From Deltaproteobacteria bacterium (GTDB lineage Bacteria > Myxococcota_A > UBA796 > JAFGLY01): a DNA stretch of 62,731 nucleotides. Below the pieces are notes generated by a model that saw nothing but the letters and a program-made list of their open reading frames with translations, had not been told where the DNA came from and made no database searches. Where the stretch lies: NCBI GenBank assembly GCA_041309225.1, contig JBFYZZ010000078.1, forward strand, positions 1 through 62,731. Reading direction: 5' to 3'. A program made the translations under genes and the position numbers. Shown here piece by piece: positions 1 to 62,731 of the stretch; within the stretch, counting starts at the first letter, position 1, and each line of letters begins with the position of its first letter.

Positions 1-26
1 ACGCCGGATCCGGGCGCCGCCGCCGA

Positions 27-1541
27 CTACCGCGACGGCGAGGTGTGGTTCGTGAACCGTACGGCGTCCCAGGGGCCCGCACGGACGGACAGCACGCCGG
101 CCTTCTCGACGTCGGCCAGGGGCGAGAAGAACGCCTCCGCCTCTCCGTACACCTCGCCGTCCGCCCTCAGCAGATCCACCGGCACGGGCTCGCCGCTGGG
201 CTCGCCGACGAACGTGCGGTCCTGGCCCCAGACCATGGACCCGTCGGGGTGGATCCAGAGCGTGGACCAGGAACGGGGGGTACCACGCGCCATGGCCCCG
301 TTGACCATGGAGATCCGGCTGGCGAGGGCGTCGAAGGTGAATCCGCTCACCCAGTACGGCGAGCAGTACGACATGAAGTCGTAGAAGGCGTCGGGGCTCC
401 GCAGGGTGTCGTCGCGAAGGTCGTAGCCCACCACGTCGATCAGCCCGGAGGGGATGGGGTACGAGGGGTCGGCGCCGGCCGCCCCGCAGCCGGGGGAGTG
501 CAACCGGCCGTGAGCGTGGCCCACCTCGTGGACCATGGTCAGGTCGCTGCCCCCCTCGCCGGGGAACCCCAGCCCGATGGAGGAGCGGAAGTAGGGGTCG
601 GCCACGCTGGTGGCGAGGTTGGACATCCCGGCGATGCATCCACCGCCGCAGAAGCCCTGGAAGGTCTCGGCGGGCTCGAAGGCACCGTAGATGTACTGGT
701 CGTCGTCGGCCCGGTACTGGTCGCGGGCCTCGGCCACCTGCATGAGGAGGGTCGCCCACCCGACGGTGTCGTTGGCGCTCACGGAGGTCTGGGTGACCAG
801 GGGTTCGGCGGCCACCTCGATCTCCACGGCGGGGGTGGGGTAGTATGCCCACATCGACCGCTCGTAGATGCCGATCTGCGTGTCGGAGGTGTCCGGGAGG
901 CGTCCCGAGCCGTCGGCGTCGTACCGGATGGGGATGACGAGGATGCGGACCGACTCCCCGACGTCCACGGGGGAGAGGACGCCGAACTCGTCCTCGCCGG
1001 GGAAGAGGGAGATGCCGGCGAGGGCTTCGTGCCGTTCGTACTCGGGATCCTTCTCCACCACGCGGATCTGGTAGACCACGCCCTCGATGAACACGGACCC
1101 CGGGACCCGTACGTTGATGGAACTGGAGAGATCGTAGTCGGTGGAGCTGCCCTGGAGGAACGCATCGGCCTGGAAGGCCGCGAGCAGCTCGCCGCCCCGG
1201 TAGAGGTAGACCCGCCCGGTCACGTCCCGTGCGTCCCAGTCGTCGTGCGCGGTGAGCATGATCCGGAACTCGGCGTCGCGCTCGAGGATGATCGGCCAGT
1301 CGGGCGTGACGGCGATGCCCTGCCGGTAGAGCTGGTTCTCCACGCCCTGGTAGAGGTACACGCCGGAGACGTCGAGGCCTCGGGTGTACGGCCGCTCGTC
1401 CGCGAGGACGGCGATCGTCTGGCACATCGGCTCGTCGTGGATGCACTCGAACTCCACGAGCGGGGCCTCGCAGCCGGCGGCACCGGACAGGGCGAGCAGG
1501 GCCGGGACGAAGGGGACGGGGCGCAGACGGATTGGGGTCAA
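27..1541 (-). CDS. Secreted zinc metalloprotease lipoprotein (metzincin-type HEXXHXXGXXH)
   Basis: ORF 27..1601(-). Contains HEVGHAHGRLH and a Met-turn-like DFMSYC further on. N-terminus ...LRPVPFVPALLALSGAAGC is a lipoprotein signal with lipobox. Start placed at TTG 1541, 5 nt after a GGAGG; ATG 1574 and ATG 1601 are alternatives. Confidence 0.7.
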   Translation of the reverse strand: MTPIRLRPVPFVPALLALSGAAGCEAPLVEFECIHDEPMCQTIAVLADERPYTRGLDVSGVYLYQGVENQLYRQGIAVTPDWPIILERDAEFRIMLTAHDDWDARDVTGRVYLYRGGELLAAFQADAFLQGSSTDYDLSSSINVRVPGSVFIEGVVYQIRVVEKDPEYERHEALAGISLFPGEDEFGVLSPVDVGESVRILVIPIRYDADGSGRLPDTSDTQIGIYERSMWAYYPTPAVEIEVAAEPLVTQTSVSANDTVGWATLLMQVAEARDQYRADDDQYIYGAFEPAETFQGFCGGGCIAGMSNLATSVADPYFRSSIGLGFPGEGGSDLTMVHEVGHAHGRLHSPGCGAAGADPSYPIPSGLIDVVGYDLRDDTLRSPDAFYDFMSYCSPYWVSGFTFDALASRISMVNGAMARGTPRSWSTLWIHPDGSMVWGQDRTFVGEPSGEPVPVDLLRADGEVYGEAEAFFSPLADVEKAGVLSVRAGPWDAVRFTNHTSPSR

Positions 1542-1730
1542 CGAACCCTCCAAGGGTGCACAGGGCACCGGCATCCTAGACCGACGGCAGGGAGCCGGCA
1601 ACCGGTGGGCCCGTGACGGGCGGATCCTCCGGGCCCTGTCCGGGGCCGATCCAGGGCCACGCGACGGAGCCCCGGCGGGTCGTCAAGAGGTTGCAAGAGC
1701 CGTTCCAGCGCGAGGGATCGGACGTCGCAC

Positions 1731-2609
1731 CTACTCCACGATCCCCAGGAAGAGCGGTGCCGGGTTGGTACAGGTGGAGCAGCGCAGGGCGACGAGCCAG
1801 ATCCCCTCGGCGTCGAAGGATTCCCAGGCCTCGCCGCCCGGCGCCTCGAGCGTGGTCAGGTCCCAGGTCCCCTGGCCCTCCACGTCGGCGGACCAGGCCG
1901 GGTCGGCCAGGCGCTCCAGGTCGAAGAAGGCGTCCTCGAGCGCGGGGACGGCCTGGTCGTACCGGCCCACGAGGAGGCCGTCGATGTTGGCCAGGGGGAA
2001 CGGGTGTCCGAGCCCGTCGGTGGTGAGGCCGGTCCAGTCGAGCTCGCTGCCGCCCGCGGGGATCGGGTCGCCCGCGGCGAGGTCCACCTCGAAGGTCAGG
2101 TCGGCTGATCCGGCGTCGATCGCCACGTCCGCCGGGGCGGCCCCGGTCTCGGGGCAGAAGAAGGTGAGCATGCGGTAGGTGTAGAGGCCGGTCAGCACGC
2201 TGGCCAGGTAGGTGCCGCCGTCGTCCAGGACGTGCTTCTCGGGCACCAGGGGCGTGCCGAAGAAGTCGAACTGGCTCATCCGGGCGCCGGTCTCCCCCGA
2301 GGTCGGTTCGAAGGAGCCGGACAGGAAGATGTCGGCCATGTCGATGCTGTTGGTGGAGATGCGCTCCAGAACCTGCTCCCGGGTGAGGGCGGCGAACTTG
2401 ACGAGGCGCACCTCGCTCACCTCGGCCGTGGGGTCCATGGCATGGCCCTGGAGGTCGGTCGTCAGGCCCGACCAGTCCACGCGGCTGTCCTCTCCGGCCG
2501 GGACGGGCTGGCAGTCGGCGGTGAGCGAGGTGGTGAAGGCGTAGTTCTGGGCGTCCTCGAGCACGATCGTGCCGGGTCCGCAGGCCGCGAGGAGGAGGAG
2601 GGGGATCAC
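1731..2609 (-). CDS. Hypothetical lipoprotein with internal two-fold repeat (P-x-P-A-G...DW-[ST]-GLTTD-x-x-GH)
   Basis: C-terminal 292 codons of the artefactual 1631-aa ORF 1731..6626(-). GTG start at 2609 overlaps the upstream stop (GTGA). VIPLLLLAAC is a lipobox. The motif DWSGLTTDLQGH / DWTGLTTDGLGH occurs twice. Composition is coding-like (D/E/T/F-rich), unlike the Arg/Pro-rich upstream part of the same ORF. Confidence 0.65.
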   Translation of the reverse strand: MIPLLLLAACGPGTIVLEDAQNYAFTTSLTADCQPVPAGEDSRVDWSGLTTDLQGHAMDPTAEVSEVRLVKFAALTREQVLERISTNSIDMADIFLSGSFEPTSGETGARMSQFDFFGTPLVPEKHVLDDGGTYLASVLTGLYTYRMLTFFCPETGAAPADVAIDAGSADLTFEVDLAAGDPIPAGGSELDWTGLTTDGLGHPFPLANIDGLLVGRYDQAVPALEDAFFDLERLADPAWSADVEGQGTWDLTTLEAPGGEAWESFDAEGIWLVALRCSTCTNPAPLFLGIVE

Positions 2610-4318
2610 GGAACGCTCCAGGTGTCGGCGAAGAGGTCCAAGCCCACGGCGTGGAGGCCCTCCGGGCAGGCGCCGTCCTCCCCGCAGAGCGGTCCGCACG
2701 CCATGACGCCGGGTACGAGGGGTGGGAGACCCCAGGGAGACGGATCCAGCGCGACCAGGTCGCCGAGGTCGATCGTCACCATGCTGCCCGCGAGGCCCAG
2801 CACGGTCTCGACCAGGCCGGTCAGCCCGTCCACCACCTCCGCCTCGTCCCAGGCGACGGACGTGCCGTAGGCGAGGACCGCGCCCTCCGCCACGCGCGCG
2901 TCGAGGCTGAGCCGGGTGCCGTCCTGCACCACGAGACCGAACTCCACCGCCAGCGACGCCTCCAGCCAGTCGTCGCAGGCGGATCCATGGGCGACCCCCA
3001 CGTCGAGGACGAGGTCCGGCACGTAGAGGACGGCGATCGGATCGAGCCCCTCCTGCAGCCGGACCACGGACGCGGGGCCGGGATGGAGCGCGACGCACCA
3101 CCCGTCGCCCTCGGGGGCGTCCTCGCCGCCGGGCAGGGCCTCCACCCACGTGCCGGCCAGGTCGCCGAACAGGCCCCCGAGGTCGAGATCGAGCATGGGC
3201 ACGACCCGGTCGGAGAGCACGGTCTCGAGGACGTGCTCGTGGAGCCCCACGACCGCCTGGGCGCCGGGGGCGTCGCTCCGGCGGGGGAAGGGAACGTCGG
3301 GTGCGGCCTCGGGCGAACTGCCGCCGATCCCGGCCGCGAACCCGAGCGCGAGGCCCTCCCGATCGCCGTACAGCGAGCGGAGATCGAGCTCGAGCGGCGT
3401 GCCGAGGAGATCGGTCCGCAGGCCGAAGGGGCCGCCGAGATCGAGGGTGCCGAGCGCGTCCACGAGGACCCCCAGGAGGAGGTCCGCCAGCGGCTCGGAG
3501 ACCGAGGCGTCGATCGCCTCGAGGACCCACTCGAGGACGGTGCCGTCGAGCGGACCCACCGTGACGTCCGGATCCGCGAGGTGGACGGTGGGCTCGGCGA
3601 TCGCGAGGGCGACGCGACCGGCTGCGTCGAGGGAGGGGATGACCAGGGCATCGACGGCGACGGTGCCGTAGGCGAGCGAGATCGGCACGGTCACCGGGAT
3701 GCCGAACACGCTCAGGACGGCGTCGTAGGTGATGGTGAGGTCCCGGAGGCGGAGCGCGAGTGCGACGCCGGTGGGCGCCGGTGCCAGCGTGGACTCCGTG
3801 GCGGCGTGCGTGAGCCCGGCCGGGTCGAGCGCCAGCCAGCCCAGGTCCACGGAGGGGAGCGCGGCCGAGAGCGGCTCGGCCCAGCCCGAGGCGTCGAGGA
3901 GCGGGCCGACCGCCCCGCCCAGGACGGCGAGGCCCGCGGGCAGCACGCGGACCGGGATCCCCCCGGGCCAGGTCGAGGCCGGATCGCTGCCCCGGAAGAC
4001 CGGGATCCGCGCTCGGGCCCGCGCGTCGCCGCGGGCGGCCACGACGTCGAGGACGCACCAGGGACCGCCGAGGGGTACCTCGGCCCGGAAGGCGCCCCGC
4101 GTGTCGGGCCAGGCCGGGACACCCTCCACCGCGACGGCCGTGCCGGGCGGCCACACGCGCCCCGTGACCACGGCAGGCCCCTCGCCCAGGAAGGCGCCGT
4201 ACGCAGGGGTGTCCACCACGAGCGCGACGCGATCCGCGGCCGGGGCGTCCCCGGCATCCTCGCAGCCGGCAAGGTACCCGGAGAGGATGGCGAGGGGGGC
4301 GAGGAGGCGCACGGGCAC
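2606..4318 (-). CDS. Hypothetical lipoprotein (570 aa)
   Basis: ORF 2606..4318(-). N-terminus (GTG)PVRLLAPLAILSGYLAGCED is a lipobox signal. Stop overlaps the next gene's start. No recognisable catalytic motif. Confidence 0.65.
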   Translation of the reverse strand: MPVRLLAPLAILSGYLAGCEDAGDAPAADRVALVVDTPAYGAFLGEGPAVVTGRVWPPGTAVAVEGVPAWPDTRGAFRAEVPLGGPWCVLDVVAARGDARARARIPVFRGSDPASTWPGGIPVRVLPAGLAVLGGAVGPLLDASGWAEPLSAALPSVDLGWLALDPAGLTHAATESTLAPAPTGVALALRLRDLTITYDAVLSVFGIPVTVPISLAYGTVAVDALVIPSLDAAGRVALAIAEPTVHLADPDVTVGPLDGTVLEWVLEAIDASVSEPLADLLLGVLVDALGTLDLGGPFGLRTDLLGTPLELDLRSLYGDREGLALGFAAGIGGSSPEAAPDVPFPRRSDAPGAQAVVGLHEHVLETVLSDRVVPMLDLDLGGLFGDLAGTWVEALPGGEDAPEGDGWCVALHPGPASVVRLQEGLDPIAVLYVPDLVLDVGVAHGSACDDWLEASLAVEFGLVVQDGTRLSLDARVAEGAVLAYGTSVAWDEAEVVDGLTGLVETVLGLAGSMVTIDLGDLVALDPSPWGLPPLVPGVMACGPLCGEDGACPEGLHAVGLDLFADTWSVP

Positions 4319-4399
4319 CGGGGGGGGAGCGGCCCCCCCAGGATGCGCCGTTCTCCGCCCGGGGGCAAGGGGATCCCCACTCCCGGGTCGGGGCTCGGG

Positions 4400-7300
4400 C
4401 TACCGGGTCGTCCGGGCCGGCGGGCGCTCCGGCGGGGTGCGCGGCTCGGTCCGGATCCGCTCCAACACCACCTCCACGGCCTTCATGAGCTGGGTGTCGA
4501 TCCCCCGGGCGAAGTCGGCGGGGGTGAGATCCACCTCCACGTCGGGTGCGACGCCCTCGTTCTCGATGACCCAGCGCCCGTCCGTGGAGTACACGCGGTA
4601 GTCGGGGGCCGTGATGCCACCGCCGTCCACCAGGGGCGTGAACATGGAGACCCCGACGAGGCCTCCCCAGGTCCGGGTGCCCACCACCGGCCCCATGCCC
4701 TTCAGGCGGAACTCGGCGGGGAGCATGTCGCCGCCCGAGCCGGCCTGCCGGTTGGTGAGCAGGGCCATGTGCGCCATCGTGGCTACGAGCGGGGTCGCGT
4801 AGTCGTGGGAATGGCGGCGGGTCCACCAGAACAGGACGGGCCGGTCGAGCCGGTCCAGGAACACGTCCGGATCGAGGCCACCCGCGTTGAACCGACCGTC
4901 CACGACGAGCCCCTCCTTGCGCGTCTGCCCGTACCAGTACTGGGGGAACATCTCGGCGGCGCCGGTGAAGGTGTCGGGGAGGTGGAGGTACCCGACGCGG
5001 CCGCCGGAGGCGTCCTCCACGGCCTTCCGGTTGCGCTCGAGCCAGTCGAGGTACCGGAACCGTCGCTCGTCGCCCGTGGGGACCACCACCACGTCCCGCG
5101 GAGCGGCGCCGCGGTCGCCGGACGCGACCGTGAGCCGCACGGCCCGGTCGGCGAGCCCCTCGAACCAGGCGTAGGGCTCGCGGGCTGTGCTGATCTCCCG
5201 GCCGTCCACGGCCATGAGGAGGTCGCCCTCCCGGACGCCCAGGCCGGGCGCGGCCAACGGGGGCAGCCTGCCGCTCGTCCAGTCGGCGGCCCGGAGGATG
5301 CGGGCGATCCGCCAGCGGCCCGACGCCGGGTCGGCCACCAGGTCGGCGCCGAGCAGGCCCACGCCGAGGCGCTCGGCCTGGCGGCGCCGATCGCCGCCGT
5401 AGACGTAGGTGTGGGAGGTGGCCAACTCCCCGACGAGCTCGCCGATCACCCACCGCACCTCGGTGCGGCTCGCCGCAGCCTCGAGCAGCGGCGCGTAGCG
5501 CTCGCAGGTGGCGGCCCAGTCGAGGCCGTGCATGCCGGGGTCGTAGAAGAAGTCTCGCTCGATCCTGCATACCTCTCGAAAGATCTGCCGCCACTCCGCC
5601 CGGGGATCGAGGAGGATCGCAAGGCCGCGAAGGTCGAGGGGCTCGGCCTTGGCCTCGGTGGCCGAGGCGTCCGCGACTCCGACGTCCCTCCCCTTGCGCC
5701 AGGCGACCTTCCGTCCGTCCGCCGAGAGGGCGTAGTCCTCCACCTCCGCGAGCACGGTCCGGGTCTCGCGCTTCGTGAGGTCGAACGCCTCGAGCGTGCG
5801 GACGCCGGGCTCCCGGATGTCGAACCGGTTGAAGTCGCCTTCGTCCGCGTCGAGGAAGAACAAGCTCCCCCCGGCTACCGCGAGGTCGCGGTAGTTGCCG
5901 CGGGGCAGCGGCAGCGCCTCGACGCGGCCCTCGATGCCCGGGAGGTCCACAACCACGCGGGGCGCCTCGGCCTTCCGGGCGGTCTTCCCGGCCTCCGGCC
6001 CGCCCTTCCCGCCCTCCGCGGGGGACTCGGGGGCCTCGTCGCCGGTCCTGGGGGGGAGCAGCGGCGAGTCGTCGGCCCGGAGTGCGAGGGCGTACACCCC
6101 CGCCACCTTCTTGTAGACCAGTTCGAACTCCATGTCGGAGTAGGTCGGATCGAAGCGCCGGTTGGACACGAAGAACAGGCGTCGGCCGTCCTCCGAGAAG
6201 ACGGGGCCGAAGGCGTCCAGCGGCCCCGCGGTGACGGGCCGGGCCTCCCTCGTGTCGAAGCTGTGGATCCACACCCGGTTCACGAGGTCGTCGCCCATCT
6301 TCGTGTAGGCGAGGAAGCGGCCGTCGGGGGACCAGGCGTGGTCGAAGATCGGCTTCCCGTCGATCGCGAGGTCCATGGCCTCGTTCGTGGCCCGGTCGAC
6401 ACGGACGACCTGCCGGGTGGCCACGTCGAGCACGGACAGGGCGAGCGTCTGGTCGGTGAACGCGATCCGCTTCGAGTCCGGCGACCAACGGAGCGCGGTG
6501 CGGTAGCCCGGGCCCAGCCGGGTGACGGGCACGGGCGGCGTCTTCCCCGACGCGTCCCCGATCCAGATCTCGTACTCGCCGGTCTTGTCCGAGAGGAACG
6601 CGATTCGCGTGCCGTCGGGGGACCACGCCGCGTCCTTCTCCCGCGATCCCGGGTCGCGCGTGAGGTTGCGGGTGATGCCCTCCCTGGCCGGAACCGTGAA
6701 GACGTCGCCTCGGGCCACGACGACCACCCGGCCGCCGTCCGGGGAGAGCCCGATGCCGGTGATCCGGTCCCGCACGTCCTTGCGGTAGGGGCGGGTCTCG
6801 GTCGGATCAGCGCGGATCTCCAGCGGGATGGCCGACACCCGGCCCGAGGCCGGATCGAGCACCTCCAGGCGGCCGGCCTGATCCCACACGATCCGGTCGT
6901 CGCCGTCCGAGGGACGGCCGGCATCGATGTCGGTGAACCGCGTGTGCGGGGTGACGGCGCCCGTGGCGGGATCCATGGAGAACAGGTTGAGGACGCCCTC
7001 GGGATCGGCCTGGTAGTAGAGGCGATCCCCGATCCACATGGGAAAGCGCTCGGTGCCGCGGGCGTCCGTGAGGCGGCGGTCGTCGCCCGTGGCGACGTCG
7101 TACAGGTAGAGGTCCGGGGCCAGGCCCCCCCGGTAGCGCTTCCACGTACGGTCCTCGGTGGCCGTCCGCGTGTAGGCAATCCGCCGGCCGTCGGGGCTGT
7201 ACGCGCCCCAGCCGGCCTCGGGCAGCGGGACCGGCTCCAGGCCCGTGCCGTCGGGGTTCACGAGGTAGAGCCGGGTGAAGCGGCTCCAGGCGTCGCGCGC

Positions 7301-7687
7301 GGACCGGAACAGGATCTTGCCGCTCACCGGGTGCCAGCCGACCACCTCGTCGTCGCCCGGGTGCCAGGTCACCCGCCGGATGTCGCCGCCCTCGGGGTCC
7401 ATCGTGTACACGTCGGTGTTGCCGTCGTACTCCGCGGTGAAGGCGATCCAGGCGCAGTCGGGCGCGTATTTCGGGAACCGCTCGCTGCCCTCGTGCACCG
7501 TGACGCGCCGGGCCGTGCCGCCGGCGAGCGGCACCGTCCAGAGATCCTCGCCGGAGACGAAGACCACCTGGCCACCGCACAGGTCGGGCTGGAGCGCGAG
7601 GCGGCGGGGCGCGGGGGCCTCCCCCCGGGCGGGCAGGGCGGCCACCAGCGGCAGGGCGGCGAGGGCGAGGCGAGCGGCGATGCGCAT
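4400..7687 (-). CDS. Tricorn protease homologue (beta-propellers + PDZ + S41-type C-terminal peptidase), secreted
   Basis: ORF 4400..7735(-). Start placed at ATG 7687, preceded by GGGAGGAG, giving signal peptide MRIAARLALAALPLVAALPARGEA. N-terminal stretch ...VVFVSGEDLWTVPLAGGTARRVT...NTDVYTMDPEGGDIRRVTWHPG is typical of tricorn N-terminal propellers. C-terminal NRQAGSGGDMLP has a serine-nucleophile context. Confidence 0.85.
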   Translation of the reverse strand: MRIAARLALAALPLVAALPARGEAPAPRRLALQPDLCGGQVVFVSGEDLWTVPLAGGTARRVTVHEGSERFPKYAPDCAWIAFTAEYDGNTDVYTMDPEGGDIRRVTWHPGDDEVVGWHPVSGKILFRSARDAWSRFTRLYLVNPDGTGLEPVPLPEAGWGAYSPDGRRIAYTRTATEDRTWKRYRGGLAPDLYLYDVATGDDRRLTDARGTERFPMWIGDRLYYQADPEGVLNLFSMDPATGAVTPHTRFTDIDAGRPSDGDDRIVWDQAGRLEVLDPASGRVSAIPLEIRADPTETRPYRKDVRDRITGIGLSPDGGRVVVVARGDVFTVPAREGITRNLTRDPGSREKDAAWSPDGTRIAFLSDKTGEYEIWIGDASGKTPPVPVTRLGPGYRTALRWSPDSKRIAFTDQTLALSVLDVATRQVVRVDRATNEAMDLAIDGKPIFDHAWSPDGRFLAYTKMGDDLVNRVWIHSFDTREARPVTAGPLDAFGPVFSEDGRRLFFVSNRRFDPTYSDMEFELVYKKVAGVYALALRADDSPLLPPRTGDEAPESPAEGGKGGPEAGKTARKAEAPRVVVDLPGIEGRVEALPLPRGNYRDLAVAGGSLFFLDADEGDFNRFDIREPGVRTLEAFDLTKRETRTVLAEVEDYALSADGRKVAWRKGRDVGVADASATEAKAEPLDLRGLAILLDPRAEWRQIFREVCRIERDFFYDPGMHGLDWAATCERYAPLLEAAASRTEVRWVIGELVGELATSHTYVYGGDRRRQAERLGVGLLGADLVADPASGRWRIARILRAADWTSGRLPPLAAPGLGVREGDLLMAVDGREISTAREPYAWFEGLADRAVRLTVASGDRGAAPRDVVVVPTGDERRFRYLDWLERNRKAVEDASGGRVGYLHLPDTFTGAAEMFPQYWYGQTRKEGLVVDGRFNAGGLDPDVFLDRLDRPVLFWWTRRHSHDYATPLVATMAHMALLTNRQAGSGGDMLPAEFRLKGMGPVVGTRTWGGLVGVSMFTPLVDGGGITAPDYRVYSTDGRWVIENEGVAPDVEVDLTPADFARGIDTQLMKAVEVVLERIRTEPRTPPERPPARTTR

Positions 7688-7788
7688 GGGGCTCCTCCCG
7701 GGGGTGCGGCGCCGGGGTACCGCCGGCCGGCGCATGGGGCGGGGGGCCGGTCGGGGCAGGTTAGCATGGCACGGGGCCTGGAGGCGGC

Positions 7789-8418
7789 ATGCGGTGGATG
7801 GGCGTGGACGAGGCGGGCCGGGGATCGGTGCTGGGGCCCATGGCGGTGGGCGGCTTCTGCGTGGACGAGGCCCGGTACGCCGAGGTCGTGGCCACGGGCG
7901 TCACCGACTCGAAGGCGCTCTCCCCCCGCCGCCGGGAGGCCCTCGTCCCCGCGCTCGAGGCCCTCGGCGAGGCCCGGGTCCGGCTGGTGCCCGCCGAGGC
8001 GATCGACCGGGGCAACCTCAACGAGATCGAGCTGGACGTCATCGCGGACCTCGTCCGGACCCTGAAGCCCGACCGGATCTGGATCGACGCCCCGTGCCAC
8101 CCCGGGGGCATCCCGACCTGGATCCGGAGGCTCCGCGCCCGCCTCGACCACCGCCCCCAGATCGTGGTCGAACCCAGGGCCGACGCCACCTGGCCCCTGG
8201 TCGGCGCGGCCTCGGTGTGCGCCAAGGTGGCCCGGGACGCCGCCGTGGCGGCGCTGGGTCCGGTGGGGAGCGGCTATCCGTCCGACCCGGTCACCCGCGC
8301 CCTCCTCGCCGGCTTCCTCGCGCGAGGGGAGCCGCTGCCGCCCTGGGTGCGCTCTCGCTGGGGCACGCTCGCCGCACTGGGGGCGCGCTCGAACCTGCTG
8401 CCGGGGCGCGAGCGGTGA
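7789..8418 (+). CDS. rnhB: Ribonuclease HII
   Basis: ORF 7789..8418. N-terminal GVDEAGRGSVLGPMAV signature; length 209 aa. Confidence 0.85.
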   Translation: MRWMGVDEAGRGSVLGPMAVGGFCVDEARYAEVVATGVTDSKALSPRRREALVPALEALGEARVRLVPAEAIDRGNLNEIELDVIADLVRTLKPDRIWIDAPCHPGGIPTWIRRLRARLDHRPQIVVEPRADATWPLVGAASVCAKVARDAAVAALGPVGSGYPSDPVTRALLAGFLARGEPLPPWVRSRWGTLAALGARSNLLPGRER

Positions 8419-9053
8419 CCGATCCGCCCGGCGGCGGGGCCCGGGTGTGGGTCGACCTCACCCGCCCCCTCGGCCCGGCCACCCCCCGCTGGCTCGGGGA
8501 TCCGCCCGTCCGCCGGGTGACGGTCTCCCGCCTGGATCCGGCGGATCCCGCGTCCTTCGCACTCTCGCGGCTGTCGTTGTCCACCCATGCCGGCACCCAC
8601 GTGGACGCCCCCGCGCACGTGATCCCGGGCGGCGCCGACGCGGGCGACCTCGACCTCGGGGTCCTGTGCGGCCCCGCCCGTGTGCTCGACGTCCGCGGGC
8701 GGGGTCCCTGGCTCCGGGCTGCCGACCTCGACGCCGCGGCCGGGGCCATCCGCGTGCTCCTGCACACCGGCGGCGGTTCGGGGCTCACCCCCGACGCCGC
8801 CATGCTCCTCCTCGCCCTCGGGGTCCGCCTCGTGGGCATCGACGCCCTCTCGGTGGAGCCCGGGCCGCACCTGCCGGTGCATCGCCTCCTGCTCGGCGCC
8901 ACGCCCCCGGTGCTCCTCCTCGAGGGGCTGGACCTCGAGGCCGTCCCGGCCGGCGACGGGTACCTGGTCTGCCTCCCGCTCCGGCTGCCGGGCGCGGATG
9001 GCGCCCCATGCCGCGCCGTGTGGGAGGGGCCCTGTCCCACCCGGCCGGGGTAG
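8415..9053 (+). CDS. Cyclase-family metal hydrolase (kynurenine formamidase-like)
   Basis: C-terminal part of ORF 7275..9053. GTG 8415 overlaps the rnhB stop (GTGA). Family motif H-x-G-T-H-x-D-x-P-x-H is present as THAGTHVDAPAH. Confidence 0.75.
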   Translation: MTDPPGGGARVWVDLTRPLGPATPRWLGDPPVRRVTVSRLDPADPASFALSRLSLSTHAGTHVDAPAHVIPGGADAGDLDLGVLCGPARVLDVRGRGPWLRAADLDAAAGAIRVLLHTGGGSGLTPDAAMLLLALGVRLVGIDALSVEPGPHLPVHRLLLGATPPVLLLEGLDLEAVPAGDGYLVCLPLRLPGADGAPCRAVWEGPCPTRPG

Positions 9054-9073
9054 GTGGGGGGTCGGAGGTCGAC

Positions 9074-10546
9074 GTGCGTCGCGTGCTGGAACGGCTGGCG
9101 GCCCTCCTGATCGGGCTCCTGGTGGTGTGGATCCTGGTCGAGGCGGGCACCCGCCTCGCCACCCGCGTCGTCTACCCCCGCTCGGATCCCACCCGCGCCG
9201 TGGCGGGCCTGCCCGAGGGCGCCCCCCGGGTGCTCACCATGGGAGACTCGTTCACCGCGGGCCGCGTGGACGCCTCGTGGCCCCGGGCCTTCGCGGAGAT
9301 CGAGCGCGCGCGCCGCGGCCGTCCGGTGGCGGTGGTGAACGGTGGCATGGGCGGGCTCAACTCGCGGATGGTCCTGGAGGCCCTCCCCGCGTTCCTCCGC
9401 ACGGCTCGGCCCCACCTCGTCTTGATCTGCGCGGGGAGCGTCAACCTCACCAACTGGTACGGCTTCAACGCATGGGCCGGGCGGGATTCCCCCGCCTCCC
9501 GGCTGGACGACGCCCTCGCGGCCCACCTGGCCTCCTGGCGCCTCGTCCGCCACCTGGCGGTGGCCTGGGCCCGCACCCCCACCGTGCACCCCGCCGAGGC
9601 CGTGGACGGGTACGCCACCTGGCAGGCCACGTTCCGGCGGAACGACCGTCCCGTCCCGGAGGTGACCTCCGACGATCCGGACTTCCGGGCCGCCCGGGTC
9701 CTCCTCGACGCCGGCCGGGCCGTCGAAGCGTACCCGGCCTTCCTCGCGGCGGCCCGGGCCCGGCCGGACGTGGCGGTGCTCTGGTGGGGCACCGCCATGG
9801 CGGCCGCCTACACGGGCGATCAGCCCGGCGCGGTGCAGGCCTACGAGGCCTGCCTCGCCGCCTCCCCCGGCGACGCGGCCTGCACGTTCGGGCTGGGCAT
9901 GGTGCTCTCGGACACCCCGGGCGGGATCGACCGGGCGGAGGTCGTCCTCACGGAAGGGGTGGCTCGGTGGCCGGACGATCCGCTCCTGCGCTGGGCGCTC
10001 GGCCGCCTCCACGGGCTCAGGGCCAGGCAGGACCAGGCGTTCGAGCAGCTGCAGGCCTGCATCCGGCTCGATCCGGATCGGTACTACTGCTACGAGACCC
10101 TGGTGGGCATGGTCCGGGGCCCCCGCTACCAGGGCGAGGTGCGCCGATTCCTCGAGGAGGTGGCCCCCCGCAGCGCCATGGCCCGGGACACGCTCGCCGC
10201 CCTCCTGATCCCGGGGCCGGGCAACCGCGCCCGGGACGTGGCCCTCCTCGCCTGGGCGCGCGACGACGTGGCGGCCATGGTGACGCTCTGCCTCGAGCGC
10301 GGCGCCCGCGTGCTCCTCCACTCGTACCCGGAGGAGAACCCCGTGAACGACGTGCTCCGCGAGGTGGCCGCCACCCGCGGGGTGCCCTTCGTGGACCACG
10401 TGCCGGCGTTCCGCGCCGCGCTCACCACGACCCTGCGCAGCGATCTCTTCGTGCCCGACGGCCACCCGAACGACGAGGGCTACCGCCGCATGGCCGAGGC
10501 CATCGCGGACGCGGTGGACACCGGGGGCCTGCTCCCGGCGCCTTGA
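9074..10546 (+). CDS. SGNH/GDSL-family hydrolase interrupted by a TPR-like helical insert, N-terminal membrane anchor
   Basis: C-terminal part of ORF 8447..10546. TM/signal anchor LAALLIGLLVVWILV. Block I is LTMGDSFTAG, block II VVNGGMGGLN, block III ICAGSVNL. About 250 aa of TPR-like sequence follows (AYPAFLAAARARPD..., QAYEACLAASPGD..., QLQACIRLDPDRYY). Block V is DGHPNDEGY. Start GTG 9074 or 9083 is uncertain. Confidence 0.7.
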   Translation: MRRVLERLAALLIGLLVVWILVEAGTRLATRVVYPRSDPTRAVAGLPEGAPRVLTMGDSFTAGRVDASWPRAFAEIERARRGRPVAVVNGGMGGLNSRMVLEALPAFLRTARPHLVLICAGSVNLTNWYGFNAWAGRDSPASRLDDALAAHLASWRLVRHLAVAWARTPTVHPAEAVDGYATWQATFRRNDRPVPEVTSDDPDFRAARVLLDAGRAVEAYPAFLAAARARPDVAVLWWGTAMAAAYTGDQPGAVQAYEACLAASPGDAACTFGLGMVLSDTPGGIDRAEVVLTEGVARWPDDPLLRWALGRLHGLRARQDQAFEQLQACIRLDPDRYYCYETLVGMVRGPRYQGEVRRFLEEVAPRSAMARDTLAALLIPGPGNRARDVALLAWARDDVAAMVTLCLERGARVLLHSYPEENPVNDVLREVAATRGVPFVDHVPAFRAALTTTLRSDLFVPDGHPNDEGYRRMAEAIADAVDTGGLLPAP

Positions 10547-10558
10547 GGGGACCCGGCC

Positions 10559-11542
10559 TCAGGGCACCAGCACAGCCGCGCCCTCGAAACGGCCGTGCCG
10601 CAGGTCCTCGAGCGCCTCGGGACCCCGCTCGAGCGGGTAGCGGTGCACGGTCGTACGGAGCGGGAGGCGCGCGGCCAGCGCGAGGAACGCGATCCCGTCC
10701 TCCCGGGTCAGGTTCGCGACCGACCGGAGCACCCGTTCCTCCCAGAGGATCCGGTAGGGGAACGACGGGATGTCGCTCATGTGGATGCCCGCGGCCACCA
10801 CCACGCCCCCGGGCGCGACGTGGCCGAGCGCCCGGGGCACGAGCGCGCCCACGGGGGCGAAGAGGAGCGCGGCGTCGAGCGGCTCGGGGGGATCCTCGTC
10901 GCTGCCCCCCGCCCATGCGGCCCCGAGGGCGCGCGCGAAATCCTGCCCGCGCCGATCGCCGGGCTTCGTGAAGGCGTACACCCGCTGCCCCTCGTGGACG
11001 GCCACCTGGCACAGGAGGTGGGCGGCCGCGCCGAACCCGTAGAGCCCGATCCGCACCGCGGGGCCGGCCATGCGCCAGGCGCGGTAGCCGATGAGCCCGG
11101 CGCAGAGGAGCGGAGCGGCCTCCGCCGGATCGCGGCCGCCCGGCAGCGGCAGGCAGAAGCGGGCGTCGGCCGTGCAGAGGTCGGCAAACCCGCCGTCTCG
11201 CGTGCAGCCCGTGAACTCTGGCGATCGGCACAGGTTCTCCCGCCCGGACAGGCAGGCCGGGCAGGCCCCGCACGTGCGGCCCAGCCAGGGCACGCCCACG
11301 CGGTCGCCGGCGGCGAGACCGGTGACACCCGCGCCCCACGACACCACCTCGCCCACCACCTCGTGCCCTGGGATCACCGGGTAGCGGGTCTGGGGGAGAT
11401 CGCCGTCCGTCACGTGGAGGTCCGTCCTGCACACGCCACAGGCCAGCACCCGGAGGAGCACCTCGCCGGGACCGGGGGTGGGGACCGGCCGTTCCGCGTA
11501 GACCAGCGGTTTGCCTGGAGCCACGGCCAGGAGCGCGCGCAC
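10559..11542 (-). CDS. Zinc-dependent alcohol dehydrogenase family oxidoreductase
   Basis: ORF 10559..11542(-). Motifs ACGVCRTDLH and GHEVVGEVV; structural-zinc Cys cluster C..C..C...C (GRTCGACPACLSGRENLC). Confidence 0.85.
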   Translation of the reverse strand: MRALLAVAPGKPLVYAERPVPTPGPGEVLLRVLACGVCRTDLHVTDGDLPQTRYPVIPGHEVVGEVVSWGAGVTGLAAGDRVGVPWLGRTCGACPACLSGRENLCRSPEFTGCTRDGGFADLCTADARFCLPLPGGRDPAEAAPLLCAGLIGYRAWRMAGPAVRIGLYGFGAAAHLLCQVAVHEGQRVYAFTKPGDRRGQDFARALGAAWAGGSDEDPPEPLDAALLFAPVGALVPRALGHVAPGGVVVAAGIHMSDIPSFPYRILWEERVLRSVANLTREDGIAFLALAARLPLRTTVHRYPLERGPEALEDLRHGRFEGAAVLVP

Positions 11543-11549
11543 GGAGCCC

Positions 11550-12422
11550 TCAGGCGGGACGACGGCCGATGCGGCCCGCCCGCCAGTCCGCGAAGGCCTC
11601 CTCGATCTCGGCCTGGGTGTTCATGGCGAATGGGCCGGCACGGACGATGGGATCGCCGATCGGACGCCCGGCAGCGAGCAGGAAGCGGAACGGCGCGCCC
11701 AGGTCGGCGACGGCCTCGACGCTGGTGCCACCCCCCAGCACAGCGAGCGTGGAGGGACCGATCCGGGTCCGGGGTTCGGGACCCAACCCGCCCCGGCCCT
11801 CCAGGGTGTAGAGCAACACGGTGTGGTCGGGCGGGACGGGGATCCGAACCGTCCGGCCCGCCTCCACCCGAACCAGGACGAGGAGCGGCTCCGCCGCCAC
11901 CCCGGAGACCGGGCTTCGGATCCGGGCGAGCGTTCCCGCGTACAGGCGCGCGCTGCCCGCTCCCTCGTCGAGCACGATGGTGGGCACGCTCGTCGCGTCG
12001 ATGTCCTGGTACCTCGGGAGGCACCGCTTCAACGCGCGCGGGAGGCTCACCCACAGCTGGAGCCCCCACAGGCGCCCCTCGGCGTCCCCGCGCGGCATCT
12101 CCTGATGGAGGATGCCGTCCCCGGCGGTCATCCACTGGAGGTCGCCCGGGCCGATCACGCCAGCGTTGCCGAGGCTGTCCCCGTGGGCCACCGTGCCCTC
12201 GAGGAGGACGGTGACCGTCTCGATGCCCCGGTGCGGGTGCCAGGGGAAGCCGGCGAGGTAGTCTTCGGGCCGATCCGAGTGGAACTCGTCGAGCAGGAGG
12301 AAGGGATCGGCATCGGGGAGCGCGCGGGATCCCAAAGACCGGCCGAGCAGCACGCCGGCGCCGTCCACGGTGGACCGGGCCTCCACGAGGCGGGCGACGG
12401 GGCGGGATCCGGTGGGGGTCAT
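11550..12422 (-). CDS. Pirin family protein
   Basis: C-terminal 291 codons of ORF 11550..12941(-), ATG at 12422. Cupin metal motif FPWHPHRGIETVTVLLEG. Length is typical for pirin. Confidence 0.85.
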   Translation of the reverse strand: MTPTGSRPVARLVEARSTVDGAGVLLGRSLGSRALPDADPFLLLDEFHSDRPEDYLAGFPWHPHRGIETVTVLLEGTVAHGDSLGNAGVIGPGDLQWMTAGDGILHQEMPRGDAEGRLWGLQLWVSLPRALKRCLPRYQDIDATSVPTIVLDEGAGSARLYAGTLARIRSPVSGVAAEPLLVLVRVEAGRTVRIPVPPDHTVLLYTLEGRGGLGPEPRTRIGPSTLAVLGGGTSVEAVADLGAPFRFLLAAGRPIGDPIVRAGPFAMNTQAEIEEAFADWRAGRIGRRPA

Positions 12423-12427
12423 GGCGG

Positions 12428-12790
12428 TCACGGGTGGCAGGTGGTGCAGGACAGGGGATCCGGGAAGGAGGATCCCGTACAGGCGTGATGCGTTGCGGGT
12501 TCGTGGCAGAGGCCGCAGGGGGTCGCACCGCCGTGCCCGGCCGGCGCGCCATCGGTGCCGTGGCACTCGACGCACTCCCACGGATCGAGGCCCTTCCGGT
12601 GGTCGTCGGCCGGGTGGCACTGGAAGCAGCAGGGATTCCCGAAGCCCGGGTGCACGTCGGTGTCGGCGTCGGTGTCGGCGTCGGTGTCGGCGTCGGTGTC
12701 GGTGTCGCCGCTCGCACTGTCGGGGGCGGTGTGGAGCCCGCAGCTGGCGAGGGCGAGGGCGAGCGCGAGGGCGGACGGACGGATGCGCAC
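12428..12790 (-). CDS. Small tetraheme c-type cytochrome lipoprotein
   Basis: Last 121 codons of the artefactual ORF 12428..13765(-), GTG start at 12790. VRIRPSALALALALASCG is a lipobox signal, followed by an acidic [17 protein letters not shown] linker. Four CXXCH motifs follow (CFQCH, CVECH, CGLCH, CTTCH) within about 70 residues. Confidence 0.7.
   Translation of the reverse strand: MRIRPSALALALALASCGLHTAPDSASGDTDTDADTDADTDADTDVHPGFGNPCCFQCHPADDHRKGLDPWECVECHGTDGAPAGHGGATPCGLCHEPATHHACTGSSFPDPLSCTTCHP
12656..12706 (-). repeat. In-frame 12-nt tandem repeat encoding a (DTDA)n linker
   Basis: Plus strand reads gtcggtgtcggc repeated. On the minus strand it translates to [17 protein letters not shown] directly after the lipobox of the cytochrome. 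Confidence 0.85.
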
Positions 12791-12968
12791 GGAAGGCTCC
12801 GGGGAAGGATGGGATGTGGATAACACCCCTGCCCCGCGCGGCTCGCGGGGCCCACCCGTGCCGGTGCGGTCGGCCGATCCCCGTGGCGTCGTGGCCCGTC
12901 CGGTGGTACGTTCGCCGGGTCGAATGTCGCGGCAGCCGCATGATTCATAACGTTCAAGGCATGCTTCC

Positions 12969-15062
12969 ATGAAGCGATCCTGGTGGTCCGTCCTGGTGCC
13001 CGTGAGCCTGCTCGCCGGGCTCGCCGAGTCCCTGGCGGCCCTGGCCTGGGGGCACGTGCACTGGCGGAACGAGGCTCCGGCGGGCACCGCCCTGCGAGAG
13101 CTGGGCCTGGCGGTGCTCCCGGGCAGCCTGCTGTGCGCCATGCCGGTCCTCCTGCCGGGCCTGATCCTGTGGGGACTCGCGGCGATTCCGGCGGCCCGCT
13201 CCCCCGCCACCGGCCCCTCGCGCTGGGGTACCGCGATGCGGCGTCTGGCCACCATTCCCACCCTGCTGGGCGTGTGGATCGCGCTCCTGGTGCTGTCCTC
13301 GGAGAGCCCCGGTGCCCGGTACGTGGGGGCGGCCGCCGCCGCGCTGGGCATCGCGGGCGTCCTCGTGGGTTGGCCCCTCGAGCGGGCCCGCGCCGGGTTC
13401 GACCGCGCCTGGCCCGCCCTGGTCGCTCCGGGCCTCGCCCTGGCCTCCTGGTACGCCGGGGGCGCGGGCTCCTGGCCACACACCTCCGGCGCCCAGGAGC
13501 GCTGGGTGCTCCTGGCCACGGGCGGGCCGCTGCTCGCGGTGGGGTTCGGCTGGGCGGTGAGCACGTGGCGCCCGGCCGTGGGGCTGCTCGTGGGGCTGGC
13601 CGGTCTCCTGGGCTGGGGAGCCTGGGTACGGCCCGCGCCCACCGGGGCTCCGGCCGGAGACCGCCCCGACGTGGTCCTCGTCGTCATCGACACGCTCCGG
13701 GCCGACCGGGTGGCCGGACCGGATGCCCGGATGCCGAACCTCGCCGCCCTGGCCGAGGCCGGCACCTCCTTCGCCCACGCCTACACCGTCATCCCCAAGA
13801 CCCAGCAGTCGGTCTCCACGATCATGACGGGCCTCTACCCGTGGAACCACCACGTCCGCACGCTCCACCAGGAGCTGGGCGAGCCGTACACCACGCTGGC
13901 GGAGCGGTTCGCACGCGCGGGCTACCACACCGCCGCCTTCGTCCACAACCCCTGGCTGTCGTACGGGATGGGCCACGAGCAGGGCTTCGCCGAGTACCAT
14001 GACTTCGACGCGATCTCGAGCCTGTCCTGGCGGTTCTGGCGCACCTGCCCCGTGCGGATCCTCGATCGCGTCCTGGGCCGGCGGCGCACGGGCAGCGTCT
14101 TCCAGGTGGACGGCCGGGTCATGACCGACGCCGTCGAGGACTGGCTCGGGCACCCGCCCGCCGACCCCTGGTTCCTCTGGGTCCACTACTTCGATCCCCA
14201 CTGGCCCTACCTCCCGCCCGCCGAGGCCGTGGGCGCCCGACCCGAGGACTACGAGGCCGCCCGTATCGTCAACGACCAGACGGGCCGCGCCATCCGCCGG
14301 GGCGATCTCATCTTCCACGCGCTGGAGAGTGGGGTCTCGCCGGCGCAGGTGGAGGCGGCACGCCGGCTCTACGACGGCGAGGTCCGCTACGTGGACCTCC
14401 AGCTCCAGCGTCTCCTGGACCGGATCCCCGGCGACGGATCCGCGCTCGTCGTGGTCACCGCCGATCATGGCGAGAGCCTCGGCGAGCACGGCTACTTCTT
14501 CCACCACGGGGAGTACACCTACGACGATTCCCTGAGGATCCCCCTGGTGGCCTGGCGACCCGGCCACGTCCCGGCGGGGCGCGTGGTGGACGCGCCGGTC
14601 TCGACCGTGGACCTCTCCCCCACGCTGCTGGCCATGGCGGGCGTCGAGCCCGGCCCCTCGGACGGCCTCCCCCTGCCGGGGCTCGCGGGCCCCGAAGACC
14701 CCCGGGCCGGCCGGGTCCTGCCCTTCGAGAGCGACGTCCGGATGTTCTCCCAGAACCAGCGGATCCACCTGCGCGGCGTGGCCGGCAAGTGGCGCGGCGT
14801 CGTGCAGGACGCCCGGAAGCTCATCGTGATCCCCACGAAGGGGGATCCCGAGCTCGAGCTCTACGACCTGGCCGCCGACCCCCTCGAGCTCGCCGACCTC
14901 CACGAGGGCGCCGCCGACCAGATCCCGCCCCTCCTCGAGTCGCTCGGGGCCACCGGCCTCACGCCGGGCGGCCCGGCCGAGGCGAAGACCGGCCGAAAGC
15001 ACAAGCGGAAGCCAACCTCCGACGAGACCGAGCGGCTCCGGGCCCTGGGGTACGTCGACTAG
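12969..15062 (+). CDS. Membrane-anchored sulfatase-like hydrolase/transferase (alkaline-phosphatase superfamily)
   Basis: ORF 12969..15062. About 230-aa multi-TM N-terminus. Motifs VVLVVIDTLRADR, VVTADHGESLGEHGYFFHHG and C-terminal LRALGYVD. The canonical C/S-x-P-x-R formylglycine motif is not seen (QSVSTIMTG instead). Confidence 0.8.
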   Translation: MKRSWWSVLVPVSLLAGLAESLAALAWGHVHWRNEAPAGTALRELGLAVLPGSLLCAMPVLLPGLILWGLAAIPAARSPATGPSRWGTAMRRLATIPTLLGVWIALLVLSSESPGARYVGAAAAALGIAGVLVGWPLERARAGFDRAWPALVAPGLALASWYAGGAGSWPHTSGAQERWVLLATGGPLLAVGFGWAVSTWRPAVGLLVGLAGLLGWGAWVRPAPTGAPAGDRPDVVLVVIDTLRADRVAGPDARMPNLAALAEAGTSFAHAYTVIPKTQQSVSTIMTGLYPWNHHVRTLHQELGEPYTTLAERFARAGYHTAAFVHNPWLSYGMGHEQGFAEYHDFDAISSLSWRFWRTCPVRILDRVLGRRRTGSVFQVDGRVMTDAVEDWLGHPPADPWFLWVHYFDPHWPYLPPAEAVGARPEDYEAARIVNDQTGRAIRRGDLIFHALESGVSPAQVEAARRLYDGEVRYVDLQLQRLLDRIPGDGSALVVVTADHGESLGEHGYFFHHGEYTYDDSLRIPLVAWRPGHVPAGRVVDAPVSTVDLSPTLLAMAGVEPGPSDGLPLPGLAGPEDPRAGRVLPFESDVRMFSQNQRIHLRGVAGKWRGVVQDARKLIVIPTKGDPELELYDLAADPLELADLHEGAADQIPPLLESLGATGLTPGGPAEAKTGRKHKRKPTSDETERLRALGYVD

Positions 15063-15063
15063 C

Positions 15064-17103
15064 TCATCGGCGGCACCCGCTCCGGTCCAGGATCGCGGCG
15101 TAGTCTTCGATCAGGTGTGTGGAGAAGGCCTCGGCCAGCCGCACCCGCTCCCGCGCCGCGGACGCGAATCCGGGCTGGTCCGCCACGAGGTCCAGGCTCT
15201 CGTCCGGATCCGCCGTCACGTCGAAAACAAACTCCTGTCGGTCGTTCTCGATGACGTACTTGAGGTCGCCGTCCATGAGACCGAGCCGGAACCGGGGCGG
15301 CCGCCCGCCGAAGAGCGCCACGCGCCGGGGCACGGGCCCGGTCAGGTCCCGCCCCTTCATGGTGCAGGGCACGGGCACGCCCACCAGCGAGAGGATGGTG
15401 GGGGCGAGGTCCATGTGGGAGGTGGTGAGGCCGCTCCGGCCCTGGACGTCCTCGAGCTGGGGTCCGAGGAACGCGAGCGGGACGCGGATGACCTCGTCGT
15501 AGGGATTCCGGGCTCGGGACGGGGAGCGGCCCTCGCCGTGGTCCGCGGTGACCACCACGAGCGTGTCGTCGAGCCGTTCGAGGTCGCGGAGCCCCTCCAC
15601 CAGCTCCCGCACCCGGTCGTCCACGGTACGGAGGGCCCGGGCCTGGCGCTCGCGCACCGTGTGGAGCGGAACCTCCTTGTGCTCGGGGGCCACCGTCCAG
15701 GGGTGGTGCGCGGCGAACAGGAGGGCGACCGCGAGGAACGGACGATTCCCCTGTCGCTCGGCGTGGTCCAGGATGGCCTGGACCAGGACCCGGTCGTCGA
15801 GGCCCCACCTGCCCTTCCAGGCCGTGTTGCGGCCCGGCAGCGAGCGCATGTCCTGCACGAGGTCGAAGCGCCGGTACCGGAGGAAGCGCATCTGGCGGTC
15901 GAAGTTCAGATCCTGGCTCGTGAACCAGGCGGTGGACCAGCCCGCGTCGTGGAGCGCCTCGGGCAGGCTCGTGCAGGGGATGGCCGGGTTGACCATCGTG
16001 ATGGAGCGGTACGACGGGTAGGGCCACTCCGAGCAGAGGATGGAGAAGACGGCCTGGGTGGTCAGGGTCCACGTGCTGAAGTGCGCGTCGAACACCACCT
16101 CCCCGGGACGCGTCCCGAGGGAGGCCAGCCAGGGCATGGGCGCCTCCGGCCAGTCCAGGGCGGGCCGGCCCACCGACTCGGCCAGCACGAGGATCACGTT
16201 CGTGCGGCGGGGCGTGGCGCCGGCGAGCGGGGTGGACGCCACCTCGGCCGGCGCGACGATGGAGGAGAGGTCGAACCGGAAGGGATCGCCGGTCCAGGTG
16301 GGGCCGGGTTCGAGGCGGCGGACCCAGGGGGTGGCAGCGGAGGCGGTGAGCTCGATGAGCGGGCTCTTCTCCATGCCGTTGAGGTACAGGCGCGGCCCGA
16401 GCTCCCCGCGCATCATCCGGGGCAGGAGGGCGAGCGCGGTCAGGCCCAGGAGGAAGAGGAGCAGGACCACCGAGCGGCGCACCCAGCGGTGCAGGCGGGC
16501 CCACCCACGGGGCAGGAGCACGAAGGCCACCACCGCCACGACGGGCATCCCGGCCAGCGGGGCCAGGTTCCCCGGCGTGAAGCTCGCGGTGGCCGACTCC
16601 CACAGGGCGGGCCCCCAGTCCGAGACGGGGCCCGGCTGGTCCACCACCGTGGCCAGGACGGCGTTGCGCGTGAGGTACCCGCCGGCCTCGAGGAGGAGGC
16701 CCGTGCTGAACGCGGCGAAGAGCGCGTGGAGCACCTGCACGGCGAGGGACGCTCCACGGGCCGTTCGGGTCAGGCCCGCGGCCAGGAGGGGCGCTACGAG
16801 GAGGGTCGCGACCGCGGCCACGAGGGCCGCCCCCACGATGTCGTTCCCGAAGTAGAGGGGCGCCTCGGACACCTCCTCCCAGGCCGACTTGAAGCCGGCC
16901 CCGAGGAGGTCGCGCACCACCAGGCCGCCCTTCAGGATCACGAGCACCGTGAGGGCGGCGAGGACGTGGGCGGTGAACGCGGCCCGAAGGGCGGAGATTC
17001 GGGAGGGGCGATCAGGCAGAGGGACCGTCGGGGGTTGGTTTTTCCAGGTTCCCTCACGTACCCGCGCCTCCGCCCGCAGGCAAGACGGCGCGGCGCATGT
17101 CAC
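15064..17103 (-). CDS. Membrane-anchored sulfatase/LTA-synthase-like transferase
   Basis: ORF 15064..17253(-). Multi-TM N-terminal half, then NVILVLAESVG and VVVTADHGEG. Start moved to GTG 17103 because ATG 17253 would overlap the divergent gene starting at 17145. Start is uncertain. Confidence 0.7.
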   Translation of the reverse strand: MTCAAPSCLRAEARVREGTWKNQPPTVPLPDRPSRISALRAAFTAHVLAALTVLVILKGGLVVRDLLGAGFKSAWEEVSEAPLYFGNDIVGAALVAAVATLLVAPLLAAGLTRTARGASLAVQVLHALFAAFSTGLLLEAGGYLTRNAVLATVVDQPGPVSDWGPALWESATASFTPGNLAPLAGMPVVAVVAFVLLPRGWARLHRWVRRSVVLLLFLLGLTALALLPRMMRGELGPRLYLNGMEKSPLIELTASAATPWVRRLEPGPTWTGDPFRFDLSSIVAPAEVASTPLAGATPRRTNVILVLAESVGRPALDWPEAPMPWLASLGTRPGEVVFDAHFSTWTLTTQAVFSILCSEWPYPSYRSITMVNPAIPCTSLPEALHDAGWSTAWFTSQDLNFDRQMRFLRYRRFDLVQDMRSLPGRNTAWKGRWGLDDRVLVQAILDHAERQGNRPFLAVALLFAAHHPWTVAPEHKEVPLHTVRERQARALRTVDDRVRELVEGLRDLERLDDTLVVVTADHGEGRSPSRARNPYDEVIRVPLAFLGPQLEDVQGRSGLTTSHMDLAPTILSLVGVPVPCTMKGRDLTGPVPRRVALFGGRPPRFRLGLMDGDLKYVIENDRQEFVFDVTADPDESLDLVADQPGFASAARERVRLAEAFSTHLIEDYAAILDRSGCRR

Positions 17104-17144
17104 CCTGCGCCCGTGCCGGGGTAGGATCTTCCACGAGGTGATCC

Positions 17145-18485
17145 ATGCGGACGCCCCTGCGCTCCGCTGCGGTGTACCTGGCGGTGCTCGCCGCGGGTTG
17201 CACGCCGGTCGGCTGGCTCGGCTGGCCCGACACCCCGGGCGAGGACACGGCACCGCCCGGAGACACGCGCGCCGGCGGGGACACCGGCCCCGTGGAAACC
17301 CCCTGGGGGACCGGGGCCGACGGCGACCTCGACGTGACCGGCGCGGTGGTCCCGGCCGAGCAGGGCTCCAACGGCCGCGCCGCGCCCGACGCGCCCTCCT
17401 GGCGGGTCCTCGCGATCGGCGGGGCCCGGCTCACGCTCCATGGGGAGGCCTTCGGGCTCGCTCCGAACGACGAGGTCCTCCTCGTCGCGCTCCAGGGATC
17501 GCCCGCGGGCTGGGACGCGGCCGGCGCCTTCGACCTCGTCGCGGTCGCGGGCGTGGAGGGGCGCCTGGTCACCCTCGCCGAGGCCCCGCAGGCCGTTCTC
17601 TCCGGCCTGGATCCCGAGGCGTACGTCCTCGTGGCGCAGCGCGTGCCCCAGTACGGCACCGTCCGGGTGCGGAGCGGGGGCGTCCTCGCCGCGGCCCCCT
17701 GGACGGGATCGGGCGGGGGCGTCCTGGCATTCCGCGCGGCGGAGGGGCTCGAGGTGGACGCAGACGGCGCCGTCCTCCTCGACGGCCGGGGCTTCCGGGG
17801 GGGCGACACCGGGCCCGCCTACAACTGCGACGCGTTCCAGGGCGAGAGCCTGGCCGGCCCGGGTGGGGGAGGAGCCTGCGAGGGGTCCTACAACGAGCCC
17901 GCCGGCGACTGGGTCGCCAACCTGGGCGGCGGCGGCGCCCTCGTGACCGGCGGCGGCGGCGCCTTTGGGGAGGGTGCCACGGCGGGCGACTCCTGGAACG
18001 GGAGCGCACCGGCCTCCGAGTCCGGCATCCCCTATGGGGAGGCCTCGCTGGTCCGGATCCACCTGGGCTCCGGCGGCGGGGGCGTCTGGAACGGCAACGG
18101 CGAACCTGGCCCGGGCGGGGCCGGAGGCGGCCTCCTCTGGGTGGCCGCCGCTCGGGTCCGCGTCGGCGGGCGCGAGGGGATCTCGGCCCGGGGCGAGGCC
18201 GCCCGACACTGGGCCCGCGGCACCTGGAGCTACGGGGCCGGTGGAGGGGCCGGGGGGACCGTGCGGATCGCCGCCTCCGAGGTCGTGCTGGCCGAGGGTT
18301 CCGTGCTGGCCACGGGCGGCCGGGGCGAGTCCGCCCACGAGCGCCACGGCGGTGACGGAGGCATGGGCCGGATCCGTGTGGACTGCGCCACCTGCAACGG
18401 TGTAGCCCAGGGCACGCCGGAGGCGAACGCGGCCCTGGCCGCCGCCTGCGATCCCGACCCGGGCCACTCGGAGCCTCCCCCCTGA
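17145..18485 (+). CDS. Glycine-rich (beta-helix-like) hypothetical lipoprotein
   Basis: ORF 17145..18485. MRTPLRSAAVYLAVLAAGC is a lipobox. Repeated GGGG-containing segments (LGGGGALVTGGGGAFG, GSGGGGVWNG, GAGGGAGGTVRI). No catalytic motif recognised. Confidence 0.6.
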   Translation: MRTPLRSAAVYLAVLAAGCTPVGWLGWPDTPGEDTAPPGDTRAGGDTGPVETPWGTGADGDLDVTGAVVPAEQGSNGRAAPDAPSWRVLAIGGARLTLHGEAFGLAPNDEVLLVALQGSPAGWDAAGAFDLVAVAGVEGRLVTLAEAPQAVLSGLDPEAYVLVAQRVPQYGTVRVRSGGVLAAAPWTGSGGGVLAFRAAEGLEVDADGAVLLDGRGFRGGDTGPAYNCDAFQGESLAGPGGGGACEGSYNEPAGDWVANLGGGGALVTGGGGAFGEGATAGDSWNGSAPASESGIPYGEASLVRIHLGSGGGGVWNGNGEPGPGGAGGGLLWVAAARVRVGGREGISARGEAARHWARGTWSYGAGGGAGGTVRIAASEVVLAEGSVLATGGRGESAHERHGGDGGMGRIRVDCATCNGVAQGTPEANAALAAACDPDPGHSEPPP

Positions 18486-18575
18486 CCCGTTCGGGTTAGG
18501 TTCCTGGTTCCCCGAGCCGGGCGCCACCACCCTCGGGCAGCCTCGCGATCGGGCCGGTCCTCCACGGAGTCTTCC

Positions 18576-18860
18576 ATGAAGTACTGGCGTACTCCCCTGG
18601 ACCTGGACCACATCACGGTCCCCCGCGGCGAGGTCCACATCCTCGTCGAACGCTGCAAGGGGTGCGGCTTTTGCGTCGAGTACTGCCCCAAGGGGGTGCT
18701 GGCCATCTCCGAGGCGTTCAACCACAAGGGCTACCACCCCCCCGAGGTGGTGAAGCCCGAGGAGTGCGTGAACTGCAACCTGTGCGAGATGATCTGCCCG
18801 GACTTCGCGATCTACTCGGTGGCCCTCCCCCCGGCGCCGGCCACCGTCACGTTCCGGTAG
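18576..18860 (+). CDS. korD: 2-oxoacid:ferredoxin oxidoreductase delta subunit (2x[4Fe-4S] ferredoxin-like)
   Basis: ORF 18576..18860. Motifs CKGCGFCVEYCP and CVNCNLCEMICP. Sits directly upstream of the alpha, beta and gamma subunits (D-A-B-G/C order, as in oorDABC-type operons). Confidence 0.85.
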   Translation: MKYWRTPLDLDHITVPRGEVHILVERCKGCGFCVEYCPKGVLAISEAFNHKGYHPPEVVKPEECVNCNLCEMICPDFAIYSVALPPAPATVTFR

Positions 18861-18901
18861 CTGGGCCGCGCCGCCACGGCCGGCCCCGAGGAGGATGGTT
18901 C

Positions 18902-20059
18902 GTGTCCGCTGATCCTGCAGGAGTGCTCACCGGCGTCCACTACCTGGACGGCGACTTCGCCTGCGGCGAGGGCGCGATGGCTGCGGGGTGCCGGTTCGTG
19001 GCCGGCTACCCGATCACCCCGTCCACCGAGGTCGTGGAGCGCATCGGACGCCGATTCCCCATGATGGGGGGCGTCTTCATCCAGATGGAGGACGAGCTCG
19101 CCAGCATGGCGGCCATCGTCGGGGCGTCCTGGACCGGCACCAAGACGATGACGGTGACCAGCGGGCCGGGGTTCAGCCTGATGATGGAGAACATCGGCCT
19201 CGCCGCCATGATGGAGGCGCCCTGCGTCGTCGTGAACGTGCAGCGGGGCGGGCCCTCCACGGGCCTGCCCACCATGGTCGGCCAGGCCGACATGATGCAG
19301 GCACGCTGGGGATCCCACGGCGACTACCCCATCATCGCGCTCTGCCCGCAGTCCCCGCAGGAGGCCTTCGACCTCACGGTCGAAGCCTTCAACCTCGCTG
19401 AGACCTGGCGCACCCCGGTGCTCCTGCTCATGGACGAGTGCGTGGGCCACATGACCGAGAAGGTGGTCATCCCGCCCGCCGAGCGGATCCACGTGGTCAA
19501 GCGCAAGCTGACCGACAAAAAGCCCGAGGAGTACCGTCCCTTCGACGTGGGCGACGGCTGGGTGCCCGAGTTCGCGCGGGCGGGCGACGGGTACCGGTTC
19601 CACGTCACGGGCCTCACCCACGACGAGCGCGGGTACCCGAGCATGACCGTCGAGTGCCAGGCCACGGCGATCCGGCGGCTCGTGGACAAGATCCGGCGCA
19701 ATGCGGACCGCATCGTCCGGTTCGAGGAGGATGGCGTCGACGACGCCGACGTGGTCGTGGTCGCCTACGGCATCACAGCCCGCGTCGCGCGGATGGCGAT
19801 CGAGATGGCGCGGGCGCAGGGGGCCAGGGTCGGCTTCCTGCGCCTCGTCGTGGCGTGGCCGTTCCCGGAGGCGCGGATCCGGGAGCTGGCCGGCCGGGTC
19901 CGTGCCTTCGTGGTGCCCGAGATCAACCTCGGGCAGATGGCCCTCGAGGTCGAACGCTGCGCGGCCGGACAGGCGCGCACGTCGTGCGTCTCCCACGCCG
20001 GCGGCGGCGTGCACGACCCCGAGGAGATCTGCCGCGCGATCCTGGAGGCCGTCCGATGA
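18902..20059 (+). CDS. korA: 2-oxoacid:ferredoxin oxidoreductase alpha subunit
   Basis: Part of ORF 18662..20059. GTG 18902 follows GAGGAGGA. Motifs GEGAMAAGCRFVAGYPITPSTE and TSGPGFSLMMENIG. Confidence 0.85.
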   Translation: MSADPAGVLTGVHYLDGDFACGEGAMAAGCRFVAGYPITPSTEVVERIGRRFPMMGGVFIQMEDELASMAAIVGASWTGTKTMTVTSGPGFSLMMENIGLAAMMEAPCVVVNVQRGGPSTGLPTMVGQADMMQARWGSHGDYPIIALCPQSPQEAFDLTVEAFNLAETWRTPVLLLMDECVGHMTEKVVIPPAERIHVVKRKLTDKKPEEYRPFDVGDGWVPEFARAGDGYRFHVTGLTHDERGYPSMTVECQATAIRRLVDKIRRNADRIVRFEEDGVDDADVVVVAYGITARVARMAIEMARAQGARVGFLRLVVAWPFPEARIRELAGRVRAFVVPEINLGQMALEVERCAAGQARTSCVSHAGGGVHDPEEICRAILEAVR

Positions 20060-20946
20060 GCCCCGCTTCCGAGCAGCGTCCCGGCGAGGAGCAGCATCCC
20101 ATCACGCCCTACATCCGCATGGACCGGATGCCCCACATCTGGTGCCCCACCTGCGGCATCGGGACCGTCGTGAAGTGCTACGTCCAGGCGCTCCTCGAGG
20201 AGGAGATCGACCTCGACAAGGTGGCGGTCGTGTCGGGCATCGGCTGCACCGGCCGCGTGGCCGGCTACGTCAAGCTCGACTCCTTCCACTCCACGCACGG
20301 CCGCGCCATCCCCTTCGCCACGGGCCTCAAGCTCTGCCGGCCCGAGCTGCTGGTCACCGTGTTCTCGGGGGACGGCGACCTGGTCGGCATCGGCGGCAAC
20401 CACTTCATCCACGCCGCCCGCCGCAACCAGGATCTCCTCGTCATCCTGGTCAACAACTTCATCTATGGCATGACCGGCGGGCAGAACGCACCCACCACCC
20501 CGCTTGGAGCGAAGTCGTCGACCATGTCGTTCGGCAACTTCGAGCGTCCTTTCAGTCTGCCGCACCTCGCGGCGTCGTGCGGGGCCACCTACGTCGCCCG
20601 GTGGACGTCCCTCCACATCCGGCGCCTCACCCGGTCCTTCCGGGAGGCCAGCCGGCGCAGGGGCTTCCGGTTCATCGAGGTCATCGCGCCCTGCTCCACC
20701 CTGTACGCTCGCCTGAACAAGCTGGGCACGGGCTACGACCTCATGAAGTTCTACCACGACTACGCCGAGATTCGGAACGGGGCGGACACCCGGGAGCTGG
20801 ACATCGAGTTCCAGTCCCGGATCGTGTGCGGCAAGTTCGTCGACGTGGAGAAGCCCACCTACCAGCAGGCCATGGACGCCCACTACCGCAAGGCCCTGGG
20901 GTCCAGCTACGTGCCCATGAAGCCGGAGGGAGGGTGGCTGCCATGA
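20056..20946 (+). CDS. korB: 2-oxoacid:ferredoxin oxidoreductase beta subunit (TPP/[4Fe-4S])
   Basis: Part of ORF 19438..20946. ATGA overlap with the korA stop. Motifs WCPTCGIG, GIGCTGR and GDGDLVGIGGNHFIHAARRN (TPP-binding GDG). Confidence 0.85.
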   Translation: MSPASEQRPGEEQHPITPYIRMDRMPHIWCPTCGIGTVVKCYVQALLEEEIDLDKVAVVSGIGCTGRVAGYVKLDSFHSTHGRAIPFATGLKLCRPELLVTVFSGDGDLVGIGGNHFIHAARRNQDLLVILVNNFIYGMTGGQNAPTTPLGAKSSTMSFGNFERPFSLPHLAASCGATYVARWTSLHIRRLTRSFREASRRRGFRFIEVIAPCSTLYARLNKLGTGYDLMKFYHDYAEIRNGADTRELDIEFQSRIVCGKFVDVEKPTYQQAMDAHYRKALGSSYVPMKPEGGWLP

Positions 20947-21530
20947 ACCGGACCGAGATCCGCATCACGGGGTTCGGCGGCCAGGGCGTCGTCCTGTGCG
21001 GCTACGTCATCGGCCGTGCATGCGCCATCCAGGCGGGCCAGCACGCCACCATGATCCAGTCCTTCGGGCCCGAGGCCCGGGGCTCGTCGTGCAGCGCCAC
21101 CCTGGTCGTCTCCGACCAGCCCGTGCTGTACCCCTACATCCGCCACCCGGACATCTTCGTCGTGATGTCCAACGACGGCTACGAGAAGTACGCCTCCGAG
21201 CTCAAGGACGACGCGGTGATCGTGTACGAGCGGGATCTGGTCCACCCGGAGCCCCGGCCCGGCCAGCGGGCCTACGGCGTGCCCTCCACCCGCATCGCCG
21301 AGAAGCTGGGGCGGGCCCTCATCCAGAACATCGTGATGCTCGGCTTCTTCGGTGCCGTGACGCGCATCGTGCCCCGGGACGAGATGCGGGAGGCGGTCCG
21401 GAATTCGGTGCCCGCCGGCACCGAGGCGCTCAACCTGAAGGCGTTCGACGCCGGATGGGCCTGGTTCGACGAGCAATACGGCGCCGACGGGGCTCCAGCC
21501 GGTGCGGCGCGTTCCGCGACCACGGGGTGA
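20943..21530 (+). CDS. korG: 2-oxoacid:ferredoxin oxidoreductase gamma subunit
   Basis: Part of ORF 19701..21530. ATGA overlap with korB. N-terminus IRITGFGGQGVVLCG is typical of gamma subunits. Confidence 0.85.
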   Translation: MNRTEIRITGFGGQGVVLCGYVIGRACAIQAGQHATMIQSFGPEARGSSCSATLVVSDQPVLYPYIRHPDIFVVMSNDGYEKYASELKDDAVIVYERDLVHPEPRPGQRAYGVPSTRIAEKLGRALIQNIVMLGFFGAVTRIVPRDEMREAVRNSVPAGTEALNLKAFDAGWAWFDEQYGADGAPAGAARSATTG

Positions 21531-21533
21531 GCC

Positions 21534-24500
21534 ATGACCACCGACGCTGCCCCTCCCCGCCGCGCCCTGGTGATCGGAGGCGGGATCGCGGGGATCCAGG
21601 CCGCCCTCGACCTCGCGAGCGCCCGGGTGCGCGTCACCCTGGTGGAGACGTCGCCGTCGCTGGGCGGGCGGATGGCCCAGCTGGACAAGACCTTCCCCAC
21701 CATGGACTGTGCGATATGAATCCTCGGCCCTAAGGCCATGGATGCCGGTCGGCATCCCCTCATCGACGTCGTCACCCACGCAGAGGTCGTCGCCTGCAGC
21801 GGCGAGCCGGGGGCGTTCCGGGTCCGGGTCCGGAAGCGGCCGCGCTACGTCCGGGAGGATCGCTGCGTGGCCTGCGGGCTCTGCGTGGTTGCGTGCCCGC
21901 AGGTGGGCGGCAACGAGTTCGACATGGGGATCAAGGCCCGGAAGGCCATCTACCGGCCGTTCCCGCAGTCCGTGCCCGCGACCTACGTGGTGGACCCGGA
22001 CGCCTGCCTCAACTTCCTCAACTTCCTGACCCCTCGCCAGCGCGATCGCCTCGAGCGCATCCGCTCGATCAAGGCCCGGAAGGACCCGGCGTACCGCACC
22101 GACTTCCTGGCCTGCGGCCACTGCTTGGCGGCCTGCGAGGTCCAGGCCATCGACTTCGACATGGCCCCCGAGGAGTTCGACCTCGACGTGGGCGCGATCC
22201 TCGTCGCCACGGGGTTCCAGGAGTTCGACGCCCGGGCGCTGCGCACCTACGGCTACGGCCGCCTGCCCAACGTGGTGACCAGCCTCGAGCTCGAGCGGAT
22301 GCTCAACGCCTCGGGCGTCACCCAGGGCCACGTGATCCGGCCCAGCGACGCCCGCACGCCCCGCCGGATGGTCTTCGTGCAGTGCGTGGGCGCCCGGGGC
22401 GAGGGGGGTCGTCCCTACTGCAGCCGGTTCTGCTGCATGAACGCCGTGAAGGACTCCCTTCTCGTGCGCCAGCACGATCCGGGGGTGGAGGAGGTCACCA
22501 TCCTCTACACGGACATGCGCGCCTTCGGGAAGGGGTTCGACGACTTCGTCGAGCGCGCCCGCCGCGAGCGGAGCGCCCGCTTCATCCGGGGCCGGCCGGC
22601 CACGATCCGCCACGACCCCACCGACGACACGCTCGAGGTCTTCGTGGAGGACACCCTCGCCCACGAGCCGATGCGGATCCGGGCCGATCTCGTGGTCCTC
22701 TCGGTGGCGGCGGCCCCCAACGAGGGCGCCGTGGAGCTGGCTCGGATGCTCGGGATCGAGACCGACGTCTACGGCTTCATCGCCCGCCTGGACCCCGCCG
22801 TCTCGGCGGTGGAGACCCGCCGCGAGGGGGTGTTCGTGGCCGGCAGCGCGGTCGGGCCGCAGGTCATCCCCGACTGCGTGGCCCAGGCCTCCGCCGCCGC
22901 CGCACGGGCCGCACGCTTCCTGGCCGCCGAGCGGGTCGAGGAGGACCGGACGCCCCCGCCTCCCCTGGATCTCTCGGGCCCTCCCCGCATCGGCGTCCTG
23001 GTCTGCCACTGCGGGGTCAACATCGCGGGCGTCCTCGACGTGAAGGCCCTGGCCGCCCATGCGGCTGCCCAGCCCGGGGTCGTGGTGGCGGTGGACGACG
23101 CCTTCGCCTGCTCCTCCACCGGCCAGGAGACGCTCGCAGCGCTCGTGGCCGAGCACCGGCTCAACCGCGTGGTGGTGGCGGCGTGCACGCCCCGCACCCA
23201 CGAGCCCGTCTTCCGGGAGACCTGCGCCCGGCTGGGCTTCAACCCCTACCTCCTGGAGATGGTCAACATCCGCGACCAGTGCTCCTGGGTCCACGCCGGC
23301 CACCCGGCCGAGGCCCAGGAGAAGGCCCGGGCGCTGCTCCGGATGGGCATCGCCCGCGCGCGCCACCTCGAGCCCCTCGAGCAGGGGCGGGCGCCGGTCA
23401 CGCGCCATGCGCTCGTCGTCGGCGGGGGCATCGCGGGCATCCAGGCGGCCACCGACCTCGCGGAGCAGGGCTTCCCGGTCACGCTCGTGGAAGCGGCCTC
23501 CCGGCTGGGCGGCCGACTCGCCGCCCCCCACCTGTGGCGGCTCTACCCCAACGACCGGGCGGCCTCCGAGGTCCTCGCCCGCAAGGTGGAGCGCCTCCAC
23601 GCGAGCGGGGCCCGGGTGCTCACCGGTACCGAAGTCACGGGGATCACGGGCTTCGTCGGCTCGTTCCAGGCCACGCTCCGGGGCGCGGAGGACGAGATCC
23701 TGCCCGTGGGGGTGGTCATCCTGGCCTTCGGGGCCGACCTCGCCGACCCCGGTGGAGCGTACGGCCACGGCCGGCTCCCCAACGTGATCACCAGCGAGGA
23801 CCTCGAGCGCGCGTTCCACGAGGGGGGGCCGCGCATCGACGGGGCCCTGCCCCGGAGCGCGGCCTTCGTGCTCTGCGTCGGCTCCCGGGAGGAGCACGGC
23901 TTCACCGGGTGCTCCCGGTACTGCTGTCCCACAGCCGTGAAGCAGGCCCTCGCGCTGGCCCGCCAGGGCGTGGACTGCACGGTGTTCTACCGAGACATCC
24001 GCACGGTCTCGTGGGGCACCGAAGAGATGTACCGCGAGGCCCGCGGCGCCGGCGTGCTGTTCGTGCGCATCCCGCCCGGCGAGCGTCCGCGGGTGCTGGG
24101 CGAAACCCGCGCCGAGCGGGTCCGCTGCCGCGACGACCTCCTGGGCCGGGAGATCGAGGTGCCGGCGGACCTCGTGGTGTTGAGCGTGGGGATGCGACCG
24201 CGCCAACCCGAGACCGCCCACTTCCACGACATCCTCAAGGTGAGCGTGGGCCTCGACGGGTTCTTCCTGGAGCGCCACCCGGAGCTGGCCCCGGTGGAGA
24301 CCGCCGTCGAGGGCGTCTTCCTGGCGGGCACCGTGCAGGGGCCGAAGGACCTCGTGGACACCGTGGCCCAGGCATCCGCCGCCGCGGCCAAGGCCTCCGT
24401 GCTGCTCGCCCACGACCAGATCCGGCTCGATCCGGCGGTGGCCGTGGTGGATCCCCTGAAGTGCCGCGGCTGCGGCCAGTGCGTCGAGATCTGCAGGTTC

Positions 24501-24683
24501 CAGGCCCCCTCCCTCAAGGAGATCGAGCCGGGCGCCTGGATCGCGGAGGTGAACGCCTCCCTGTGCAAGGGCTGCGGCACCTGCGCCTCGTGGTGCCCCT
24601 CCGGCGCCATCTCGGCCCGGCACTTCACGGAGCGCCAGATCGTCTCCATGGTGGACGCCCTCTTCGCGGAGGGATCGCGATGA
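21534..24683 (+). CDS. hdrA: HdrA-like flavoprotein, tandem two-unit form, selenocysteine-containing (UGA 21717..21719 recoded)
   Basis: ORFs 21534..21719 and 21738..24683 are in the same frame, separated only by TGA plus 6 sense codons. Read-through gives [22 protein letters not shown], colinear with FPTLDCAACILTPKMV in the Cys paralogues at 42824 and 48393. Two FAD Rossmann motifs ([32 protein letters not shown]). Internal HdrA N-domain Cys set ([10 protein letters not shown] / FACSSTG / VAACTP). Ferredoxin-type Cys clusters, including C-terminal [11 protein letters not shown] and [12 protein letters not shown]. Confidence 0.8.
21740..21757 (+). promoter_or_regulatory. SECIS-like hairpin (7-bp stem GGAUGCC/GGCAUCC, GGUC loop) downstream of UGA 21717
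   Basis: Perfect inverted repeat ggatgcc-ggtc-ggcatcc read directly. The loop starts 30 nt after the U of UGA. The identical element follows the second in-frame UGA at 26895. Confidence 0.5.
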
Positions 24684-25111
24684 CCGCCCCCGCCGCCACC
24701 TGGAACCCGCGCATCGTCGTCTTCGCCTGCAACTGGTGCTCCTACGCCGGTGCCGACACCGCGGGGGTCTCGCGCGTCCAGCACCAGCCCCACTTCCGGA
24801 TCATCCGGGTGATGTGCTCGGGCCGCATCCAGCCCTCCTTCGTGCTCCGTGCCTTCGAGAAGGGCGCCGACGGCGTCCTGGTGTCCGGGTGCCACATCGG
24901 CGACTGCCACTACCTGTTCGGGAACGAACGGGCGGTGGAGCAGTTCGAGAAGACCCGCGCCGTGACGCGCGTGCTCGGGCTGGAGGACGACCGGCTGCGC
25001 CTGGAGTGGATCTCCGCCGCCGAGGGCGCCCGGTTCGCCCAGGTCATCGACGAGTTCACCGACCGCGTGCGGGCCCTGGGCCCCAGCCCCCTGGCCGCGG
25101 AGGCTCCATGA
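24680..25111 (+). CDS. mvhD: MvhD-like [2Fe-2S] electron-transfer subunit
   Basis: Part of ORF 21893..25111. ATGA overlap with the hdrA stop. Motifs [29 protein letters not shown] and LEWISAAEG. Confidence 0.85.
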
Positions 25112-26280
25112 GCAGCGCCTGCCGCGAGCGCCTCTCTGCCATCGCCGCCCGGACCCGCGCCTGGGCCTGCTACGACTGCGGCAAGTGCACGGCCACCTGC
25201 CCCGTCACCCGGATCGGCGGGTCGCTCTCGCCCCGCCGCACGGTGCTCTCCACCCACCTCCCGCACGCCGACCCGGCCGTCCACTCCGCCGACCTCGCCT
25301 CCTGCCTCACGTGCCGCGCCTGCGACCTCCGGTGCCCGGTCCAGGTGGACTACACGGGCCTCGTCCGGGAGCTGCGCACCCTCGCCCACGAGGAGGGCGC
25401 CGAGCCCGAGTGCCCCCACGGCGGGGCCCTCCAGTCCCTCATGCGGATGATGGCGCGGGGCACCCAGCGCCAGCAGCGCCTCGGCTGGATCGGGAGCGAC
25501 CTCCGCACGGATCCGGCCCGGGGCCACGTGTTCCTCTGGACGGGCTGCACCGTCTACTACGACGCCTTCTTCCCCGAGTATGGCATGCGCACGCTCGACG
25601 GCACCCGCGCCGCCGTCCGCCTGCTCAACGCGCTCGGGGAGGTGCCGGTGGTCTCCCCCGAGGAGGCGTGCTGCGGCCACGACCTCCTCTGGAACGGCGA
25701 TCGGCCGTCGTTCGAGGCGCTCGCCCGCCGCAACGCCGCCCTCCTGCGCGCGAGCGGCGCGAGCGTGGTGGTCGCGCCCTGTGCCGAGTGCGCCCGCACC
25801 CTCCGCCTCGACTATGCGCCGTTCCTGGGCGCGGGCGCTCCGCGGATCCTGCACCTCTCCGAGTACCTCCTCGAGCGGATCGCCGAGCTCCCCCTCACCC
25901 GGCCGGAGGCCGTGCGGGTCACCTACCAGGATCCCTGCCGCCTGGGCCGCCACCTCGGCGTGGTGGACGCCCCGCGTCGCCTGCTCGAAGCCGTGCCGGG
26001 CCTGGAGCGGGTGGAGATGGCCCACCACGGCCGCAACGCCACCTGCTGCGCCGGCGGCACCTGGTCCGCGTGCGACCGGTACGCCAAGAAGCTCCAGGTC
26101 GAACGCCTCAAGGAAGCCCGGGCCACCGGCGCGACGATTCTCGTGACCGCCTGCCCCAAGTGCCAGATCCACTTCCGCTGCGCCCAGAAGGACCCCAACC
26201 TGGGCCAGGACATCGCCATCGAGATGCGGGACGTCGCCCAGGTGCTGGCCGACGCCCTCCGACCCCTGGAGGCTCCATGA
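25108..26280 (+). CDS. HdrC-HdrB fusion (HdrD-like) Fe-S/CCG-domain subunit
   Basis: Part of ORF 24736..26280, with ATGA overlap. N-terminal [12 protein letters not shown] and [12 protein letters not shown] (2x[4Fe-4S]). Cys-rich CCG-type segments follow ([32 protein letters not shown]). Confidence 0.8.
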
Positions 26281-28739
26281 CCGATCCCGTCCAGAATCCT
26301 CCGAGCGACGAGGAGGTGCGCGTCGGCGTCTTCGTCTGCGACTGCGGCCTCAACATCGCGGGCGCCGTGGACTGCGGCGCCGTGGCGGAGTTCGCCGCCA
26401 CGCTGCCGGACGTGACCACGGTGGTCCGCAACAAGTACACCTGCGCGGATCCGGGCCAGAACGAGATCCGGAACGCGATCCGCCAGCACCACCTCAACCG
26501 GGTGGTGGTGGCTTCCTGCACCCCGCGCCAGCACGAGCCGACGTTCCGGCAGTGCGTGCTCGAGGCCGGCCTCAATCCCTACCTCATGGAGATGGCCAAC
26601 CTCCGCGAGCACTGCGCCTGGGTCCACCCCAACGACCGCGAGGCCGCCACGGCCAAGGCCATGGATCTCGTGGCCAGCGCCGTGGCCAAGGCCCGCTTCC
26701 TCCAGCCCCAGGAGGAGATGGTGGTCCCCGTCACGCGCCGGGCGCTCGTGATCGGCGGCGGGGTCGCCGGGATCGAGGCGGCGCTCGAGCTCGCGGATCA
26801 GGGGCACAAGGTCACGCTGGTCGAGAAGCAGCCCTCGATCGGCGGGATCATGGCCCAGCTCGACAAGACCTACCCCACCATGGACTGTAGCATATGAATC
26901 CTCGGGCCCAAGGCCATGGATGCCGGTCGGCATCCCAACATCGAGCTCCTGACCTTCTCCGAGGTCGACGACGTCTCCGGCTACGTGGGCAACTTCACGG
27001 TCCGGATCCGGAAGAAGGCCCGCTACGTGGACCCCACGGCCTGCAACGCCTGCGGGGAGTGCGCCAAGGTCTGCCCGCAGGTCCGCCCCGACGAGTACCA
27101 GATGGGGCTCTCGGCCCGCAAGGCCATCTACATCCCCTTCCCCCAGGCGGTGCCCTGCGCCTACGTCCTCGACATGGAGAGCTGTCTGGGCAACATCCCC
27201 ATCGCCTGCGGCAAGTGCGCCGACGCCTGTGAGAAGAAGGCCATCGACTACGACGATCGCGACGAGATCGTCACCCGCGAGATCGGCTCGATCATCGTGG
27301 CGGTCGGGGCCGACGTCTACGACCCCACCCAGGACGACGAGTACGGCTACACCCGGTTCCGGAACGTGATCACCTCCATGGAGTTCGAGCGCCTGATCTG
27401 CGCGGGCGGCCCCACCGGCGGGCACTTCGTCCGGCCGAGTGACCGGCGGCGGCCGACGCGGATCGGGTTCGTCCAGTGCGTGGGCTCCCGGAATCCGAGG
27501 CTGAACCGTCCCTGGTGCTCCAACATCTGCTGCATGAACACGGTCAAGGACACCCTGCTCCTCGCCGACCACTACCCCGACACCGAAAACGTGGTGTTCT
27601 ACCAGGATATTCGTTCGTTCGGCAAGGGCTTCGAGGACATGTTCCAGCGCTCCAAGCAGGCGGGCACCCGGTACGTGCGCGGCCTGCCGGGGGAGATCGT
27701 GGAGGACCCGGCCACGGGCAACCTCCACGTCACCGTGGAGAACACCACCGCCGGCCGGATCGAGCGGTACGAACTGGACATGGTCGTGCTCTCGGTGGGC
27801 GTGGAGCCTCCCAGGGACCTCGCGAGGATCTCGGGCCTGCTCACGCTCTCCAAGACGTCCGACGGCTTCTTCATGGAGTCGCATCCCAAGCTCAAGCCGG
27901 TCGACGCGCCCACCCGTGGCGTCTACTTCGCGGGCTTCTGCGAGTCCCCCAAGGACATCAAGGACTCGGTCTGCCAGGCCGGGGCCGCGGCGTCCCGGGC
28001 CGGAGCCCTGCTCAACGCGGGCCGCATCCGGATCGAGGCCATCACCTCCCGGATCGATCCCGCAGCCTGCACGAAGTGCGGCCTGTGCGCCCAGGTCTGC
28101 CCCTACGGGGCGATCCGGTGGCAGAAGGGCGAGGTGGCCACGGTGGTGGAGGCGGCCTGCGCCGGGTGCGGCGCCTGTGGCGCCACCTGCCGATCCGGCG
28201 CCATCACGATGCGGCACTTCACCGACGACCAGCTCCTGGCCCAGGTCCGGGCGGTGCTCGCGCATCGGCCCGAGGACAAGGTGTTCGTGTTCGCCTGCAA
28301 CTGGTGCTCCTACGCGGGCGGGGACATGGCGGGCATCTCCCGCATGGCCTACCCCGCCTCCAACCGCGTGGTGCGGACCATGTGCTCCGCCCGTGTCTCG
28401 GAGGAGATGGTGGTCGAGGCCTTCCGGTGCGGTGCACCCGTGGTGCTCGTCTCGGGCTGTCACTACGCGGACTGCCACTACATCAGCGCCAACCGCCAGA
28501 CCGTGAAGCGGGTGGATCGGCTGTGGGACCGACTCGAGCGGCTGGGCATCCGGCCCGAGCGGCTGCAGCTCGAGTGGATCAGCGCGGCGGAGGGCCAGAA
28601 GTTCGCCGCCGTCATGCGGCGCCTCGAGGATCTCAGGCGCACCGTCACCGCCGAGGAGATCGCCCTCACGCGCGCGGCGCTCGCCGCGCCGGCGAAGCCC
28701 GCGCCGAAGCCCGCCCGGGCCACCGCGCCCCAGGAGTGA
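26277..28739 (+). CDS. hdrA: HdrA-MvhD fusion flavoprotein, selenocysteine-containing (UGA 26895..26897 recoded)
   Basis: The tail of ORF 25185..26897 and ORF 26916..28739 share one frame across the TGA, giving [22 protein letters not shown]. Full HdrA N-domain ([10 protein letters not shown] / YTCADPG / VASCTP). FAD motif [16 protein letters not shown]. Fused C-terminal MvhD module ([38 protein letters not shown]). Confidence 0.8.
26918..26935 (+). promoter_or_regulatory. SECIS-like hairpin (GGAUGCC-GGUC-GGCAUCC) downstream of UGA 26895
   Basis: Same 18-nt element and same spacing as at 21740..21757. Confidence 0.5.
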
Positions 28740-28742
28740 GCC

Positions 28743-28916
28743 ATGGCTCCCACGACCGAGACGTTCCGGTGCATGGCCTGCGGCCACGAGTACGAGGAGC
28801 TCGTGGAGAAGGGCGTGGACCGGGAGCGGCAGTGCCCCCGCTGTCGCTCCAACAGCATCCGCCAGCTCAAGCGGAAGCCCGCGCCGGACGCGGGCGCCGG
28901 GGGATCGGCGACATGA
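28743..28916 (+). CDS. FmdB-type zinc-ribbon mini-protein (57 aa)
   Basis: Not in the supplied ORF track. Hand translation: [57 protein letters not shown]. CxxC...CxxC ribbon. Starts 4 nt after the hdrA stop, and its stop overlaps the next start (ATGA). Confidence 0.55.
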
Positions 28917-30325
28917 GCGACGAGAAGCCGGTTCTCACCGTCGACTTCGCATTCCGGCGCGAGCTGGCCCGGAAGGTGGAGGGCAACCTCGCCTCCTTCT
29001 GCTACCAGTGCGGGGCCTGCGTGGGGGACTGCCCGGCCGCGGCCTACGATCCGGCCTTCAATCCACGGACCCTCATGCTGGAGGTCCTGTACGGCGCGAG
29101 CGGGCACCTGCTCGGGCCCGACTCGCCGCTGTGGCTCTGCACGAACTGCTACGCCTGCCACGAACGCTGCCCCCAGCAGGTGAAGCCGGTCGAGGTCATC
29201 ATCGCGCTCAAGAACATGCTCCACGACCGGGGCCTGCACCCCCCGGCCGTGGACCGGGTGATCCGGTCGTTCGAGGAGACCGGCCGCACCACGCCGGTCA
29301 CGCCGGCCGTGGAGCGCACGCGGGAGGCCCTCGGCCTCCCCCCGCTCGAGCCCGTGCCGGTGGCGGAGATCCGCGCCCTCCTGGGCGACGACGCCCCCGC
29401 CGAGGCGCCACGGTCGGCACGGCTCCCGGCCCCGCCACCCTCCCCGGCGCGCCGGTTCGCCTTCTTCCCCGGCTGCCTGATCCCCACCCGCATGCCCGCC
29501 ATGGAGCTCGCCATCCGGGAGGCGCTCGCCCGGCTGGAGGTGGAGGTGGTGGACCTGCCCGGGGCCTCGTGCTGCCCGGATCCCATCTACTTCAAGTCGA
29601 GGGACAAGGCCGACTGGCTCGCGGTGGCCGCCCGCAACCTCTCCCTGGCCGAGGATCTCGGGCTCGACCTCTTCACCAACTGCTCGGGGTGCACCGCCAC
29701 GCTGTCCGAGACCGTGCACCTCATGCAGGACCCCGTCCTCCGCGAGCGGACCAACAACCGGCTCGCCCGGATCGGACGGACCTACCAGGGCACCTCCAGG
29801 GTCCGCCACGTGGTCACCCTGCTCCGCGACGTCGTGGGGTACGAGGCGATCCGGGCCTCGGTCGTCCGCCCCCTCGAGGGGCTGAAGGTGGCCATCCACT
29901 ACGGCTGCCACCTCCTCAAGCCCAGCGCCGTCATGAACGTGGACGACCCGGACGATCCGCATGTCCTGGAAGACCTCGTGCGTGCGCTCGGGGCCGAGCC
30001 GGTGCGCCACCGCAACTGGTACCTGTGCTGCGGCAAGGCCTGCCAGGACGAGGACCTCCCGTCGCGCATGATGCGCGATCTCCTCGGCGCGGTCCACGCG
30101 GAGGAGGCCGAGCTGCTCTGCCTCATCTGCCCCACCTGCTTCGCCCAGTTCGACTACGGCCAGGCCCGCGTGGCGAAGCAGTTCGACGCCGACTTCCACA
30201 TGCCTGTCGTATACTTGTTCCAGCTCCTGGCGTTCGCGCAGGGCACGCCCTACGAGCGGCTGGGGTTCGACCGTCAGCGGTTCAAGCCGGAGGCGCTCCG
30301 AAGGTTCGAGACCCCCGGGCCGTGA
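28913..30325 (+). CDS. HdrC-HdrB fusion Fe-S/CCG-domain subunit
   Basis: Part of ORF 27476..30325. Motifs [12 protein letters not shown] and [12 protein letters not shown]. HdrB-like half has [26 protein letters not shown] and ICPTCFAQF. Confidence 0.8.
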
Positions 30326-30352
30326 TCGAGGCGCCCCGCATCCGGAGGGCCC

Positions 30353-30940
30353 ATGAAAGGCAAGGACGAGACCCTCAAGGACGGGACGGTGGTCCACATC
30401 CGCCGCGTGACGATGCACGACCTCGACCGCCTGATGGCGTTCTACCACGCCCTGCCGACGGAGGATCGCCGTTACTTGAAGTTCGACGTGACGGATCGCG
30501 AGGCGGTCCGCCAGCGCCTCCGCCTCATGCGCGGCGGTCGCCTGCTCCGCATCGCGGCCCTGCTCGACGACGAGGTCATCGGCGACGGCGTCCTTGAGTT
30601 CTCCCCGGAGAGCTGGCGTCGCGACCAGGCGGAGGTCCGGGTGCTGGTGGCCCGTCCGTTCCAGCACCGGGGCGTGGGCAGTGCGCTCATACGCGAGCTG
30701 TACTTCATGGCCATCGCCCGGGGCGTCCACAAGCTCGTGGGGAAGATGATGCGGCCCCAGCACGCGGCCATCGCGATCTGCCACAAGCTCGGCTTCCGCG
30801 AGGAGGTATTGATCCCGGACTACGTCCGGGACGTCTCCGGTCAGCCGCAGGACCTCGTCGTGCTGATCGCCGACATCCAGGACCTGTGGCACGAGCTCGA
30901 GTGGCTCTACCGCGACACGGACATGCGCCGCTGGCAGTAG
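30353..30940 (+). CDS. GNAT-family N-acetyltransferase
   Basis: ORF 30353..30940. Acetyl-CoA-binding-type segment [24 protein letters not shown] precedes the ATG. Confidence 0.8.
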
Positions 30941-31006
30941 CGCCGCGCCCTTCCCCCTGCCCCCGGTTTCCGGGTATCCTCCGGGTGACCCTTCCCGGAG
31001 GCTGCC

Positions 31007-31684
31007 ATGCGCTCGCTCCTCCTCCTCCTCGCCCTGCTGCTGGCCGGGCTTCCGGCCTGCGCCACGGACGACACCGGCACGCCGGACGACACCGACGCCG
31101 ACACCGACACCGACGCCGACACCGACGCCGACACCGACGCCGACACCGACGCCGACACCGACGCCGACACCGACGCGGATGCCGACGCCGACACCGATGC
31201 CGACCCCGACACCGACGCGGACGCCGACGCCGACACCGACGCGGATGCCGACGCCGACACCGACGCGGATGCCGACGCCGACACCGACGCGGATGCCGAC
31301 GCCGACACCGACGCGGATACCGACGCCGACGCGGATGCCGACGCCGACGCGGATGCCGACGTGTTCGACGTCGTGGTGTCGGATGTCGATGCCAGCTGCG
31401 GGTCCAGCGGCTCCGAGACGCCGCCCCGCCTCTCGGCACGGGCCACCGGGTCGGGCACCATCTCGGTGCTCCACGAGAACTTCGAGTATGGCTGCTGCCC
31501 CACCATGGAGGTGCGGGCCTCGGGGGACGTGCGTGCCGGCACGATCGCCGCCGAGTACGCCATCCTCAGCGATCCCTGCGACTGCATCTGCCTGCTCGAC
31601 CTGACCTGGACCGGCTCGGGCATCCCCGCGGGCACGTGGACGCTCACGGAGGGCGCGGACAGCACCCCGGTCAAGGTGCCCTGA
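31007..31684 (+). CDS. Lipoprotein with long acidic ([10 protein letters not shown])n repeat and Cys-rich C-terminal domain
   Basis: ORF 31007..31684. [18 protein letters not shown] is a lipobox. About 90 residues consist only of D/T/A(/P). The globular tail has 6 Cys (CGSSG, YGCCPT, DPCDCIC). Confidence 0.7.
31085..31360 (+). repeat. In-frame tandem repeat (12-nt gacaccgacgcc units grading into 24-nt gacaccgacgcggatgccgacgcc units)
   Basis: Read directly. Encodes DTDA then DTDADADA periods. It produces long spurious antisense ORFs (for example 28478..31474, 30705..31439, 30907..31698). Confidence 0.9.
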
Positions 31685-31706
31685 CCATCGGGCGTCAATC
31701 CGATCG

Positions 31707-33047
31707 TCAGTCCGGAATCCCGTACTTGCGCAGCTTGTAGCGGAAGGCGTTGCGCTCGAGCCCGAGGGACGCGGCCGCCCGCGCCTTGACCCCGTCGTAC
31801 CGGTCCAGGGCGCGCCGGAGGATCTTCTCCTCCACGGCCTCCATCCAGGCCACGAGATCGAAGTCGCCCTCGGGCACGCCGGGCAGATCCGAGACAGCGC
31901 CCTGGGGCTGACCCTCCAACGGGAGATCGCGGGACGTCACGCGGTCGCCCGGGACGAGCACCGCAACGCGCTCGGCCATGTTCAGGAGCTCGCGGATGTT
32001 GCCCGGCCAGGAGTAGTCGAGCAGGCGCTGGAGCGCGGAGGGATCGAGGGTGGGCAGATCGCGGCCGGCCCGCCGGCAGGCGTGGCGGAGGGCGTTCCCG
32101 AAGAGGAGGAGCACGTCGCCGCCACGGGCCCTCAGGGGGGGGAGCTCGATTGGGATGACGTTGAGGCGGAAGTACAGATCGCGGCGGAACTCCGTGGCGG
32201 TGGCCAGGTCCCGGTGCGTGGCCGCGATGATCCGCACGTCCACCGGGCGATCGCGGGTCTCCCCCACGCGCCGCACGGTCCGTTCCTCGATGGCCCGGAG
32301 CAGGTTCGTCTGGGCCGAGGCGGACAGCTCGGCGACCTCGTCCAGGAACAGGGTACCCCCGTCGGCCGCCTCGAAGAGGCCGGCCCGGTCGGCGGTGGCA
32401 CCGGTGAAGGAGCCCTTGGCGTGGCCGAACAGCTCCGCCTCCACGAGGGTGGATGGGATGGCCCCTGCATTCACGGCCACCATCGGCCCCTTGGCGCGCG
32501 CCGAGTGCTGGTGGATGCGACGGGCGAGCAGCTCCTTGCCCGTCCCCGTCTCCCCCGTGACGAGCACGTTGGCATCGCTCGCCGCCGCGCGATCCGCCCG
32601 CGAGAGCGCCGCCCGGAGGGAGGCCGAGGTACCGACGATGGGATCGGTCTCCGAAGCCCCCACCTGCTTCGCCGCTGCCTGCAGCCGCCGGAGCTCGGCG
32701 GCGTTCCGGACCTGGACCTCCAGCTCCGAGAAGCGGATGGGCTTGGTGAGGAAGGAGAACGCCCCGGCGCGGGTCGCCTCGATCGCGCGGTCGATGGACG
32801 CGAACGCGGTCACGAGGATGACGGGCAGGTCCGGATCGAGCGCGTGGGCCTCCCGCATCAGGCCCATGCCGTCGAGGCCGTCCATCCGCAGGTCGGTGAC
32901 GATGACGTCGGGCATGTCGTTGCCGAGCAGCGTCAGCGCCGCGCGGCCGTCCCCGGCGGTGACGGTGGTGTAGCCGGCGTCGGTGAGGGCCTCGGCGAGG
33001 GCCTCGGCGCTCGGCAGGTGATCATCGACGACGAGCACGCGCGTCAT
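31707..33047 (-). CDS. Sigma-54-dependent response regulator (NtrC family: REC + AAA+ + Fis-type HTH)
   Basis: C-terminal 447 codons of ORF 31707..35801(-). REC domain ([18 protein letters not shown]). Walker [15 protein letters not shown]-type loop as GSFTGA. C-terminal [24 protein letters not shown]. Confidence 0.9.
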
Positions 33048-34447
33048 GGAGCTTCCCGGCGGAGGAGGAGGCGGAACGTGGCGGGGTGGAGGCGGAGGAG
33101 CTCCAGGTCCCCACCGAGGGCACGGCAGATGCGGCGGGCCTGGGGCAGGCCGAGGCCCGTCCCGGAGGCCCGCGTGGTGTGGAACCACTCGAAGATCCTG
33201 CCCACCGCGTCCTCGTCGATGCCAGGACCGTTGTCCTCGACGAGGATCGAACCGGCCTCGATCCGGATCCTGGCGGTGGTGGCACCGGCCTGCTGGGCGT
33301 TGCGCAGCAGGTTCCACAGCACCTGCCGCACGAGGGTCGGATCCGTCCACGCAACCTCGGGGGGCCCCTCCTCGATCCGGATGGCCGTGGGACCGGGGCT
33401 GTCGGTGATGGCCTCGGTGACGACCGCCCTCAGGTTGACGCGGCTGAACTGGGGCTCCACCGGCCGGGAGAGATCCAGGAACCGTCCGACGATGTCCTCG
33501 ATCTCCTTGATGTTCCGGGCCGCTCGGGCGGTGAGCTTGATGCGACGATCGGTGTCCTGGGCGTTGGCCATGATCTCCACGGTGAGGCTCAATGCGTGCA
33601 GCGGGTTGCGCACCTCGTGCGCCACCGCGGCGGCGAGCGTCTGCACCTGGACGACCTGGGCGCTGTGGGCCTGGGCGAGCGCGGCGTCGCGCTCGCGGAT
33701 GGCCCCGAGCAGCGCCCGCACGGACATGGCCACGCCACGGACCTCGACGGGACCGCCCACGTGGATGGCCTCCGGCGAGGCGCCCGGCTGGAGGTGCGAG
33801 ATCTCCCGATCGAGCCGGGCGAGCGGCAGGGTCACGGCCGCCGCCAGGAAGGCGCCCACGATGCTGGTCAGGAGGAGCACGAGGCCCGTCACCGCCAGCA
33901 GGATGGTCTGGACCCGTTCGACCACGTCGAGGAAGGCACCGCTCCCCTCCACGGCGAGCCTCCAGCCGGGGTGCCCGGGCACGGACGTGACCGCGGCCCG
34001 CTGCGACCGCCCGTTCGCGTCGCGGTACACGGGGCCGAGGACGGTGCCGACGCTCCCGGCCGCGAGCTGGGGCAGCGCGGGGATCGGGGCGCTCCACGGA
34101 TGGGCCGGGTCGAGGATCGGATCGCCCGTGGGCGGGAGCAGCGCGGCGGCCTGGAGACCACCCACCACGATCAGGGCGGTGAGCTCGGACGCGATGCGCT
34201 CTCGCAGCTCCGGCCCCCGGGGCCCGTCGACCTCCTCCAGGGGGAACCCCTGGACCGACGTGGCCATCAGCCCCGCCTGGGCCGCCAGCTTCTCGCCCAG
34301 CGCATTCACGAGGGCGACCTCGGCGGTGCTCGACCACACCAGGACGAGGGCGATGGTGACGAGCAGGCCCACGGCCAGGGTGGCGAGCCAGGCCATGAGC
34401 CAGGAGGTCCAGCGATGGACCTTGAGCAGGCGGGACAGGAGGGGCAT
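33044..34447 (-). CDS. Sensor histidine kinase (2 TM, periplasmic domain, HisKA + HATPase)
   Basis: ORF 33044..34447(-). H-box AHEVRNPLHAL. N-box LLRNAQQA. G-boxes EDNGPGID and GTGLGL. ATGA overlap with the regulator gene. Confidence 0.85.
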   Translation of the reverse strand: MPLLSRLLKVHRWTSWLMAWLATLAVGLLVTIALVLVWSSTAEVALVNALGEKLAAQAGLMATSVQGFPLEEVDGPRGPELRERIASELTALIVVGGLQAAALLPPTGDPILDPAHPWSAPIPALPQLAAGSVGTVLGPVYRDANGRSQRAAVTSVPGHPGWRLAVEGSGAFLDVVERVQTILLAVTGLVLLLTSIVGAFLAAAVTLPLARLDREISHLQPGASPEAIHVGGPVEVRGVAMSVRALLGAIRERDAALAQAHSAQVVQVQTLAAAVAHEVRNPLHALSLTVEIMANAQDTDRRIKLTARAARNIKEIEDIVGRFLDLSRPVEPQFSRVNLRAVVTEAITDSPGPTAIRIEEGPPEVAWTDPTLVRQVLWNLLRNAQQAGATTARIRIEAGSILVEDNGPGIDEDAVGRIFEWFHTTRASGTGLGLPQARRICRALGGDLELLRLHPATFRLLLRREAP

Positions 34448-34772
34448 GGTCGAGGGGCCGAGCGGCGGGGGGCATCACCCTCCACCGCGACGTGGTCGGA
34501 CCGGAAGTAGCAAGAAGCGGGCCACTCGATCTGGACGGCTCCGACGTCGTGCGCGACACCCTCGGAGGGAGGTCGTGCGCCGCTGCCGGGCCCGCGGACC
34601 GGCGTTGGGCCCACGTGCTCGTATCACGGATCCGGAGGAATTCTTCCACATGCGAAAAAAAACTGCCCCATGCGCGCACGCCGGGGCGCCATCCCACGGG
34701 GGTCCTGGCACCGGGTTCCGGGGCAGACGCCGACCACCGGATCGGGGGCCCGTGGTGTTCGCCTCGGAGTCG

Positions 34773-34788
34773 TGGCATGATCCTTGAA
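34773..34788 (+). promoter_or_regulatory. Candidate sigma-54 (-24/-12) promoter TGGCATGATCCTTGAA
   Basis: Matches TGGCAY-N5-TTG with correct spacing, but the -12 dinucleotide is GA instead of GC. Lies 25 nt upstream of ATG 34813 and about 330-340 bp upstream of the start (34447) of the divergent kinase/EBP operon. An A8 tract (34655..34662) and a GGAGGAATTCTTCC near-palindrome (34634..34647) lie upstream. Confidence 0.3.
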
Positions 34789-34812
34789 TCCGTAGCCGCC
34801 CTCGGTGACTCG

Positions 34813-37800
34813 ATGTACCGCCCTCTCCTCGCTGTGCTGGTCATCCCGGTGGCTGGTTGCGGAACGAGCGGACCGGAGCTTTCCTCCCTGGAGCCCGGCC
34901 TGGCCTGCGTCGGCGTGGATCCGGTGGAGGTCACGATCCATGGGGAGGGGTTCGCGCCCGGCCTGACCGGCGCCTGGTCCGACGATCCCTCGGGCGCGAT
35001 GCCCCGGGTCGTGCTCGTACGGGAGGGCGCCCTCGACGGGACCCCGGACGGCGCGACCGGCCACGAGGTCCGGATCCGCGCCGTCCGCTGGGCGGACGCG
35101 GGCACGCTCGCCTTCGACCTCGACGCGTCGCTCGGCCTGTCCGAGGGGATCTGGGCCGCCGTGGTCACGAACCCGGACGGGGGTTCCGCCCGCCTGGCCG
35201 GCGCCCTGACCCTCTCGACCGGGCCGGTCGTCACGGACCTCGTCCCGTCCGAGGTCTGCCAGACGGCGTCCGCAACCCCGCTGCACGTGGAAGGCACCGG
35301 CTTCCTCGTCCTCGAGACCCCCCCGGAGGTGCGGGTGGCTGGCCTCCTCCAGCCCCTGGCCGGCACGTCAGGCTGCGCGCCGCTGGGGGGCAGGGCCCCG
35401 GGCGAGGTGTGCACCACCCTCGAGCTGGTGGTGGACGCCACCCTCCTGGCCTTCGGAGAGGCGTCCGTGGACGTGCGGAACCCCGAGCCCGCCGCCTGCG
35501 GCAGCGTCCAGCCCGCCGCCGTGGAGGTGGTCCCACCGCCCGTCGTGCAGGCGGTGGAGCCCGACGCCATGTGCAACGCGGGCGGATCGGTCCGGGTGTC
35601 CGGGGAGGGGTTCGCGGAGACGTCGCGCGTGTTCGTGGGAGGCGTGGAGGCCGCGTCCGTGACGTGGATCGCGGACGACACGCTCGAGGTCGTCCTCCAC
35701 GACGGGATCCCGGAGGGCCTCCAGGACGTGGTCGTCCAGAACGGGGAGGGCTGCACGGGCGAGCTGGCCGACGCGATCGACGTCCTCACCAACCCCGACA
35801 TCTTCCTCGTGGACCCTGCGGTGCTGCTCTCGGGCGAGGCGGTCCGGGCCCGCGTCTACGTGGCCGACGTCTCCGGCGAGCCCTCGCGCCTCTGGCTCGA
35901 GCACGACGCCACGGGCGAGATCCGCGGGCTCGCATTCGGCTGGAGCCACGACGACCCGGGACTCGTGGAGGTCTCCCTGCCCGCCGACCTGGACGTGGGC
36001 ACCTGGACGCTGGGGCTCGACACCACCGTGGGGTGCGACACCACCCTGGAGGCCGCCCTCGAGGTCACGGACGCGCTCGCGATCGCCGTGGAGGGGATCT
36101 TCCCCGCCTTCGCGTGGACCTGGGACTACACCCCCGTGGAGATCCTCGCCACCGACCCACCGCCGCATGGGATGGAGGGGTTCGAGGACGTACCCCGCGT
36201 GTACCTGAGCCCCGCCCTGGGCGAAGGCACGGGGACGGCCCTGGCCGGGACCACCTTCCGCAGTGGCGCCCGCCTCACGGGAGTGGTGCCCTGGGGGCTG
36301 GAACCGGGGCCCTACGACCTGTGGGTCGTGAACCCCGACGGCACCGTCGGCCTGCTGGAGGAGGCCCTGGAGGTCACCGAGGAGCCCCCGCCCCGCATCG
36401 ACGGCGTGGTCCCGGTCTCGCTCTCGTCCGCGCACGACACCGAGGCCGTGATCCGCGGCCGGGACTTCCGCGCCCCGACCGTCACGCTGGAGTGCCTCCA
36501 GAAGGGGGGGGTTACCGCGCTGCCCGTCACCGTCACCGAGGCCCGGTTCGCGTCGATCTCGGTGCTCTTCCCGTCCTCGGACTTCGACCCGGCCGTCTGC
36601 ACGGTGCGGGTCGACAACGCGGACGGCCCCTGGGCCCGGTTCGCCTCCGTGTCCGTGCGCAACCCGGCCCAGAACCTGTTCCCGTGGTCCGCGGGCACCG
36701 CCATGGGCACGCCGCGGCGGGCCCCCGTGGCCCTTGCCGGCCGCACCACCTCGGTGGCCCGCTTCCTCTACGCCCTCGGGGGCGACGACGGCTCCGACGA
36801 CGGCGCCCTCTCCACCGTGGAGCGGGCCGCGGTGGACCTGTACGGGGATCTCGGCTCCTGGGAGCCCCTGCCGGTGGACCTGCCCGCGCCGCTCACCCGG
36901 GCGGCCGGCGCCGTGCTCGAGCGCTTCCTCTACGTGGTGGGCGGGCACGATGGCGCCTCCGCCACGGCCGGGGGCTGGCGGGCGCTCGTACTCGAGCCCA
37001 CCGAGGTACCCCACCTCGTCGACGTGTCCATCGCACGGGCCCACGAGGGTGGGCTGGGCGCCGGGACCTGGGCCTGGCGCGTCTCGGCGGTGTTCCCGGA
37101 GGACGATCCATCCAACCCGGGGGGGGAGTCCCTGGCGTGCGACGCCCTCCCCGTCACCCTCCCGGAGGGCGATCCCCTGGAGGTCGCCCTCGGTTGGGTC
37201 GCGGTGGAGGGCGCCGCCGGCTACCGCGTGTACCGCACGCCGCTGCCCGACGCCGGAACGACCGACATGGGCCTCGTGGCCGTGGTGACGGACGGGAGTC
37301 TCTCCTGGACCGACACCGGCGTGCCGGCCGGTGAGGACGGTCCCCTGCCCGAGGGGGCGCTCGGGCGCTGGGCCGCCCTGCCCGACCTCCCGTCGGCCCG
37401 AGCCTCGCCCTGCGTCACGGTCGCACGCGATCCCCTCATCGATCCAGAGGTGGCCTACCTCTACGTCGCCGGCGGGCGGAGCCCCGCGGGCGACGCCCTC
37501 GACGAAATCGTCTATCTTCCGATCACCGTGGTGACCGAGCGCGAGCACGCCGCCGGCGCGTGGACGCGCCCCTCGGTCGCCCGGCTCGTCGAGGCGCGCT
37601 GGTCGTGCGGCGCGGTGACGCTGGACGACACCCTCCACACCGTGGTGGGGGACGAGTCGTGGATCTACGTCCTGGGCGGCGAGGACGAGGGCGGTGCCCT
37701 GGGGGCCTTCGAGGCGGGCCGGGTCGCACGCGGGGGCGACCTCGAGGCATGGCAGGGCCTGTCCGACCTCACCCCGGCCGCGTCGGGGTTCGGGCCGGCC

Positions 37801-38043
37801 GCGGCCGGCGACGTGCTCTTCGTGCTGGGCGGCATCCAGGGCCAGCCCACGACCCAGGGCATGTCGGGCGAGGTCACGCCCGGCCTCTTCCCCGACGTCC
37901 GCAACTGGAACAACCTGGGCATCGCGCTCACCCAGCCGCGCTACCTGGCGGGCTGCGCCCAGGAGTCGGCGGTCCTCTTCATGGTGGGGGGGCGGACCGA
38001 GACCGCCGCCGCCACAGCGACCACCGACGCCACCGTCTACTAG
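34813..38043 (+). CDS. Large surface lipoprotein with IPT/TIG-like Ig repeats and a Kelch-type beta-propeller
   Basis: Part of ORF 34492..38043. MYRPLLAVLVIPVAGC is a lipobox. Repeated segments of type P-x-V-x-x-V-x-P...V-x-V-x-G-x-G-F (for example PVVQAVEPDAMCNAGGSVRVSGEGF). Six Kelch-like blades (FLYALGGDDG, FLYVVGGHDG, YLYVAGGRSP, IYVLGGEDEG, LFVLGGIQG, LFMVGGRTE). Confidence 0.75.
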   Translation: MYRPLLAVLVIPVAGCGTSGPELSSLEPGLACVGVDPVEVTIHGEGFAPGLTGAWSDDPSGAMPRVVLVREGALDGTPDGATGHEVRIRAVRWADAGTLAFDLDASLGLSEGIWAAVVTNPDGGSARLAGALTLSTGPVVTDLVPSEVCQTASATPLHVEGTGFLVLETPPEVRVAGLLQPLAGTSGCAPLGGRAPGEVCTTLELVVDATLLAFGEASVDVRNPEPAACGSVQPAAVEVVPPPVVQAVEPDAMCNAGGSVRVSGEGFAETSRVFVGGVEAASVTWIADDTLEVVLHDGIPEGLQDVVVQNGEGCTGELADAIDVLTNPDIFLVDPAVLLSGEAVRARVYVADVSGEPSRLWLEHDATGEIRGLAFGWSHDDPGLVEVSLPADLDVGTWTLGLDTTVGCDTTLEAALEVTDALAIAVEGIFPAFAWTWDYTPVEILATDPPPHGMEGFEDVPRVYLSPALGEGTGTALAGTTFRSGARLTGVVPWGLEPGPYDLWVVNPDGTVGLLEEALEVTEEPPPRIDGVVPVSLSSAHDTEAVIRGRDFRAPTVTLECLQKGGVTALPVTVTEARFASISVLFPSSDFDPAVCTVRVDNADGPWARFASVSVRNPAQNLFPWSAGTAMGTPRRAPVALAGRTTSVARFLYALGGDDGSDDGALSTVERAAVDLYGDLGSWEPLPVDLPAPLTRAAGAVLERFLYVVGGHDGASATAGGWRALVLEPTEVPHLVDVSIARAHEGGLGAGTWAWRVSAVFPEDDPSNPGGESLACDALPVTLPEGDPLEVALGWVAVEGAAGYRVYRTPLPDAGTTDMGLVAVVTDGSLSWTDTGVPAGEDGPLPEGALGRWAALPDLPSARASPCVTVARDPLIDPEVAYLYVAGGRSPAGDALDEIVYLPITVVTEREHAAGAWTRPSVARLVEARWSCGAVTLDDTLHTVVGDESWIYVLGGEDEGGALGAFEAGRVARGGDLEAWQGLSDLTPAASGFGPAAAGDVLFVLGGIQGQPTTQGMSGEVTPGLFPDVRNWNNLGIALTQPRYLAGCAQESAVLFMVGGRTETAAATATTDATVY

Positions 38044-38051
38044 GGCTTCCC

Positions 38052-38714
38052 GTGCTCCTCCTCCTCGTCCTCCTCGCCGCCGTCCCCAGCCGGGCCCAGG
38101 ACGCATCGGACCCCGAGCGGGACCTGCCGGCCGACGTGGACCTGACCCCCGCCGTACCCCCGGGCTCCCCCCTCCGGACCGAGGTCCGGTTGGGGGGCGC
38201 GCTCGGCGCGGCGATCCCGCTCGGCGGGGTCTCGGGATCCGCGGCCGTCGATCTGGAGGCGGGCCTGAGGATGGCCACCGGCGGCGGCCGCTTCCTGCCC
38301 CTCGCGACGCTGGGCCTGTGGCGGGCCTCCCAGCACGGACGGGAGGAGGTCGAGGGCCTGGAGGCCCCCTGGGCCTGGGAGGTCCACCAGGGGGTGGTGC
38401 GCCTGGGCCTCGGCCTGGACGCGCGGATCCTGCCCGCAGACCAGCAGGTGTCGCCCACGGTCCTGCTGCAGGCCGAGACCGCCGTGTCCCGGGCCACGAT
38501 CGAGGGCGAGGTGGCCGGCGAGCCCACCCCCCGGAGGGCGGCCTGGGACTGGCTCTGGGGCGGCCGCGCAGCGGTGGGGGCCGAGGTGGGAATCGGTACG
38601 GGACACCTCTTCTTCCGCGTGGGTGCCGAGGCGTTGCGCCTTTCCACCCCGCTCACGGGCACCGGCGTCCTGTGGGCGGTCGCCCCCCAGATCGGCTATC
38701 GGGTGACCCCGTGA
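38052..38714 (+). CDS. Small secreted protein, possible outer-membrane beta-barrel
   Basis: Part of ORF 37560..38714. GTG 38052 gives the signal peptide LLLLVLLAAVPSRAQ|D. Alternating hydrophobic pattern with Gly/Ala-rich strands. No terminal aromatic residue, so the barrel call is weak. Confidence 0.5.
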   Translation: MLLLLVLLAAVPSRAQDASDPERDLPADVDLTPAVPPGSPLRTEVRLGGALGAAIPLGGVSGSAAVDLEAGLRMATGGGRFLPLATLGLWRASQHGREEVEGLEAPWAWEVHQGVVRLGLGLDARILPADQQVSPTVLLQAETAVSRATIEGEVAGEPTPRRAAWDWLWGGRAAVGAEVGIGTGHLFFRVGAEALRLSTPLTGTGVLWAVAPQIGYRVTP

Positions 38715-40264
38715 AACCCGCCTTCTTCCTTTTTTCCCTCCTTGCCGCCGGGTGTCCCGACTACGGGTTCCAGGGCGAGGAGCCGTTCGCGTCGGAGGGG
38801 GCTCCCGCGATCGAGGTCGAGCCCCGCACCCTCGACTTCTGGCAGGTCCGCGCGGGCGAGGAGCAGCGTCTCACCTTCACGGTGCGCAACGTCGGTGAGT
38901 CCGCGGTCGACGTGGACGAGCTCGTCGTGGACAGCCCCACGGGGGCGTTCTCGCTCGTCGATGGCGGTGCGGGGTTCCTCCTCGAGGCCGGCGAGTGGCG
39001 CGACATGGAGGTGTCCTTCCTGCCCGCCGTGCCCTCGAGCGACACGGGCACCGTCACGGTCGTGTCCACCGACGAGGACGAACCCGCCATCCCGGTGGCC
39101 CTGCTGGGCGAAGGACGCATGCCATGGCTGCAGATCACCCCCGAGGATTGGGATTTCGGCGTGGTGCCCATCGGCTGTCCCGCCGCGCTCGTCCTCACCC
39201 TGCAGAACGTCGGCAACGACGACCTCCGGATCGGCGGGTTCACCTACACGGGCGACCCGAGCCTGGCCGTCCTCGAGACGTCGTTGGCGACCGAGATCCT
39301 GGGGCCCGGAGGGTGGGCGCTCCTCAACGTCGCCTTCGACCCGGTCGCCGAGGGCCTCGCGACCGGCGTCCTCACCGTCGCGAGCGACGATCCCCGCGGG
39401 GATCGCACGGCCACGCAGGCGGGCGAGGGGGCCGAGGCCGACCGGGTGACCGACCGCTTCGACGTCCCCGACGATCCACCCGTGGACGTGCTCTTCGCCG
39501 TGGACCAGTCCCTGTCCATGGGCGACGACGCGGCGAGCCTGGGCGCGAACTTCGGAACCTTCCTCCCCGCGCTCCAGGCCGAGACCACGGCCTGGCACGT
39601 GGGCGTCGCCACGCTCGACAGCGGCTGCTTCAACGGCGGTCCCCTCACCTGTGCGACCCCGGGTGTGGAGATGGTGTTCGAGGAGGCGGTCCAGTACGGG
39701 GAGGACGAGGAGATCCTCAACGACGAGGCGCTCTTCCGGATCGTGGACCGCGCCATCTCGGCTTTCGAGGACGGCCGCTGTAACGCCGGCTTCCGGCGCG
39801 AGGAGGCGTTGCTGCACGTGATCGTCGTGTCCGACGAGCCCGAGCGCTCCACCGAGGAGGCCGCGGCCTGGACCTGGGCGTTCTGGCTGGACCGCTGGCT
39901 CGCCGCCGTCGCGGCGCCCGAGCGCTTCCGGATCTCCGGGATCCTCGACACCGACGGCTGCAACGAGGGCGCCGAGGGCTACCTCGAGGCCATCGCGGCC
40001 ACCGGCGGGATCGCCTTGTCCATTTGCGCCGGCGACTGGGCCGAGGACATGGCCGCCCTCGCCGACGCCACCCTGCACGGGCTCTACGCCTTCCCGCTCT
40101 CCCGGACGCCCGTGGCCGACACCCTGGAGGTGCGGGTGGACGGGGCCCCCTTCGCCGGCTGGACCTACGACGAAACGACCAACGAGGTCGTCGTCGACGC
40201 CCTCGGCGGTGGATTGCTCGTGGAGATCTCCTACGTCGCGGCCGAAGAGTGCGGCGACGCGTGA
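38711..40264 (+). CDS. Lipoprotein with two choice-of-anchor-D-like Ig domains and a VWA-like (DxSxS) domain
   Basis: Part of ORF 37694..40264. GTGA overlap with the previous gene. VKPAFFLFSLLAAGC is a lipobox. LDFWQVRAGEEQRLTFTVRNVGESAV and WDFGVVPIGCPAALVLTLQNVGNDDL. MIDAS-like VLFAVDQSLSM. Confidence 0.7.
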   Translation: MKPAFFLFSLLAAGCPDYGFQGEEPFASEGAPAIEVEPRTLDFWQVRAGEEQRLTFTVRNVGESAVDVDELVVDSPTGAFSLVDGGAGFLLEAGEWRDMEVSFLPAVPSSDTGTVTVVSTDEDEPAIPVALLGEGRMPWLQITPEDWDFGVVPIGCPAALVLTLQNVGNDDLRIGGFTYTGDPSLAVLETSLATEILGPGGWALLNVAFDPVAEGLATGVLTVASDDPRGDRTATQAGEGAEADRVTDRFDVPDDPPVDVLFAVDQSLSMGDDAASLGANFGTFLPALQAETTAWHVGVATLDSGCFNGGPLTCATPGVEMVFEEAVQYGEDEEILNDEALFRIVDRAISAFEDGRCNAGFRREEALLHVIVVSDEPERSTEEAAAWTWAFWLDRWLAAVAAPERFRISGILDTDGCNEGAEGYLEAIAATGGIALSICAGDWAEDMAALADATLHGLYAFPLSRTPVADTLEVRVDGAPFAGWTYDETTNEVVVDALGGGLLVEISYVAAEECGDA

Positions 40265-40288
40265 GCGGGGGGCCGATGCGGGGGGCGG

Positions 40289-41086
40289 TCAGCGGCACGT
40301 GCCGGTGTGAATGTCCTGGAGCTGGACGAAGCCCGCCAGGGTGACCGCGAAGCAGATCGCGAGGAAGAGCCCCACCGGCAGCCCCGCGCGGGCCACGGGG
40401 TGCCACGGGCGCCCCTTCAGCAGGACGGCGGTGCTCCAGGCCACGCCGTAGAGGAGCCCGACCACGAGCAGGTACTCCAGGCCGAAGAACGAGAACGGCA
40501 TGTGGTTGATCTGGTTGAGGCTGAAGAACGCGAGCGGGTGCTCCCAGAAGGGCCACTTGCAGCAGAGCACCTTGGACGCGAGGAAGATCCCCCACGACGC
40601 CCAGATCCACGGCCCGCCCGCGCGCACGTCCGGATCCTCGCGCGCGAGCAGGAACGCGCCCACCGCGATGCCGGAGACGTGCACGAGGTCGTAGGCCCAC
40701 TGGAGCGGGTAGGCGTGGTCGTGCAGGGGGATCACCGTGCTCGCCAGGGAGGACACCGTGAGCGGGAGGAGCGCGATGCTCCCCTGCCGGAACGAGCGGA
40801 CCCCGAGGAGGAGCCCCAGCGCGCCGAGCAGGAGCTGGATGTCGCACAGGTACAGCAGGTTGTGGAGGTTCGAGAGCGAGTGGTAGACCACCGTCCCGTC
40901 GGCCAGGTCCCACCGCATGTCGAGCAGGTCGAGGTCGAAGTGCTGGTTCGGACCCGCGAAGCCGCACTCGCGCCACTCGTAGAGCCAGCCGTCCCAGGAG
41001 AGGTAGAACGTGGCGATCGCCACGTAGATCCCGAGACCCGCCAGGCCCACGCGTCGCGCCAGGGGATCGGAGGTCGAGCGTGGCAC
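40289..41086 (-). CDS. Integral membrane protein of unknown function (about 7-8 TM)
   Basis: ORF 40289..41086(-). Coding-like composition rich in aromatic residues, with multiple hydrophobic spans. No family recognised. Confidence 0.65.
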   Translation of the reverse strand: MPRSTSDPLARRVGLAGLGIYVAIATFYLSWDGWLYEWRECGFAGPNQHFDLDLLDMRWDLADGTVVYHSLSNLHNLLYLCDIQLLLGALGLLLGVRSFRQGSIALLPLTVSSLASTVIPLHDHAYPLQWAYDLVHVSGIAVGAFLLAREDPDVRAGGPWIWASWGIFLASKVLCCKWPFWEHPLAFFSLNQINHMPFSFFGLEYLLVVGLLYGVAWSTAVLLKGRPWHPVARAGLPVGLFLAICFAVTLAGFVQLQDIHTGTCR

Positions 41087-41413
41087 GGGGGTCCTCGGGC
41101 GATCGACGGGCGCGTATCACGGGCCGGCGCGCCGTGGGCCCCCCCGATCCGGCCGATGAAGCGGTGCTCAGCGACTTTGGCCCGTGCAGGCGTATCTTCC
41201 CCGCACACACTCGCGCGCGCGTGGGGGGATGCTATGTACCGACCCCGCGAGGGCAGCCGTCCGGCGGACCACGCGGACCCCGTCCTGCCAGCGAGGTACC
41301 CCCGCACCACCCCCTCCGACGATGCGCGACCCGGCCCCGTCGGGCCGCGTGTCCGGCGGGTACAGGAGGACGCCTTGGAGCCCCTTCTCCCGGCGATTCG
41401 CATCGAGATCGGA

Positions 41414-41956
41414 ATGAAACCGGACTTCCTCGAGGAGATCTTCGAGGTGCCCGGGGGCGAGAAGATCAAGGAGTGCATCCAGTGCGGGACCTGCAGCGGG
41501 TCCTGCCCGGCGAGCCCGTTCATGGATCACGCGCCCCGGAGGATCATCGCGATGATCCGCGCGGGCATGCGGGACGACGTGCTCTCCTCGAACACGATCT
41601 GGATGTGCGCTTCCTGCTACCTCTGCCAGGTCCGCTGTCCAGCCGGGATCAAGATCACGGACATCATGTACGGCCTGAAGCGGATCGCGGTCCGCGAGGG
41701 CAAGGGCCAGCCCTCCTCGTCCGAGATGGCGAGGATCTTCGTGGACAACATCAACCGCTTCGGCCGGAACGACGAGCGGCTGCTGATCTTCCGGTACTAC
41801 CTCAAGACCGCCCCGACGATGTTCCTGTCCTACGCCCCCCTCGGGATCGCGATGATCACCCACGGCCTCATGTCGTTCGGGCTGCCCGAGCGGATCCGCG
41901 GCATCGACCAGCTGAAGGCGATCATCCGAAAGGTCGAGGAGGAAGGTGTCGTATGA
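41414..41956 (+). CDS. hdrC: Heterodisulfide reductase subunit C-like
   Basis: Part of ORF 40307..41956. Motifs CIQCGTCSGSCP and CASCYLCQVRCP. 180 aa. Confidence 0.85.
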   Translation: MKPDFLEEIFEVPGGEKIKECIQCGTCSGSCPASPFMDHAPRRIIAMIRAGMRDDVLSSNTIWMCASCYLCQVRCPAGIKITDIMYGLKRIAVREGKGQPSSSEMARIFVDNINRFGRNDERLLIFRYYLKTAPTMFLSYAPLGIAMITHGLMSFGLPERIRGIDQLKAIIRKVEEEGVV

Positions 41957-42819
41957 GAACGTACGCGTACTTCCCCGGCTGCTCGCTGAAAGCCACGGCG
42001 ACCCCCTACGAGACCTCGCTCCTCGACGTGGCCGGAGCGCTCGACGTCGAGTTCCGGGAGCTCGACGACTGGAACTGCTGCGGCGCCACCGCCTACTTCT
42101 CGATCCGCGAGACGCTCTCCCACGCCATCTCGGCCCGCAACCTCGCGATCGCCGAGAAGGGGGGGCTCGACCTGGTGGCGCCCTGCAGCGCCTGCTACCT
42201 CGGCCTCTCCAAGACGAACCACTACCTGCAGGAGTTCCCGGAGCTCAAGCGCCGGGTGGACGGGGCCCTCGCCGCGGGAGGGCTCGCCTACGGCGGCTCC
42301 GTTCGCGTCCGCCACGCCCTCGAGGTCTTCGTCCAGGACGTGGGCATCGACGCCATCGAGGATCGCGTCAGGAAGCCGCTCGATGACCTCAAGGTCGCGG
42401 GCTACGCGGGCTGCCAGATGGTGCGGCCCTACGGCTTCGACGACGCCGAGGTCCCGGTGGTGCTCGACCGGCTCACCGCCGCGCTCGGGGGGACCCCCGT
42501 CGACTTCCCGCTCGCCTCCCGCTGCTGCGGGGGCGCCCAGGTCATGACCAACCAGCCCGTCGCCCTGGCCATGTGCCGCGAGCTCCTCGCCTGCGCCGAG
42601 GGTCGCAAGGCCGACGTGATCGTCACCACCTGCCCCCTGTGCCACATGAACCTCGACCTCTTCCAGGGCAAGGTGAACGCCGCCTTCGGCACGTCGTTCC
42701 ACATCCCGGTCGTCTTCTTCACTCAGCTGATGGCCCTGGCCTTCGGGCTCCAGCGCACCGGCATCGACAAGAACATCGTCCCGGCGAGCCCCACGCTCGT
42801 TGGCCTGATGGCGGGGTAG
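41953..42819 (+). CDS. hdrB: Heterodisulfide reductase subunit B-like (two CCG domains)
   Basis: Part of ORF 41080..42819. ATGA overlap with hdrC. Motifs YFPGCSL, WNCCGA, APCSACY, RCCGGA and TTCPLCHMN. Confidence 0.85.
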   Translation: MRTYAYFPGCSLKATATPYETSLLDVAGALDVEFRELDDWNCCGATAYFSIRETLSHAISARNLAIAEKGGLDLVAPCSACYLGLSKTNHYLQEFPELKRRVDGALAAGGLAYGGSVRVRHALEVFVQDVGIDAIEDRVRKPLDDLKVAGYAGCQMVRPYGFDDAEVPVVLDRLTAALGGTPVDFPLASRCCGGAQVMTNQPVALAMCRELLACAEGRKADVIVTTCPLCHMNLDLFQGKVNAAFGTSFHIPVVFFTQLMALAFGLQRTGIDKNIVPASPTLVGLMAG

Positions 42820-42823
42820 TCCC

Positions 42824-44818
42824 ATGCCCAGGATCGGCGTCTTCGTCTGCCACTGCGGTTCCAACATCGGCTCGGTGGTCCACGTCCCCGAGGTGGTCCA
42901 GTTCGCCTCCGGGCTCCCGGGCGTCGTCCACGCGGCGGAGCACAAGTACATGTGCTCGGATCCCGGCCAGGAGATGATCCGCCAGGCGATCCGCGAGCAC
43001 GGGCTCGAGCGGGTGGTCGTGGCGTCCTGCTCCCCGCTCATGCACGAGGCCACGTTCCGCAAGACCTGCGAGGAAGCCGGCCTGAACGGGTTCCTCTTCC
43101 AGATGGCCAACATCCGGGAGCAGGTCTCCTGGGTCACCGAGGACAAGGCCAGGGCCACCAAGAAGGCCATGGCCGTGGTCCAGGCGGCCGTCCACCGGGT
43201 CGTCGGACACGTCCCGCTCCAGGTCGGCACGGTACCGGTCACCCCGGCCACCCTCGTCATCGGGGGCGGAGTCGCGGGCATCGAGGCGGCCCTCCAGGTG
43301 GCCTCGTCCGGCACCCGGGTGCACCTGGTCGAGCGCGAGCCGTCCATCGGCGGCCACATGGCCAGGTTCGACAAGACCTTCCCCACCCTCGACTGTGCCG
43401 CCTGCATCCTCACCCCCAAGATGGTGCAGGCCAACACGCACCCGATGATCACGGTCCACGCCTGGTCCGAGGTCGTGGAGGTCTCGGGCTTCGTGGGCAG
43501 CTTCAAGGTCCGGATCCACCACAAGGCCACCTACGTGGATCACCAGAAGTGCACGGGGTGTGGGGCCTGCCTCCAGAAGTGCCCCCAGCGCAAGATCCCC
43601 TCCGAGTTCGACTACGGCATGATGAACCGGCGGGCCATCTACATCCCCTTCGCCCAGGCCGTCCCCAACAAGCCCATCATCGATCGGGAGCACTGCCAGT
43701 GGTTCCAGGCCGGCAAGTGCCGGATCTGCGAGAAGGTCTGCGAGGCGAAGGCCATCGACTACGACCAGGATCCGGCCGGCTGGACGGAGGAGGTCGAGGT
43801 CGGCAACATCATCGTCGCCAGCGGCATGAAGGTCATGCAGCCGACCGACATGAAGCACCTGGGCTACGGCCGCCTCCCCGACGTCTACACGGGCATCGAG
43901 TTCGAGCGGCTCTGCCACGCCTCGGGGCCGACCGAGGGCCACATCGTCTGCAAGACCGGCGGCGTGGTCAAGGCCGGGGGCCGGCCTCCCAAGGCCATCG
44001 CCCTGGTCCACTGCATCGGGAGCCGCGATCAGCAGCACCACGCCTACTGCTCCCGGGTGTGCTGCATGTACGCGCTCAAGTACGCGCACCTCGTCAAGGA
44101 GCACGTCCCGGGCTGCGAGGTCTACGACTTCTACATCGACATGCGCTGCTTCGGGAAGGGCTACGAGGAGTTCTACAACCGGCTCCTGCGGGAGGACGTG
44201 CGCTTCGTCCGCGGGAAGGTGGCCGAGGTCACCGACGCGGCCCTCTACCCGGGCGAGGACGGCCGCATGGTGGTCCGCGTGGAGGACACGCTCGTCGGCG
44301 CCGTCCGTCGCATCCCCGTGGACATGGTCGTGCTCTGCTCGGCGCTCGAGCCCGCCGAGGGCGCCAAGGCCCTCGCCCAGACCCTCCACATGGGCTGCTC
44401 CTCGGACGGCTTCTACCTCGAGCGCCACCCCAAGCTGGCCCCGGTCTCCACCGCGTCCGCGGGCATCTTCGTGGCCGGCTGCTGCCAGGGCCCGAAGGAC
44501 ATCCCCGACTCGGTCGCCCAGGGCGCCGCCGCGGCGGCCCAGGCCCTGGCCATGATCATGAAGGGCCAGGTGGAGGTCGAGCCCACCACGGCCCACGTGA
44601 TCGACGACCTCTGCTCGGGCTGCCAGATCTGCATCCCGCTGTGCCCCTACGAGGCCATCCACCGCGACGAGGCCAGGCGCAAGGCCTACGTGGAGCCCGC
44701 GCTCTGCAAGGGTTGCGGCACCTGCGTGGGCGCCTGCCCCTCCGGCGCGCTCCAGCAGTGGGGCTTCGACGACACCCAGATCCTCGCCGAGCTCGAGGGC
44801 ATCCTCGCGGCCCGATAG
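42824..44818 (+). CDS. hdrA: Heterodisulfide reductase subunit A (Cys form, complete domain set)
   Basis: ORF 42824..44818. Motifs VCHCGSNIG / YMCSDPG / [22 protein letters not shown] and FPTLDCAACILTPKMV. Ferredoxin motifs CTGCGACLQKCP, CRICEKVC, CSGCQICIPLCP and CKGCGTCVGACP. Confidence 0.9.
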   Translation: MPRIGVFVCHCGSNIGSVVHVPEVVQFASGLPGVVHAAEHKYMCSDPGQEMIRQAIREHGLERVVVASCSPLMHEATFRKTCEEAGLNGFLFQMANIREQVSWVTEDKARATKKAMAVVQAAVHRVVGHVPLQVGTVPVTPATLVIGGGVAGIEAALQVASSGTRVHLVEREPSIGGHMARFDKTFPTLDCAACILTPKMVQANTHPMITVHAWSEVVEVSGFVGSFKVRIHHKATYVDHQKCTGCGACLQKCPQRKIPSEFDYGMMNRRAIYIPFAQAVPNKPIIDREHCQWFQAGKCRICEKVCEAKAIDYDQDPAGWTEEVEVGNIIVASGMKVMQPTDMKHLGYGRLPDVYTGIEFERLCHASGPTEGHIVCKTGGVVKAGGRPPKAIALVHCIGSRDQQHHAYCSRVCCMYALKYAHLVKEHVPGCEVYDFYIDMRCFGKGYEEFYNRLLREDVRFVRGKVAEVTDAALYPGEDGRMVVRVEDTLVGAVRRIPVDMVVLCSALEPAEGAKALAQTLHMGCSSDGFYLERHPKLAPVSTASAGIFVAGCCQGPKDIPDSVAQGAAAAAQALAMIMKGQVEVEPTTAHVIDDLCSGCQICIPLCPYEAIHRDEARRKAYVEPALCKGCGTCVGACPSGALQQWGFDDTQILAELEGILAAR

Positions 44819-44826
44819 GAGCGACC

Positions 44827-45279
44827 ATGTCCGACTTCGAACCCCGCATCGTGGCGTTCCTGTGCAGCTGGTGCTCCTACACGGGGGCCGACCTCGCGGG
44901 CACCAGCCGCAAGAAGTACAGGAGCAACATCATCCCCATCCGGGTGATGTGTTCGGGGCGCGTCGATCCCGAGTGGATCCTCAAGGCCTTCCGCGACGGC
45001 GCCGACGGCGTCCTCGTGTGCGGCTGCCACCCCGGCGACTGCCACTACATCAACGGCAACCACAAGACGCTCGGGCGGTACCCGGTCGTGCGGCGGATGC
45101 TCGCCCAGTTCGGCATCCACCCCGACCGCTACCGCCTGGAGTGGGTGTCCGCCGCCGAGGGTGACCGCTACGCGAAGGTGGTGGACGCCATGATCGACAC
45201 CGTCCGGGCGCTGGGGCCGCTCCGCTGGAAGGACCGGCTCGCCGCCGCCACCGACACGCTCGCGGACGCGAGGAGCTGA
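44827..45279 (+). CDS. mvhD: MvhD-like [2Fe-2S] subunit
   Basis: Part of ORF 42952..45279. Motifs LCSWCSYTGADLAG, VMCSGR, VCGCHPGDCHY and LEWVSAAEG. Confidence 0.85.
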   Translation: MSDFEPRIVAFLCSWCSYTGADLAGTSRKKYRSNIIPIRVMCSGRVDPEWILKAFRDGADGVLVCGCHPGDCHYINGNHKTLGRYPVVRRMLAQFGIHPDRYRLEWVSAAEGDRYAKVVDAMIDTVRALGPLRWKDRLAAATDTLADARS

Positions 45280-45281
45280 CC

Positions 45282-46244
45282 ATGGCCGAGAAGCTGCGCC
45301 TGGGCCTCTACTGGGCCGCCTCCTGCGGTGGCTGCGAGATCGCGGTGCTGGAGATCGGGGACCGGATCCTGGATCTCATCCAGGTGGCCGACATCGTGTT
45401 CTGGCCGTGCGTGATGGACTTCAAGTACGACGACGTGCGCGCCATGCCCGACGGCCACATCGACGTGGTGCTGTTCAACGGCGCGATCCGGAACTCCGAG
45501 AACGAATCCATCGCCCGCCTCCTCCGGCAGAAGTGCAAGGTGCTGGTGGCCTTCGGCTCCTGTGCGGTCGAGGGCGGCATCCCCGCGCTGGCCAACCTGT
45601 ACGCGCTCCAGTCCCTCATGGCCCGGGCCTTCACCGAGTCCGAGTCCACCGTCAATCCCGCGGGCACGGTCCCCGCCCCGGGCCACCACGTGCCCGAGGG
45701 GGAGATCGAGCTCCCGGTGATCTACCGGACGGTCCGGCGCCTTCAGGACGTCGTGCCGGTCGACTACTTCATGCCCGGCTGCCCGCCCACGGAGAAGCAG
45801 ATCTGGGCCGTGCTCCAGGCCATCGTGGCCGGCGTCCTCCCGCCCGTGGGATCCCACGTCGGTTGTGGCGATCGCAGCGTGTGCGACGAGTGCAAGCGCG
45901 AGAAGCGGCAGGTCCGGATCGAGCGCTTCCACCGTCCCCACGAGATCGTGCCCGAGGAGGGCTGGTGCCTCCTCGAGCAGGGCATCGTCTGCATGGGCAG
46001 CGCGACCCGGAGCGGTTGCGAGGCCCGCTGCCTCGATGCCAACCAGCCCTGCCGGGGCTGCTATGGCCCGGCGGGCCGAAGCATGGACCAGGGGGCGGCC
46101 ACGCTGTCCGCCGTGGGCTCGATGATCGCTGCCGACTCCATCGAGAAGGCGGAGCAGATCCTCCGGGACTTCGTGGATCCGGCCGGGACGGTCTACCGCT
46201 TCGGCATGTCGAACTCCCTCCTCGTCCGCAGGCTGGACGAGTAG
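45282..46244 (+). CDS. mvhG: [NiFe] hydrogenase small subunit (Mvh/group-3c-like)
   Basis: ORF 45282..46244. Motifs LYWAASCGGCEIAVLE, AFGSCAVEGGIP and GCPP. C-terminal Cys clusters (CDECKREK, CLLEQGIVCMGSATRSGCEARC, CRGCYGP). Confidence 0.85.
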   Translation: MAEKLRLGLYWAASCGGCEIAVLEIGDRILDLIQVADIVFWPCVMDFKYDDVRAMPDGHIDVVLFNGAIRNSENESIARLLRQKCKVLVAFGSCAVEGGIPALANLYALQSLMARAFTESESTVNPAGTVPAPGHHVPEGEIELPVIYRTVRRLQDVVPVDYFMPGCPPTEKQIWAVLQAIVAGVLPPVGSHVGCGDRSVCDECKREKRQVRIERFHRPHEIVPEEGWCLLEQGIVCMGSATRSGCEARCLDANQPCRGCYGPAGRSMDQGAATLSAVGSMIAADSIEKAEQILRDFVDPAGTVYRFGMSNSLLVRRLDE

Positions 46245-46266
46245 TCCCGACCGAAAGGCCACTTCG

Positions 46267-47733
46267 ATGAAGAAGATCAGCATCGATCCCATCACGCGTC
46301 TCGAGGGACACGGGCGCATCGACCTCTTCCTCGACGACGCCGGCGCGCTGGTCAACGCCTACCTGGTGATCCCGGAGATCCGCGGCTTCGAGAAGTTCGC
46401 GGAGGGGCGACCGGTGGAGGAGATGCCGCGCATCACCTCGCGCATCTGCGGCGTCTGCCCCGAGGCCCACATGATGGCCGCCGCCAAGGCGGGCGACGCG
46501 GTGTACGGGATCACCCTCCCCCCCACGGCCGCCAGGATCCGCGAGATGCAGTACGCGGCCTTCTTCGTGGGCGATCACACCACCCACTTCTACGCCCTGG
46601 GCGCGCCCGACTTCGTGGTGGGACCTGGCGCCCCGGCGGCCGAGCGCAACATCCTGGGCGTCATCGGCAAGGTGGGCGTGGAGAACGGGAAGAAGGTCAT
46701 CCGGATGCGCAAGGAGGCCCACGAGGTGGCCCAGATGCTCGGCGGCAAGCCGGTGCACCCGGTCAACGCGCTCCCCGGCGGCGTGTCCCGGCGGGTCACC
46801 CCCGAGATGCAGGCCCGGCTGGTGGAGATCGGAGAGTACGCGGTCGAGTTCGCCCGGTTCACCCTGGGTGTCGTGCACGACGTGGTGCTGGCCAATCCGG
46901 CCTACGTCGATCTCATCGTGAACGGCCCCTACAACCTGAAGACCTACTCCATGGGCATGGTCGACGACCGGAACCGGACCAACTTCTACGACGGGAAGGT
47001 CCGGATCGTGGGCCCGGACGGGAAGGAGCACGGCAGGTACGCGCCCGCCGAGTACCGGGACTGGGTGGCGGAGCACGTGGAGCCGTGGTCCTACCTCAAG
47101 TTCCCGTACCTCAAGAAAGTCGGCTGGAAGGGCTTCGTGGACGGGCCCGACTCGGGGCTCTACCAGGCCACCCCGCTCTCCCGGCTCAACGTGGCCGACG
47201 GCATGGCCACACCGCTGGCCCAGGCCGAGTACCAGCGATTCTACGAGACCCTCGGCGGCAAGCCGGTCCACCACACGCTGGCCACCCACTGGGCACGCAC
47301 CATCGAGATCATGTACGCCGCCGAGCGGCTGCTGGAGCTGGCCAGGGACCCGGTCATCACCGGCCCCGACCACCGCGTCCTGCCCTCGAAGACCCCCACC
47401 GAGGGCGTGGGCATCGTGGAGGCGCCCCGGGGCACCCTCACGCACCACTACTGGACCGACGAGCGGGGCATCGTCACCAAGGCCAACCTCATCGTGGGCA
47501 CCACCAACAACCACGCGCCCATCTCGCTCGTGGTCCGCAACGCGGCGAAGGGGCTCGTGAAAGCGGGCGAGCCCGTCAGCCCCGCCGTGCTCAACCAGAT
47601 CGAGATGGCCTTCCGCTCGTTCGACCCCTGCTTCGGCTGCGCCACGCACGCCCTCCCAGGCCAGATGCCGCTCGTGATCCGGTTCCGGTCGGCCGCCGAC
47701 GGGTCGGTGCTCGACGAGTACCGGCGCGACTAG
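46267..47733 (+). CDS. mvhA: [NiFe] hydrogenase large subunit (Mvh/group-3c-like)
   Basis: ORF 46267..47733. N-terminal ITRLEGHG and L1 motif [11 protein letters not shown]-terminal L2 motif DPCFGCATH, followed by a cleavable extension. Confidence 0.9.
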
Positions 47734-47736
47734 CCC

Positions 47737-48231
47737 GTGCCGGGCGCGGTGATCCTGGGGGTGGGCAATCCCGTGCTCTCGGACGACGCCGTGGGCCTTG
47801 CGGTGGCCGGTCGCGTCCGGGAGATCCTGGGCGACGCGCCCGACGTCGCCGTGCGCGAGTCCGAGCGGGGCGGGCTCGACCTCGTCGAGCTCCTCGAGGG
47901 CGCCGACGTGGCGGTGGTGGTGGACGCCCTCCTCGATCCCGGACACCCGCCCGGGACCGTGCTGCCCCTGGACCTCGAGGAGGTCCGCACCACCACCCAC
48001 CTCCACGGCGCCCACGGCGTGGATCTCCCCACCGCCGTGTCCGTGGGGCGCCGGTTGGGGGTGGCCATGCCCGCCTCGGTCCGGATTGTGGGCGTGGTCG
48101 TGGAGGACGCCCTCACGCTGGGCGAGGGCCTCACGCCCGCCGTGGCCGCTGCGGTGGAGCCCGCGGCCCGCCTCGCCGTGGCGCTGGCCCGCCCCGGCGG
48201 GACCGGATCGACGCGCGCGCCGCGAAGCTGA
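47737..48231 (+). CDS. Hydrogenase maturation endopeptidase (HycI/HybD/FrhD family)
   Basis: ORF 47737..48231 (GTG start). Contains ILGVGNPVLSDDAVG. Sits directly after the large subunit. Confidence 0.8.
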   Translation: MPGAVILGVGNPVLSDDAVGLAVAGRVREILGDAPDVAVRESERGGLDLVELLEGADVAVVVDALLDPGHPPGTVLPLDLEEVRTTTHLHGAHGVDLPTAVSVGRRLGVAMPASVRIVGVVVEDALTLGEGLTPAVAAAVEPAARLAVALARPGGTGSTRAPRS

Positions 48232-48273
48232 TCCCGGACACGCTCCGAACCGGGAGGCGTGCCAAAAGGGAAT

Positions 48274-48318
48274 ACACTGTGTAAGCACCTTGACACAGTG
48301 TGTGCCACTTCTACATGG
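48274..48318 (+). promoter_or_regulatory. Candidate sigma-70-type promoter (TTGACA 48290..48295, TACATG 48312..48317) overlapping a 9-bp inverted repeat ACACTGTGT-N10-ACACAGTGT
   Basis: Lies in a locally AT-richer intergenic island between the protease stop (48231) and the next hdrA-like start (48393). Consensus -35 hexamer with a 16-nt spacer to a weak -10. Palindromic boxes at 48274..48282 and 48293..48301. Confidence 0.35.
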
Positions 48319-48392
48319 TCGGGCTCCCTGCACTCCGTATACTCGTCTGTCCGGACGTGGCCCGACGGGGCTGTCCGGACACCGGAGGCCCC

Positions 48393-50198
48393 GTGAGAAA
48401 AGCCGTCTTCTTCTGCCAGGTCGGCGACGAGACCCCGCTGAACGTGGACTCGGTCGCGAAGTACGCTTCCAACCTCCCGGGTGTGGAGCACGTGGAGGTG
48501 CTCGGCATCCGTCCGTCCCTGGACCCCACGCGGATCGCCGAGCGGATCCGGACCGTCCGGCTGGACCGGCTCGTGATCGCGGGCGACCAGCCCGGCTTCT
48601 TCAAGCCGGCCTTCACCCGCGCCATGGACCTCGCCAGCTGCTCGCCCCTGGAGGTCTTCCTCGCGCCCTTCGCGGCGTGGGGCGCCCCCGCCGAGGACGC
48701 CACCGAGCGGGCCAAGGCCATCGTGGCGTGCGCGTGCCAGGGCGTGCCCTTCACCCTGGCCGCCGTCCCGGCGTCCACGCCCGTCCACCCCGCCACCCTC
48801 GTCATCGGGGGCGGCGTGGCGGGGATCCAGGCGGCGCTCGAGATCGCCGACGCCGGCAAGCAGGTGCACCTCGTCGAGCGCACCGGCACGCTGGGCGGTC
48901 ACATGGCGATGTTCGACAAGACCTTCCCGACGCTCGACTGCGCGGCCTGCATCCTCACCCCCAAGATGGTGGCGGTGGGCCAGCACCCGATGATCAACCT
49001 CATGTCCTGGTCCGACGTGGAGGAGGTCTCGGGGACCCCCGGCGCCTACAAGGTCCGCATCCTACGGAAGGCCCGGAGGGTGGACGTCTCGGCCTGCGTG
49101 GCCTGCGGGATCTGCGCCGAGGTCTGCCCCGTGACCGTGCCGAGCGAGTTCGACGCCGGCATCTCCACGCGGAAGGCCGTGTACGTCCCCTTCCCCCAGG
49201 CGGTCCCGAACGCCTACCTGGTGGATCCGGCCTCCTGCACCTGGGTCCTGAGCGGGGGCCAGAAGTGTGGCGCCTGTGCGCGCAAGTGCCCCAAGGACTG
49301 CATCGACCTGAGCGAGAAGGACCGCGTAGAGGAGGTGGAGGTGGGGAGCATCATCCTGGCCACGGGCTACGAGGTCTTCGACGCGAAGCGGATCGAACGG
49401 TACGGCTACGGCGTCCTGCCCAACGTGCTCACGGCCCTCGAGTTCGAGCGGCTCACCAACGCGTCCGGGCCGACCGGCGGCCGCATCGTCACGCGCACGA
49501 AGCGGTACAACAAGCGCACCAAGCGGGACGAGTGGGTGTTCCAGGCCGACGGGCCCAGCCCGCGGAGCGTGGCCATCATCCACTGCGTCGGATCGCGGGA
49601 CAGCGCCTACAACGCATACTGCTCTCGCGTCTGCTGCATGTACTCCCTCAAGTTCGCCCACCTGGTGCGGGAGAAGCTGCCCGAGGCCGCGTGCTACGAG
49701 TTCTACATCGACATGCGGGCCTTCGGGAAGGGCTACGAGGAGTTCGCCGAGCGCATCAAGGCGGAGGGGACCCACGTGGTCCGGGGTCGCACCGCCTCGG
49801 TCCAGATGGTGGGGGAGGAGATGGTGGTCCGCGGTGAGGACATCCTCGAGGACCGCCTGCTCGAGTTCCCCGTGGACATGGTGATCCTCGCCGTGGGGCT
49901 CGTGCCGGCCTCGGGCACGGACGAGCTGGCGCGTACGCTCGAGGTGCAGCGCGATCCCGACGGCTGGTTCGCCGAATTCGACTACGACGGCAATCCCACC
50001 GAGACCCAGCGCGGGGGGGTGTACGTGGCCGGGATGTGCCAGGGCCCGAAGGACATCCCCGACACCGTGGCCCAGGCCTCGGCCGCCGCGGCCGGCGTCC
50101 TGAGGGCCATCTCCTCCGGGCGGGGCACCGGGTCCCTGTCCAGCCTCTCGCTGTCGGTCATCGAGGCGAGGGCCAGGACCCTCGCGCGGTCCACCTGA
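48393..50198 (+). CDS. HdrA/QmoA-like flavoprotein (keeps DCAAC motif, degenerate N-terminal Cys domain)
   Basis: Part of ORF 48300..50198, GTG 48393. [16 protein letters not shown] and FPTLDCAACILTPKMV present. The N-domain has lost 3 of its 4 Cys (FFCQVGDE / VLGIRPS / VIAGDQP). Ferredoxin motifs CVACGICAEVCP and CGACARKCP. Confidence 0.8.
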   Translation: MRKAVFFCQVGDETPLNVDSVAKYASNLPGVEHVEVLGIRPSLDPTRIAERIRTVRLDRLVIAGDQPGFFKPAFTRAMDLASCSPLEVFLAPFAAWGAPAEDATERAKAIVACACQGVPFTLAAVPASTPVHPATLVIGGGVAGIQAALEIADAGKQVHLVERTGTLGGHMAMFDKTFPTLDCAACILTPKMVAVGQHPMINLMSWSDVEEVSGTPGAYKVRILRKARRVDVSACVACGICAEVCPVTVPSEFDAGISTRKAVYVPFPQAVPNAYLVDPASCTWVLSGGQKCGACARKCPKDCIDLSEKDRVEEVEVGSIILATGYEVFDAKRIERYGYGVLPNVLTALEFERLTNASGPTGGRIVTRTKRYNKRTKRDEWVFQADGPSPRSVAIIHCVGSRDSAYNAYCSRVCCMYSLKFAHLVREKLPEAACYEFYIDMRAFGKGYEEFAERIKAEGTHVVRGRTASVQMVGEEMVVRGEDILEDRLLEFPVDMVILAVGLVPASGTDELARTLEVQRDPDGWFAEFDYDGNPTETQRGGVYVAGMCQGPKDIPDTVAQASAAAAGVLRAISSGRGTGSLSSLSLSVIEARARTLARST

Positions 50199-50199
50199 G

Positions 50200-51357
50200 G
50201 TGCACATGGCCATCCGCGTCAATCCCCTCCTCATCGACGACCTCGAACGGTACGGCGCCGAGGACGTCCAGAAGTGCTACCACTGCGGCAACTGCTCGGC
50301 GGTCTGCCCGCACACCGACGAGACCTTCCTCTTCCCCCGCCGCTCCATGCGCCTCCTGCAGATGGGGCTCGAGCGGCGGATCGAGGGGTCGCTCGAGCCC
50401 TGGCTCTGCTACTACTGTGGCCAGTGCTCCGACCAGTGCCCGCGCGACGCCGAGCCGGGCGAGACCATGATGAGCCTCCGCCGCTGGCTCACGTCCCGCT
50501 ACGACTTCACCGGCATCTCCAGGCTCTTCTACCGCTCCCCGAAGGCCGAGGTCCTGGCCATGGCCGGCCTGGGGCTCGCCGTGGGCATCGGCCTGGTGGC
50601 CTGGGGGCTGGGCACGGGCGGTGACATCCGCATCTACGACGGCCCGGGCGCGTTCCTCAGGAGCGAGCACGTCCATCGCTTCGACTGGGGGATGGCCGCG
50701 GTGCTCGTGGGCCTCCTGGGCACCAACGCCGTCCGGATGTGGTGGTTCACCATGTACCGGGACAAGGAGTCCCGGGTCCCGCTCTCCCTCTACATCAAGC
50801 ACGTCCTCACGCTGCCCTACCAGTTCTTCACCCAGAAGCGGTATGCCGAGTGCGGCGAACGGAAGCCCTGGCTGCTCCACCTGGGCCTGATGCTCTCCTA
50901 CCTCACGATGCTCGTGCTCATCATGTTCTTCCTGGGCACGATGCAGAGCGACACGTGGCACTGGCAGGCCCACGCGTTCGGCTACCTGGCCACGGTGGGG
51001 CTGCTGGGGGCCACCGCCTGGATGATCCGGGGCCGCGTTCGGAAGCAGACGCCGCTCCACCGCCATTCGCACGAGTCCGACTGGGTGTTCCTGGTCCAAC
51101 TCTTCGCGGTGGCCTTCACCGGCATCCTCCAGCACGTCCTCCACCGCGCGGGCCAGCCGCTGGCCGGGAACGTCGTCTACGTGATCCACATGATGGTGGC
51201 GGTGCCGATGCTGGTCCTCGAGGTGCCCTTCAGCAAGTGGGCCCACCTCGTCTACCGGCCTCTCGCCATGTACTTCGCGGCCATGCGTCGCGAGGTGCTG
51301 CGGGCGCGGGCCCCCGCCCCCCTCCCTGCCGGCGCTCGGCGCGTCCAGGCGGCCTGA
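50200..51357 (+). CDS. QmoC/HdrE-like subunit: N-terminal 2x[4Fe-4S] HdrC-like domain fused to a multi-TM cytochrome-b-type membrane domain
   Basis: ORF 50200..51357. Motifs CYHCGNCSAVCP and CYYCGQCSDQCP. About 5-6 hydrophobic helices follow, carrying several His (HVHRFDWG, HLGLMLSY, HWQAHAFGY, LQHVLH, VIHMMV). Confidence 0.75.
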   Translation: MHMAIRVNPLLIDDLERYGAEDVQKCYHCGNCSAVCPHTDETFLFPRRSMRLLQMGLERRIEGSLEPWLCYYCGQCSDQCPRDAEPGETMMSLRRWLTSRYDFTGISRLFYRSPKAEVLAMAGLGLAVGIGLVAWGLGTGGDIRIYDGPGAFLRSEHVHRFDWGMAAVLVGLLGTNAVRMWWFTMYRDKESRVPLSLYIKHVLTLPYQFFTQKRYAECGERKPWLLHLGLMLSYLTMLVLIMFFLGTMQSDTWHWQAHAFGYLATVGLLGATAWMIRGRVRKQTPLHRHSHESDWVFLVQLFAVAFTGILQHVLHRAGQPLAGNVVYVIHMMVAVPMLVLEVPFSKWAHLVYRPLAMYFAAMRREVLRARAPAPLPAGARRVQAA

Positions 51358-51368
51358 CAGGAGCTCCC

Positions 51369-53093
51369 ATGCAGAGCTGCAAGATCGGCGTCTACATCTG
51401 CCAGTGCGGGACCAACATCGCCAAGATGGTCGACTGCGAGGCCCTGGTGGCGTTCGCGGAAACCCTTCCGGAGGTGGCCCTCGCCAAGACCTACAAGTAC
51501 ATGTGCTCCAACCCGGGTCAGGACATGATCGTCCAGGACATCCAGGCCAACGGGCTGGACCGGGTGGTGGTGGCGGCCTGCAGCCCCCGGATGCACGAGC
51601 GGACGTTCCGGAACGCGCTCCAGGTGGCGGGCCTGAACCCGTACTTCTTCGAGATGGCCAACATCCGGGAGCACTGCTCCTGGGTCCACGACGACCCGGT
51701 GGCGGCCACCCAGAAGGCCAAGGCCCTCGTGCGGGGCGCCGTGCTCCGGGTGGCTCGGCACGAGGCGCTCGAGCGCAAGACCGTGGACATGTGCCCCGAG
51801 GTGCTCGTCATCGGGGGCGGGATCGCCGGCCTCACCGCTGCCCTCGACATCGCCGACGCCGGCCACCGCGTGCACCTGGTCGAGCGGCAGGGCTCGCTGG
51901 GGGGGAACCTCGCGCGGATCGACCTCACCGCACCCTTCCTCAACGCGGCGCGGGACCTCCTCACGGAGCGCATCACCCGGGTCACCGAGAGCGAACGGAT
52001 CGACGTGATGCTCCACTCCCGGGTGGTGAACCTCGATGGGTTCATCGGGAACTACCGGGCCACGGTGGAGGTCCGCGACGCCGACGGCCTGCCACGAAAG
52101 ACCGAGTTCCTCGTCGGCAACGTGATCGTCGCCACCGGCTACCAGGAGTTCGAGGCCAGCCGGATCACCCACTACGGGTACGGCAAGCTCCCCAACGTGG
52201 TCACCTCGTTCGAGTTCGAGCTGATGCTCCGCCACGGGCGGATCCAGATGGCGGACGGCCACCTCCCCCGGTTCGTGAGCATCATCCACTGCGTGGGCAG
52301 CCGCAGCCAGGAGTTCCATGGCTACTGCTCCCGCGTCTGCTGCATGACCGCCCTGAAGTACGCCCACGAGGTCCGGTCCGCCATCCCCGGCTGCCACGTG
52401 TCCGACATCTACATCGACATGCATGCGTTCGGGAAGGGCCACGAGGACTTCTACCGAAGGTCGTCCGAGGTGAAGACCCTGTTCCTCATGTACCGGAAGG
52501 GGGACCGGCCGGTCATCCGCCGGGCGGATCCGGGCGACACCTGCGACATGCTGATCGAGGTGAACGAGCAGCTCTCCGGCGAGACCATCGAGATCCCGGC
52601 CGACCTGGTGGTCCTCATGGTGGGGATGGAGGCCCGCTCCGACGCCCACGAGGTGGCCCGCCTCGTGAACATCAGCCAGGACAAGGAGGGCTGGTTCATC
52701 GAGAGCCATCCCAAGCTCGACCCGGTGGCCACCACCACCGACGGCGTCTACATCGCGGGCACCTGCGCGGCGCCCAAGGACATCCCCGACAACGTGGCCC
52801 AGGCCCGGGCGTCGGCCGCCCGGATCCTGGCCAAGGTGGCGCGGGGCAGGATCGAGGTGGACGCCGTGTACGCCGAGGTGGACGAGGCCCGCTGCTCGGG
52901 CTGCCGCATCTGCAACGACCTGTGCCCCTACAGCGCCATCGAGTTCGACGCCGTCAAGAAGGTCAGCCGCGTCATCAGCGCGGTGTGCAAGGCCTGCGGG
53001 GCCTGCGGGGCGGCCTGCCCGTCCGGCGCCATCAAGGCGCGCCACTTCACCGACGCCCAGATCTTCGCCCAGATCGAGGGGGTACTGCTATGA
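51369..53093 (+). CDS. HdrA/QmoB-like flavoprotein (intact N-terminal Cys domain, lacks the DCxxC motif)
   Basis: Part of ORF 50739..53093. Motifs ICQCGTNIA / YMCSNPG / VAACSP and [16 protein letters not shown]. The DCxxC position reads GGNLARIDLTAPF. C-terminal motifs CSGCRICNDLCP and CKACGACGAACP. Confidence 0.8.
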   Translation: MQSCKIGVYICQCGTNIAKMVDCEALVAFAETLPEVALAKTYKYMCSNPGQDMIVQDIQANGLDRVVVAACSPRMHERTFRNALQVAGLNPYFFEMANIREHCSWVHDDPVAATQKAKALVRGAVLRVARHEALERKTVDMCPEVLVIGGGIAGLTAALDIADAGHRVHLVERQGSLGGNLARIDLTAPFLNAARDLLTERITRVTESERIDVMLHSRVVNLDGFIGNYRATVEVRDADGLPRKTEFLVGNVIVATGYQEFEASRITHYGYGKLPNVVTSFEFELMLRHGRIQMADGHLPRFVSIIHCVGSRSQEFHGYCSRVCCMTALKYAHEVRSAIPGCHVSDIYIDMHAFGKGHEDFYRRSSEVKTLFLMYRKGDRPVIRRADPGDTCDMLIEVNEQLSGETIEIPADLVVLMVGMEARSDAHEVARLVNISQDKEGWFIESHPKLDPVATTTDGVYIAGTCAAPKDIPDNVAQARASAARILAKVARGRIEVDAVYAEVDEARCSGCRICNDLCPYSAIEFDAVKKVSRVISAVCKACGACGAACPSGAIKARHFTDAQIFAQIEGVLL

Positions 53094-53524
53094 GCTTCGA
53101 GCCCAGGATCGTCGGCTTCCTGTGCAACTGGTGCTCGTACACGGGAGCCGACCTCGCCGGCACGAGCCGCATCCACTACCCGCCGAACGTCCACATCATC
53201 CGGGTGATGTGCTCGGCCCGCATCGATCCCACCTTCGTGCTCAAGGCGCTCGCCCAGGGGGCCGACGGGGTGCTCGTGTGCGGCTGCCACCCGGGCGACT
53301 GCCACTACACCGACGGCAACTACAAGGCCATGCGGCGCTTCCCGCTCCTCAAGCGGGTGCTCGACGCCTACGGCCTGGAGAAGGACCGCGTGCGCCTGGA
53401 GTGGGTCAGCGCGAGCGAGGGGCAGCGGTTCGCCGACGTGGTGAGCGACATGACCGAGCGGATCCGCCCGCTGGGGCCGTGCCGCATCCGTCCCGGCTTG
53501 CAGGCCGACATGGCCGAGAGGTGA
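53090..53524 (+). CDS. mvhD: MvhD-like [2Fe-2S] subunit
   Basis: Part of ORF 51404..53524, with ATGA overlap. Motifs LCNWCSYTGADLAG, VMCSAR, VCGCHPGDCHY and LEWVSASEG. Confidence 0.85.
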   Translation: MSFEPRIVGFLCNWCSYTGADLAGTSRIHYPPNVHIIRVMCSARIDPTFVLKALAQGADGVLVCGCHPGDCHYTDGNYKAMRRFPLLKRVLDAYGLEKDRVRLEWVSASEGQRFADVVSDMTERIRPLGPCRIRPGLQADMAER

Positions 53525-53527
53525 GGC

Positions 53528-54496
53528 ATGAGTGAGACGAAAAAGCTCCAGATCGCCCTCTACTGGGGCGCCGCCTGCGGTGGCTGCGACGTGGCGGTCC
53601 TCGACACCGACGCATTCATCCTGGACGTGGCCGCGCTGGCCGACATCCGCCTCTGGCCCATCGCTGTGGACGGCAAGTACGCCGACATCGAGGCGCTGGC
53701 GGACGGCGAGCTCGACGTCGCGTTCTTCAACGGCGCGGTCCGGAACAGCGAGAACGAGCACATCGCCCGCCTCCTCAGGCAGAAGAGCCGGATCCTGGTG
53801 GCCTTCGGATCCTGCGCCCACCTGGGCGGCATCCCCGGCCTGGCCAACTTCTTCACACGCGACGAGATCATCCGCACTGCCTACCTCGACAACCCGTCCA
53901 TCGAGCCGGGCAACCGGACGGTCCCCACCCCCGAGACGCGTGTGAACGGCCACACGCTCGACATCCCGAAGTTCTACCAGCGAGTCTTCCCGCTCGAAGC
54001 GGTGGTCCCGGTCGACTACTTCCTTCCGGGCTGCCCGCCGGCCCCCGACCAGGTCCGGGCGGCCATCCTGGCCATCGCCACCGGCAACCTCCCGGCGCGC
54101 GGCTCGGTGGTGGGCGCCTCCGAGCGGGCCGTGTGCGAGGACTGCAAGCGGGAGAAGAGCGAGAAGAAGATCGGGCGGTTCTACCGGCCGTGGGAGATCA
54201 TCCAGGATCCGACGAAGTGCCTCCTCGAGCAGGGCATCGTCTGCCTGGGGCCGGCCACGCGCTCGGGCTGTGGGGTGCGCTGCCCGAACACGGGGCAGGG
54301 CTGTCGGGGCTGCTACGGACCCCTTCCCGGCGTCGTGGACCAGGGGGCCAAGGTGATCTCCTCCCTGGCCTCCGTCATCGACAGCCGGGATCCCGAGGAG
54401 ATCGAACGGATTCTGGACGGAATCCCGGATTTCACGGCCATCGCCTACCGCTTCGGACTCCCCGCTTCGCTGCTCCAGAGGAGGATTCGGGCATGA
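53528..54496 (+). CDS. mvhG: [NiFe] hydrogenase small subunit (second Mvh/group-3c-like copy)
   Basis: ORF 53528..54496. Motifs LYWGAACGGCDVAVLD, AFGSCAHLGGIP and GCPP. C-terminal clusters CEDCKREK, CLLEQGIVCLGPATRSGCGVRC and CRGCYGP. Confidence 0.85.
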   Translation: MSETKKLQIALYWGAACGGCDVAVLDTDAFILDVAALADIRLWPIAVDGKYADIEALADGELDVAFFNGAVRNSENEHIARLLRQKSRILVAFGSCAHLGGIPGLANFFTRDEIIRTAYLDNPSIEPGNRTVPTPETRVNGHTLDIPKFYQRVFPLEAVVPVDYFLPGCPPAPDQVRAAILAIATGNLPARGSVVGASERAVCEDCKREKSEKKIGRFYRPWEIIQDPTKCLLEQGIVCLGPATRSGCGVRCPNTGQGCRGCYGPLPGVVDQGAKVISSLASVIDSRDPEEIERILDGIPDFTAIAYRFGLPASLLQRRIRA

Positions 54497-55959
54497 CCCG
54501 GACCATCAGCATCGACCCGATCACCCGCCTCGAGGGGCACGGCAAGATCGAGATCTTCCTCGACGACGAGGGTGCCGTCGAGGACTGCTACTTCCAGATC
54601 CCGGAGCTGAGGGGCTTCGAGCGGTTCGTGGTGGGCCGTCCCCTCGAGGAGCTGCCCCGCATCGTCACGCGCATCTGCGGTGTCTGCCCCGCCAGCCACC
54701 ACATGGCCAGCGCCAAGGCCGTGGACGCCTGCTTCGGCGACGAGTGCCCCCCCGTGGCCCACAAGCTGCGGGACATGTACTACCACGCCCACTACATCCA
54801 CAGTCACATCGCCCACTTCTACGCCCTCGCCGCCCCCGACTTCGTCTGCGGACCCGACGCCGATCCCGCGATCCGGAACATCCTCGGCGTGGTGGCGAAG
54901 GTGGGGCTCGAGATCGGCGGCCGCGTGATCCAGGCGCGGTCTCTCGCCCAGCGGATCCAGGCCATCCTGGGCGGGCGGACCACCCACCTGGTCTGGTGCC
55001 TCCCCGGAGGCGTGGCCAAGGGACTCTCCGCCCAGGAGCTGGAGGAGATCAAGCCCATGGTGAAGGAGCTCGGCGCCTTCGCCGACTTCTCCCTCCACCT
55101 CTTCCGCCAGGTCGTGTTGGGCAACGCCCAGTACGTGGACCTCATCCTGAACGGCCCCTACACGCTCGACGTGCACAACATGGGGCTCGTGGACCGCGAC
55201 CTGGCGGTCACGTTCTACGACGGGGACGTCCGGGTCGTGGACTTCCTGGGCCGGGAGATCTGCCGCTACCCGCCCCGGGCCTACGCCGAGCACGTGGCGG
55301 AGCACGTCGAGCCCTGGTCCTACCTCAAGTTCCCCTACCTGAAGAAGCGTGGATGGAAGGGGTTCACGGAGGGCCTGGACTCCAGCCTCTACTGCGCCAC
55401 GCCGCTCTCGCGCCTCAACGTGGCCGAGCGCATGGCCACGCCGCGCGCCCAGGAGGCCCGGGAGGAGATGTACGCCACGCTCGGCGGGCGTCCCTGCCGC
55501 GCCCTCCTCGCCAACCACTGGGCCCGGCTCGTGGAGATGGTGCAGAACGCCGAGATGCTGGAGCGGTACTGCGCGGACCCCGAGATCACGAGCGACCGGT
55601 TCCGCGTGGTGCCCAGCCGCATCACCGGGGAGGGCGTGGGGATCGTCGAGGCCATGCGCGGGACGCTCACGCACCACTACACCTGCGACGAGAACGGCAT
55701 CTGCACCAGCGCGAACCTGATCGTGGGGACCACCAACAACAACGGGCCGATCCACATGGTCACGAAGAAGGTGGCCCAGGCCATGATCCAGCCCGGGAAG
55801 GACCCCGATCCGGCGATCCTCAACATGATCGAGATGGCCTTCCGGGCGTTCGATCCTTGCTTCTCGTGCGCGACCCATAGCCTTCCCGGACAGATGCCGC
55901 TCGAGGTCCAGGTCTGGAAGGGCGGCGAGCGGACCTGGCACGCGAAGCGCGGCCCCTAG
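54493..55959 (+). CDS. mvhA: [NiFe] hydrogenase large subunit (second Mvh/group-3c-like copy)
   Basis: Part of ORF 54133..55959, with ATGA overlap. Motifs [18 protein letters not shown] and DPCFSCATH. 488 aa, the same length as the first copy. Confidence 0.9.
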   Translation: MTRTISIDPITRLEGHGKIEIFLDDEGAVEDCYFQIPELRGFERFVVGRPLEELPRIVTRICGVCPASHHMASAKAVDACFGDECPPVAHKLRDMYYHAHYIHSHIAHFYALAAPDFVCGPDADPAIRNILGVVAKVGLEIGGRVIQARSLAQRIQAILGGRTTHLVWCLPGGVAKGLSAQELEEIKPMVKELGAFADFSLHLFRQVVLGNAQYVDLILNGPYTLDVHNMGLVDRDLAVTFYDGDVRVVDFLGREICRYPPRAYAEHVAEHVEPWSYLKFPYLKKRGWKGFTEGLDSSLYCATPLSRLNVAERMATPRAQEAREEMYATLGGRPCRALLANHWARLVEMVQNAEMLERYCADPEITSDRFRVVPSRITGEGVGIVEAMRGTLTHHYTCDENGICTSANLIVGTTNNNGPIHMVTKKVAQAMIQPGKDPDPAILNMIEMAFRAFDPCFSCATHSLPGQMPLEVQVWKGGERTWHAKRGP

Positions 55960-55965
55960 GACGCC

Positions 55966-56514
55966 ATGCCCGACAGCCGCCCGCCGCGCATCCTCGTCCT
56001 CGGCATGGGCAACCCCATCCTCTCGGACGACGCGGTGGGCATCCGCCTCGCACGCGCGATGGGCGCCCGGTGGGGGGCCCGACCCGACCTGGACGTGGTG
56101 GAGGAGTGTTCGGTGGGCGGCCTCGAGATCCTGGACGTCCTGGGCGGGTACGACCGCGTGGTGGTGCTCGACGCCATTCGCACGCGGGGCGGGATACCGG
56201 GCGCCTGGTACCGGTTCACCGCAGAGGCACTCCGGGAGACCCGCAACCTGCGCAACGTCCACGACGTCAACTTCGCCACGGCACTCGCCCTGGGCCGCGC
56301 CCTCGGCCTCCATCTGCCCCCCGACGACGAGATCCACGTGTTCGCCGTCGAGATCGAAGACGACCTCACCTTCTCCGAGCGCATGACCGAGGCGCTCGAG
56401 GCTGCCTGGTCACGGTTCTCCAGCGAGATCCTGACCGCCGCCCGCGATCTCATGGAGCCCGGGGCTCCCCACCCGAAGGAGGCCGACCATGGCCCATGTA
56501 CTCCTGGTCGATGA
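55966..56514 (+). CDS. Hydrogenase maturation endopeptidase (second copy)
   Basis: ORF 55966..56514. Contains ILVLGMGNPILSDDAVG. The 3' end overlaps the next gene by 26 nt. Confidence 0.8.
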   Translation: MPDSRPPRILVLGMGNPILSDDAVGIRLARAMGARWGARPDLDVVEECSVGGLEILDVLGGYDRVVVLDAIRTRGGIPGAWYRFTAEALRETRNLRNVHDVNFATALALGRALGLHLPPDDEIHVFAVEIEDDLTFSERMTEALEAAWSRFSSEILTAARDLMEPGAPHPKEADHGPCTPGR

Positions 56515-56881
56515 CGACGCGGACCTCCTGGCCGCGAACCGGACGTTCCTCGAGGGATTCGGGCATCGCGTGAGCACCGCCCGAAGCGGGCAGGAGGCCT
56601 GGGATCGCCTGGCCGAACTCGCGCCCGACGTGCTCGTCCTCGACTGCATGATGGAGGAGTTCACCTCCGGGTTCGAACTCGCCCAGGACATCGCCCGCGT
56701 GCACCCCCGCCTCCCCATCGTCATGCTCACCGCCGTGGGCGAGCAGATGAGCCGGGCCTGGCGGTTCAGCCCCGAGGCCGACGGCCACTGGCTGCCCGTG
56801 ACCCGATTCCTGGAGAAGCCGGTGTCCCCCGAGGCCCTCGACCGGGAGATCCGGGCCGTGCTGGCCCAGGCGGGTGGCTAG
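56489..56881 (+). CDS. Stand-alone response-regulator receiver domain (CheY-like)
   Basis: ORF 56489..56881. Motifs VLLVDDD, DVLVLDCMM (phospho-acceptor Asp context), MLTA and FLEKP. Confidence 0.8.
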   Translation: MAHVLLVDDDADLLAANRTFLEGFGHRVSTARSGQEAWDRLAELAPDVLVLDCMMEEFTSGFELAQDIARVHPRLPIVMLTAVGEQMSRAWRFSPEADGHWLPVTRFLEKPVSPEALDREIRAVLAQAGG

Positions 56882-56898
56882 CGCCGCCGGGATCGCCC

Positions 56899-58566
56899 GT
56901 GCCCGAACCCCGCGTCCTGGTGCTCCACGCCAACCCGCTCGGCGGCGCCGTGCCCCCCTACGGCGCCGAGCGGGTGGCCCAGGCCCTGGTGGGGGCCGGA
57001 TGCGCCGTCCGGATCTCGACCCCGTTCTGGGCCGCCCGACCGCTCCCCGCCTTCGAGCGGGACCTCTCCTGGGAGCCCGGACTCGTCGCGCTCTCCCTCC
57101 GGAACGCGGACGACGCGCTGGTGGTCCGCTCCCCGCGGGGCCGGGGGCCCATCGACACGCGCTCGTGCCTGCCCGCGGTCCGTCCCCTCGTGGCGGCGGC
57201 CCGGGCTCGGGGGGTGCCCGTCCTGGCGGGGGGCGCCGGGATCGCAGCCCTCGGCCCGGCCGGCCTCTCCGCCCTCGGGGTGGATTTCGGGGTGGTCGGC
57301 CCGGCCGACGACCTCCTCCTCCGGATGGGCCGCTCGCTCGCCTCGGGCACGCCGTTCCCGGTCTGCCTTCCGCACGATCCTCGCGTGATCGCTGCGTCCC
57401 GGGCCCCGGTTCCTCCGGAGGGCGCCCCGCCCCTCCCCCCCGACGCCGGCCTCCAGCCGCCCGGATCCACCCCGCGCCTCGGCGAGGGGCTGGCGCTCGT
57501 CCGGTTCCGGGGCGGCCGCCTCCCCGTGTCCACCGCCGCCGGGTGCGACCGCCGGTGCTGGTTCTGCGTGGAGGGCGCCTTCCTCGGGGGCCACGTGCGG
57601 CCCCGGCCGCCCCAGGAGGTGGCAGCGGAGGTGGCCAGGCTCGCGCGGGCCGGGTTCCCCCGGATCTGGCTGGCCGCGTCCGAGCTCAACGTGCCTGACG
57701 CCGCCCACGCCACGGCCGTGCTCAGGGCGGTGGCCCGCGCGGGGGTGCGGGTCGACCTGCGCGCGTTCCTGCACGCCGGCGCCGTGGACGACGACCTGCT
57801 CTCCGCCCTCGAGGACGTGGGGATGGATCCCCAGGACCTCGGCTTCGAGTTCGGACACCTCGATCCGGACCTCCTGGCCCGGGGCGCAGGCCCGGCCCCC
57901 CGTGTCGCCGTGGACCGCCTCGTGGAGACCTGGCTGCGGCGCGGGTACCGAATGCTCGGCGGCACCGTGCTCCTCGGTGGCCACCCCGCCGAGACCTGGG
58001 ACACGGTGGACACCGCCCTCGAGGCGGCGCAGGCCTTCGACGCGGCCCTGCCCGGTGGCTTCGGCCTGTCGTTCAGCGCGGGCGCCCGGGTCTACCCGGC
58101 GGCTCCCCTGGGACGGTGGGTGACGGCCCGGCCCGGGGAGGCCCGCCCCGACCTGTACGGTGGCAGACCGGGAGACCTGGCCTCCCCCGTCGTCTACTGC
58201 CGGCCGGGCCCCCCTCGGGAGCTCCTGGACCACGTCCTCCGGGGCCTCGCGGCCCTGCGCGGGCCGGTGGCGCCGCTCAACGCCACCGCACCGCTCCGCC
58301 CGGCCGCCCGGCGGGCCGAGGCGCTCGTGGATCGCTCGGTCCTCGCCGCGAGGGCAGGCCACACCAGCACCGCGCTGCGCGCGCTCCGGGCCGCGATCCG
58401 CCTCGATCCCGACCACCGGGACGCCCTTCGCCACCTCGCCCTCCTCCTCGCCAACGTGCGCGGCGATCGCGATGGCGCCCGGGACGCGCTCCACCGCCTC
58501 CTCCGCCTCGTGTCCGGCGAGGCCGCCACCGAGGTGGAGACCGCGCTCGCGATGCTGGAGGGATAG
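56899..58566 (+). CDS. Radical SAM protein with N-terminal B12-binding-like domain and C-terminal TPR-like tail
   Basis: ORF 56899..58566 (GTG start). CX3CX2C motif present as GCDRRCWFC. Flavodoxin/B12-like N-terminal fold pattern (VLVLHANP...GLVALSLRN). C-terminal ALRALRAAIRLDPDHRDALRHLALLL. Confidence 0.65.
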   Translation: MPEPRVLVLHANPLGGAVPPYGAERVAQALVGAGCAVRISTPFWAARPLPAFERDLSWEPGLVALSLRNADDALVVRSPRGRGPIDTRSCLPAVRPLVAAARARGVPVLAGGAGIAALGPAGLSALGVDFGVVGPADDLLLRMGRSLASGTPFPVCLPHDPRVIAASRAPVPPEGAPPLPPDAGLQPPGSTPRLGEGLALVRFRGGRLPVSTAAGCDRRCWFCVEGAFLGGHVRPRPPQEVAAEVARLARAGFPRIWLAASELNVPDAAHATAVLRAVARAGVRVDLRAFLHAGAVDDDLLSALEDVGMDPQDLGFEFGHLDPDLLARGAGPAPRVAVDRLVETWLRRGYRMLGGTVLLGGHPAETWDTVDTALEAAQAFDAALPGGFGLSFSAGARVYPAAPLGRWVTARPGEARPDLYGGRPGDLASPVVYCRPGPPRELLDHVLRGLAALRGPVAPLNATAPLRPAARRAEALVDRSVLAARAGHTSTALRALRAAIRLDPDHRDALRHLALLLANVRGDRDGARDALHRLLRLVSGEAATEVETALAMLEG

Positions 58567-58579
58567 GCCCCTCCAAGCC

Positions 58580-59272
58580 ATGCCCCCCGCCACGCCCGGC
58601 CGCGGTGCCCACCCGAGGGACGCCGACCTCTTCGGGACCGCCGCCGTGCCCCGGCTCCGGGAGGCAGCGGCCGACCTCGCCTGGCTGCTCGGCCGCGGCT
58701 ACGCCGAGACCGCCACCCTGGCGCTCGTGGGGGACCGGTTCCAACTCCCGCTCCGCGCGCGGGTGGCCGTCCTGCGCGGGGCCTGCCCGCCCGAGCAGGG
58801 CCGCCTGAGGCGGGAGCGCAGGGTGGCCGTGGCGGGCCGGCGGGTGGTCGTGGACGGCTTCAACGTGCTCGTCACCGTCGAGTCGGCCCTGGCAGGTGCC
58901 CCCCTCGTGCGCGGCCGGGACGGCCTCCTGCGCGACCTCGCCAGCGTCCACGGCGCCTGGCGCTCCGTGGCCTGGACCGGGCGAGCCCTCGACCTCCTGG
59001 CGGCCGTCCTCGCGCCGGCCGCGGCCGTGCGCTGGCTCCTGGATCGACCCGTGGCCCACAGCGGACACCTCGCGGCCCGCCTGCGGGAGATGGGCTTCGA
59101 GGCCGACACCCCGGACGACGCGGACGCTGCTCTCGCGGACCTGTGCGCGGACGGGACCTGGGCAGGCGCCACGGCCGACGGGCCCCTGCTCGATCGCCTG
59201 CCGGCCGCCGTGGACCTCACCGGTCCTGCCGTGGCCCGCGTCTCCGGGGCCTGGATCGTGGACCTGGGGTAG
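58580..59272 (+). CDS. Hypothetical protein (possibly DUF434-like; family assignment from memory only)
   Basis: Part of ORF 58160..59272, ATG 58580. Segment LREAAADLAWLLGRGYAETATLALVGDRFQL resembles the RGY-containing DUF434 N-domain as I recall it. No catalytic motif seen. Confidence 0.45.
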   Translation: MPPATPGRGAHPRDADLFGTAAVPRLREAAADLAWLLGRGYAETATLALVGDRFQLPLRARVAVLRGACPPEQGRLRRERRVAVAGRRVVVDGFNVLVTVESALAGAPLVRGRDGLLRDLASVHGAWRSVAWTGRALDLLAAVLAPAAAVRWLLDRPVAHSGHLAARLREMGFEADTPDDADAALADLCADGTWAGATADGPLLDRLPAAVDLTGPAVARVSGAWIVDLG

Positions 59273-59468
59273 GGCCCGCGGCTCCGACCCGTCCAAGCGC
59301 GTGACCCCTCGCACCGGCCCGGTCCTGGCCGCTCTTCGTCCATGGGGTGCTCGGCGCCATGATCGGCGGCTTCCAGGCTGCGGACTGCCTGCTGGACGGC
59401 GCCTGGATGGGCGGCCGCGCCCTCCCGTGACCCGTCCAAACGACCCGGGTCCCGCGCGCGTGGCGGGA

Positions 59469-59885
59469 TCACGTCGCGATCACCAGCCGCCCCTCCTCCT
59501 CGGTGACGGGGAACGCGACCACGTCCTCGTGGGACAGACCGCCTCGGACGTGCCCCTCGTCGTCGAACCGGGACACGCCGATGCTGCAGCACTGCACGCC
59601 GTCGGCGCCGGGCACCGGGTCGAGCCGGCGTCCCATGTGGCGGCAGCGGTTGTGCAGGGCGTGGACGCGGCCGTCCCCATCCCGGTAGACCAGGATCCGG
59701 CGGGCGAGCCCCCTGCCCTCCAGCCGTACGGCCCCGTACCGCCCGGCGAGTTCGGGCGCCCGGGCGAGGTCCACCACCACCCGGCTCCCCTCGATCCGCC
59801 AGCAGCCGGCGTCCCGGGGCATCGGCGTCGCGCAGATGCCGAGGATGCGTTGGATGATGCTTCGTTTCATGGCAGGTTGCTGCAT
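59469..59885 (-). CDS. Rieske-like [2Fe-2S] fold protein with incomplete ligand set
   Basis: ORF 59469..59885(-). First box C-R-H is present (HNRCRHMG). The second box reads QCCSIG instead of C-x-x-H, so this is a NirD-like degenerate Rieske domain. Confidence 0.5.
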   Translation of the reverse strand: MQQPAMKRSIIQRILGICATPMPRDAGCWRIEGSRVVVDLARAPELAGRYGAVRLEGRGLARRILVYRDGDGRVHALHNRCRHMGRRLDPVPGADGVQCCSIGVSRFDDEGHVRGGLSHEDVVAFPVTEEEGRLVIAT

Positions 59886-59919
59886 GGTTTCCTCCGGAAA
59901 GGATGGATGGATTGGCCCA

Positions 59920-61449
59920 CTACGCGGTGCCCCGGCGCCGCCAGTCCACGCGCAGCAGGTCGAGGGGCTCCGCCTTGCCCTTGACTCGGGTCGGCGGCAA
60001 CGGGACGAGCGGGAACGCCGGCCGGAGGAGCCGATCGGCCGTGGCCCGGGTGATCACGATCTCGGCCTCCCGGGCGACGGTGCACACCCGAGCCGCCGTG
60101 TTGGTCGCATCGCCGATCGTGGCCACCTGCAGGTAGTCGGCCGACCCGATGTTGGCCAGGGCCACCGTGCCGCTGTGGAGCCCGATGTGGATGGCGAGCG
60201 GGTGGGGCAACTCCTCGCTCAACCGCGTCACCGCCTCCTGCATCGCCACGGCCGCCTCCAGGGCGCGGTCGGCGTCGTCGCCGTGGGCGAAGGGCGCACC
60301 CCACACCGCCATCAGCGCATCCCCGATGTACTTCTCGAGCGTGCCCTCCTTCTCGAAGACGATGGCCGCCATCCGCGGGAAGTAGGCGTGCAGGAGGCGG
60401 ACCACCTCCGAGGGGGCCATGGTTGCCGAGAGCGTGGTGAAGGCGGAGATGTCCGAGAACAGGGCGGTGACGAAGAGCTCGGTGATGCCCAGATCGCCGT
60501 CGGTCTCCATGATCCTCGCCACCGTCGCCGGTGGGAAGAAGCGCTCCAGCGTGTGCTGGCGGATCGCCGATTGCTGGAGCCGTTCGCGGAGCGCCGCGGC
60601 GTGCAGGGCCAGGGCCGCCTGGTTGGCGAAGCCGGTCAGCAGGTCGAGGTCGGACGGCGTGAAGACACAGGCCGCGAGCAGGTTGTCGACGTAGAGCGCG
60701 CCCAGGATCTGGTCGTCGATGATCAGGGGCGCGCACATCGAGCACCGGATCGCGTCGGCGATGACCGAGGGGGCGTCGCCGATGCGGCGGTCCGCCTGGG
60801 CGTCCAGGAAGAGCGCACCCAACCGGCTGTCCAGGGTGTACCGGACGATGCTCTCGCTGTAGGGGTGATCCTTCGAGGAGGAGGCCCCCCGCACCGCCAG
60901 CACGTCGAGGCGGTCCCCCGGCCCCACGGCCAGCAGCACCGCGCGATTGATCGGCAGGATCTCCATGGCCAGGTCCAGGATCCGACCCTCGAGGTCGCCC
61001 CGGATGCCGGGCCGGGCGAGCAGCTCGCCGACGCGCAGGAGGATGGCGAGTCGCTGGGCGAGCGGATCGCCGGCATCACGCGCCTGGTGGTCGAGGATCA
61101 CGGTCCGGGAGACCTGCGCCGCCGGATCGGCCACGCTCTCCGGCACGACCTCCAGGGTGCTCGCCTCGAGGCGCAGGATGAACACCACCTCGCCACAGCG
61201 GAGGGCGTCGCCGTCGGCAGCCGTGGCGACGCCGCGGACGGGCGTGCCCCTCAGGAAGGTGCCGTTCCGACTCCCGAGATCGCAGACCGTCACGTTGCGG
61301 CCCTGGACCACGATCTCCGCGTGCTTCCTGGACAGGCTGGGCTCGGCGAGCGACACGTCGGCGTCGTGGGAGCGACCCACCACGTTCCGGCCGTAGCGGA
61401 GGGGGAAACGGATCCCGACCGGCGCCGTCTTCAGCTCGAGGTAGGCCAT
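59920..61449 (-). CDS. FHA - GAF - class III adenylate/guanylate cyclase
   Basis: ORF 59920..61449(-). FHA segment GRSHDADVSLAEPSLSRKHAEIV...DLGSRNGTF. Central GAF-like region. Cyclase segment VTALFSDISAFTTLS...YIGDALMAVWGAP...IGLHSGTVALANIGS...ATIGDATNTAARV. Confidence 0.85.
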   Translation of the reverse strand: MAYLELKTAPVGIRFPLRYGRNVVGRSHDADVSLAEPSLSRKHAEIVVQGRNVTVCDLGSRNGTFLRGTPVRGVATAADGDALRCGEVVFILRLEASTLEVVPESVADPAAQVSRTVILDHQARDAGDPLAQRLAILLRVGELLARPGIRGDLEGRILDLAMEILPINRAVLLAVGPGDRLDVLAVRGASSSKDHPYSESIVRYTLDSRLGALFLDAQADRRIGDAPSVIADAIRCSMCAPLIIDDQILGALYVDNLLAACVFTPSDLDLLTGFANQAALALHAAALRERLQQSAIRQHTLERFFPPATVARIMETDGDLGITELFVTALFSDISAFTTLSATMAPSEVVRLLHAYFPRMAAIVFEKEGTLEKYIGDALMAVWGAPFAHGDDADRALEAAVAMQEAVTRLSEELPHPLAIHIGLHSGTVALANIGSADYLQVATIGDATNTAARVCTVAREAEIVITRATADRLLRPAFPLVPLPPTRVKGKAEPLDLLRVDWRRRGTA

Positions 61450-61618
61450 GGCCCGGGCGTATCACGCCTCCCTCGGAGGGGCGGACCCAGGTCGGGCGCC
61501 TTCCGACGGGCGCGATCCCGGACCTCGGGCACCCTCGGGGATCCGGTCGGCGTCAACAATCCCGGAGGGAACGCTTCCTTCCTTCCGCCCGGAGGTGTAT
61601 CGTCCTCAGAGAGGCGAC

Positions 61619-62731
61619 ATGGAAGCCGGCCAGCGCACCTTCTTTGTGCAGGAACTTCTGGGAGCCGGCAGCTTCGGTGAGGTGTACCGGGCCACGATGC
61701 AGGCGCCGGGGGGCTTGAGGACCGAGGTCGCGCTGAAGATGCTCCACGATCCGCGCGTGGAGGCGGTGAACCGGATGCGGGAGGAGGGCCGGCTGCTGGC
61801 CAGCCTGCGCCACCCCGCGATCCTGAAGGTCCACGACCTCACGACGATCGACGGGCGCGCCACGCTGGTCACCGAGTTCGTCGAAGGGGCCGACCTCTCG
61901 GCCCTCCAGGCCCAGCACCTCTCGACACGCCTGCTGCTCGAGGTCGTGGGGTCGGTGGCCGATGCCCTCCACACGGCCTGGTCCTCGCCGGGACCGGAGG
62001 GCGGCGAGCCCCTGCGCCTCGTCCACCGGGACGTGAAGCCCTCGAACATCCGCGTGGGACGGCACGGGGAGATCAAGCTCCTGGACTTCGGCATCGCGTG
62101 GTCGGCCGGGGAGGGCCGTCACGCCCGCACCCAGGCGAACGCGATGGTCGGGAGCCTCGCCTACATGGCCCCCGAGCGCTTCACCGGAGCGCCGGTGGAG
62201 CACTCGTCCGACGTCTACTCCCTGGGGTGCGTCCTGTACGAGGGGCTGGTCGGGGAGCGGCTGATCGGGGTCGACACCGCGGCCCAGGCCGCGATGCTCG
62301 CCAGCCAGGCCGATCGCTACGCATCCCACCTGGAACGCCGCCTGGCCCTGGTCCCGCCGGACACCCCTCCGGAGGTCCTCGACCTGCTCAGGAGGATGGT
62401 GGCCTACGATCCGGCGGCGCGGCCCGACGCCCGGTCGGTCGCCGCCACCTGCGAGCGCCTGATCGACGATCTGCACGGCCCCCGCCTGACGTCCTGGGCG
62501 CGCGAGCGGGAGTGGCACGAGGAGCATCCCACGAGCGGGCCGCTCACCGGCCGGTCGCTCGGCGATTCCTCGATCCCCGGGTGGGCGGGGCTCGCGCCGG
62601 CGCGGTCCCGCGACGACGAGACGGCGACGCGCACGATCGACGGGGCGGAGCTGCCCGGTCTCGCCGGCACCATGGCCGGGCCGCCCCGTCCGGCACAGGC
62701 GACGACCGGCACCCGGCCGAGGGCCCGGAAG
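61619..62731 (+). CDS. Ser/Thr protein kinase (Hanks type), 3' end outside the window
   Basis: Not in the ORF track because there is no stop inside the window. Hand translation from ATG 61619 gives LGAGSFGEVY, VALK, HRDVKPSNI, DFG and YMAPER. The frame stays open to 62731. Confidence 0.85.
   Translation, partial: MEAGQRTFFVQELLGAGSFGEVYRATMQAPGGLRTEVALKMLHDPRVEAVNRMREEGRLLASLRHPAILKVHDLTTIDGRATLVTEFVEGADLSALQAQHLSTRLLLEVVGSVADALHTAWSSPGPEGGEPLRLVHRDVKPSNIRVGRHGEIKLLDFGIAWSAGEGRHARTQANAMVGSLAYMAPERFTGAPVEHSSDVYSLGCVLYEGLVGERLIGVDTAAQAAMLASQADRYASHLERRLALVPPDTPPEVLDLLRRMVAYDPAARPDARSVAATCERLIDDLHGPRLTSWAREREWHEEHPTSGPLTGRSLGDSSIPGWAGLAPARSRDDETATRTIDGAELPGLAGTMAGPPRPAQATTGTRPRARK

Follow-up and report, generated by a model that had tools for sequence, protein, structure and literature searches.

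The 1049-codon gene that starts at position 21534 of the window (i.e. the complete 62.7 kb stretch of DNA that was analysed; features in Table 1) probably encodes a selenocysteine-containing HdrA of the type II/BamE type, that is, an asymmetric pseudo-dimer within one chain, and the proteins encoded at 48393 and 51369 would constitute its two-chain counterpart. This reading builds on sequence alignment and on analogy with complexes of known structure. In the Mvh-Hdr structure, Cys197 of one HdrA ligates the [4Fe-4S] cluster in the N-terminal domain of its partner (PMC9012536), and the single in-frame TGA in the translation of the fused gene (codon 62, nt 21717-21719, motif DCAI-U) is located at the equivalent position. 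Since Sec62 thereby takes the position of a trans ligand, a half that has the N-terminal domain and lacks Cys197 needs the half that carries it, which supports the covalent pseudo-heterodimer with a division of labour that had been proposed in a sequence-only reading of the same DNA. The self-heterodimer interpretation as such has been published before. Tandem and fused HdrAs with just this complementarity were reported by Chadwick et al. (2022), who read them as (self-)heterodimers (PMC9012536), a survey from 2025 named the fused forms "type II HdrA" (PMC12054007), and according to a cryo-EM preprint BamE is a fused HdrA dimer in which one FAD bifurcates and the other does not (10.64898/2026.04.10.717634).

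Table 1. Features of the fused gene, the split pair and their neighbours (positions in the window)
Feature	Position	Strand	Basis
korDABC, four-subunit 2-oxoacid:ferredoxin oxidoreductase, immediately upstream of the fused gene	18576..21530	+	NCBIfam
Fused HdrA-HdrA gene, one Sec; type II/BamE-type single-chain pseudo-dimer (probable)	21534..24683	+	translation, 5odc_A match, alignment
Unit 1 (aa 1-~470): TrxR-like FAD domain 1 and inserted ferredoxin domain	21534..22943	+	matches HdrA residues 144-511; alignment
Cys59-x-x-Sec62 pair (TGT GCG ATA TGA), HdrA Cys194/Cys197 positions	21708..21719	+	alignment
SECIS-like hairpin GGAUGCC-GGUC-GGCAUCC, starts 23 nt past the U of UGA	21740..21757	+	fold; same hairpin at second Sec codon
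Inserted ferredoxin of unit 1, 8 Cys (C111, C114, C117, C121, C158, C194, C197, C201)	21843..22163	+	alignment
TrxR1 4-Cys cluster motif (C284, C296, C300, C301) and Lys306	22383..22451	+	alignment
Unit 2 N-terminal-type domain, four Cys (C491, C493, C526, C551)	22980..23378	+	matches HdrA residues 3-143
TrxR-like FAD domain 2 of unit 2; GxGxxG, C781/C793/C797/C798 and Lys803 all kept	23391..24398	+	Pfam, alignment
Unit 2 C-terminal 2x[4Fe-4S] ferredoxin (C977-C987, C1011-C1021)	24435..24623	+	Pfam Fer4 families; HdrA residues 571-652
mvhD (FlpD, 143 aa); start overlaps the stop of the fused gene	24680..25111	+	Pfam FlpD 6.1e-52
HdrD-like protein (HdrC-type dicluster and two CCG domains), BamD counterpart	25108..26280	+	Pfam CCG 1.4e-27
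Full-length HdrA fused to MvhD, selenoprotein, DCSI-U, TGA 26895-26897	26277..28739	+	translation, alignment
Donor half, 601 aa: DCAAC at 48936-48950, inserted ferredoxin, no C-terminal ferredoxin	48393..50198	+	alignment
QmoC-like membrane protein (HdrC-type dicluster and transmembrane domain), between the halves	50200..51357	+	NCBIfam qmoC
Acceptor half, 574 aa: four N-domain Cys, C-terminal ferredoxin, no inserted ferredoxin	51369..53093	+	alignment
mvhD-mvhG-mvhA, F420-non-reducing [NiFe] hydrogenase, directly 3' of the acceptor half	53090..55959	+	family matches

Complementary units within one chain

The HdrA-like units of the window were aligned with M. thermolithotrophicus HdrA (5ODC chain A), the sequence of which was rebuilt from search alignments and served as the reference. 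The latter gives four collinear but permuted matches to the fused protein (E 1.2e-203), and two Pyr_redox/NAD_binding_8 stretches indicate two TrxR-like FAD domains in the one polypeptide. Unit 1 begins at the GxGxxG FAD fold, has neither an N-terminal domain nor a C-terminal ferredoxin, and contains an inserted ferredoxin domain that is itself interrupted by a family-specific insertion of 33 aa (22011-22109). It also carries the two residues that mark the bifurcating HdrA flavin, namely Lys306, the equivalent of HdrA Lys409 and BamE Lys280 (the role of this Lys being known from the literature), and the Glu position. Unit 2 (aa ~483-1049) has the full set of N-domain Cys and the second FAD fold, with the equivalents of Glu356 and Lys409 (Lys803) both retained, R675 and S678 in place of Cys at the positions 194 and 197, and the inserted ferredoxin deleted. 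The sequence-only reading had arrived at the same two units, the first starting directly with the FAD fold and carrying DCxxU, the second with the complete N-domain Cys set and its DCxxC replaced, and the boundary it drew (22980/22985) agrees with the start of the N-terminal domain at nt 22980.

Every domain of the fused protein has a counterpart in HdrA, both in the 5odc_A search and among the best structural matches in Foldseek, and the marks of the HdrA superfamily (the GxGxxG fold, CX(n)CxxxCC and the Lys409 and Glu356 equivalents) are found in both units as well as in the 48393 and 51369 proteins. An AF2 model of the 981-aa ORF (i.e. without residues 1-68; 30 close homologues) was mediocre (pLDDT 67.8, pTM 0.51) and retrieved HdrA and TrxR folds only; no fused-HdrA structure was found with Foldseek in the PDB copy that was searched. 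A circular permutation of one HdrA is ruled out by the presence of two complete FAD folds, and an assembly or frameshift artefact by the hundreds of genomes that keep the architecture. The fused protein shares with the HdrA homodimer (MvhAGD-HdrABC, 5ODC) the Cys197-equivalent position, the 4-Cys cluster, Lys409 and Glu356, but the homodimer is symmetric and has all four domains in each chain, whereas the fused pseudo-dimer has each non-TrxR domain once. Its 28 Cys are arranged in seven [4Fe-4S] motifs that are invariant across the alignment of fused homologues (sequence motifs, not metal content), and it would thus hold two FAD and seven [4Fe-4S] sites, against the two FAD and twelve clusters of the homodimer.

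At the level of sequence, the complementary pattern is not a matter of chance. In a sample of 21 fused homologues, picked from clusters of at most 50% identity, the four N-domain Cys are invariant (21/21) and unit 2 never has Cys at 194/197 (0/21). The N-terminus is complete in 19 of them, and each of these 19 has the Cys pair of unit 1, either as Cys-x-x-Cys or with an in-frame UGA that was taken as Cys. The half with Cys197 comes first in every fused homologue retrieved, whereas for groups 3 and 4 of PMC9012536 the text of that paper states the reverse order, with the N-domain half in front. The fused form occurs in at least 596 species genomes (genome scan with a 6-sequence alignment); close relatives, 70-74% identical, are found in Planctomycetota and Acidobacteriota, and collinear full-length matches in ANME-2, Methanoperedens, Methanosarcina, Methanomassiliicoccales and Asgard archaea.

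Codon 62 and the two flavins

Public homologues are annotated essentially always as a protein of 981-985 aa and a separate upstream ORF of 66-70 aa, as one would expect if the TGA at 21717 were a true stop and the product were the 981-aa ORF from 21738, without DCxxU. Such a stop is barely conceivable, since FAD domain 1 of the 981-aa product would be without its GxGxxG strand, the 62 codons up to the UGA show a coding-type GC3 (0.90) and are kept at the protein level across phyla (loci L001 and L002), and homologues with Cys at this position read straight through it. Moreover, M. maripaludis HdrA carries Sec at the same position (197, between cluster A3 and the FAD; PMC13518236). The SECIS-like hairpin downstream of the UGA is conserved, an identical one follows the second Sec codon, in the 26277 gene (26918-26935), and in five genes from three genomes nearly every nucleotide, synonymous sites included, is invariant over a stretch that begins just 5' of the UGA and extends to about +39. 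The fused gene thereby combines the features by which bacterial selenoproteins are recognized, i.e. an in-frame UGA in the place of a redox Cys, a hairpin 3' of it and homologues with Cys. An Rfam scan around the UGA gave chance-level matches only and no bacterial SECIS family for the element, and no sel genes were seen within the 62.7 kb window. The public annotation of this widespread Sec subfamily is systematically wrong, in that the Sec codon splits the gene into ORFs of 66-70 aa and ~983 aa.

By analogy with the Mvh-Hdr, Hdr-Vhu-Fwd and class II benzoyl-CoA reductase (BCRII) structures, electrons would reach the FAD of unit 1 and be bifurcated there. The HdrD-like protein would receive the high-potential electron via the cluster of unit 1. 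The low-potential electron would pass via the Cys/Sec pair and the N-domain cluster of unit 2 and arrive at the ferredoxin domain inserted in unit 1, from which it would be handed on either to ferredoxin or, without such an intermediate, to the co-transcribed 2-oxoacid:ferredoxin oxidoreductase. The flavin of unit 2 would be mainly structural, and the entire path may also run backwards (confurcation). It has been proposed that type II HdrA has two FBEB sites (PMC12054007), on the basis of features that unit 2 indeed retains (GxGxxG, Lys803 and the Glu356 equivalent), which for the fused protein would imply that both flavins are catalytic and that each chain holds two bifurcation sites. We consider this unlikely: without the Cys pair and the inserted ferredoxin unit 2 has no evident exit for a low-potential electron, the Lys is not conserved in unit 2 of the other fused homologues (K/T/H/E/Q/D/R), a variability that is expected for a non-catalytic flavin, and the second FAD of BamE is not at a branching point (10.64898/2026.04.10.717634). 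The loss of the bifurcation Lys from the second FAD, as in BamE (Gln768), does not extend to unit 2 of the window protein, which has Lys803 at that position.

The split pair and the origin of the asymmetry

The same division of labour had been claimed for the genes at 48393 and 51369, and here too the alignment bears the claim out: the 48393 protein keeps DCAAC and has a degenerate N-domain in which three of the four Cys are lost, as is the N-domain of both relatives that were fetched (2/2), and the 51369 protein keeps the N-domain Cys and has Cys at neither 194 nor 197 (51936-51956). Their complementarity and the adjacency of their genes suggest that the two proteins would assemble into a two-chain version of this heterodimer, which would be fed by the adjoining MvhDGA hydrogenase and tied to the membrane via the QmoC-like subunit. 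The alternative is that they act unpaired, each alone or with the canonical HdrA (42824) from the complete HdrABC-MvhDGA set that lies directly upstream (41414-47733); the presence of that set speaks for it. We give it little credit, because in a 51369 homodimer the invariant N-domain cluster site would miss its Cys197 ligand, and because in all 120 relatives of the 51369 protein (120/120) the complementarity is kept, i.e. the four N-domain Cys are present and Cys is absent from 194/197. Moreover, the two genes stay adjacent, with only the qmoC-like gene in between, in the distant loci L003 and L004, where the fetched region has no canonical set upstream. In both these loci the QmoC-like gene holds the same position and the mvhDGA cassette recurs with the split pair.

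With fused and paired forms both read as asymmetric dimers, the question is whether the asymmetry arose once or twice. The sequence-only reading had it evolve twice, and within this locus. The latter is not the case, as both cassettes are conserved across phyla (locus comparison and genome scan); the former is supported for the donor halves and is less clear for the acceptor halves. In an NJ tree (200 bootstraps; true QmoA/QmoB sequences left out), unit 1 and the 48393 type form one clade in 3/200 only, the 48393-type clade grouping with the canonical HdrA of the window (HdrA3) in 148/200, whereas unit 2 and the 51369 type are on the same side of the split between Cys197-lacking and Cys197-having sequences (113/200) and weakly together with stand-alone Cys197-less HdrAs (120/200). 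This weak grouping implies that the asymmetry on the acceptor side may predate both systems, and the acceptor halves may go back to a common, older ancestor that lacked Cys197. It also fits a single origin of the asymmetric dimer, with the fused and split forms linked by gene fusion or fission, as does the absence of both Cys194/197 and the inserted ferredoxin from unit 2 and the 51369 type, and one fusion of two pre-existing classes is inferred in PMC12054007. We nevertheless hold a single origin to be rather improbable, if less so than the alternatives weighed above, given that the donor halves are not sisters and lost the function of the N-domain by different routes (deletion in unit 1, degeneration in the 48393 type). 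In addition, the fused homologue P0245 keeps the inserted ferredoxin in unit 2, and P0366 and P0380 are stand-alone Cys197-less HdrAs with an inserted ferredoxin that are placed next to the unit 2 sequences on the Cys197-less side of the tree, P0380 even inside their group, so that the inserted ferredoxin was probably deleted separately in unit 2 and in the 51369 type.

Genomic context and relation to known complexes

The korC gene ends 3 nt before the start of the fused gene. KorA matches its NCBIfam model with 548.7 bits (cut-off 411), the delta and beta subunits fit the 2-oxoglutarate type best, and the order of kor and fused HdrA is kept in L001, L002, L006, L008, L010 and L022; it is this synteny that suggests a link between Kor and the fused HdrA. 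In most of 84 loci the next gene after the fused HdrA is mvhD, and the HdrD-like gene is kept downstream in close relatives. The genes hdrCB are also found among the neighbours of the fused gene.

BamE, from the BamBCDEFGHI complex of Geobacter metallireducens, was compared by its published description, there being no Geobacter among the 80 species listed of the 596. It has seven clusters (E1-E7), a TrxR1 domain in which the bifurcating FAD is accompanied by Lys280 and a Cys59-Cys62 pair, a TrxR2 domain with the non-bifurcating FAD, and the partners BamF (MvhD-like) and BamD (HdrD-like) (10.64898/2026.04.10.717634). The window protein has the same 59/62 numbering, seven Cys motifs and permuted domains, and mvhD and the hdrD-like gene follow directly 3' with overlapping stop and start codons. 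The differences are the Sec at position 62, Lys803 (see above) and an MvhD of the short canonical form (143 aa), compared to the extended BamF. Membership of class II benzoyl-CoA reductase (BamBCDEFGHI) is ruled out, since neither BamB/C (tungsten AOR) nor BamGHI genes are among the ORFs of the window, where korDABC is found upstream instead; the substrates are therefore different from those of BCRII. With type II HdrA and the HdrAs of ANME and Moorella thermoacetica the protein has in common the two TrxR domains per chain and the complementary N-domain and Cys197 (PMC12054007; PMC9012536), but in contrast to archaeal type II HdrA its subfamily is bacterial, Sec-containing and located in a Kor operon context.

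The split pair had been called reminiscent of QmoA/QmoB, which holds in part. QmoABC consists of two different HdrA-related flavoproteins and a membrane subunit made up of an HdrC-like and an HdrE-like part, QmoA being described as FAD plus one 4-Cys cluster and QmoB as linked to an MvhD module; we took this architecture from descriptions in the literature. NCBIfam is without QmoA/B models. The likeness is that the halves flank a QmoC-like gene, followed by mvhD: the product of the 50200 gene matches the qmoC model (NF038018) over its full length (E 9.6e-52), although its score of 176.6 bits is below the family cut-off of 300. On the other hand, the 48393 donor half of 601 aa, with its inserted ferredoxin and relic N-domain, does not have the architecture of QmoA, MvhD is a separate gene at 53090 and not fused as in QmoB, and there is no aprBA or sat among the ORFs of the window, the split cassette being linked to mvhDGA instead (also in L003 and L004).

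Taken further, the two asymmetric HdrA systems might represent two uncharacterised bacterial bifurcating complexes, i.e. Kor-(fused HdrA)-MvhD-HdrD and a membrane-bound MvhAGD-(48393/51369)-QmoC-like complex, with donor halves that arose independently, a proposal that we put forward tentatively. If true, the inserted ferredoxin of unit 1 would be wired directly to the 2-oxoacid:ferredoxin oxidoreductase, like BamE to BamBC in BCRII and in parallel with the wiring of methanogen Hdr to formylmethanofuran dehydrogenase, and the assembly would allow a reductive carboxylation driven by bifurcation, or the reverse. The split complex would couple the oxidation of H2 to the reduction of quinone and ferredoxin and would in effect be a Qmo-type complex with the hydrogenase partner that has long been postulated for Qmo. 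The operon contexts (Kor, and QmoC-like with Mvh) are the less-charted part of this picture, and their conservation points to partner reactions that have been without biochemical study. The Sec occupies the position of Cys197, for which both a role as cluster ligand and one in a selenenylsulfide relay are under discussion in the field. The window thus offers bacterial support for a rule that was proposed in archaea and is seen in BamE, namely that a symmetric HdrA homodimer can give way to an asymmetric dimer with one path, either fused or split.

Complementary halves of the fused and split HdrA

The gene encoding the fused HdrA-HdrA chain comprises 1049 codons and contains a single TGA on translation, at codon 62. 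Its product aligns with HdrA of M. thermolithotrophicus (5ODC chain A, which supplies the HdrA numbering; E 1.2e-203) in four stretches, namely residues 9-159, 192-409, 483-653 and 863-1046 against HdrA residues 144-294, 294-511, 3-173 and 471-652, respectively. The fused protein, this HdrA and the window's other four HdrA-like genes were put into a multiple alignment, in which every motif listed by the sequence-only reading was recovered. Unit 1 (the N-terminal half) starts at the FAD fold, aligns C59 and U62 with HdrA residues 194 and 197, carries an eight-Cys inserted ferredoxin domain and a four-Cys TrxR cluster, and lacks the C-terminal ferredoxin. The four N-domain Cys are found in unit 2 (the C-terminal half), as are the C-terminal ferredoxin and another FAD fold, which brings its own four-Cys cluster; in this unit HdrA 194/197 correspond to R675/S678, and the inserted ferredoxin is absent. 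As for the split pair, DCAAC and the inserted ferredoxin persist in the 48393 protein, which retains one of the four N-domain Cys and has no C-terminal ferredoxin; the 51369 protein is its mirror image in the alignment. Counted as sequence motifs, there are seven four-Cys motifs and two FAD sites per pseudo-dimer.

In the solved complex, the N-domain cluster of one HdrA is ligated by Cys197 of the other HdrA (PMC9012536), and in the 2026 study of Hdr-Vhu-Fwd a Cys-Sec197 pair lies between cluster A3 and the FAD, for which a selenenylsulfide relay was proposed (PMC13518236). Because Cys197 is a ligand in trans, a half that has the N-domain cluster without Cys197 (an acceptor) depends on a half that provides Cys197 (a donor); the reverse dependence would vanish when the donor has no N-domain cluster. 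The fused and the split halves show exactly this pattern of predicted one-way dependence. The proposal that the fused chain is a covalent pseudo-heterodimer is thus supported, with Sec62 at HdrA 197 and the N-domain Cys in the other half only. Among the public homologues, the stand-alone HdrAs P0366 (644 aa) and P0380 (654 aa) have all four domains without Cys194 and Cys197; such HdrAs would also require a Cys197-donating partner.

The complementarity is conserved. The unit 1 Lys and the four unit 2 N-domain Cys are invariant in 21 diverse fused homologues, none of which has the Cys pair in unit 2, and the 19 whose N-terminus is complete all have the unit 1 pair. Lys803 in unit 2, the equivalent of the Lys that marks the bifurcating flavin in HdrA, is kept in the window; its position is occupied by K/T/H/E/Q/D/R in other fused homologues. 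The N-domain Cys and Lys409 are kept in each of the 120 relatives of the 51369 protein, none of which has a Cys at 194/197. The predicted structure, which covers the 981-aa post-UGA ORF, is mediocre (pLDDT 67.8, pTM 0.51); its best matches are HdrA chains (5ODH/5ODC, 8RVY/8RVU, 7BKB), followed by sHdrA and thioredoxin reductases, which confirms the predicted folds, i.e. the folds only and not the pseudo-dimer interface.

The inserted ferredoxin domain of unit 1 contains a 33-aa insertion that is kept in close relatives. At this site, a second fused paralogue in the Phycisphaerales genome (L001, 13090-17598; 1503 codons), also with Sec, has a GltD-like NAD(P)H module, and the HdrL proteins of Desulfobacterium autotrophicum can be likened to it.

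Selenocysteine at codon 62

The predicted reading of the UGA in the fused gene is selenocysteine. The 62 codons 5' of it have a coding-type composition (GC3 0.90) and encode a peptide that is conserved in relatives from Phycisphaerales and Acidobacteriota, where a TGA stands at the corresponding codon too; in farther homologues position 62 is Cys and the frame reads through. A hairpin (GGAUGCC-GGUC-GGCAUCC) starts 23 nt after the U of the UGA, and an identical one follows the second Sec codon, in the hdrA-mvhD gene. Across five genes from three genomes, nearly all nucleotides from just 5' of the UGA to about +39 are invariant, synonymous positions included, whereas the flanks vary. A search of Rfam returned no family matching the region around the UGA. 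Sec62 occupies the position of Sec197 in M. maripaludis HdrA (PMC13518236).

The hdrA-mvhD fusion, which contains a full-length HdrA, encodes a selenoprotein too (DCSI-U), and its UGA is followed by the SECIS-like hairpin described above; over the 150 nt that surround this UGA it shares 79% identity with the fused gene, rising to almost full identity between about -6 and +41. Public annotation cuts the fused family at the Sec codon into ORFs of 66-70 aa and ~983 aa (documented in the homologues P0002-P0120, in L001 at 9770-12958 and in the Acidobacteriota relative L002 at 9782-12949), so that nearly all database entries lack both the N-terminus that binds FAD and the Cys/Sec pair.

Genomic context and spread

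The window has a G+C content of 72%, and the operon genes were called from codon-position G+C combined with ORF inspection. The fused gene lies in a tight plus-strand operon in which the stop and start codons of most neighbours overlap.

Features of the fused-gene operon and of the second cluster
Feature	Positions	Strand
korD	18576-18860	+
korA	18977-20059	+
korB	20056-20946	+
korC	20943-21530	+
fused hdrA gene	21534-24683	+
33-aa insertion in unit 1	22011-22109	
Lys803 codon	23940-23942	
mvhD	24680-25111	+
hdrD-like gene	25108-26280	+
hdrA-mvhD fusion	26277-28739	+
TGA of hdrA-mvhD	26895-26897	
hairpin of hdrA-mvhD	26918-26935	
small zinc-ribbon gene (57-aa product)	28743-28916	+
hdrC-hdrB fusion	28913-30325	+
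predicted lipoprotein	31007-31684	
second cluster, start: hdrC, hdrB		
canonical hdrA	42824-44818	
mvhDGA and maturation protease		
second cluster, split part: 48393 gene		
qmoC-like membrane gene	50200-51357	
51369 gene		
second mvhDGA set	53090-55959	

The order korDABC - fused hdrA (Sec) - mvhD - hdrD-like - hdrA/mvhD - zinc ribbon - hdrCB is conserved: it is shared by a complete Phycisphaerales genome, by an Acidobacteriota MAG and by the other family loci of at least 50% identity for which flanks are available. Over 84 loci, the constant partner is mvhD, directly downstream; Kor, Mvh hydrogenase and HdrBC/HdrD modules vary. KorA scores above the NCBIfam cut-off for 2-oxoacid:acceptor oxidoreductase, and the best NCBIfam match of the delta and beta subunits is the 2-oxoglutarate type. 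The four 2-oxoacid:ferredoxin oxidoreductase genes (18576-21530) end 3 nt upstream of the fused gene, and this synteny extends to Planctomycetota, Acidobacteriota and one Thermoplasmata MAG. Since the genes adjoin and their synteny is kept, a functional, possibly physical, coupling of Kor and the fused HdrA is suggested. The place of the zinc-ribbon gene, between hdrA-mvhD and hdrCB, is conserved in L001 and L002. The predicted lipoprotein contains a long Asp-Thr/Asp-Ala repeat tract.

The split cassette consists of seven genes (48393-55959), for the 48393 type, QmoC-like, 51369 type, MvhD, MvhG, MvhA and a maturation protease, and is conserved in a Chrysiogenia MAG and one other metagenomic genome (L003 5014-13118; L004 5000-13219). 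It looks like a putative Qmo-type complex that has a [NiFe] hydrogenase of its own; the likeness to QmoA/QmoB noted earlier is apt as an analogy for this cassette and does not extend to membership of Qmo.

The fused form is abundant: at the 90% identity level, over 120 clusters are 70-74% identical to the fused protein (Phycisphaerae, Planctomycetota, Acidobacteriota, Holophagae, Thermoanaerobaculales), almost all annotated at ~983 aa, i.e. lacking the part before the Sec codon. The best 150 representatives of 50%-identity clusters are mostly ~950-1150 aa, or ~1300-1500 aa with a GltD-like insertion. A pattern scan of species genomes found relatives encoded in 596 of 599 matches; the 80 kept, almost without exception full-length and collinear, comprise archaea (Asgard archaea, Thermoplasmata, Bathyarchaeia, Methanomassiliicoccales, ANME-2, Methanoperedens, Methanosarcina) as well as bacteria (Desulfobacterales, Dehalococcoidia, Bacillota).

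Origin of the asymmetry and published counterparts

The asymmetry had been proposed to have evolved twice at this locus. A half-unit phylogeny was computed by neighbour joining (56 sequences, 327 shared TrxR-core columns, 200 bootstraps), a crude method with weak deep nodes, and bears this out for the donor side only. The 48393 type is monophyletic in 200/200 bootstraps and sister to the canonical HdrA of the window in 148/200, and it groups with unit 1 in only 3/200; N-domain function was also lost differently, by deletion in unit 1 and as a Cys-less relic in the 48393 type; in our reading, the donor halves probably have independent origins. On the acceptor side, unit 2, stand-alone Cys197-less HdrAs and the 51369 type group weakly (120/200), and the split between all Cys197-lacking and all Cys197-having sequences is recovered in 113/200, so that the acceptor halves may go back to a common old ancestor without Cys197. 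The fused homologue P0245 still has the inserted ferredoxin in unit 2, and the stand-alone P0366 and P0380, which also contain this domain, fall beside unit 2 on the Cys197-less side, P0380 inside the unit 2 group; the ferredoxin deletions in unit 2 and the 51369 type were therefore probably separate events. Neither the donor nor the acceptor event is specific to this organism.

The pseudo-heterodimer interpretation is already published and widespread. In the BCRII cryo-EM preprint, BamE (clusters E1-E7) is a fused HdrA dimer with permuted domains, with the bifurcating FAD in TrxR1, along with Lys280 and a Cys59-Cys62 pair (a disulfide in one state), and a non-bifurcating FAD with Gln768 in TrxR2; BamF is an MvhD-like adaptor and BamD an HdrBC/HdrD-like exit (10.64898/2026.04.10.717634). 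Complementary loss of the N-domain and Cys197 was described for tandem and fused HdrAs of ANME and Moorella, for which heterodimers and self-heterodimers were proposed (PMC9012536), and the fused forms have been named type II HdrA and traced to two distinct type I classes (PMC12054007). Because these three sources already hold it, the central idea of the sequence-only reading is established knowledge. According to the text of PMC9012536, fused groups 3 and 4 have the N-domain in the N-terminal half and Cys197 in the C-terminal half; every fused homologue retrieved here, including those of ANME-2 and Methanoperedens (L024, L053), has the opposite order, i.e. the Cys197 half first.

Compared with BamE, the fused protein has Sec instead of Cys at position 62 and Lys803 instead of Gln in unit 2, its MvhD is short, and genes for BamB/C or BamGHI are absent from the window. 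What the window adds is a bacterial, Sec-containing member with different neighbours.

Follow-up and report, generated by a model that had tools for sequence, protein, structure and literature searches.

A conserved in-frame UGA, probably read as selenocysteine, in an HdrA2-type gene of a deltaproteobacterial genome

Introduction

An in-frame TGA at positions 26895-26897 of the window (the whole stretch of 62,731 nt that was analysed) raises a simple question: does this triplet end one protein, or is it a codon inside a longer one? The gene calls take the first answer and cut the HdrA2 locus in two, 26277-26897 and 26916-28739. An earlier note on this DNA took the second and proposed that the UGA is read as selenocysteine (Sec, U) on the second Cys of a DCxxC motif, in a protein that fuses HdrA to MvhD.

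The residue in question has a history. The role of Cys197 in methanogen HdrA has been described (PMC9012536), and position 197 is Sec197 in the cryo-EM structure of HdrA from M. maripaludis (PMC13518236). Sec-containing HdrA has been known from bacteria since 2006, when it was reported in Syntrophobacter fumaroxidans, Syntrophus aciditrophicus and Moorella thermoacetica (Zhang et al. 2006, PMC1794560); that report already describes genomes with more than one copy, hdrA-hdrA fusions and the presence of Sec and Cys homologues in one genome (PMC1794560). The surprise at a bacterial occurrence that the earlier note implied is therefore not justified. Sec-containing HdrA as a phenomenon is already known, and the present locus is a clean example of it rather than a new recoding.

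Results

The ORF 25185..26897 closes at the TGA and a second ORF, 26916..28739, takes over in the same frame, exactly as had been noted before. The start at 25185 did not hold: according to the gene calls the gene begins at ATG 26277, and the part of the ORF upstream of it overlaps the preceding gene (25108-26280) in another frame. Within 26880-26940 the codons ATG GAC TGT AGC ATA lead up to the TGA, which is followed by ATC CTC GGG CCC AAG GCC, then by ATG and by GAT GCC GGT CGG CAT CCC; read-through across TGA 26895 joins the two parts (...[28 protein letters not shown]...). The features of the locus and of its surroundings are collected in Table 1.

Table 1. Features of the window that bear on the in-frame TGA at 26895
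Feature	Position	Strand	Remarks
Operon with both Sec genes	18576..30325	+	Pfam, NCBIfam, gene calls
Ferredoxin	18576-18860	+	first gene of the operon
2-oxoacid:ferredoxin oxidoreductase alpha, beta, gamma	about 18.9 kb to 21530	+	followed by HdrA-HdrA (Sec)
Paralogue 1, HdrA-HdrA fusion	21534..24683	+	putative Sec codon 21717-21719, identical hairpin 21740-21757
MvhD	24680-25111	+	after HdrA-HdrA (Sec)
TfrB/GlpC-like CCG protein	25108-26280	+	directly before HdrA2 (Sec)
Putative HdrA2-type selenoprotein gene (HdrA fused to MvhD)	26277..28739	+	820 codons, U at codon 207, ordinary TGA stop at the end
UGA probably read as selenocysteine (U207)	26895..26897	+	frame, coding bias, orthologues, structure alignment
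SECIS-type hairpin	26918..26935	+	7-bp stem 26918-26924 / 26929-26935, loop 26925-26928 (GGUC)
FmdB zinc ribbon	28743-28916	+	after HdrA2 (Sec)
HdrC-HdrB fusion	28913-30325	+	after the zinc ribbon
TGC (Cys), equivalent position in Cys-type HdrA 42824-44818	43403..43405	+	no downstream hairpin, fold z-score 0.09
TGC (Cys), equivalent position in Cys-type HdrA 48300-50198	48948..48950	+	no comparable hairpin, fold z-score 0.03

The joined product scores 1133 bits with the NCBIfam model of HdrA2 (NF040770), for which the cut-off is 1100, and covers profile positions 1-775 of 777; the joined frame alone brings the full-model score above this curated cut-off. Over its whole length the product aligns with HdrA (5ODC_A, E 3e-240; residues 12-660 correspond to residues 2-649 of the structure) and MvhD (5ODC_D). 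Pfam recognises FAD/Rossmann, Fer4 and FlpD domains, and the full HdrA architecture is present: an N-terminal Fe-S domain, a FAD/thioredoxin-reductase-like domain, an inserted ferredoxin domain and a C-terminal ferredoxin domain. The TGA interrupts the FAD-binding domain halfway through a conserved motif. U207 pairs ungapped with Cys197 of 5ODC_A, so that the position is homologous to the one occupied by Cys or Sec in methanogens. The bias of GC content by codon position runs uninterrupted across the TGA, with GC3 at about 0.95, and a scan of the window for TGAs with coding bias on both sides returned 21717 and 26895, plus the ordinary gene boundaries 30323 and 53522.

The TGA is conserved. 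It stands at codon 207 in all 80 species-level genomes with the closest orthologue, and the TGA-type orthologues come from at least five phyla: Acidobacteriota, Planctomycetota, Gemmatimonadota and Zixibacteria, together with a 'Deltaproteobacteria' metagenome-assembled genome (MAG). More distant relatives from metagenomes have TGA in 56 of 74 cases and TGT or TGC in the remaining 18. The stop codon is TGA at all 138 loci, never TAA or TAG. Downstream of it the frame stays open for 611-640 codons (about 613) in 71 of 75 complete cases and is truncated in three; the frame disruptions in related genomes by which the earlier note would have recognised a pseudogene are thus rare. The best 120 database matches of the N-terminal fragment all end in ...PTMDCSI, and all 119 full-length matches read PTMDCSIC, i.e. 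they have Cys at the Sec position. The nearest full-length database members are mostly from Chloroflexota, all with Cys there, at 63-67% identity. Judged by a protein identity of 80-92% across phyla, the HdrA2 protein is under strong purifying selection.

The same DNA was also recovered outside the assembly at hand. Another public assembly of the same population (GCA_041309265.1) has identical DNA, including the TGA, with no mismatch over window positions 23916-31204, and in a third one (GCA_041309205.1) the flanking proteins are identical and the same codon is TGA. The closest public relative is 'Deltaproteobacteria bacterium Zod_Metabat.425', with 86.6% DNA identity over 6.6 kb.

A hairpin follows the TGA. 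The sequence GGATGCC-GGTC-GGCATCC occurs on the plus strand of the window at exactly two sites, 21740-21757 and 26918-26935, and each copy begins 20 nt past an in-frame TGA (21717 and 26895, respectively); the claim that the hairpin of paralogue 1 returns here with the same spacing was therefore correct. On the minus strand the same two palindromic sites match with 2 mismatches, which gives 4 matches in total; with up to 3 mismatches allowed, a shuffle control yielded 0.31 matches, and not one of the 100 shuffles reached 4. Over the stretch that runs from the TGA through the hairpin the two Sec genes share 39 of 41 nt, and their proteins are 47% identical overall. Folded alone, the 18-nt hairpin has a predicted energy of -11.5 kcal/mol, and it is also predicted in its context. 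The 6-bp core common to the family gives -8.2 kcal/mol, and the U-A and G-U variants found in relatives give -6.1 and -5.5 (values for the 16-nt core alone). The GGUC loop is the same as the loop of fdhF.

The constraint on this hairpin acts on the RNA. The 6-bp core is fully paired at 136 of 138 TGA loci versus none of the 18 Cys-codon loci (Fisher 1e-21, a value that ignores phylogeny), while the peptide D-[A/V]-G-R-H is encoded by both kinds of loci. One stem pair carries a compensatory change (CG in 93 sequences, UA in 33, UG in 5, unpaired in one); the other stem positions are mostly invariant, so that classical covariation support comes from this one pair only. At codons +8 to +12 the synonymous entropy lies between 0 and 0.23, versus 0.3-1.9 at most degenerate codons elsewhere, and the codons found at these places, GAT, GGT and CAT, are not the preferred ones. 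Across 132 distinct TGA-type sequences the loop columns are invariant or at least 90% conserved, an exception seen being GGCA in a single locus (L115), and the spacing between TGA and hairpin is identical at the first site and in all aligned relatives, without gaps.

Two further elements were considered and set aside. The closest clade has an invariant second, lower helix, GGSCC...GGCC (+9 to +20), which RNAalifold predicts; as a general part of the element this helix fails, as distant TGA-type relatives have lost it and read AAGATG there. The rare ATA codon directly before the UGA is found in 76 of the 80 sequences of the closest set (79 orthologues and the window), yet it is no Sec-specific signal: Cys-type relatives mostly have ATA before their TGT, and many distant TGA-type relatives have ATC.

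The published criteria for bacterial SECIS elements (bSECIS) are a loop of 3-9 nt and an upper stem of 4-16 bp, a G in loop position 1 or 2 that is usually followed by G or U, a distance of 16-37 nt from the UGA to the apical loop, and a minimum free energy of -7.5 kcal/mol or lower (PMC13188914). With a 4-nt loop, a 7-bp stem, a loop G followed by G and 27 nt from UGA to loop (26898-26924), the hairpin at 26918-26935 lies within all four of them. The in-frame UGA also stands where homologues have Cys, as seen in the paralogues of the window, in the 119 full-length proteins and in 18 metagenome relatives. Rfam gave no match at gathering thresholds over the whole window, and a permissive scan near the site returned a chance match only (E=7.5).

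The window holds four HdrA paralogues, two of the Sec type (TGA at 21717 and 26895) and two of the Cys type (TGC at 43403 and 48948), in agreement with the earlier note. They are 39-47% identical and differ in domain layout. The Sec-type copies are found with a 2-oxoacid:ferredoxin oxidoreductase, the Cys-type copies with two Mvh-type [NiFe] hydrogenases; a Sec-type [NiFeSe] hydrogenase was looked for in the window, and both large subunits have Cys (DPCFxC). Genes of the Sec operon overlap by 4 nt (ATGA) at 24680, 25108, 26277 and 28913. From the gamma subunit of the oxidoreductase to the GNAT gene at the 3' end of the operon, seven of eight genes stop at TGA, HdrA2 with its own stop included. 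The complete chromosome CP070718.1 also carries the operon. A Planctomycetota chromosome has the same gene order as the operon, and a Phycisphaerales chromosome has the same split and hairpin as paralogue 1 (L083, 5164-5166 and 5187-5204). No selA, selB, selD or tRNA-Sec was found within the 62,731-nt window, and we assume that the host has the Sec-decoding trait. A look through the literature for the operon with both Sec HdrA genes returned nothing specific.

Discussion

Our data imply that positions 26277-28739 are very probably one gene for an 820-residue flavo-iron-sulfur protein of the HdrA2 type, in which UGA 207 is translated as selenocysteine by means of the hairpin. We favour this reading because the TGA is conserved, the hairpin is tied to the TGA, the stem shows a compensatory change and the residue aligns ungapped with Cys197/Sec197; the same observations support the placing of U on the second Cys of DCxxC that had been claimed before. 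Following the bacterial paradigm, the mRNA would fold into the 7-bp hairpin with its GGUC loop 20 nt after the UGA, and SelB with Sec-tRNA(Sec) would bind this loop while the UGA is in the ribosomal A site and deliver Sec, competing with release factor 2; UGA codons that lack the hairpin would terminate normally. Judging from the structures of homologues, Sec207 would take the place of the methanogen Cys197, the residue of the thioredoxin-reductase-like domain that reaches into the partner HdrA to its N-terminal [4Fe-4S] cluster. In a cryo-EM study of 2026 on the methanogen enzyme it was suggested that Sec197 of M. maripaludis, which lies beside a Cys, might pass electrons between FAD and this cluster, and its role was left open (PMC13518236). 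We infer the binding of SelB, the actual incorporation of Sec and the redox role by analogy with these systems.

One would argue that the gene is truly split: translation would stop at UGA 26895 after 206 residues and restart at ATG 26916 for another 607, and the two pieces would assemble. Gene callers annotate the locus in this way, and in the window an ATG indeed stands six codons after the TGA. However, this ATG is lineage-specific (the closest orthologues have ATH, Ile, at that codon), and the place of the first in-frame start after the TGA is not conserved but varies between codons +2 and +85. The break would also cut the FAD-binding domain, separating two residues that belong to one conserved motif. 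Additionally, a split gene leaves unexplained why the stop is TGA without exception and why the hairpin is kept only together with the TGA. Thus we consider separate translation of two pieces very improbable.

It could also be that the UGA is recoded via the same hairpin with an amino acid other than Sec, for example with Cys carried by a tRNA(Cys) that resembles tRNA-Sec. Some anaerobes are known to have tRNAs of this kind, Cys is accepted at the homologous position, and the inserted amino acid is indistinguishable by sequence analysis alone. Against this, the structure of HdrA from M. maripaludis shows Sec at this position, and HdrA has long been established as a family of selenoproteins; moreover, the hairpin has standard SelB-type features and the window gives no indication of a variant system. 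Insertion of another residue is therefore hardly to be expected here. The weakest proposal, that a pseudogene or a sequencing error has put a nonsense mutation or an assembly artefact into a decaying gene, has nothing on its side beyond the stop codon itself and is already refuted by the comparative data, since the same TGA recurs in two other assemblies, in 80 of 80 species-level genomes and at 56 further metagenome loci, with the downstream frame rarely truncated, the coding bias intact on both sides and the protein evidently under strong selection.

With the UGA read as Sec, what does the locus change? Our knowledge of recoding itself stays as it was. There would be a consequence for annotation: in clearly more than a hundred genomes and contigs from metagenomes the gene is cut into fragments of about 202-206 and about 553-607 residues, and reading the UGA as Sec would restore the full-length HdrA2. 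A selenium dependence of an energy-metabolism operon in Acidobacteriota, Planctomycetota, Gemmatimonadota and related sediment lineages would follow, and the Sec-type and Cys-type clades of bacterial HdrA2 could serve as natural variants for testing the electron relay at position 197. As a more speculative extension, the hairpin may be a portable SECIS that has spread horizontally with an operon of about a dozen genes among at least five phyla, although we hold this to be somewhat less likely than its opposite. If it were so, SelB proteins from widely different phyla would recognise a single SECIS sequence, and the operon would encode an uncharacterised selenium-dependent complex, common in sediment bacteria, that couples 2-oxoacid oxidation to flavin-based electron bifurcation.

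Compared with known bacterial SECIS elements, the hairpin is alike in lying within the coding region just 3' of the UGA and in having a small loop that opens with G followed by G or U. The minimal SECIS of E. coli fdhF is a 17-nt stem-loop placed 11 nt downstream of the UGA; its 5' arm has a bulged U, and its conserved loop bases are G23 and U24 (PMC8659212). In contrast, the present hairpin starts 20 nt after the UGA, which puts its loop G/U about 9 nt farther from the UGA, and it has a perfect stem, without the bulged U of the fdhF type. Bacterial SECIS elements are also usually described as poorly conserved in sequence (PMC13188914), whereas this one is near-invariant across phyla and between two paralogous genes.

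The earlier note had likened the four HdrA copies to the Sec/Cys isoenzyme pairs of Methanococcus. As in the Vhu/Vhc and Fru/Frc systems, Sec- and Cys-type members of one family do occur in one genome. The comparison ends there, because the paralogues are too distant from each other (39-47% identity) and have other domain layouts and other operon partners, and the data give no hint that one form would stand in for the other under selenium shortage. Therefore, the four copies appear to be old paralogues that work with different partners, not interchangeable backups.

HdrA2 (NF040770) is the protein characterised in Methanosarcina as part of HdrA2B2C2. The present protein resembles it in its full-length match above the cut-off and in the fused HdrC-HdrB gene two genes downstream; it differs in its bacterial host and in that the nearest full-length database members carry Cys. 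The host presumably lacks CoM-S-S-CoB as a substrate for the HdrBC-like module.

The closest comparison is with the known Sec-HdrA proteins: both the family and the residue (the second Cys of DCxxC) are shared, and here too multiple Sec copies occur beside Cys homologues. Unlike the genes reported in 2006, the present one is an HdrA-MvhD fusion that stands beside a 2-oxoacid:ferredoxin oxidoreductase and not in an hdrA-frhD-frhG-frhA hydrogenase operon, and the MvhD domains and CCG (GlpC-like) proteins have no in-frame TGA here. The hosts differ as well: they are Acidobacteriota, Planctomycetota, Gemmatimonadota and the 'Deltaproteobacteria' MAG lineage.

Reading frame across the TGA

The in-frame TGA of the HdrA2 gene is, with high confidence, a selenocysteine (Sec) codon accompanied by a SECIS hairpin, and we infer that SelB binds this element and that Sec is incorporated at the TGA. 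Within 26880-26940 the codons ATG GAC TGT AGC ATA lead up to the TGA, ATC CTC GGG CCC AAG GCC follow it, and ATG GAT GCC GGT CGG CAT CCC come next. As the earlier note had described, one open reading frame (25185..26897) ends on the TGA, another (26916..28739) resumes in the same frame, and translation across the TGA gives one continuous peptide. Position 25185, however, had been taken as the start, and this has to be corrected: gene calls place the true start at ATG 26277, in a 4-nt overlap with the end of the gene before it, and the longer frame is a stop-to-stop artefact in a genome of 72% G+C. Such 4-nt ATGA overlaps are found between consecutive operon genes at four places, which suggests translational coupling along the operon.

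The codon-position G+C bias (GC3 about 0.95, GC2 about 0.4) is unchanged on crossing the TGA, and when the whole window was scanned for TGAs flanked on both sides by coding bias, just those of the two Sec-type genes and two ordinary gene boundaries were returned. TGA is otherwise a normal stop: of the eight genes that run from the one for the oxidoreductase gamma subunit to the GNAT gene closing the operon on its 3' side, seven terminate with it, the HdrA2 gene among them. In the joined 820-residue product, FAD/Rossmann and ferredoxin domains are combined with that of MvhD (FlpD). Its match to HdrA2 of NCBIfam (NF040770) spans the full model (1133 bits, curated cut-off 1100), and it aligns end to end with the HdrA (5ODC_A, E 3e-240) and MvhD (5ODC_D, E 1e-36) chains of the Methanothermococcus thermolithotrophicus complex.

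A database search with the joined protein listed full-length relatives only (805-824 residues, 63-67% identity), many of them labelled HdrA2 from Chloroflexota; PTMDCSIC is present in all 119 full-length relatives listed. When the N-terminal 206 residues were used, the best 120 matches (82-88% identical, the 100% match being the window's own fragment) all terminated at ...PTMDCSI, and 119 of them are 198-208 residues long and therefore cut at the same codon. The 280-residue JGI protein P0121, from a 1.1-kb contig, repeats some 75 residues internally ahead of its terminal ...PTMDCSI, probably an assembly artefact.

A split gene would restart after the TGA, and a pseudogene would have been broken by it. 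We scanned 185,579 species representatives and analysed the best 80 of the 392 loci obtained, which belong to Acidobacteriota (Thermoanaerobaculia, Holophagae, Sulfomarinibacter), Planctomycetota (mostly Phycisphaerae), Gemmatimonadota, Zixibacteria, Eisenbacteria and 'Deltaproteobacteria' MAGs. The position of codon 207 is TGA in 80/80, with the frame open beyond it, and TAA or TAG in none. The Sec reading also withstood a search for the other frame disruptions that the earlier note had associated with a pseudogene: of 75 loci with a visible end, 71 keep the frame open for 611-640 further codons. No conserved restart codon follows the TGA among these best 80 loci, the first in-frame start codon lying anywhere from +2 to +85, and in the closest orthologues the codon matching ATG 26916 is ATH (Ile). 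Therefore, the conserved TGA, the open frame and the unfixed restart position remove both the split-gene and the pseudogene readings. An assembly error is ruled out, because a second public assembly of the same population agrees nucleotide for nucleotide across the site, and the TGA recurs in a third, which encodes the same flanking proteins.

The hairpin and its association with the TGA

The earlier claim of a repeated hairpin with constant spacing is borne out: the window contains exactly two copies of GGATGCC-GGTC-GGCATCC, each starting 20 nt past the in-frame TGA of an HdrA-type gene, and a shuffled-sequence control gave 0.31 matches even at up to 3 mismatches. Among the window and those 79 closest orthologues whose flanks were long enough, codons +5, +6, +8, +9, +10 and +12 have a synonymous entropy of 0 and codon +11 one of 0.23, compared with 0.3 to 1.9 for most degenerate codons up to 60 codons on either side. 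The fixed hairpin codons GAT, GGT and CAT are non-preferred synonyms in the HdrA2 genes compared.

With Cys-type HdrA2 as the seed, a scan of metagenomes provided a natural control of 74 motif-bearing loci (56 TGA, 18 TGT/TGC). The peptide encoded where the hairpin lies is D-[A/V]-G-R-H-P in either group. GAUG[C/U]C-GGUC-G[G/A]CAUC is fully paired in 54 of the 56 TGA loci, whereas codon use is mixed in the 18 Cys loci, where just 2-5 of the six hairpin positions pair. Overall, the 6-bp core is intact in 136/138 TGA loci versus 0/18 Cys loci (Fisher 1e-21, not corrected for phylogeny). Across 132 distinct TGA-type sequences one stem pair varies as C-G (93), U-A (33) and U-G (5), unpaired once, and an optional seventh pair, formed in the window, is G-C in 48 and C-G in 11; shuffled and slid controls scored lower than the real stem. 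Since the remaining stem positions are invariant, support for the hairpin comes mostly from conservation and the association with TGA, and less from covariation.

Among the TGA-type loci, L115 has the loop GGCA instead of GGUC and L129 has one mismatched stem pair. L147 (892-940) has the TGA but lacks the hairpin (peptide DCPI*...EAWRHP) and may be a pseudogene or a user of a different element. The Cys-type metagenome loci L084-L094 and L153 often have ATA TGT and a decayed hairpin, e.g. GATGTGGGGCGACATC with 5/6 pairs, which suggests that one A-to-T substitution turned Sec into Cys and that the SECIS eroded afterwards. In both Sec genes of the window a small GGSCC...GGCC helix stands between UGA and hairpin; within the closest clade its synonymous sites AAG and GCC do not vary, and the helix is missing in distant TGA-type relatives.

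Operon and paralogues

Both Sec genes belong to a single operon with the order ferredoxin, 2-oxoacid:ferredoxin oxidoreductase alpha/beta/gamma, HdrA-HdrA(Sec), MvhD, TfrB/GlpC-like CCG protein, HdrA2(Sec), FmdB zinc ribbon and HdrC-HdrB fusion. The whole operon is kept in the same order, ending with zinc ribbon, HdrC and HdrB, in a different phylum, on the Phycisphaerales chromosome CP070718.1 (L083, 1958-14483), where the annotation splits each Sec gene at the TGA (60+1013 and 202+553 residues) and the hairpin of the fusion gene is identical. A sigma-54-dependent response regulator and a histidine kinase, encoded directly downstream, may regulate the Sec operon.

The window does hold two Sec-type and two Cys-type versions of the motif, as had been proposed. 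The Cys-type genes lie in another region with two Mvh-type [NiFe] hydrogenase modules. Sec was not found in either hydrogenase large subunit; both have DPCFxC (Cys), thus neither is a [NiFeSe] enzyme.

Coordinates of the features in the window
Feature	Position	Strand	Remarks
HdrA2 gene (Sec)	26277-28739	+	820 codons; U207
In-frame TGA, HdrA2	26895-26897	+	
Hairpin, HdrA2	26918-26935	+	
GGSCC...GGCC helix, HdrA2	26904-26915	+	
HdrA-HdrA fusion gene (Sec)	21534-24683	+	U62; TGA 21717
Hairpin, fusion	21740-21757	+	
GGSCC...GGCC helix, fusion	21726-21737	+	
Sec operon	~18.6-30.3 kb		
ATGA overlaps	24680-24683, 25108-25111, 26277-26280, 28913-28916		4 nt each
Response regulator and histidine kinase	31707-34447	-	
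Cys-type HdrA region	41080-56514		
Cys-type HdrA gene	42824-44818		TGC 43403
Cys-type HdrA gene	48300-50198		TGC 48948
Hydrogenase small subunits	45282-46244, 53528-54496		
Hydrogenase large subunits	ends 47733, 55959		maturation protease after each

Comparison with known systems

No Rfam family matched the window or the hairpin site. The hairpin agrees throughout with the published bacterial SECIS consensus model of four criteria (quoted in PMC13188914): the apical loop GGUC has 4 nt (3-9 nt in the model) and opens with G followed by G (G at loop position 1 or 2, as a rule with G or U after it), the upper stem has 7 bp (4-16 bp), the UGA-to-loop distance is 27 nt (16-37 nt) and the free energy -11.5 kcal/mol (-7.5 kcal/mol or lower). 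It is no copy of the Escherichia coli fdhF element, whose minimal form is separated from the UGA by 11 nt and contains a bulged U (PMC8659212), whereas the HdrA2 hairpin starts 20 nt away and has a perfect stem. By the general rule of 6-8 bp stems and a conserved loop G about 20 nt past the UGA (PMC4605307), its loop G, about 28 nt past the UGA, is at the long end of the range.

Because the alignment block is ungapped, U207 corresponds to Cys197 of 5ODC_A, which in the thioredoxin-reductase domain of one HdrA ligates the N-terminal [4Fe-4S] cluster of the partner HdrA (PMC9012536). A 2026 cryo-EM structure of the Methanococcus maripaludis super-assembly has Sec197 at the equivalent position, adjoining a Cys; its authors proposed a thiol-selenol relay between FAD and the N-terminal cluster and call the role unresolved (PMC13518236). 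In the HdrA-HdrA fusion the first half is without the N-terminal Fe-S domain and carries the Sec; the second half has this domain (CxCG...C) and its DCxxC motif is replaced. This matches the complementary halves, a heterodimer in one chain, described for fused HdrA proteins (PMC9012536). The suggested likeness to the Sec/Cys isoenzyme pairs of Methanococcus fails, since the four HdrA paralogues of the window are just 39-47% identical.

Bacterial Sec-containing HdrA was catalogued in 2006: Syntrophobacter fumaroxidans is listed with seven copies, hdrA-hdrA fusions are on record, and Sec and Cys homologues can share a genome (PMC1794560); the family appears in current reviews too (PMC13188914). 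Therefore, the HdrA2 of the window is a further instance of an established selenoprotein family. Our data go slightly past the literature consulted in three respects: the Sec-type HdrA2 clade is abundant in several phyla; public records consistently mis-annotate it as a pair of genes; and its SECIS sequence is near-invariant across phyla and between two paralogous genes, which in the window share 39 of 41 nt in the SECIS region and encode proteins just 47% identical.

Follow-up and report, generated by a model that had tools for sequence, protein, structure and literature searches.

Where do the electrons of an Mvh-type hydrogenase go when its genes are accompanied by a membrane protein resembling QmoC? 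The question is raised by positions 48393-56514 of the window (the whole 62,731-nucleotide stretch of DNA analysed here), where seven uninterrupted ORFs lie on one strand, overlapping or nearly abutting; the same seven genes are recovered by an independent GC3-based gene call. This QmoC-type operon is real and intact, with its cofactor ligands all kept (Table 1). The order given in the first-pass annotation (HdrA-like, QmoC-like, HdrA/QmoB-like, MvhD, MvhG, MvhA, protease) is borne out by Pfam and NCBIfam matches and by the translations; it lies far beyond chance, since it recurs in dozens of unrelated genomes.

Table 1. Features of the QmoC-type operon and its flanks.
Feature	Coordinates	Strand	Description
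Upstream module	41375..48231	+	canonical paralogous hdrCBA-mvhDGA-protease module; complete, directly upstream; context only
hdrC	41375-41956	+	upstream module
hdrB	41953-42819	+	upstream module; CCG domain (PF02754), also in L001 called genes
hdrA	42824-44818	+	upstream module
mvhD	44827-45279	+	upstream module
mvhG	45282-46244	+	upstream module
mvhA	46267-47733	+	upstream module
protease	47737-48231	+	upstream module
Inverted repeat	48269..48306	n/a	GGAATACACTGTGT / ACACAGTGTGTGCC; 10 nt between arms; within the gap 5' of hdrA1
Second inverted pair	48348-48381		TGTCCGGAC / GTCCGGACA
HdrA1	48393..50198	+	601 aa; HdrA-family FAD/Fe-S flavoprotein, QmoA-like architecture
QmoC	50206..51357	+	N-terminal HdrC-like 2x[4Fe-4S] domain fused to six-helix membrane domain with conserved His
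HdrA2	51369..53093	+	HdrA-family flavoprotein, QmoB-like architecture
MvhD	53090..53524	+	[2Fe-2S] adaptor; PF02662 1.9e-56; ATGA overlap with hdrA2
MvhG	53528..54496	+	[NiFe]-hydrogenase small subunit; NF045875 VhuG 210.9 bits, PF01058
MvhA	54493..55959	+	group-3c-type [NiFe]-hydrogenase large subunit; NF041785 VhuA 365.8 bits
Protease	55966..56514	+	dedicated hydrogenase maturation endopeptidase; TIGR00072 2e-24, PF01750
Receiver gene	56489..56881	+	stand-alone response-regulator receiver; PF00072 2.4e-19; overlaps protease gene by 26 nt

The operon and its surroundings

Read from the sequence, the junctions reported earlier stand at all points (11 nt at 51357/51369, ATGA overlaps at 53090 and 54493, 3 nt at 53524/53528, 6 nt at 55959/55966) except the 1-nt gap at 50198/50200. 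The qmoC gene almost certainly starts at ATG 50206, not at GTG 50200, because MAIRVNP forms the N-terminus both of the database protein P0001 and of all 24 aligned QmoC homologues, and a GAGGTG motif lies just upstream; the gap to hdrA1 would thus be 7 nt.

About 161-162 nt before hdrA1, on the same strand, ends a second module, assigned from Pfam, translations and the called genes in L001, which the first-pass annotation did not mention. Its statement that no CCG-domain (HdrB) gene is present therefore holds within 48393-56514, but not for the DNA directly upstream. A similar module flanks the QmoC module, in either orientation, in at least six of 80 other genomes (L027, L031, L039, L056, L060, L064), with partial copies in L042 and L069; most relatives have no adjoining canonical module, and the QmoC module thus stands alone, even if the neighboring complete HdrCBA could in principle interact with it here. 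The inverted repeat at 48269..48306, upstream of hdrA1, may be an operator or promoter region of the QmoC-type module: its core, TACACTGTGTAAGC...ACACAGTGTGT, is identical in a 90%-related genome without the upstream hdrCBA-mvhDGA module (L005), where the surrounding intergenic bases have diverged. At the other end, the receiver gene, also called in L002, may be co-transcribed. A 2-oxoacid:ferredoxin oxidoreductase is also encoded in the window.

Subunits and cofactor ligands

By domain comparison, HdrA1 keeps the FAD-proximal cluster, the DCAAC motif and an inserted 2x[4Fe-4S] ferredoxin domain, whereas its N-terminal domain has lost the Cys ligands and the C-terminal ferredoxin domain is absent. 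HdrA2 combines the FAD-proximal cluster with an N-terminal [4Fe-4S] domain and a C-terminal 2x[4Fe-4S] ferredoxin domain, and is without the inserted domain and the DCAAC motif. These complementary losses mirror those in QmoA and QmoB. Both proteins match the HdrA2 model NF040770 (HdrA1 with 530 bits; HdrA2 with 590.7 bits, in two stretches), and the closest solved structure to HdrA1 is 5odc_A (4.3e-133). Their Cys residues are invariant, for HdrA1 in 69 orthologues (C183, C186, C235/238/241/245, C282/292/295/299, C398/410/414/415) and for HdrA2 in 65 (C11, C13, C46, C71, C308/320/324/325, C509/512/515/519, C540/543/546/550), as are those of MvhD in 62 (C12, C15, C41, C66, C71). MvhD aligns to positions 647-774 of the 777-position HdrA2 fusion model, and the 749-aa QmoB of L054 carries an MvhD domain as a fusion; HdrA2 and MvhD jointly represent the QmoB/HdrA2-fusion architecture.

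In MvhG, twelve Cys are invariant in 53 orthologues, sufficient for three [4Fe-4S] clusters; its N-terminus shows no obvious Tat signal, and it is therefore read as cytoplasmic. MvhA has both NiFe-ligand Cys pairs, RICGVC and DPCFSC (C62, C65, C456 and C459, invariant in 59 orthologues), and the C-terminal extension for proteolytic maturation; the protease gene lies 3' of mvhA in most syntenic loci. The best solved relatives of MvhA are 9sw2_F (4.3e-112) and 5odc_F (F420-non-reducing/Mvh hydrogenase subunit A), its median identity across phyla is 79%, and it is 56% identical to its paralogue in the upstream module. The sequence-level claims of the first-pass annotation are all borne out.

As judged from its sequence, the membrane subunit is a genuine member of the QmoC family. 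The model NF038018 (qmoC) covers the 50200-51357 product end to end (protein 12-359 on model 6-360 of 360), with 176.6 bits against a curated NCBIfam cut-off of 300, which it misses; the protein shares 55-57% identity with the QmoC of L054, which belongs to a true aprB-aprA-qmoA-qmoB-qmoC cluster, and nests with it in a neighbour-joining tree. Residues 21-96 match HdrC (7bkb_C, 3.7e-12), and AlphaFold2 predicts six TM helices (block-averaged pLDDT ~66-96 in the membrane part), N-in by the positive-inside pattern. Over 86 superfamily sequences, the eight Fe-S Cys (C24/27/30/34 and C68/71/74/78) are conserved in at least 94% and H225, H328 and H347 in 94-98%; H157, H256 and H313, which cap TM helices on their outer side, are conserved in the clade. 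The multi-TM, His-rich domain with 2x[4Fe-4S] described at first pass is accordingly present, and candidate haem-b His ligands are kept. Two bis-His haems require four such ligands, but only three His are superfamily-wide, and the candidates for the fourth (H157, H256, H310 or H313) are conserved in the clade only. QmoC is presumed to be the di-haem b, quinone-interacting anchor of the module. The label 'cytochrome b' here derives from homology to Desulfovibrio QmoC, described in PMC3333476 (citing Pires 2003) as having two b haems reducible by quinols, rather than from a demonstrated NarI-type fold: a Foldseek search of the membrane domain against the PDB ties it to no solved cytochrome b fold (best E = 0.76), and Pfam Nitrate_red_gam matches two of 25 family members weakly and the window QmoC not at all.

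Distribution and known relatives

The juxtaposition of a qmoC-like gene with mvhDGA, to which the first-pass annotation had drawn attention, recurs in ~61 of the best 80 genome loci. The full order HdrA1-QmoC-HdrA2-MvhD-MvhG-MvhA(-protease) is found in 58 of these 80; three further loci (L020, L021, L052) keep QmoC-HdrA2-MvhDGA, the hdrA1 side being lost at a contig end, and a Bacteroidales variant has the same genes with mvhDGA lying upstream. On a 656-kb metagenome contig, the same order is followed by hypA, a cobW-family gene (probably hypB), hypF, hypC and hypD. Hosts among the best 80 loci span at least 10 bacterial phyla, and include Acidobacteriota, Actinomycetota, Myxococcota/'Deltaproteobacteria', Krumholzibacteriota, Aminicenantes, Bacteroidota, Latescibacterota, Planctomycetota, Sumerlaeota and Leptospirales; the window-type QmoC clade is present at no fewer than 588 genome loci. 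In most QmoC-module loci hdrBC is absent within 10 kb, leaving QmoC as the sole candidate exit module. The HdrA1-QmoC-HdrA2 core also occurs with other genes in place of those for the hydrogenase, a molybdopterin (FDH-like) gene in L006 and MvhD, Fe-S and NAD/FAD-binding genes in L051, which fits the donor swapping known for HdrABC.

Delivery of electrons from H2 to menaquinone and ferredoxin by MvhAGD, two HdrA and QmoC is not a new idea. It has been proposed for the 'Mvh-Qmo-Hdr' cluster of the methanogenic Archaeoglobi Ca. Methanoglobus nevadensis and Ca. M. hypatiae (Buessecker et al., 10.1101/2022.12.01.518715, which according to PMC12008871 appeared in ISME J in 2023; Lynes et al., 10.1101/2023.09.08.556235), whose genomes are reported to lack HdrB, AprAB, Sat and DsrAB; the Ca. 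Methanoglobus hypatiae cluster is expressed at 995-2,431 RPKM. Going by the published description, the parts are the same (MvhA, MvhG, MvhD, two HdrA, one of them QmoB-like, and QmoC as a fusion of HdrC and cytochrome b). The window, however, is bacterial (~72% GC) and has a canonical hdrCBA-mvhDGA module alongside, and a cluster called 'unique' in the archaea occurs here in at least 10 bacterial phyla.

With the QmoABC of sulfate reducers and sulfur oxidisers (Desulfovibrio, Archaeoglobus, Chlorobi) the module shares two complementary HdrA-related flavoproteins and a membrane QmoC, HdrA1 corresponding to QmoA, and HdrA2 with MvhD to QmoB. It differs in gene order (A-C-B rather than A-B-C), in having MvhD as its own gene rather than as the C-terminal domain of QmoB, in its linkage (mvhGA and protease rather than aprBA/sat), and in the expected electron flow, which would run towards quinone rather than from quinol to APS reductase; HdrA1 and HdrA2 are ~30% identical to apr-type QmoA/QmoB by tblastn (28-35% in a multiple alignment), but 47% to canonical HdrA. 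With the MvhADG-HdrABC of methanogens (5ODC, 7BKB, 8RVV) it has in common the group-3c [NiFe] hydrogenase, the MvhD adaptor, the HdrA flavoprotein core and, in the N-terminal domain of QmoC, the HdrC-type 2x[4Fe-4S] relay. Here, however, this relay shares one polypeptide with a membrane domain of six helices, two diverged paralogues dividing the Fe-S domains take the place of the HdrA homodimer, and HdrB (CCG, non-cubane clusters) is missing from the module, which thus has no heterodisulfide site.

Possible routes of the electrons

We lean towards the reading that the seven genes would encode one membrane-anchored complex bifurcating H2 to menaquinone and ferredoxin. In it, MvhAG would oxidise H2 and pass the electrons via MvhD to a heterodimer-like flavoprotein pair, with HdrA2, through its N- and C-terminal Fe-S domains, as the entry subunit and HdrA1 as its QmoA-like partner. 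The electron pair would be split at the HdrA flavin(s), the high-potential electron passing through the HdrC-like domain of QmoC and two b haems to membrane menaquinone, and the low-potential one leaving for ferredoxin by way of the ferredoxin domain inserted in HdrA1, for a net reaction of 2 H2 + MK + 2 Fd(ox) -> MKH2 + 2 Fd(red) + 2 H+. With H2 at -414 mV, bifurcation to MK (~-74 mV) and Fd (~-450 to -500 mV) is feasible, the potential of CoM-S-S-CoB lying in a comparable range. A mechanistic analogy, although no more than that, is offered by FixABCX/EtfABCX, bifurcating NADH:quinone and ferredoxin/flavodoxin oxidoreductases that split a mid-potential donor between quinone (high) and ferredoxin (low); these are unrelated proteins (Etf and Etf-QO families), with NADH and not H2 as donor. 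We infer that the proteins assemble into a single complex, that QmoC binds haem b and quinone (as a homologue of Desulfovibrio QmoC), that bifurcation takes place, and which acceptors and which physiological direction apply; the function passes every sequence-level test run, and is plausible.

H2 oxidation with menaquinone alone is already strongly exergonic, and neither HdrA is a complete canonical one, since HdrA1 is without the N-terminal cluster and HdrA2 without DCAAC and the inserted ferredoxin domain; the module might thus be a non-bifurcating H2:menaquinone oxidoreductase, its HdrAs serving as wires or as a two-electron/one-electron converter, with no ferredoxin reduced. This appears rather unlikely, as all eight Cys of the inserted 2x[4Fe-4S] domain, which we take to be the exit towards ferredoxin in the Mvh-Hdr structure, are invariant in the 69 HdrA1 orthologues; the retention of two large flavoproteins at median identities of 67% (HdrA1) and 69% (HdrA2) across phyla would be unexpected for mere wiring, and membrane-bound uptake hydrogenases achieve quinone reduction with a much simpler set of subunits. 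The same machine may instead run in reverse, confurcating menaquinol and reduced ferredoxin to evolve H2, so that fermenters or syntrophs could dump quinol-level electrons at low H2 pressure. Many hosts belong to lineages usually called fermentative or anaerobic heterotrophs (Bacteroidales, Aminicenantes, Krumholzibacteriota), the oxidoreductase for 2-oxoacids in the window would provide reduced ferredoxin, confurcation has been proposed for Qmo by Ramos et al. (PMC3333476), and group 3 hydrogenases are held potentially bidirectional in bioRxiv 10.1101/197269 (citing Greening 2016). The sequence bears no sign of direction; the calculated mean potential of MKH2 and Fd(red) is ~-290 mV, so that H2 formation would require roughly 10 Pa H2 or less, and the archaeal precedent has been read as H2 uptake (10.1101/2023.09.08.556235), which makes reversal fairly improbable.

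Sulfur or disulfide acceptors are considered very unlikely. The module would then either act as a Qmo with the hydrogenase as 'third partner' to an APS reductase encoded elsewhere, or work together with the neighboring HdrBC on a thiol/disulfide, for example a DsrC-like protein. Ramos et al. (PMC3333476) explicitly counted an Mvh-type hydrogenase among the possible co-donors for Qmo-Apr, the QmoC clade is common to aprBA-qmoABC clusters (L054), and HdrCBA lies beside the module in the window as in the other genomes named above. Yet neither apr nor sat, as noted at first pass, nor dsr occurs among the window ORFs scanned (a set without some smaller ORFs), and apr adjoins none of the syntenic mvh-type loci inspected; an Anaeromyxobacteraceae MAG has both aprBA-qmoABC (L054) and, apart from it, an mvh-type copy that includes a QmoC of its own (L013), and the two may therefore differ in role. 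The general scarcity of hdrBC near the module also speaks against this use, as does the self-sufficiency of the upstream module, equipped as it is with a separate HdrA, MvhDGA and protease.

If H2 is bifurcated as preferred here, the high-potential branch would end at menaquinone via QmoC, and QmoC and menaquinone would thus replace the HdrBC and heterodisulfide of Mvh-HdrABC. What seems undescribed so far is the breadth of this cluster among bacteria, and the modular nature of its HdrA1-QmoC-HdrA2 core.

The QmoC-type module and its genomic setting

At positions 48393-56514 of the forward strand, seven genes encode an HdrA-like flavoprotein (HdrA1), a QmoC-like protein, a second HdrA-like protein (HdrA2), MvhD, MvhG, MvhA, and a hydrogenase maturation protease; this order and the reading frames, as read in the first-pass annotation, are borne out by translation, by an independent gene call, and by Pfam and NCBIfam matches (see the table). 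The window has a G+C content of about 70-75%, and ORF lists from mechanical calling are crowded; all seven frames are uninterrupted on translation, and a caller based on third-position G+C returns the identical set. The junctions are confirmed from the sequence with one correction: the gap between hdrA1 and qmoC, first given as 1 nt, is 7 nt, because qmoC almost certainly starts at ATG 50206, where the database match P0001 and all aligned homologues begin (MAIRVNP), with a GAGGTG motif immediately 5'. A promoter and terminator consensus scan of 40900-57500 returned zero sites of either kind, which at about 70% GC is uninformative and silent on transcription units.

Features of the QmoC-type module, the upstream hdrCBA genes, and the third Hdr-related cluster (window positions)
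Cluster	Feature	Position	Strand	Remarks
Third cluster	2-oxoacid:ferredoxin oxidoreductase subunits	18923-21530	+	
Third cluster	Fer4 / pyridine-nucleotide-disulfide-oxidoreductase / Fer4 protein	21738-24683	+	981 aa
Third cluster	CCG-domain protein	25243-26280	+	
Third cluster	HdrA-MvhD fusion	26277-28739	+	820 aa; single in-frame TGA 26895-26897
Third cluster	HdrD-like Fer4 + CCG protein	28913-30325	+	
Upstream module	hdrC	41375-41956	+	
Upstream module	hdrB	41953-42819	+	CCG domain
Upstream module	hdrA, canonical	42824-44818	+	
QmoC-type module	HdrA-like flavoprotein (HdrA1)	48393-50198	+	601 aa; Pfam/NCBIfam
QmoC-type module	QmoC-like protein	50200-51357 as first called; start corrected to ATG 50206	+	Pfam/NCBIfam
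QmoC-type module	Second HdrA-like protein (HdrA2)	51369-53093	+	C-terminal 2x[4Fe-4S] domain; Pfam/NCBIfam
QmoC-type module	MvhD	53090-53524	+	PF02662, 1.9e-56
QmoC-type module	MvhG/VhuG	53528-54496	+	Pfam/NCBIfam
QmoC-type module	MvhA/VhuA	54493-55959	+	Pfam/NCBIfam; best NCBIfam model VhuA
QmoC-type module	Hydrogenase maturation protease	55966-56514	+	Pfam/NCBIfam

Directly 5' on the same strand lies a complete, canonical paralogous module of the order hdrC-hdrB-hdrA-mvhD-mvhG-mvhA-protease, which ends at 48231. The earlier statement that no CCG-domain protein belongs to the QmoC-type module holds for 48393-56514, where Pfam finds no HdrB or CCG protein; it passed over the full HdrCBA 5.6 kb away, in the separate upstream module, to which HdrB is confined. 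At least six other genomes have similarly paired modules (loci L027, L031, L039, L056, L060, and L064), with partial copies at L042 and L069. The two modules might be imagined as one 15-kb super-operon, in which the QmoC-type module borrows the upstream HdrBC. Such borrowing is unlikely to be required, because most syntenic loci have no hdrBC close by (a CCG protein is absent within 10 kb at most of them) and because a conserved palindrome points to a separate control region. A second hdrCBA-mvhDGA module is nearby, in either orientation, in only about 6-8 of the best 80 loci, and the QmoC-type module is thus taken to be autonomous. The palindrome is an inverted repeat at 48269-48306 in the 161-nt gap between the modules, with the core TACACTGTGT...ACACAGTGT; a second inverted repeat precedes hdrA1 in the gap at 48348-48381. 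In L005, from a genome of 90% relatedness that has no upstream module, the core is identical and a TATACT motif is also kept, the flanking intergenic bases having diverged. Both repeats, like the TATACT motif, might serve as operator or promoter elements; the conservation of the palindrome points to separate control of the QmoC-type module.

Several regulatory genes lie in the vicinity: a stand-alone response-regulator receiver gene (56489-56881, +) begins within the end of the protease gene, with which it shares 26 nt, and a pair of histidine kinase and sigma-54-dependent response regulator (31707-34447, -) lies upstream of the Hdr/Mvh genes at a distance of about 7 kb; a similar pair of kinase and sigma-54 activator stands ahead of the core genes at locus L046. 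These genes may reflect regulation of the hydrogenase genes.

The window further contains a third Hdr-related cluster (18576-30325, +). The in-frame TGA in its gene for an HdrA-MvhD fusion is very probably a selenocysteine codon, since in the alignment it falls precisely on the second Cys in the DCxxC motif of HdrA (compared with TFPTLDCAACILTPK). With this cluster and the two Mvh modules, the window looks, from its gene content, like an island of flavin-based bifurcation genes.

The QmoC subunit and the cofactor chain

The call of the second gene as QmoC-like stands. Its product aligns end to end with the NCBIfam model NF038018 (qmoC), scoring 176.6 bits, under the 300-bit equivalog cut-off. 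This score is not grounds against QmoC membership: the QmoC of L054, an Anaeromyxobacteraceae MAG locus with a genuine aprB-aprA-(gene)-qmoA-qmoB-qmoC cluster, scores 190.3 bits and fails the same cut-off, which therefore excludes part of the true QmoC family and seems too strict for QmoC proteins that are not of the Desulfovibrio type. The window and L054 proteins are 55-57% identical over their full length, and in a neighbour-joining tree of 164 sequences, with short internal branches, the apr-linked QmoC proteins of L054 and of a further locus, L084, nest inside the mvh-linked clade. The L054 cluster occupies 2889-11143 of JBGQLS010000015.1, and the same MAG has an mvh-type copy as well (L013). 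It is often stated that qmoC is missing from Gram-positive sulfate reducers; the cultured Gram-positive sulfate reducer Desulfofundulus thermobenzoicus encodes a full-length QmoC-superfamily protein (P0130, WP_152946805.1; 365 bits against the family profile).

The N-terminal 100 residues or so of the window protein are HdrC-like (7bkb_C matches residues 21-96, 3.7e-12) and hold two CxxCxxCxxxC motifs (C24/27/30/34 and C68/71/74/78), whose eight cysteines are 98-99% conserved in 86 superfamily sequences; in a PDB sequence search, matches are confined to residues 12-96 and are to HdrC and ferredoxin-like proteins only. An AlphaFold2 model built from a 25-sequence alignment (mean pLDDT 73.9; about 66-96 in 10-residue blocks of the membrane part, <50 in the N-terminal Fe-S domain) predicts six transmembrane helices (TM1-TM6: 112-136, 153-184, 220-246, 253-279, 290-314, and 318-342) and a C-terminal helix, and the loop charges, by the positive-inside rule, place the Fe-S domain in the cytoplasm. 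Foldseek of the membrane model against the PDB returned nothing better than E = 0.76 and supports neither a NarI/HdrE-type nor any other fold; the Pfam model Nitrate_red_gam (NarI) matches weakly in 2 of 25 family members and not in the window protein.

The first-pass annotation had made its reading depend on conserved haem-b histidines in this protein, and conserved candidate ligands are present: H225 (TM3, cytoplasmic end), H328 (TM6, outer half), and H347 (past TM6, cytoplasmic side) are 94-98% conserved across the 86 superfamily sequences. H157, H256, and H313, at the outer ends of TM2, TM4, and TM5, are invariant or nearly so only within the clade (H157 is 57% conserved superfamily-wide). 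As judged from their predicted positions, these histidines would suffice for two haems, one proximal (H225/H347) and one distal (H328 with one outer His). Haem b and quinol reactivity are known experimentally only for Desulfovibrio QmoC, as far as PMC3333476 reports (citing Pires 2003); by homology, the window protein would bind haem b and quinone as well.

In a multiple alignment, the canonical HdrA of the upstream module shares 47% identity with each of HdrA1 and HdrA2. Between these two, identity over the segments that align is 34-41%; against QmoA and QmoB of the apr type, from L054, it is about 30% (28-35% by different methods). HdrA1 retains the FAD motif, DCAAC, the FAD-proximal CSRVCC cluster, and, as an insert, a 2x[4Fe-4S] ferredoxin domain; its N-terminal domain has lost the cysteines, and a ferredoxin domain at the C-terminus is absent. 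HdrA2 still has the cysteines of its N-terminal domain, four in number, along with the proximal cluster and a 2x[4Fe-4S] domain at the C-terminus, and is without DCAAC and the inserted domain. Together with the separate MvhD it has the architecture of QmoB, and the NCBIfam HdrA2-fusion model spans both genes; despite the low identity, the domain make-up of the pair, as deduced from motifs, mirrors QmoA and QmoB. All these ligand cysteines of HdrA1 and HdrA2 (with MvhD) are invariant in 62-69 orthologues, a pattern that is family-wide and not specific to the window; in MvhA the four NiFe cysteines are likewise invariant, and in MvhG 12 cysteines.

The hydrogenase, first annotated as of group-3c type, is classed by its sequence as a group 3c [NiFe] hydrogenase of the Mvh/Vhu kind: MvhA carries the NiFe-ligand motifs RICGVC (N-terminal) and DPCFSC (C-terminal), has VhuA as its best model and F420-non-reducing/Mvh hydrogenases as its best solved relatives (9sw2_F, 5odc_F), and is accompanied by an MvhD with a strong PF02662 match and by the 12-Cys MvhG. 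Its median identity across host phyla is 79%, against 56% to the MvhA of the neighbouring upstream module. The ligands allow a cofactor chain without gaps to be traced from the NiFe site to the membrane, with a putative second branch that ends at the inserted ferredoxin domain of HdrA1.

Distribution and modular variants

QmoC relatives number at least 1,956 in the protein collection, the top 120 of which are all 60-72% identical. A library clustered at 50% identity contains 259 clusters at E < 1e-30, the mvh-linked clade amounting to about one representative; it has no genomic context and so was not used for synteny. In a scan of one genome per species, which found at least 588 loci encoding a QmoC relative, 58 of the best 80 loci have HdrA1-QmoC-HdrA2 together with MvhD, MvhG, and MvhA, and three more have QmoC-HdrA2-MvhDGA with the hdrA1 side lost at the contig end; the adjacency of qmoC and mvhDGA, for which the first pass had proposed a synteny search, thus recurs in about 61 of the best 80. 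These 80 loci are all bacterial, and their hosts include Acidobacteriota, Actinomycetota (Thermoleophilia, Gaiellales), Myxococcota/'Deltaproteobacteria', Krumholzibacteriota, Aminicenantes, Bacteroidota, Latescibacterota, Planctomycetota, Sumerlaeota, Leptospirales, and Eisenbacteria. The Bacteroidales form is permuted, with mvhDGA upstream. On a 656-kb metagenome contig the same order continues with hypA, a cobW-family gene that is probably hypB, hypF, hypC, and hypD, with no hdrBC.

Other loci retain the core in other company. L006 and L007 have HdrA1-QmoC-HdrA2-MvhD without mvhGA; in L006 (11097-16158) the core and MvhD are followed by a molybdopterin-oxidoreductase (FDH-like) gene, which a stop or Sec codon may divide at about 14135-14530. 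In L051 (4903-12877) and its relatives, also without mvhGA, MvhD, two Fe-S proteins, and an NAD/FAD-binding DHODB-type protein stand ahead of the core. A sub-clade from Actinomycetes MAGs (L047, L065, L066, L080, and L082; QmoC 56-59% identical) has neither mvhGA nor HdrA1, its order being, for example in L065 (4880-11167), a 965-aa protein, one 660-aa HdrA-like protein with about 37% identity to HdrA2, and QmoC. Since variants occur without mvhGA, the conserved unit is the HdrA1-QmoC-HdrA2 core, with exchangeable donor modules; the same logic is known from HdrABC.

Proposed electron flow and its implications

In the electron flow suggested by this arrangement, MvhAG would oxidise H2, and the electrons would enter through MvhD and HdrA2 and be split at an HdrA flavin, one branch running through the clusters and haems of QmoC to menaquinone and the other through the inserted ferredoxin domain of HdrA1 to ferredoxin. 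The standard potentials are -414 mV for H2, about -74 mV for menaquinone, and about -450 to -500 mV for ferredoxin; on these values the split is, overall, exergonic by a comfortable margin and in this comparable with the reaction driven by heterodisulfide. Whether proton-motive force is consumed or conserved in the step depends on the side of the membrane at which the quinone reacts. The parts of the module, their order, cofactor ligands, topology, and conservation support, at the level of sequence, the original reading of a membrane-anchored complex that couples H2 to quinone by bifurcation; that the subunits form such a complex, that it bifurcates, and that it runs in this direction are predictions.

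The same parts could act in other ways. The module might run in reverse, as a confurcating, H2-evolving system, or it might be a plain H2:quinone oxidoreductase. What the sequence shows of bifurcation is its prerequisites, namely FAD-binding motifs, FAD-proximal cluster cysteines in both HdrA proteins, and two separate Fe-S exit branches. The module might also serve APS reductase or a disulfide. Mvh-HdrABC has HdrB in the unit, with the CCG domains of the non-cubane [4Fe-4S] disulfide site, whereas the QmoC-type module is without HdrB. QmoABC, the link from menaquinol to APS reductase, goes with apr and sat; in agreement with the first pass, which had noted neither in the window, no apr, sat, or dsr gene is found among the window ORFs scanned with Pfam, and none adjoins the syntenic loci inspected. 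The module is for this reason not filed as a functional Qmo complex. Ramos et al. (2012) list a hydrogenase as a possible third Qmo partner and report no partner gene co-located with sat-aprBA-qmoABC (PMC3333476).

For quinone-linked bifurcation, the closest published match to the bacterial module is the 'Mvh-Qmo-Hdr' cluster of methanogenic Archaeoglobi, which from its published descriptions (10.1101/2022.12.01.518715; 10.1101/2023.09.08.556235) has the same gene content: mvhA/G/D, two hdrA, an HdrC-fused qmoC, and no hdrB. In Ca. Methanoglobus hypatiae this cluster is expressed at 995-2,431 RPKM, was named the Mvh-Qmo-Hdr complex, and was hypothesised to split the electrons of H2 to menaquinone and ferredoxin (10.1101/2023.09.08.556235). 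As an interpretation, the reading offered here is therefore an independent rediscovery; what may be new is the bacterial operon, since the full-text literature searched, with most subscription journals outside it, describes the cluster only for Archaeoglobi (a weak negative). The bacterial 3c hydrogenase is usually drawn as MvhADG-HdrABC acting on an unknown heterodisulfide (PMC8092238; bioRxiv 10.1101/2021.04.09.439258; 10.1101/2021.03.22.436540), and MAG papers on lineages that carry the operon likewise draw it so, with an unknown disulfide. No new principle emerges: the module is a bacterial member of a known, uncharacterised kind, and to an idea already published for two archaeal enrichments are added the breadth of distribution, a conserved cofactor map, and the modular variants.

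It is possible, though on balance somewhat doubtful, that HdrA1-QmoC-HdrA2, with or without MvhD, constitutes a pan-bacterial, modular, quinone-linked bifurcation core. If so, the core with MvhGA would be the real form of a large part of the hydrogenases routinely annotated as 'group 3c Mvh-HdrABC' in soil, sediment, and gut bacteria, and menaquinone would be the missing high-potential acceptor in organisms without CoM-S-S-CoB; FDH-like or NAD(P)H-type modules on the core would extend this to formate or pyridine nucleotides, and in syntrophs the core may run backwards, lifting quinol electrons to H2. Matches to qmoC and QmoB-like proteins would then be unreliable as markers of sulfate reduction in MAG surveys; outside apr clusters, a qmoC-type annotation is no indication of sulfate reduction.

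Bacterial group-3c hydrogenases are common in metagenomes. If the operon works as proposed, much of group 3c would be wired to the membrane quinone pool, and H2 would yield reduced ferredoxin at the cost of quinone reduction, in a second known type of bifurcation between quinone and ferredoxin beside Fix/EtfABCX. H2 metabolism, the supply of ferredoxin for CO2 fixation, N2 fixation, and 2-oxoacid synthases, and energy conservation would then be modelled differently in Acidobacteriota, Actinomycetota, Myxococcota, Bacteroidota, and several candidate phyla. Which substrate the bacterial group-3c hydrogenases reduce has long been asked, and the extent of conservation, together with the cofactor map and the modular variants, opens this question to direct test.
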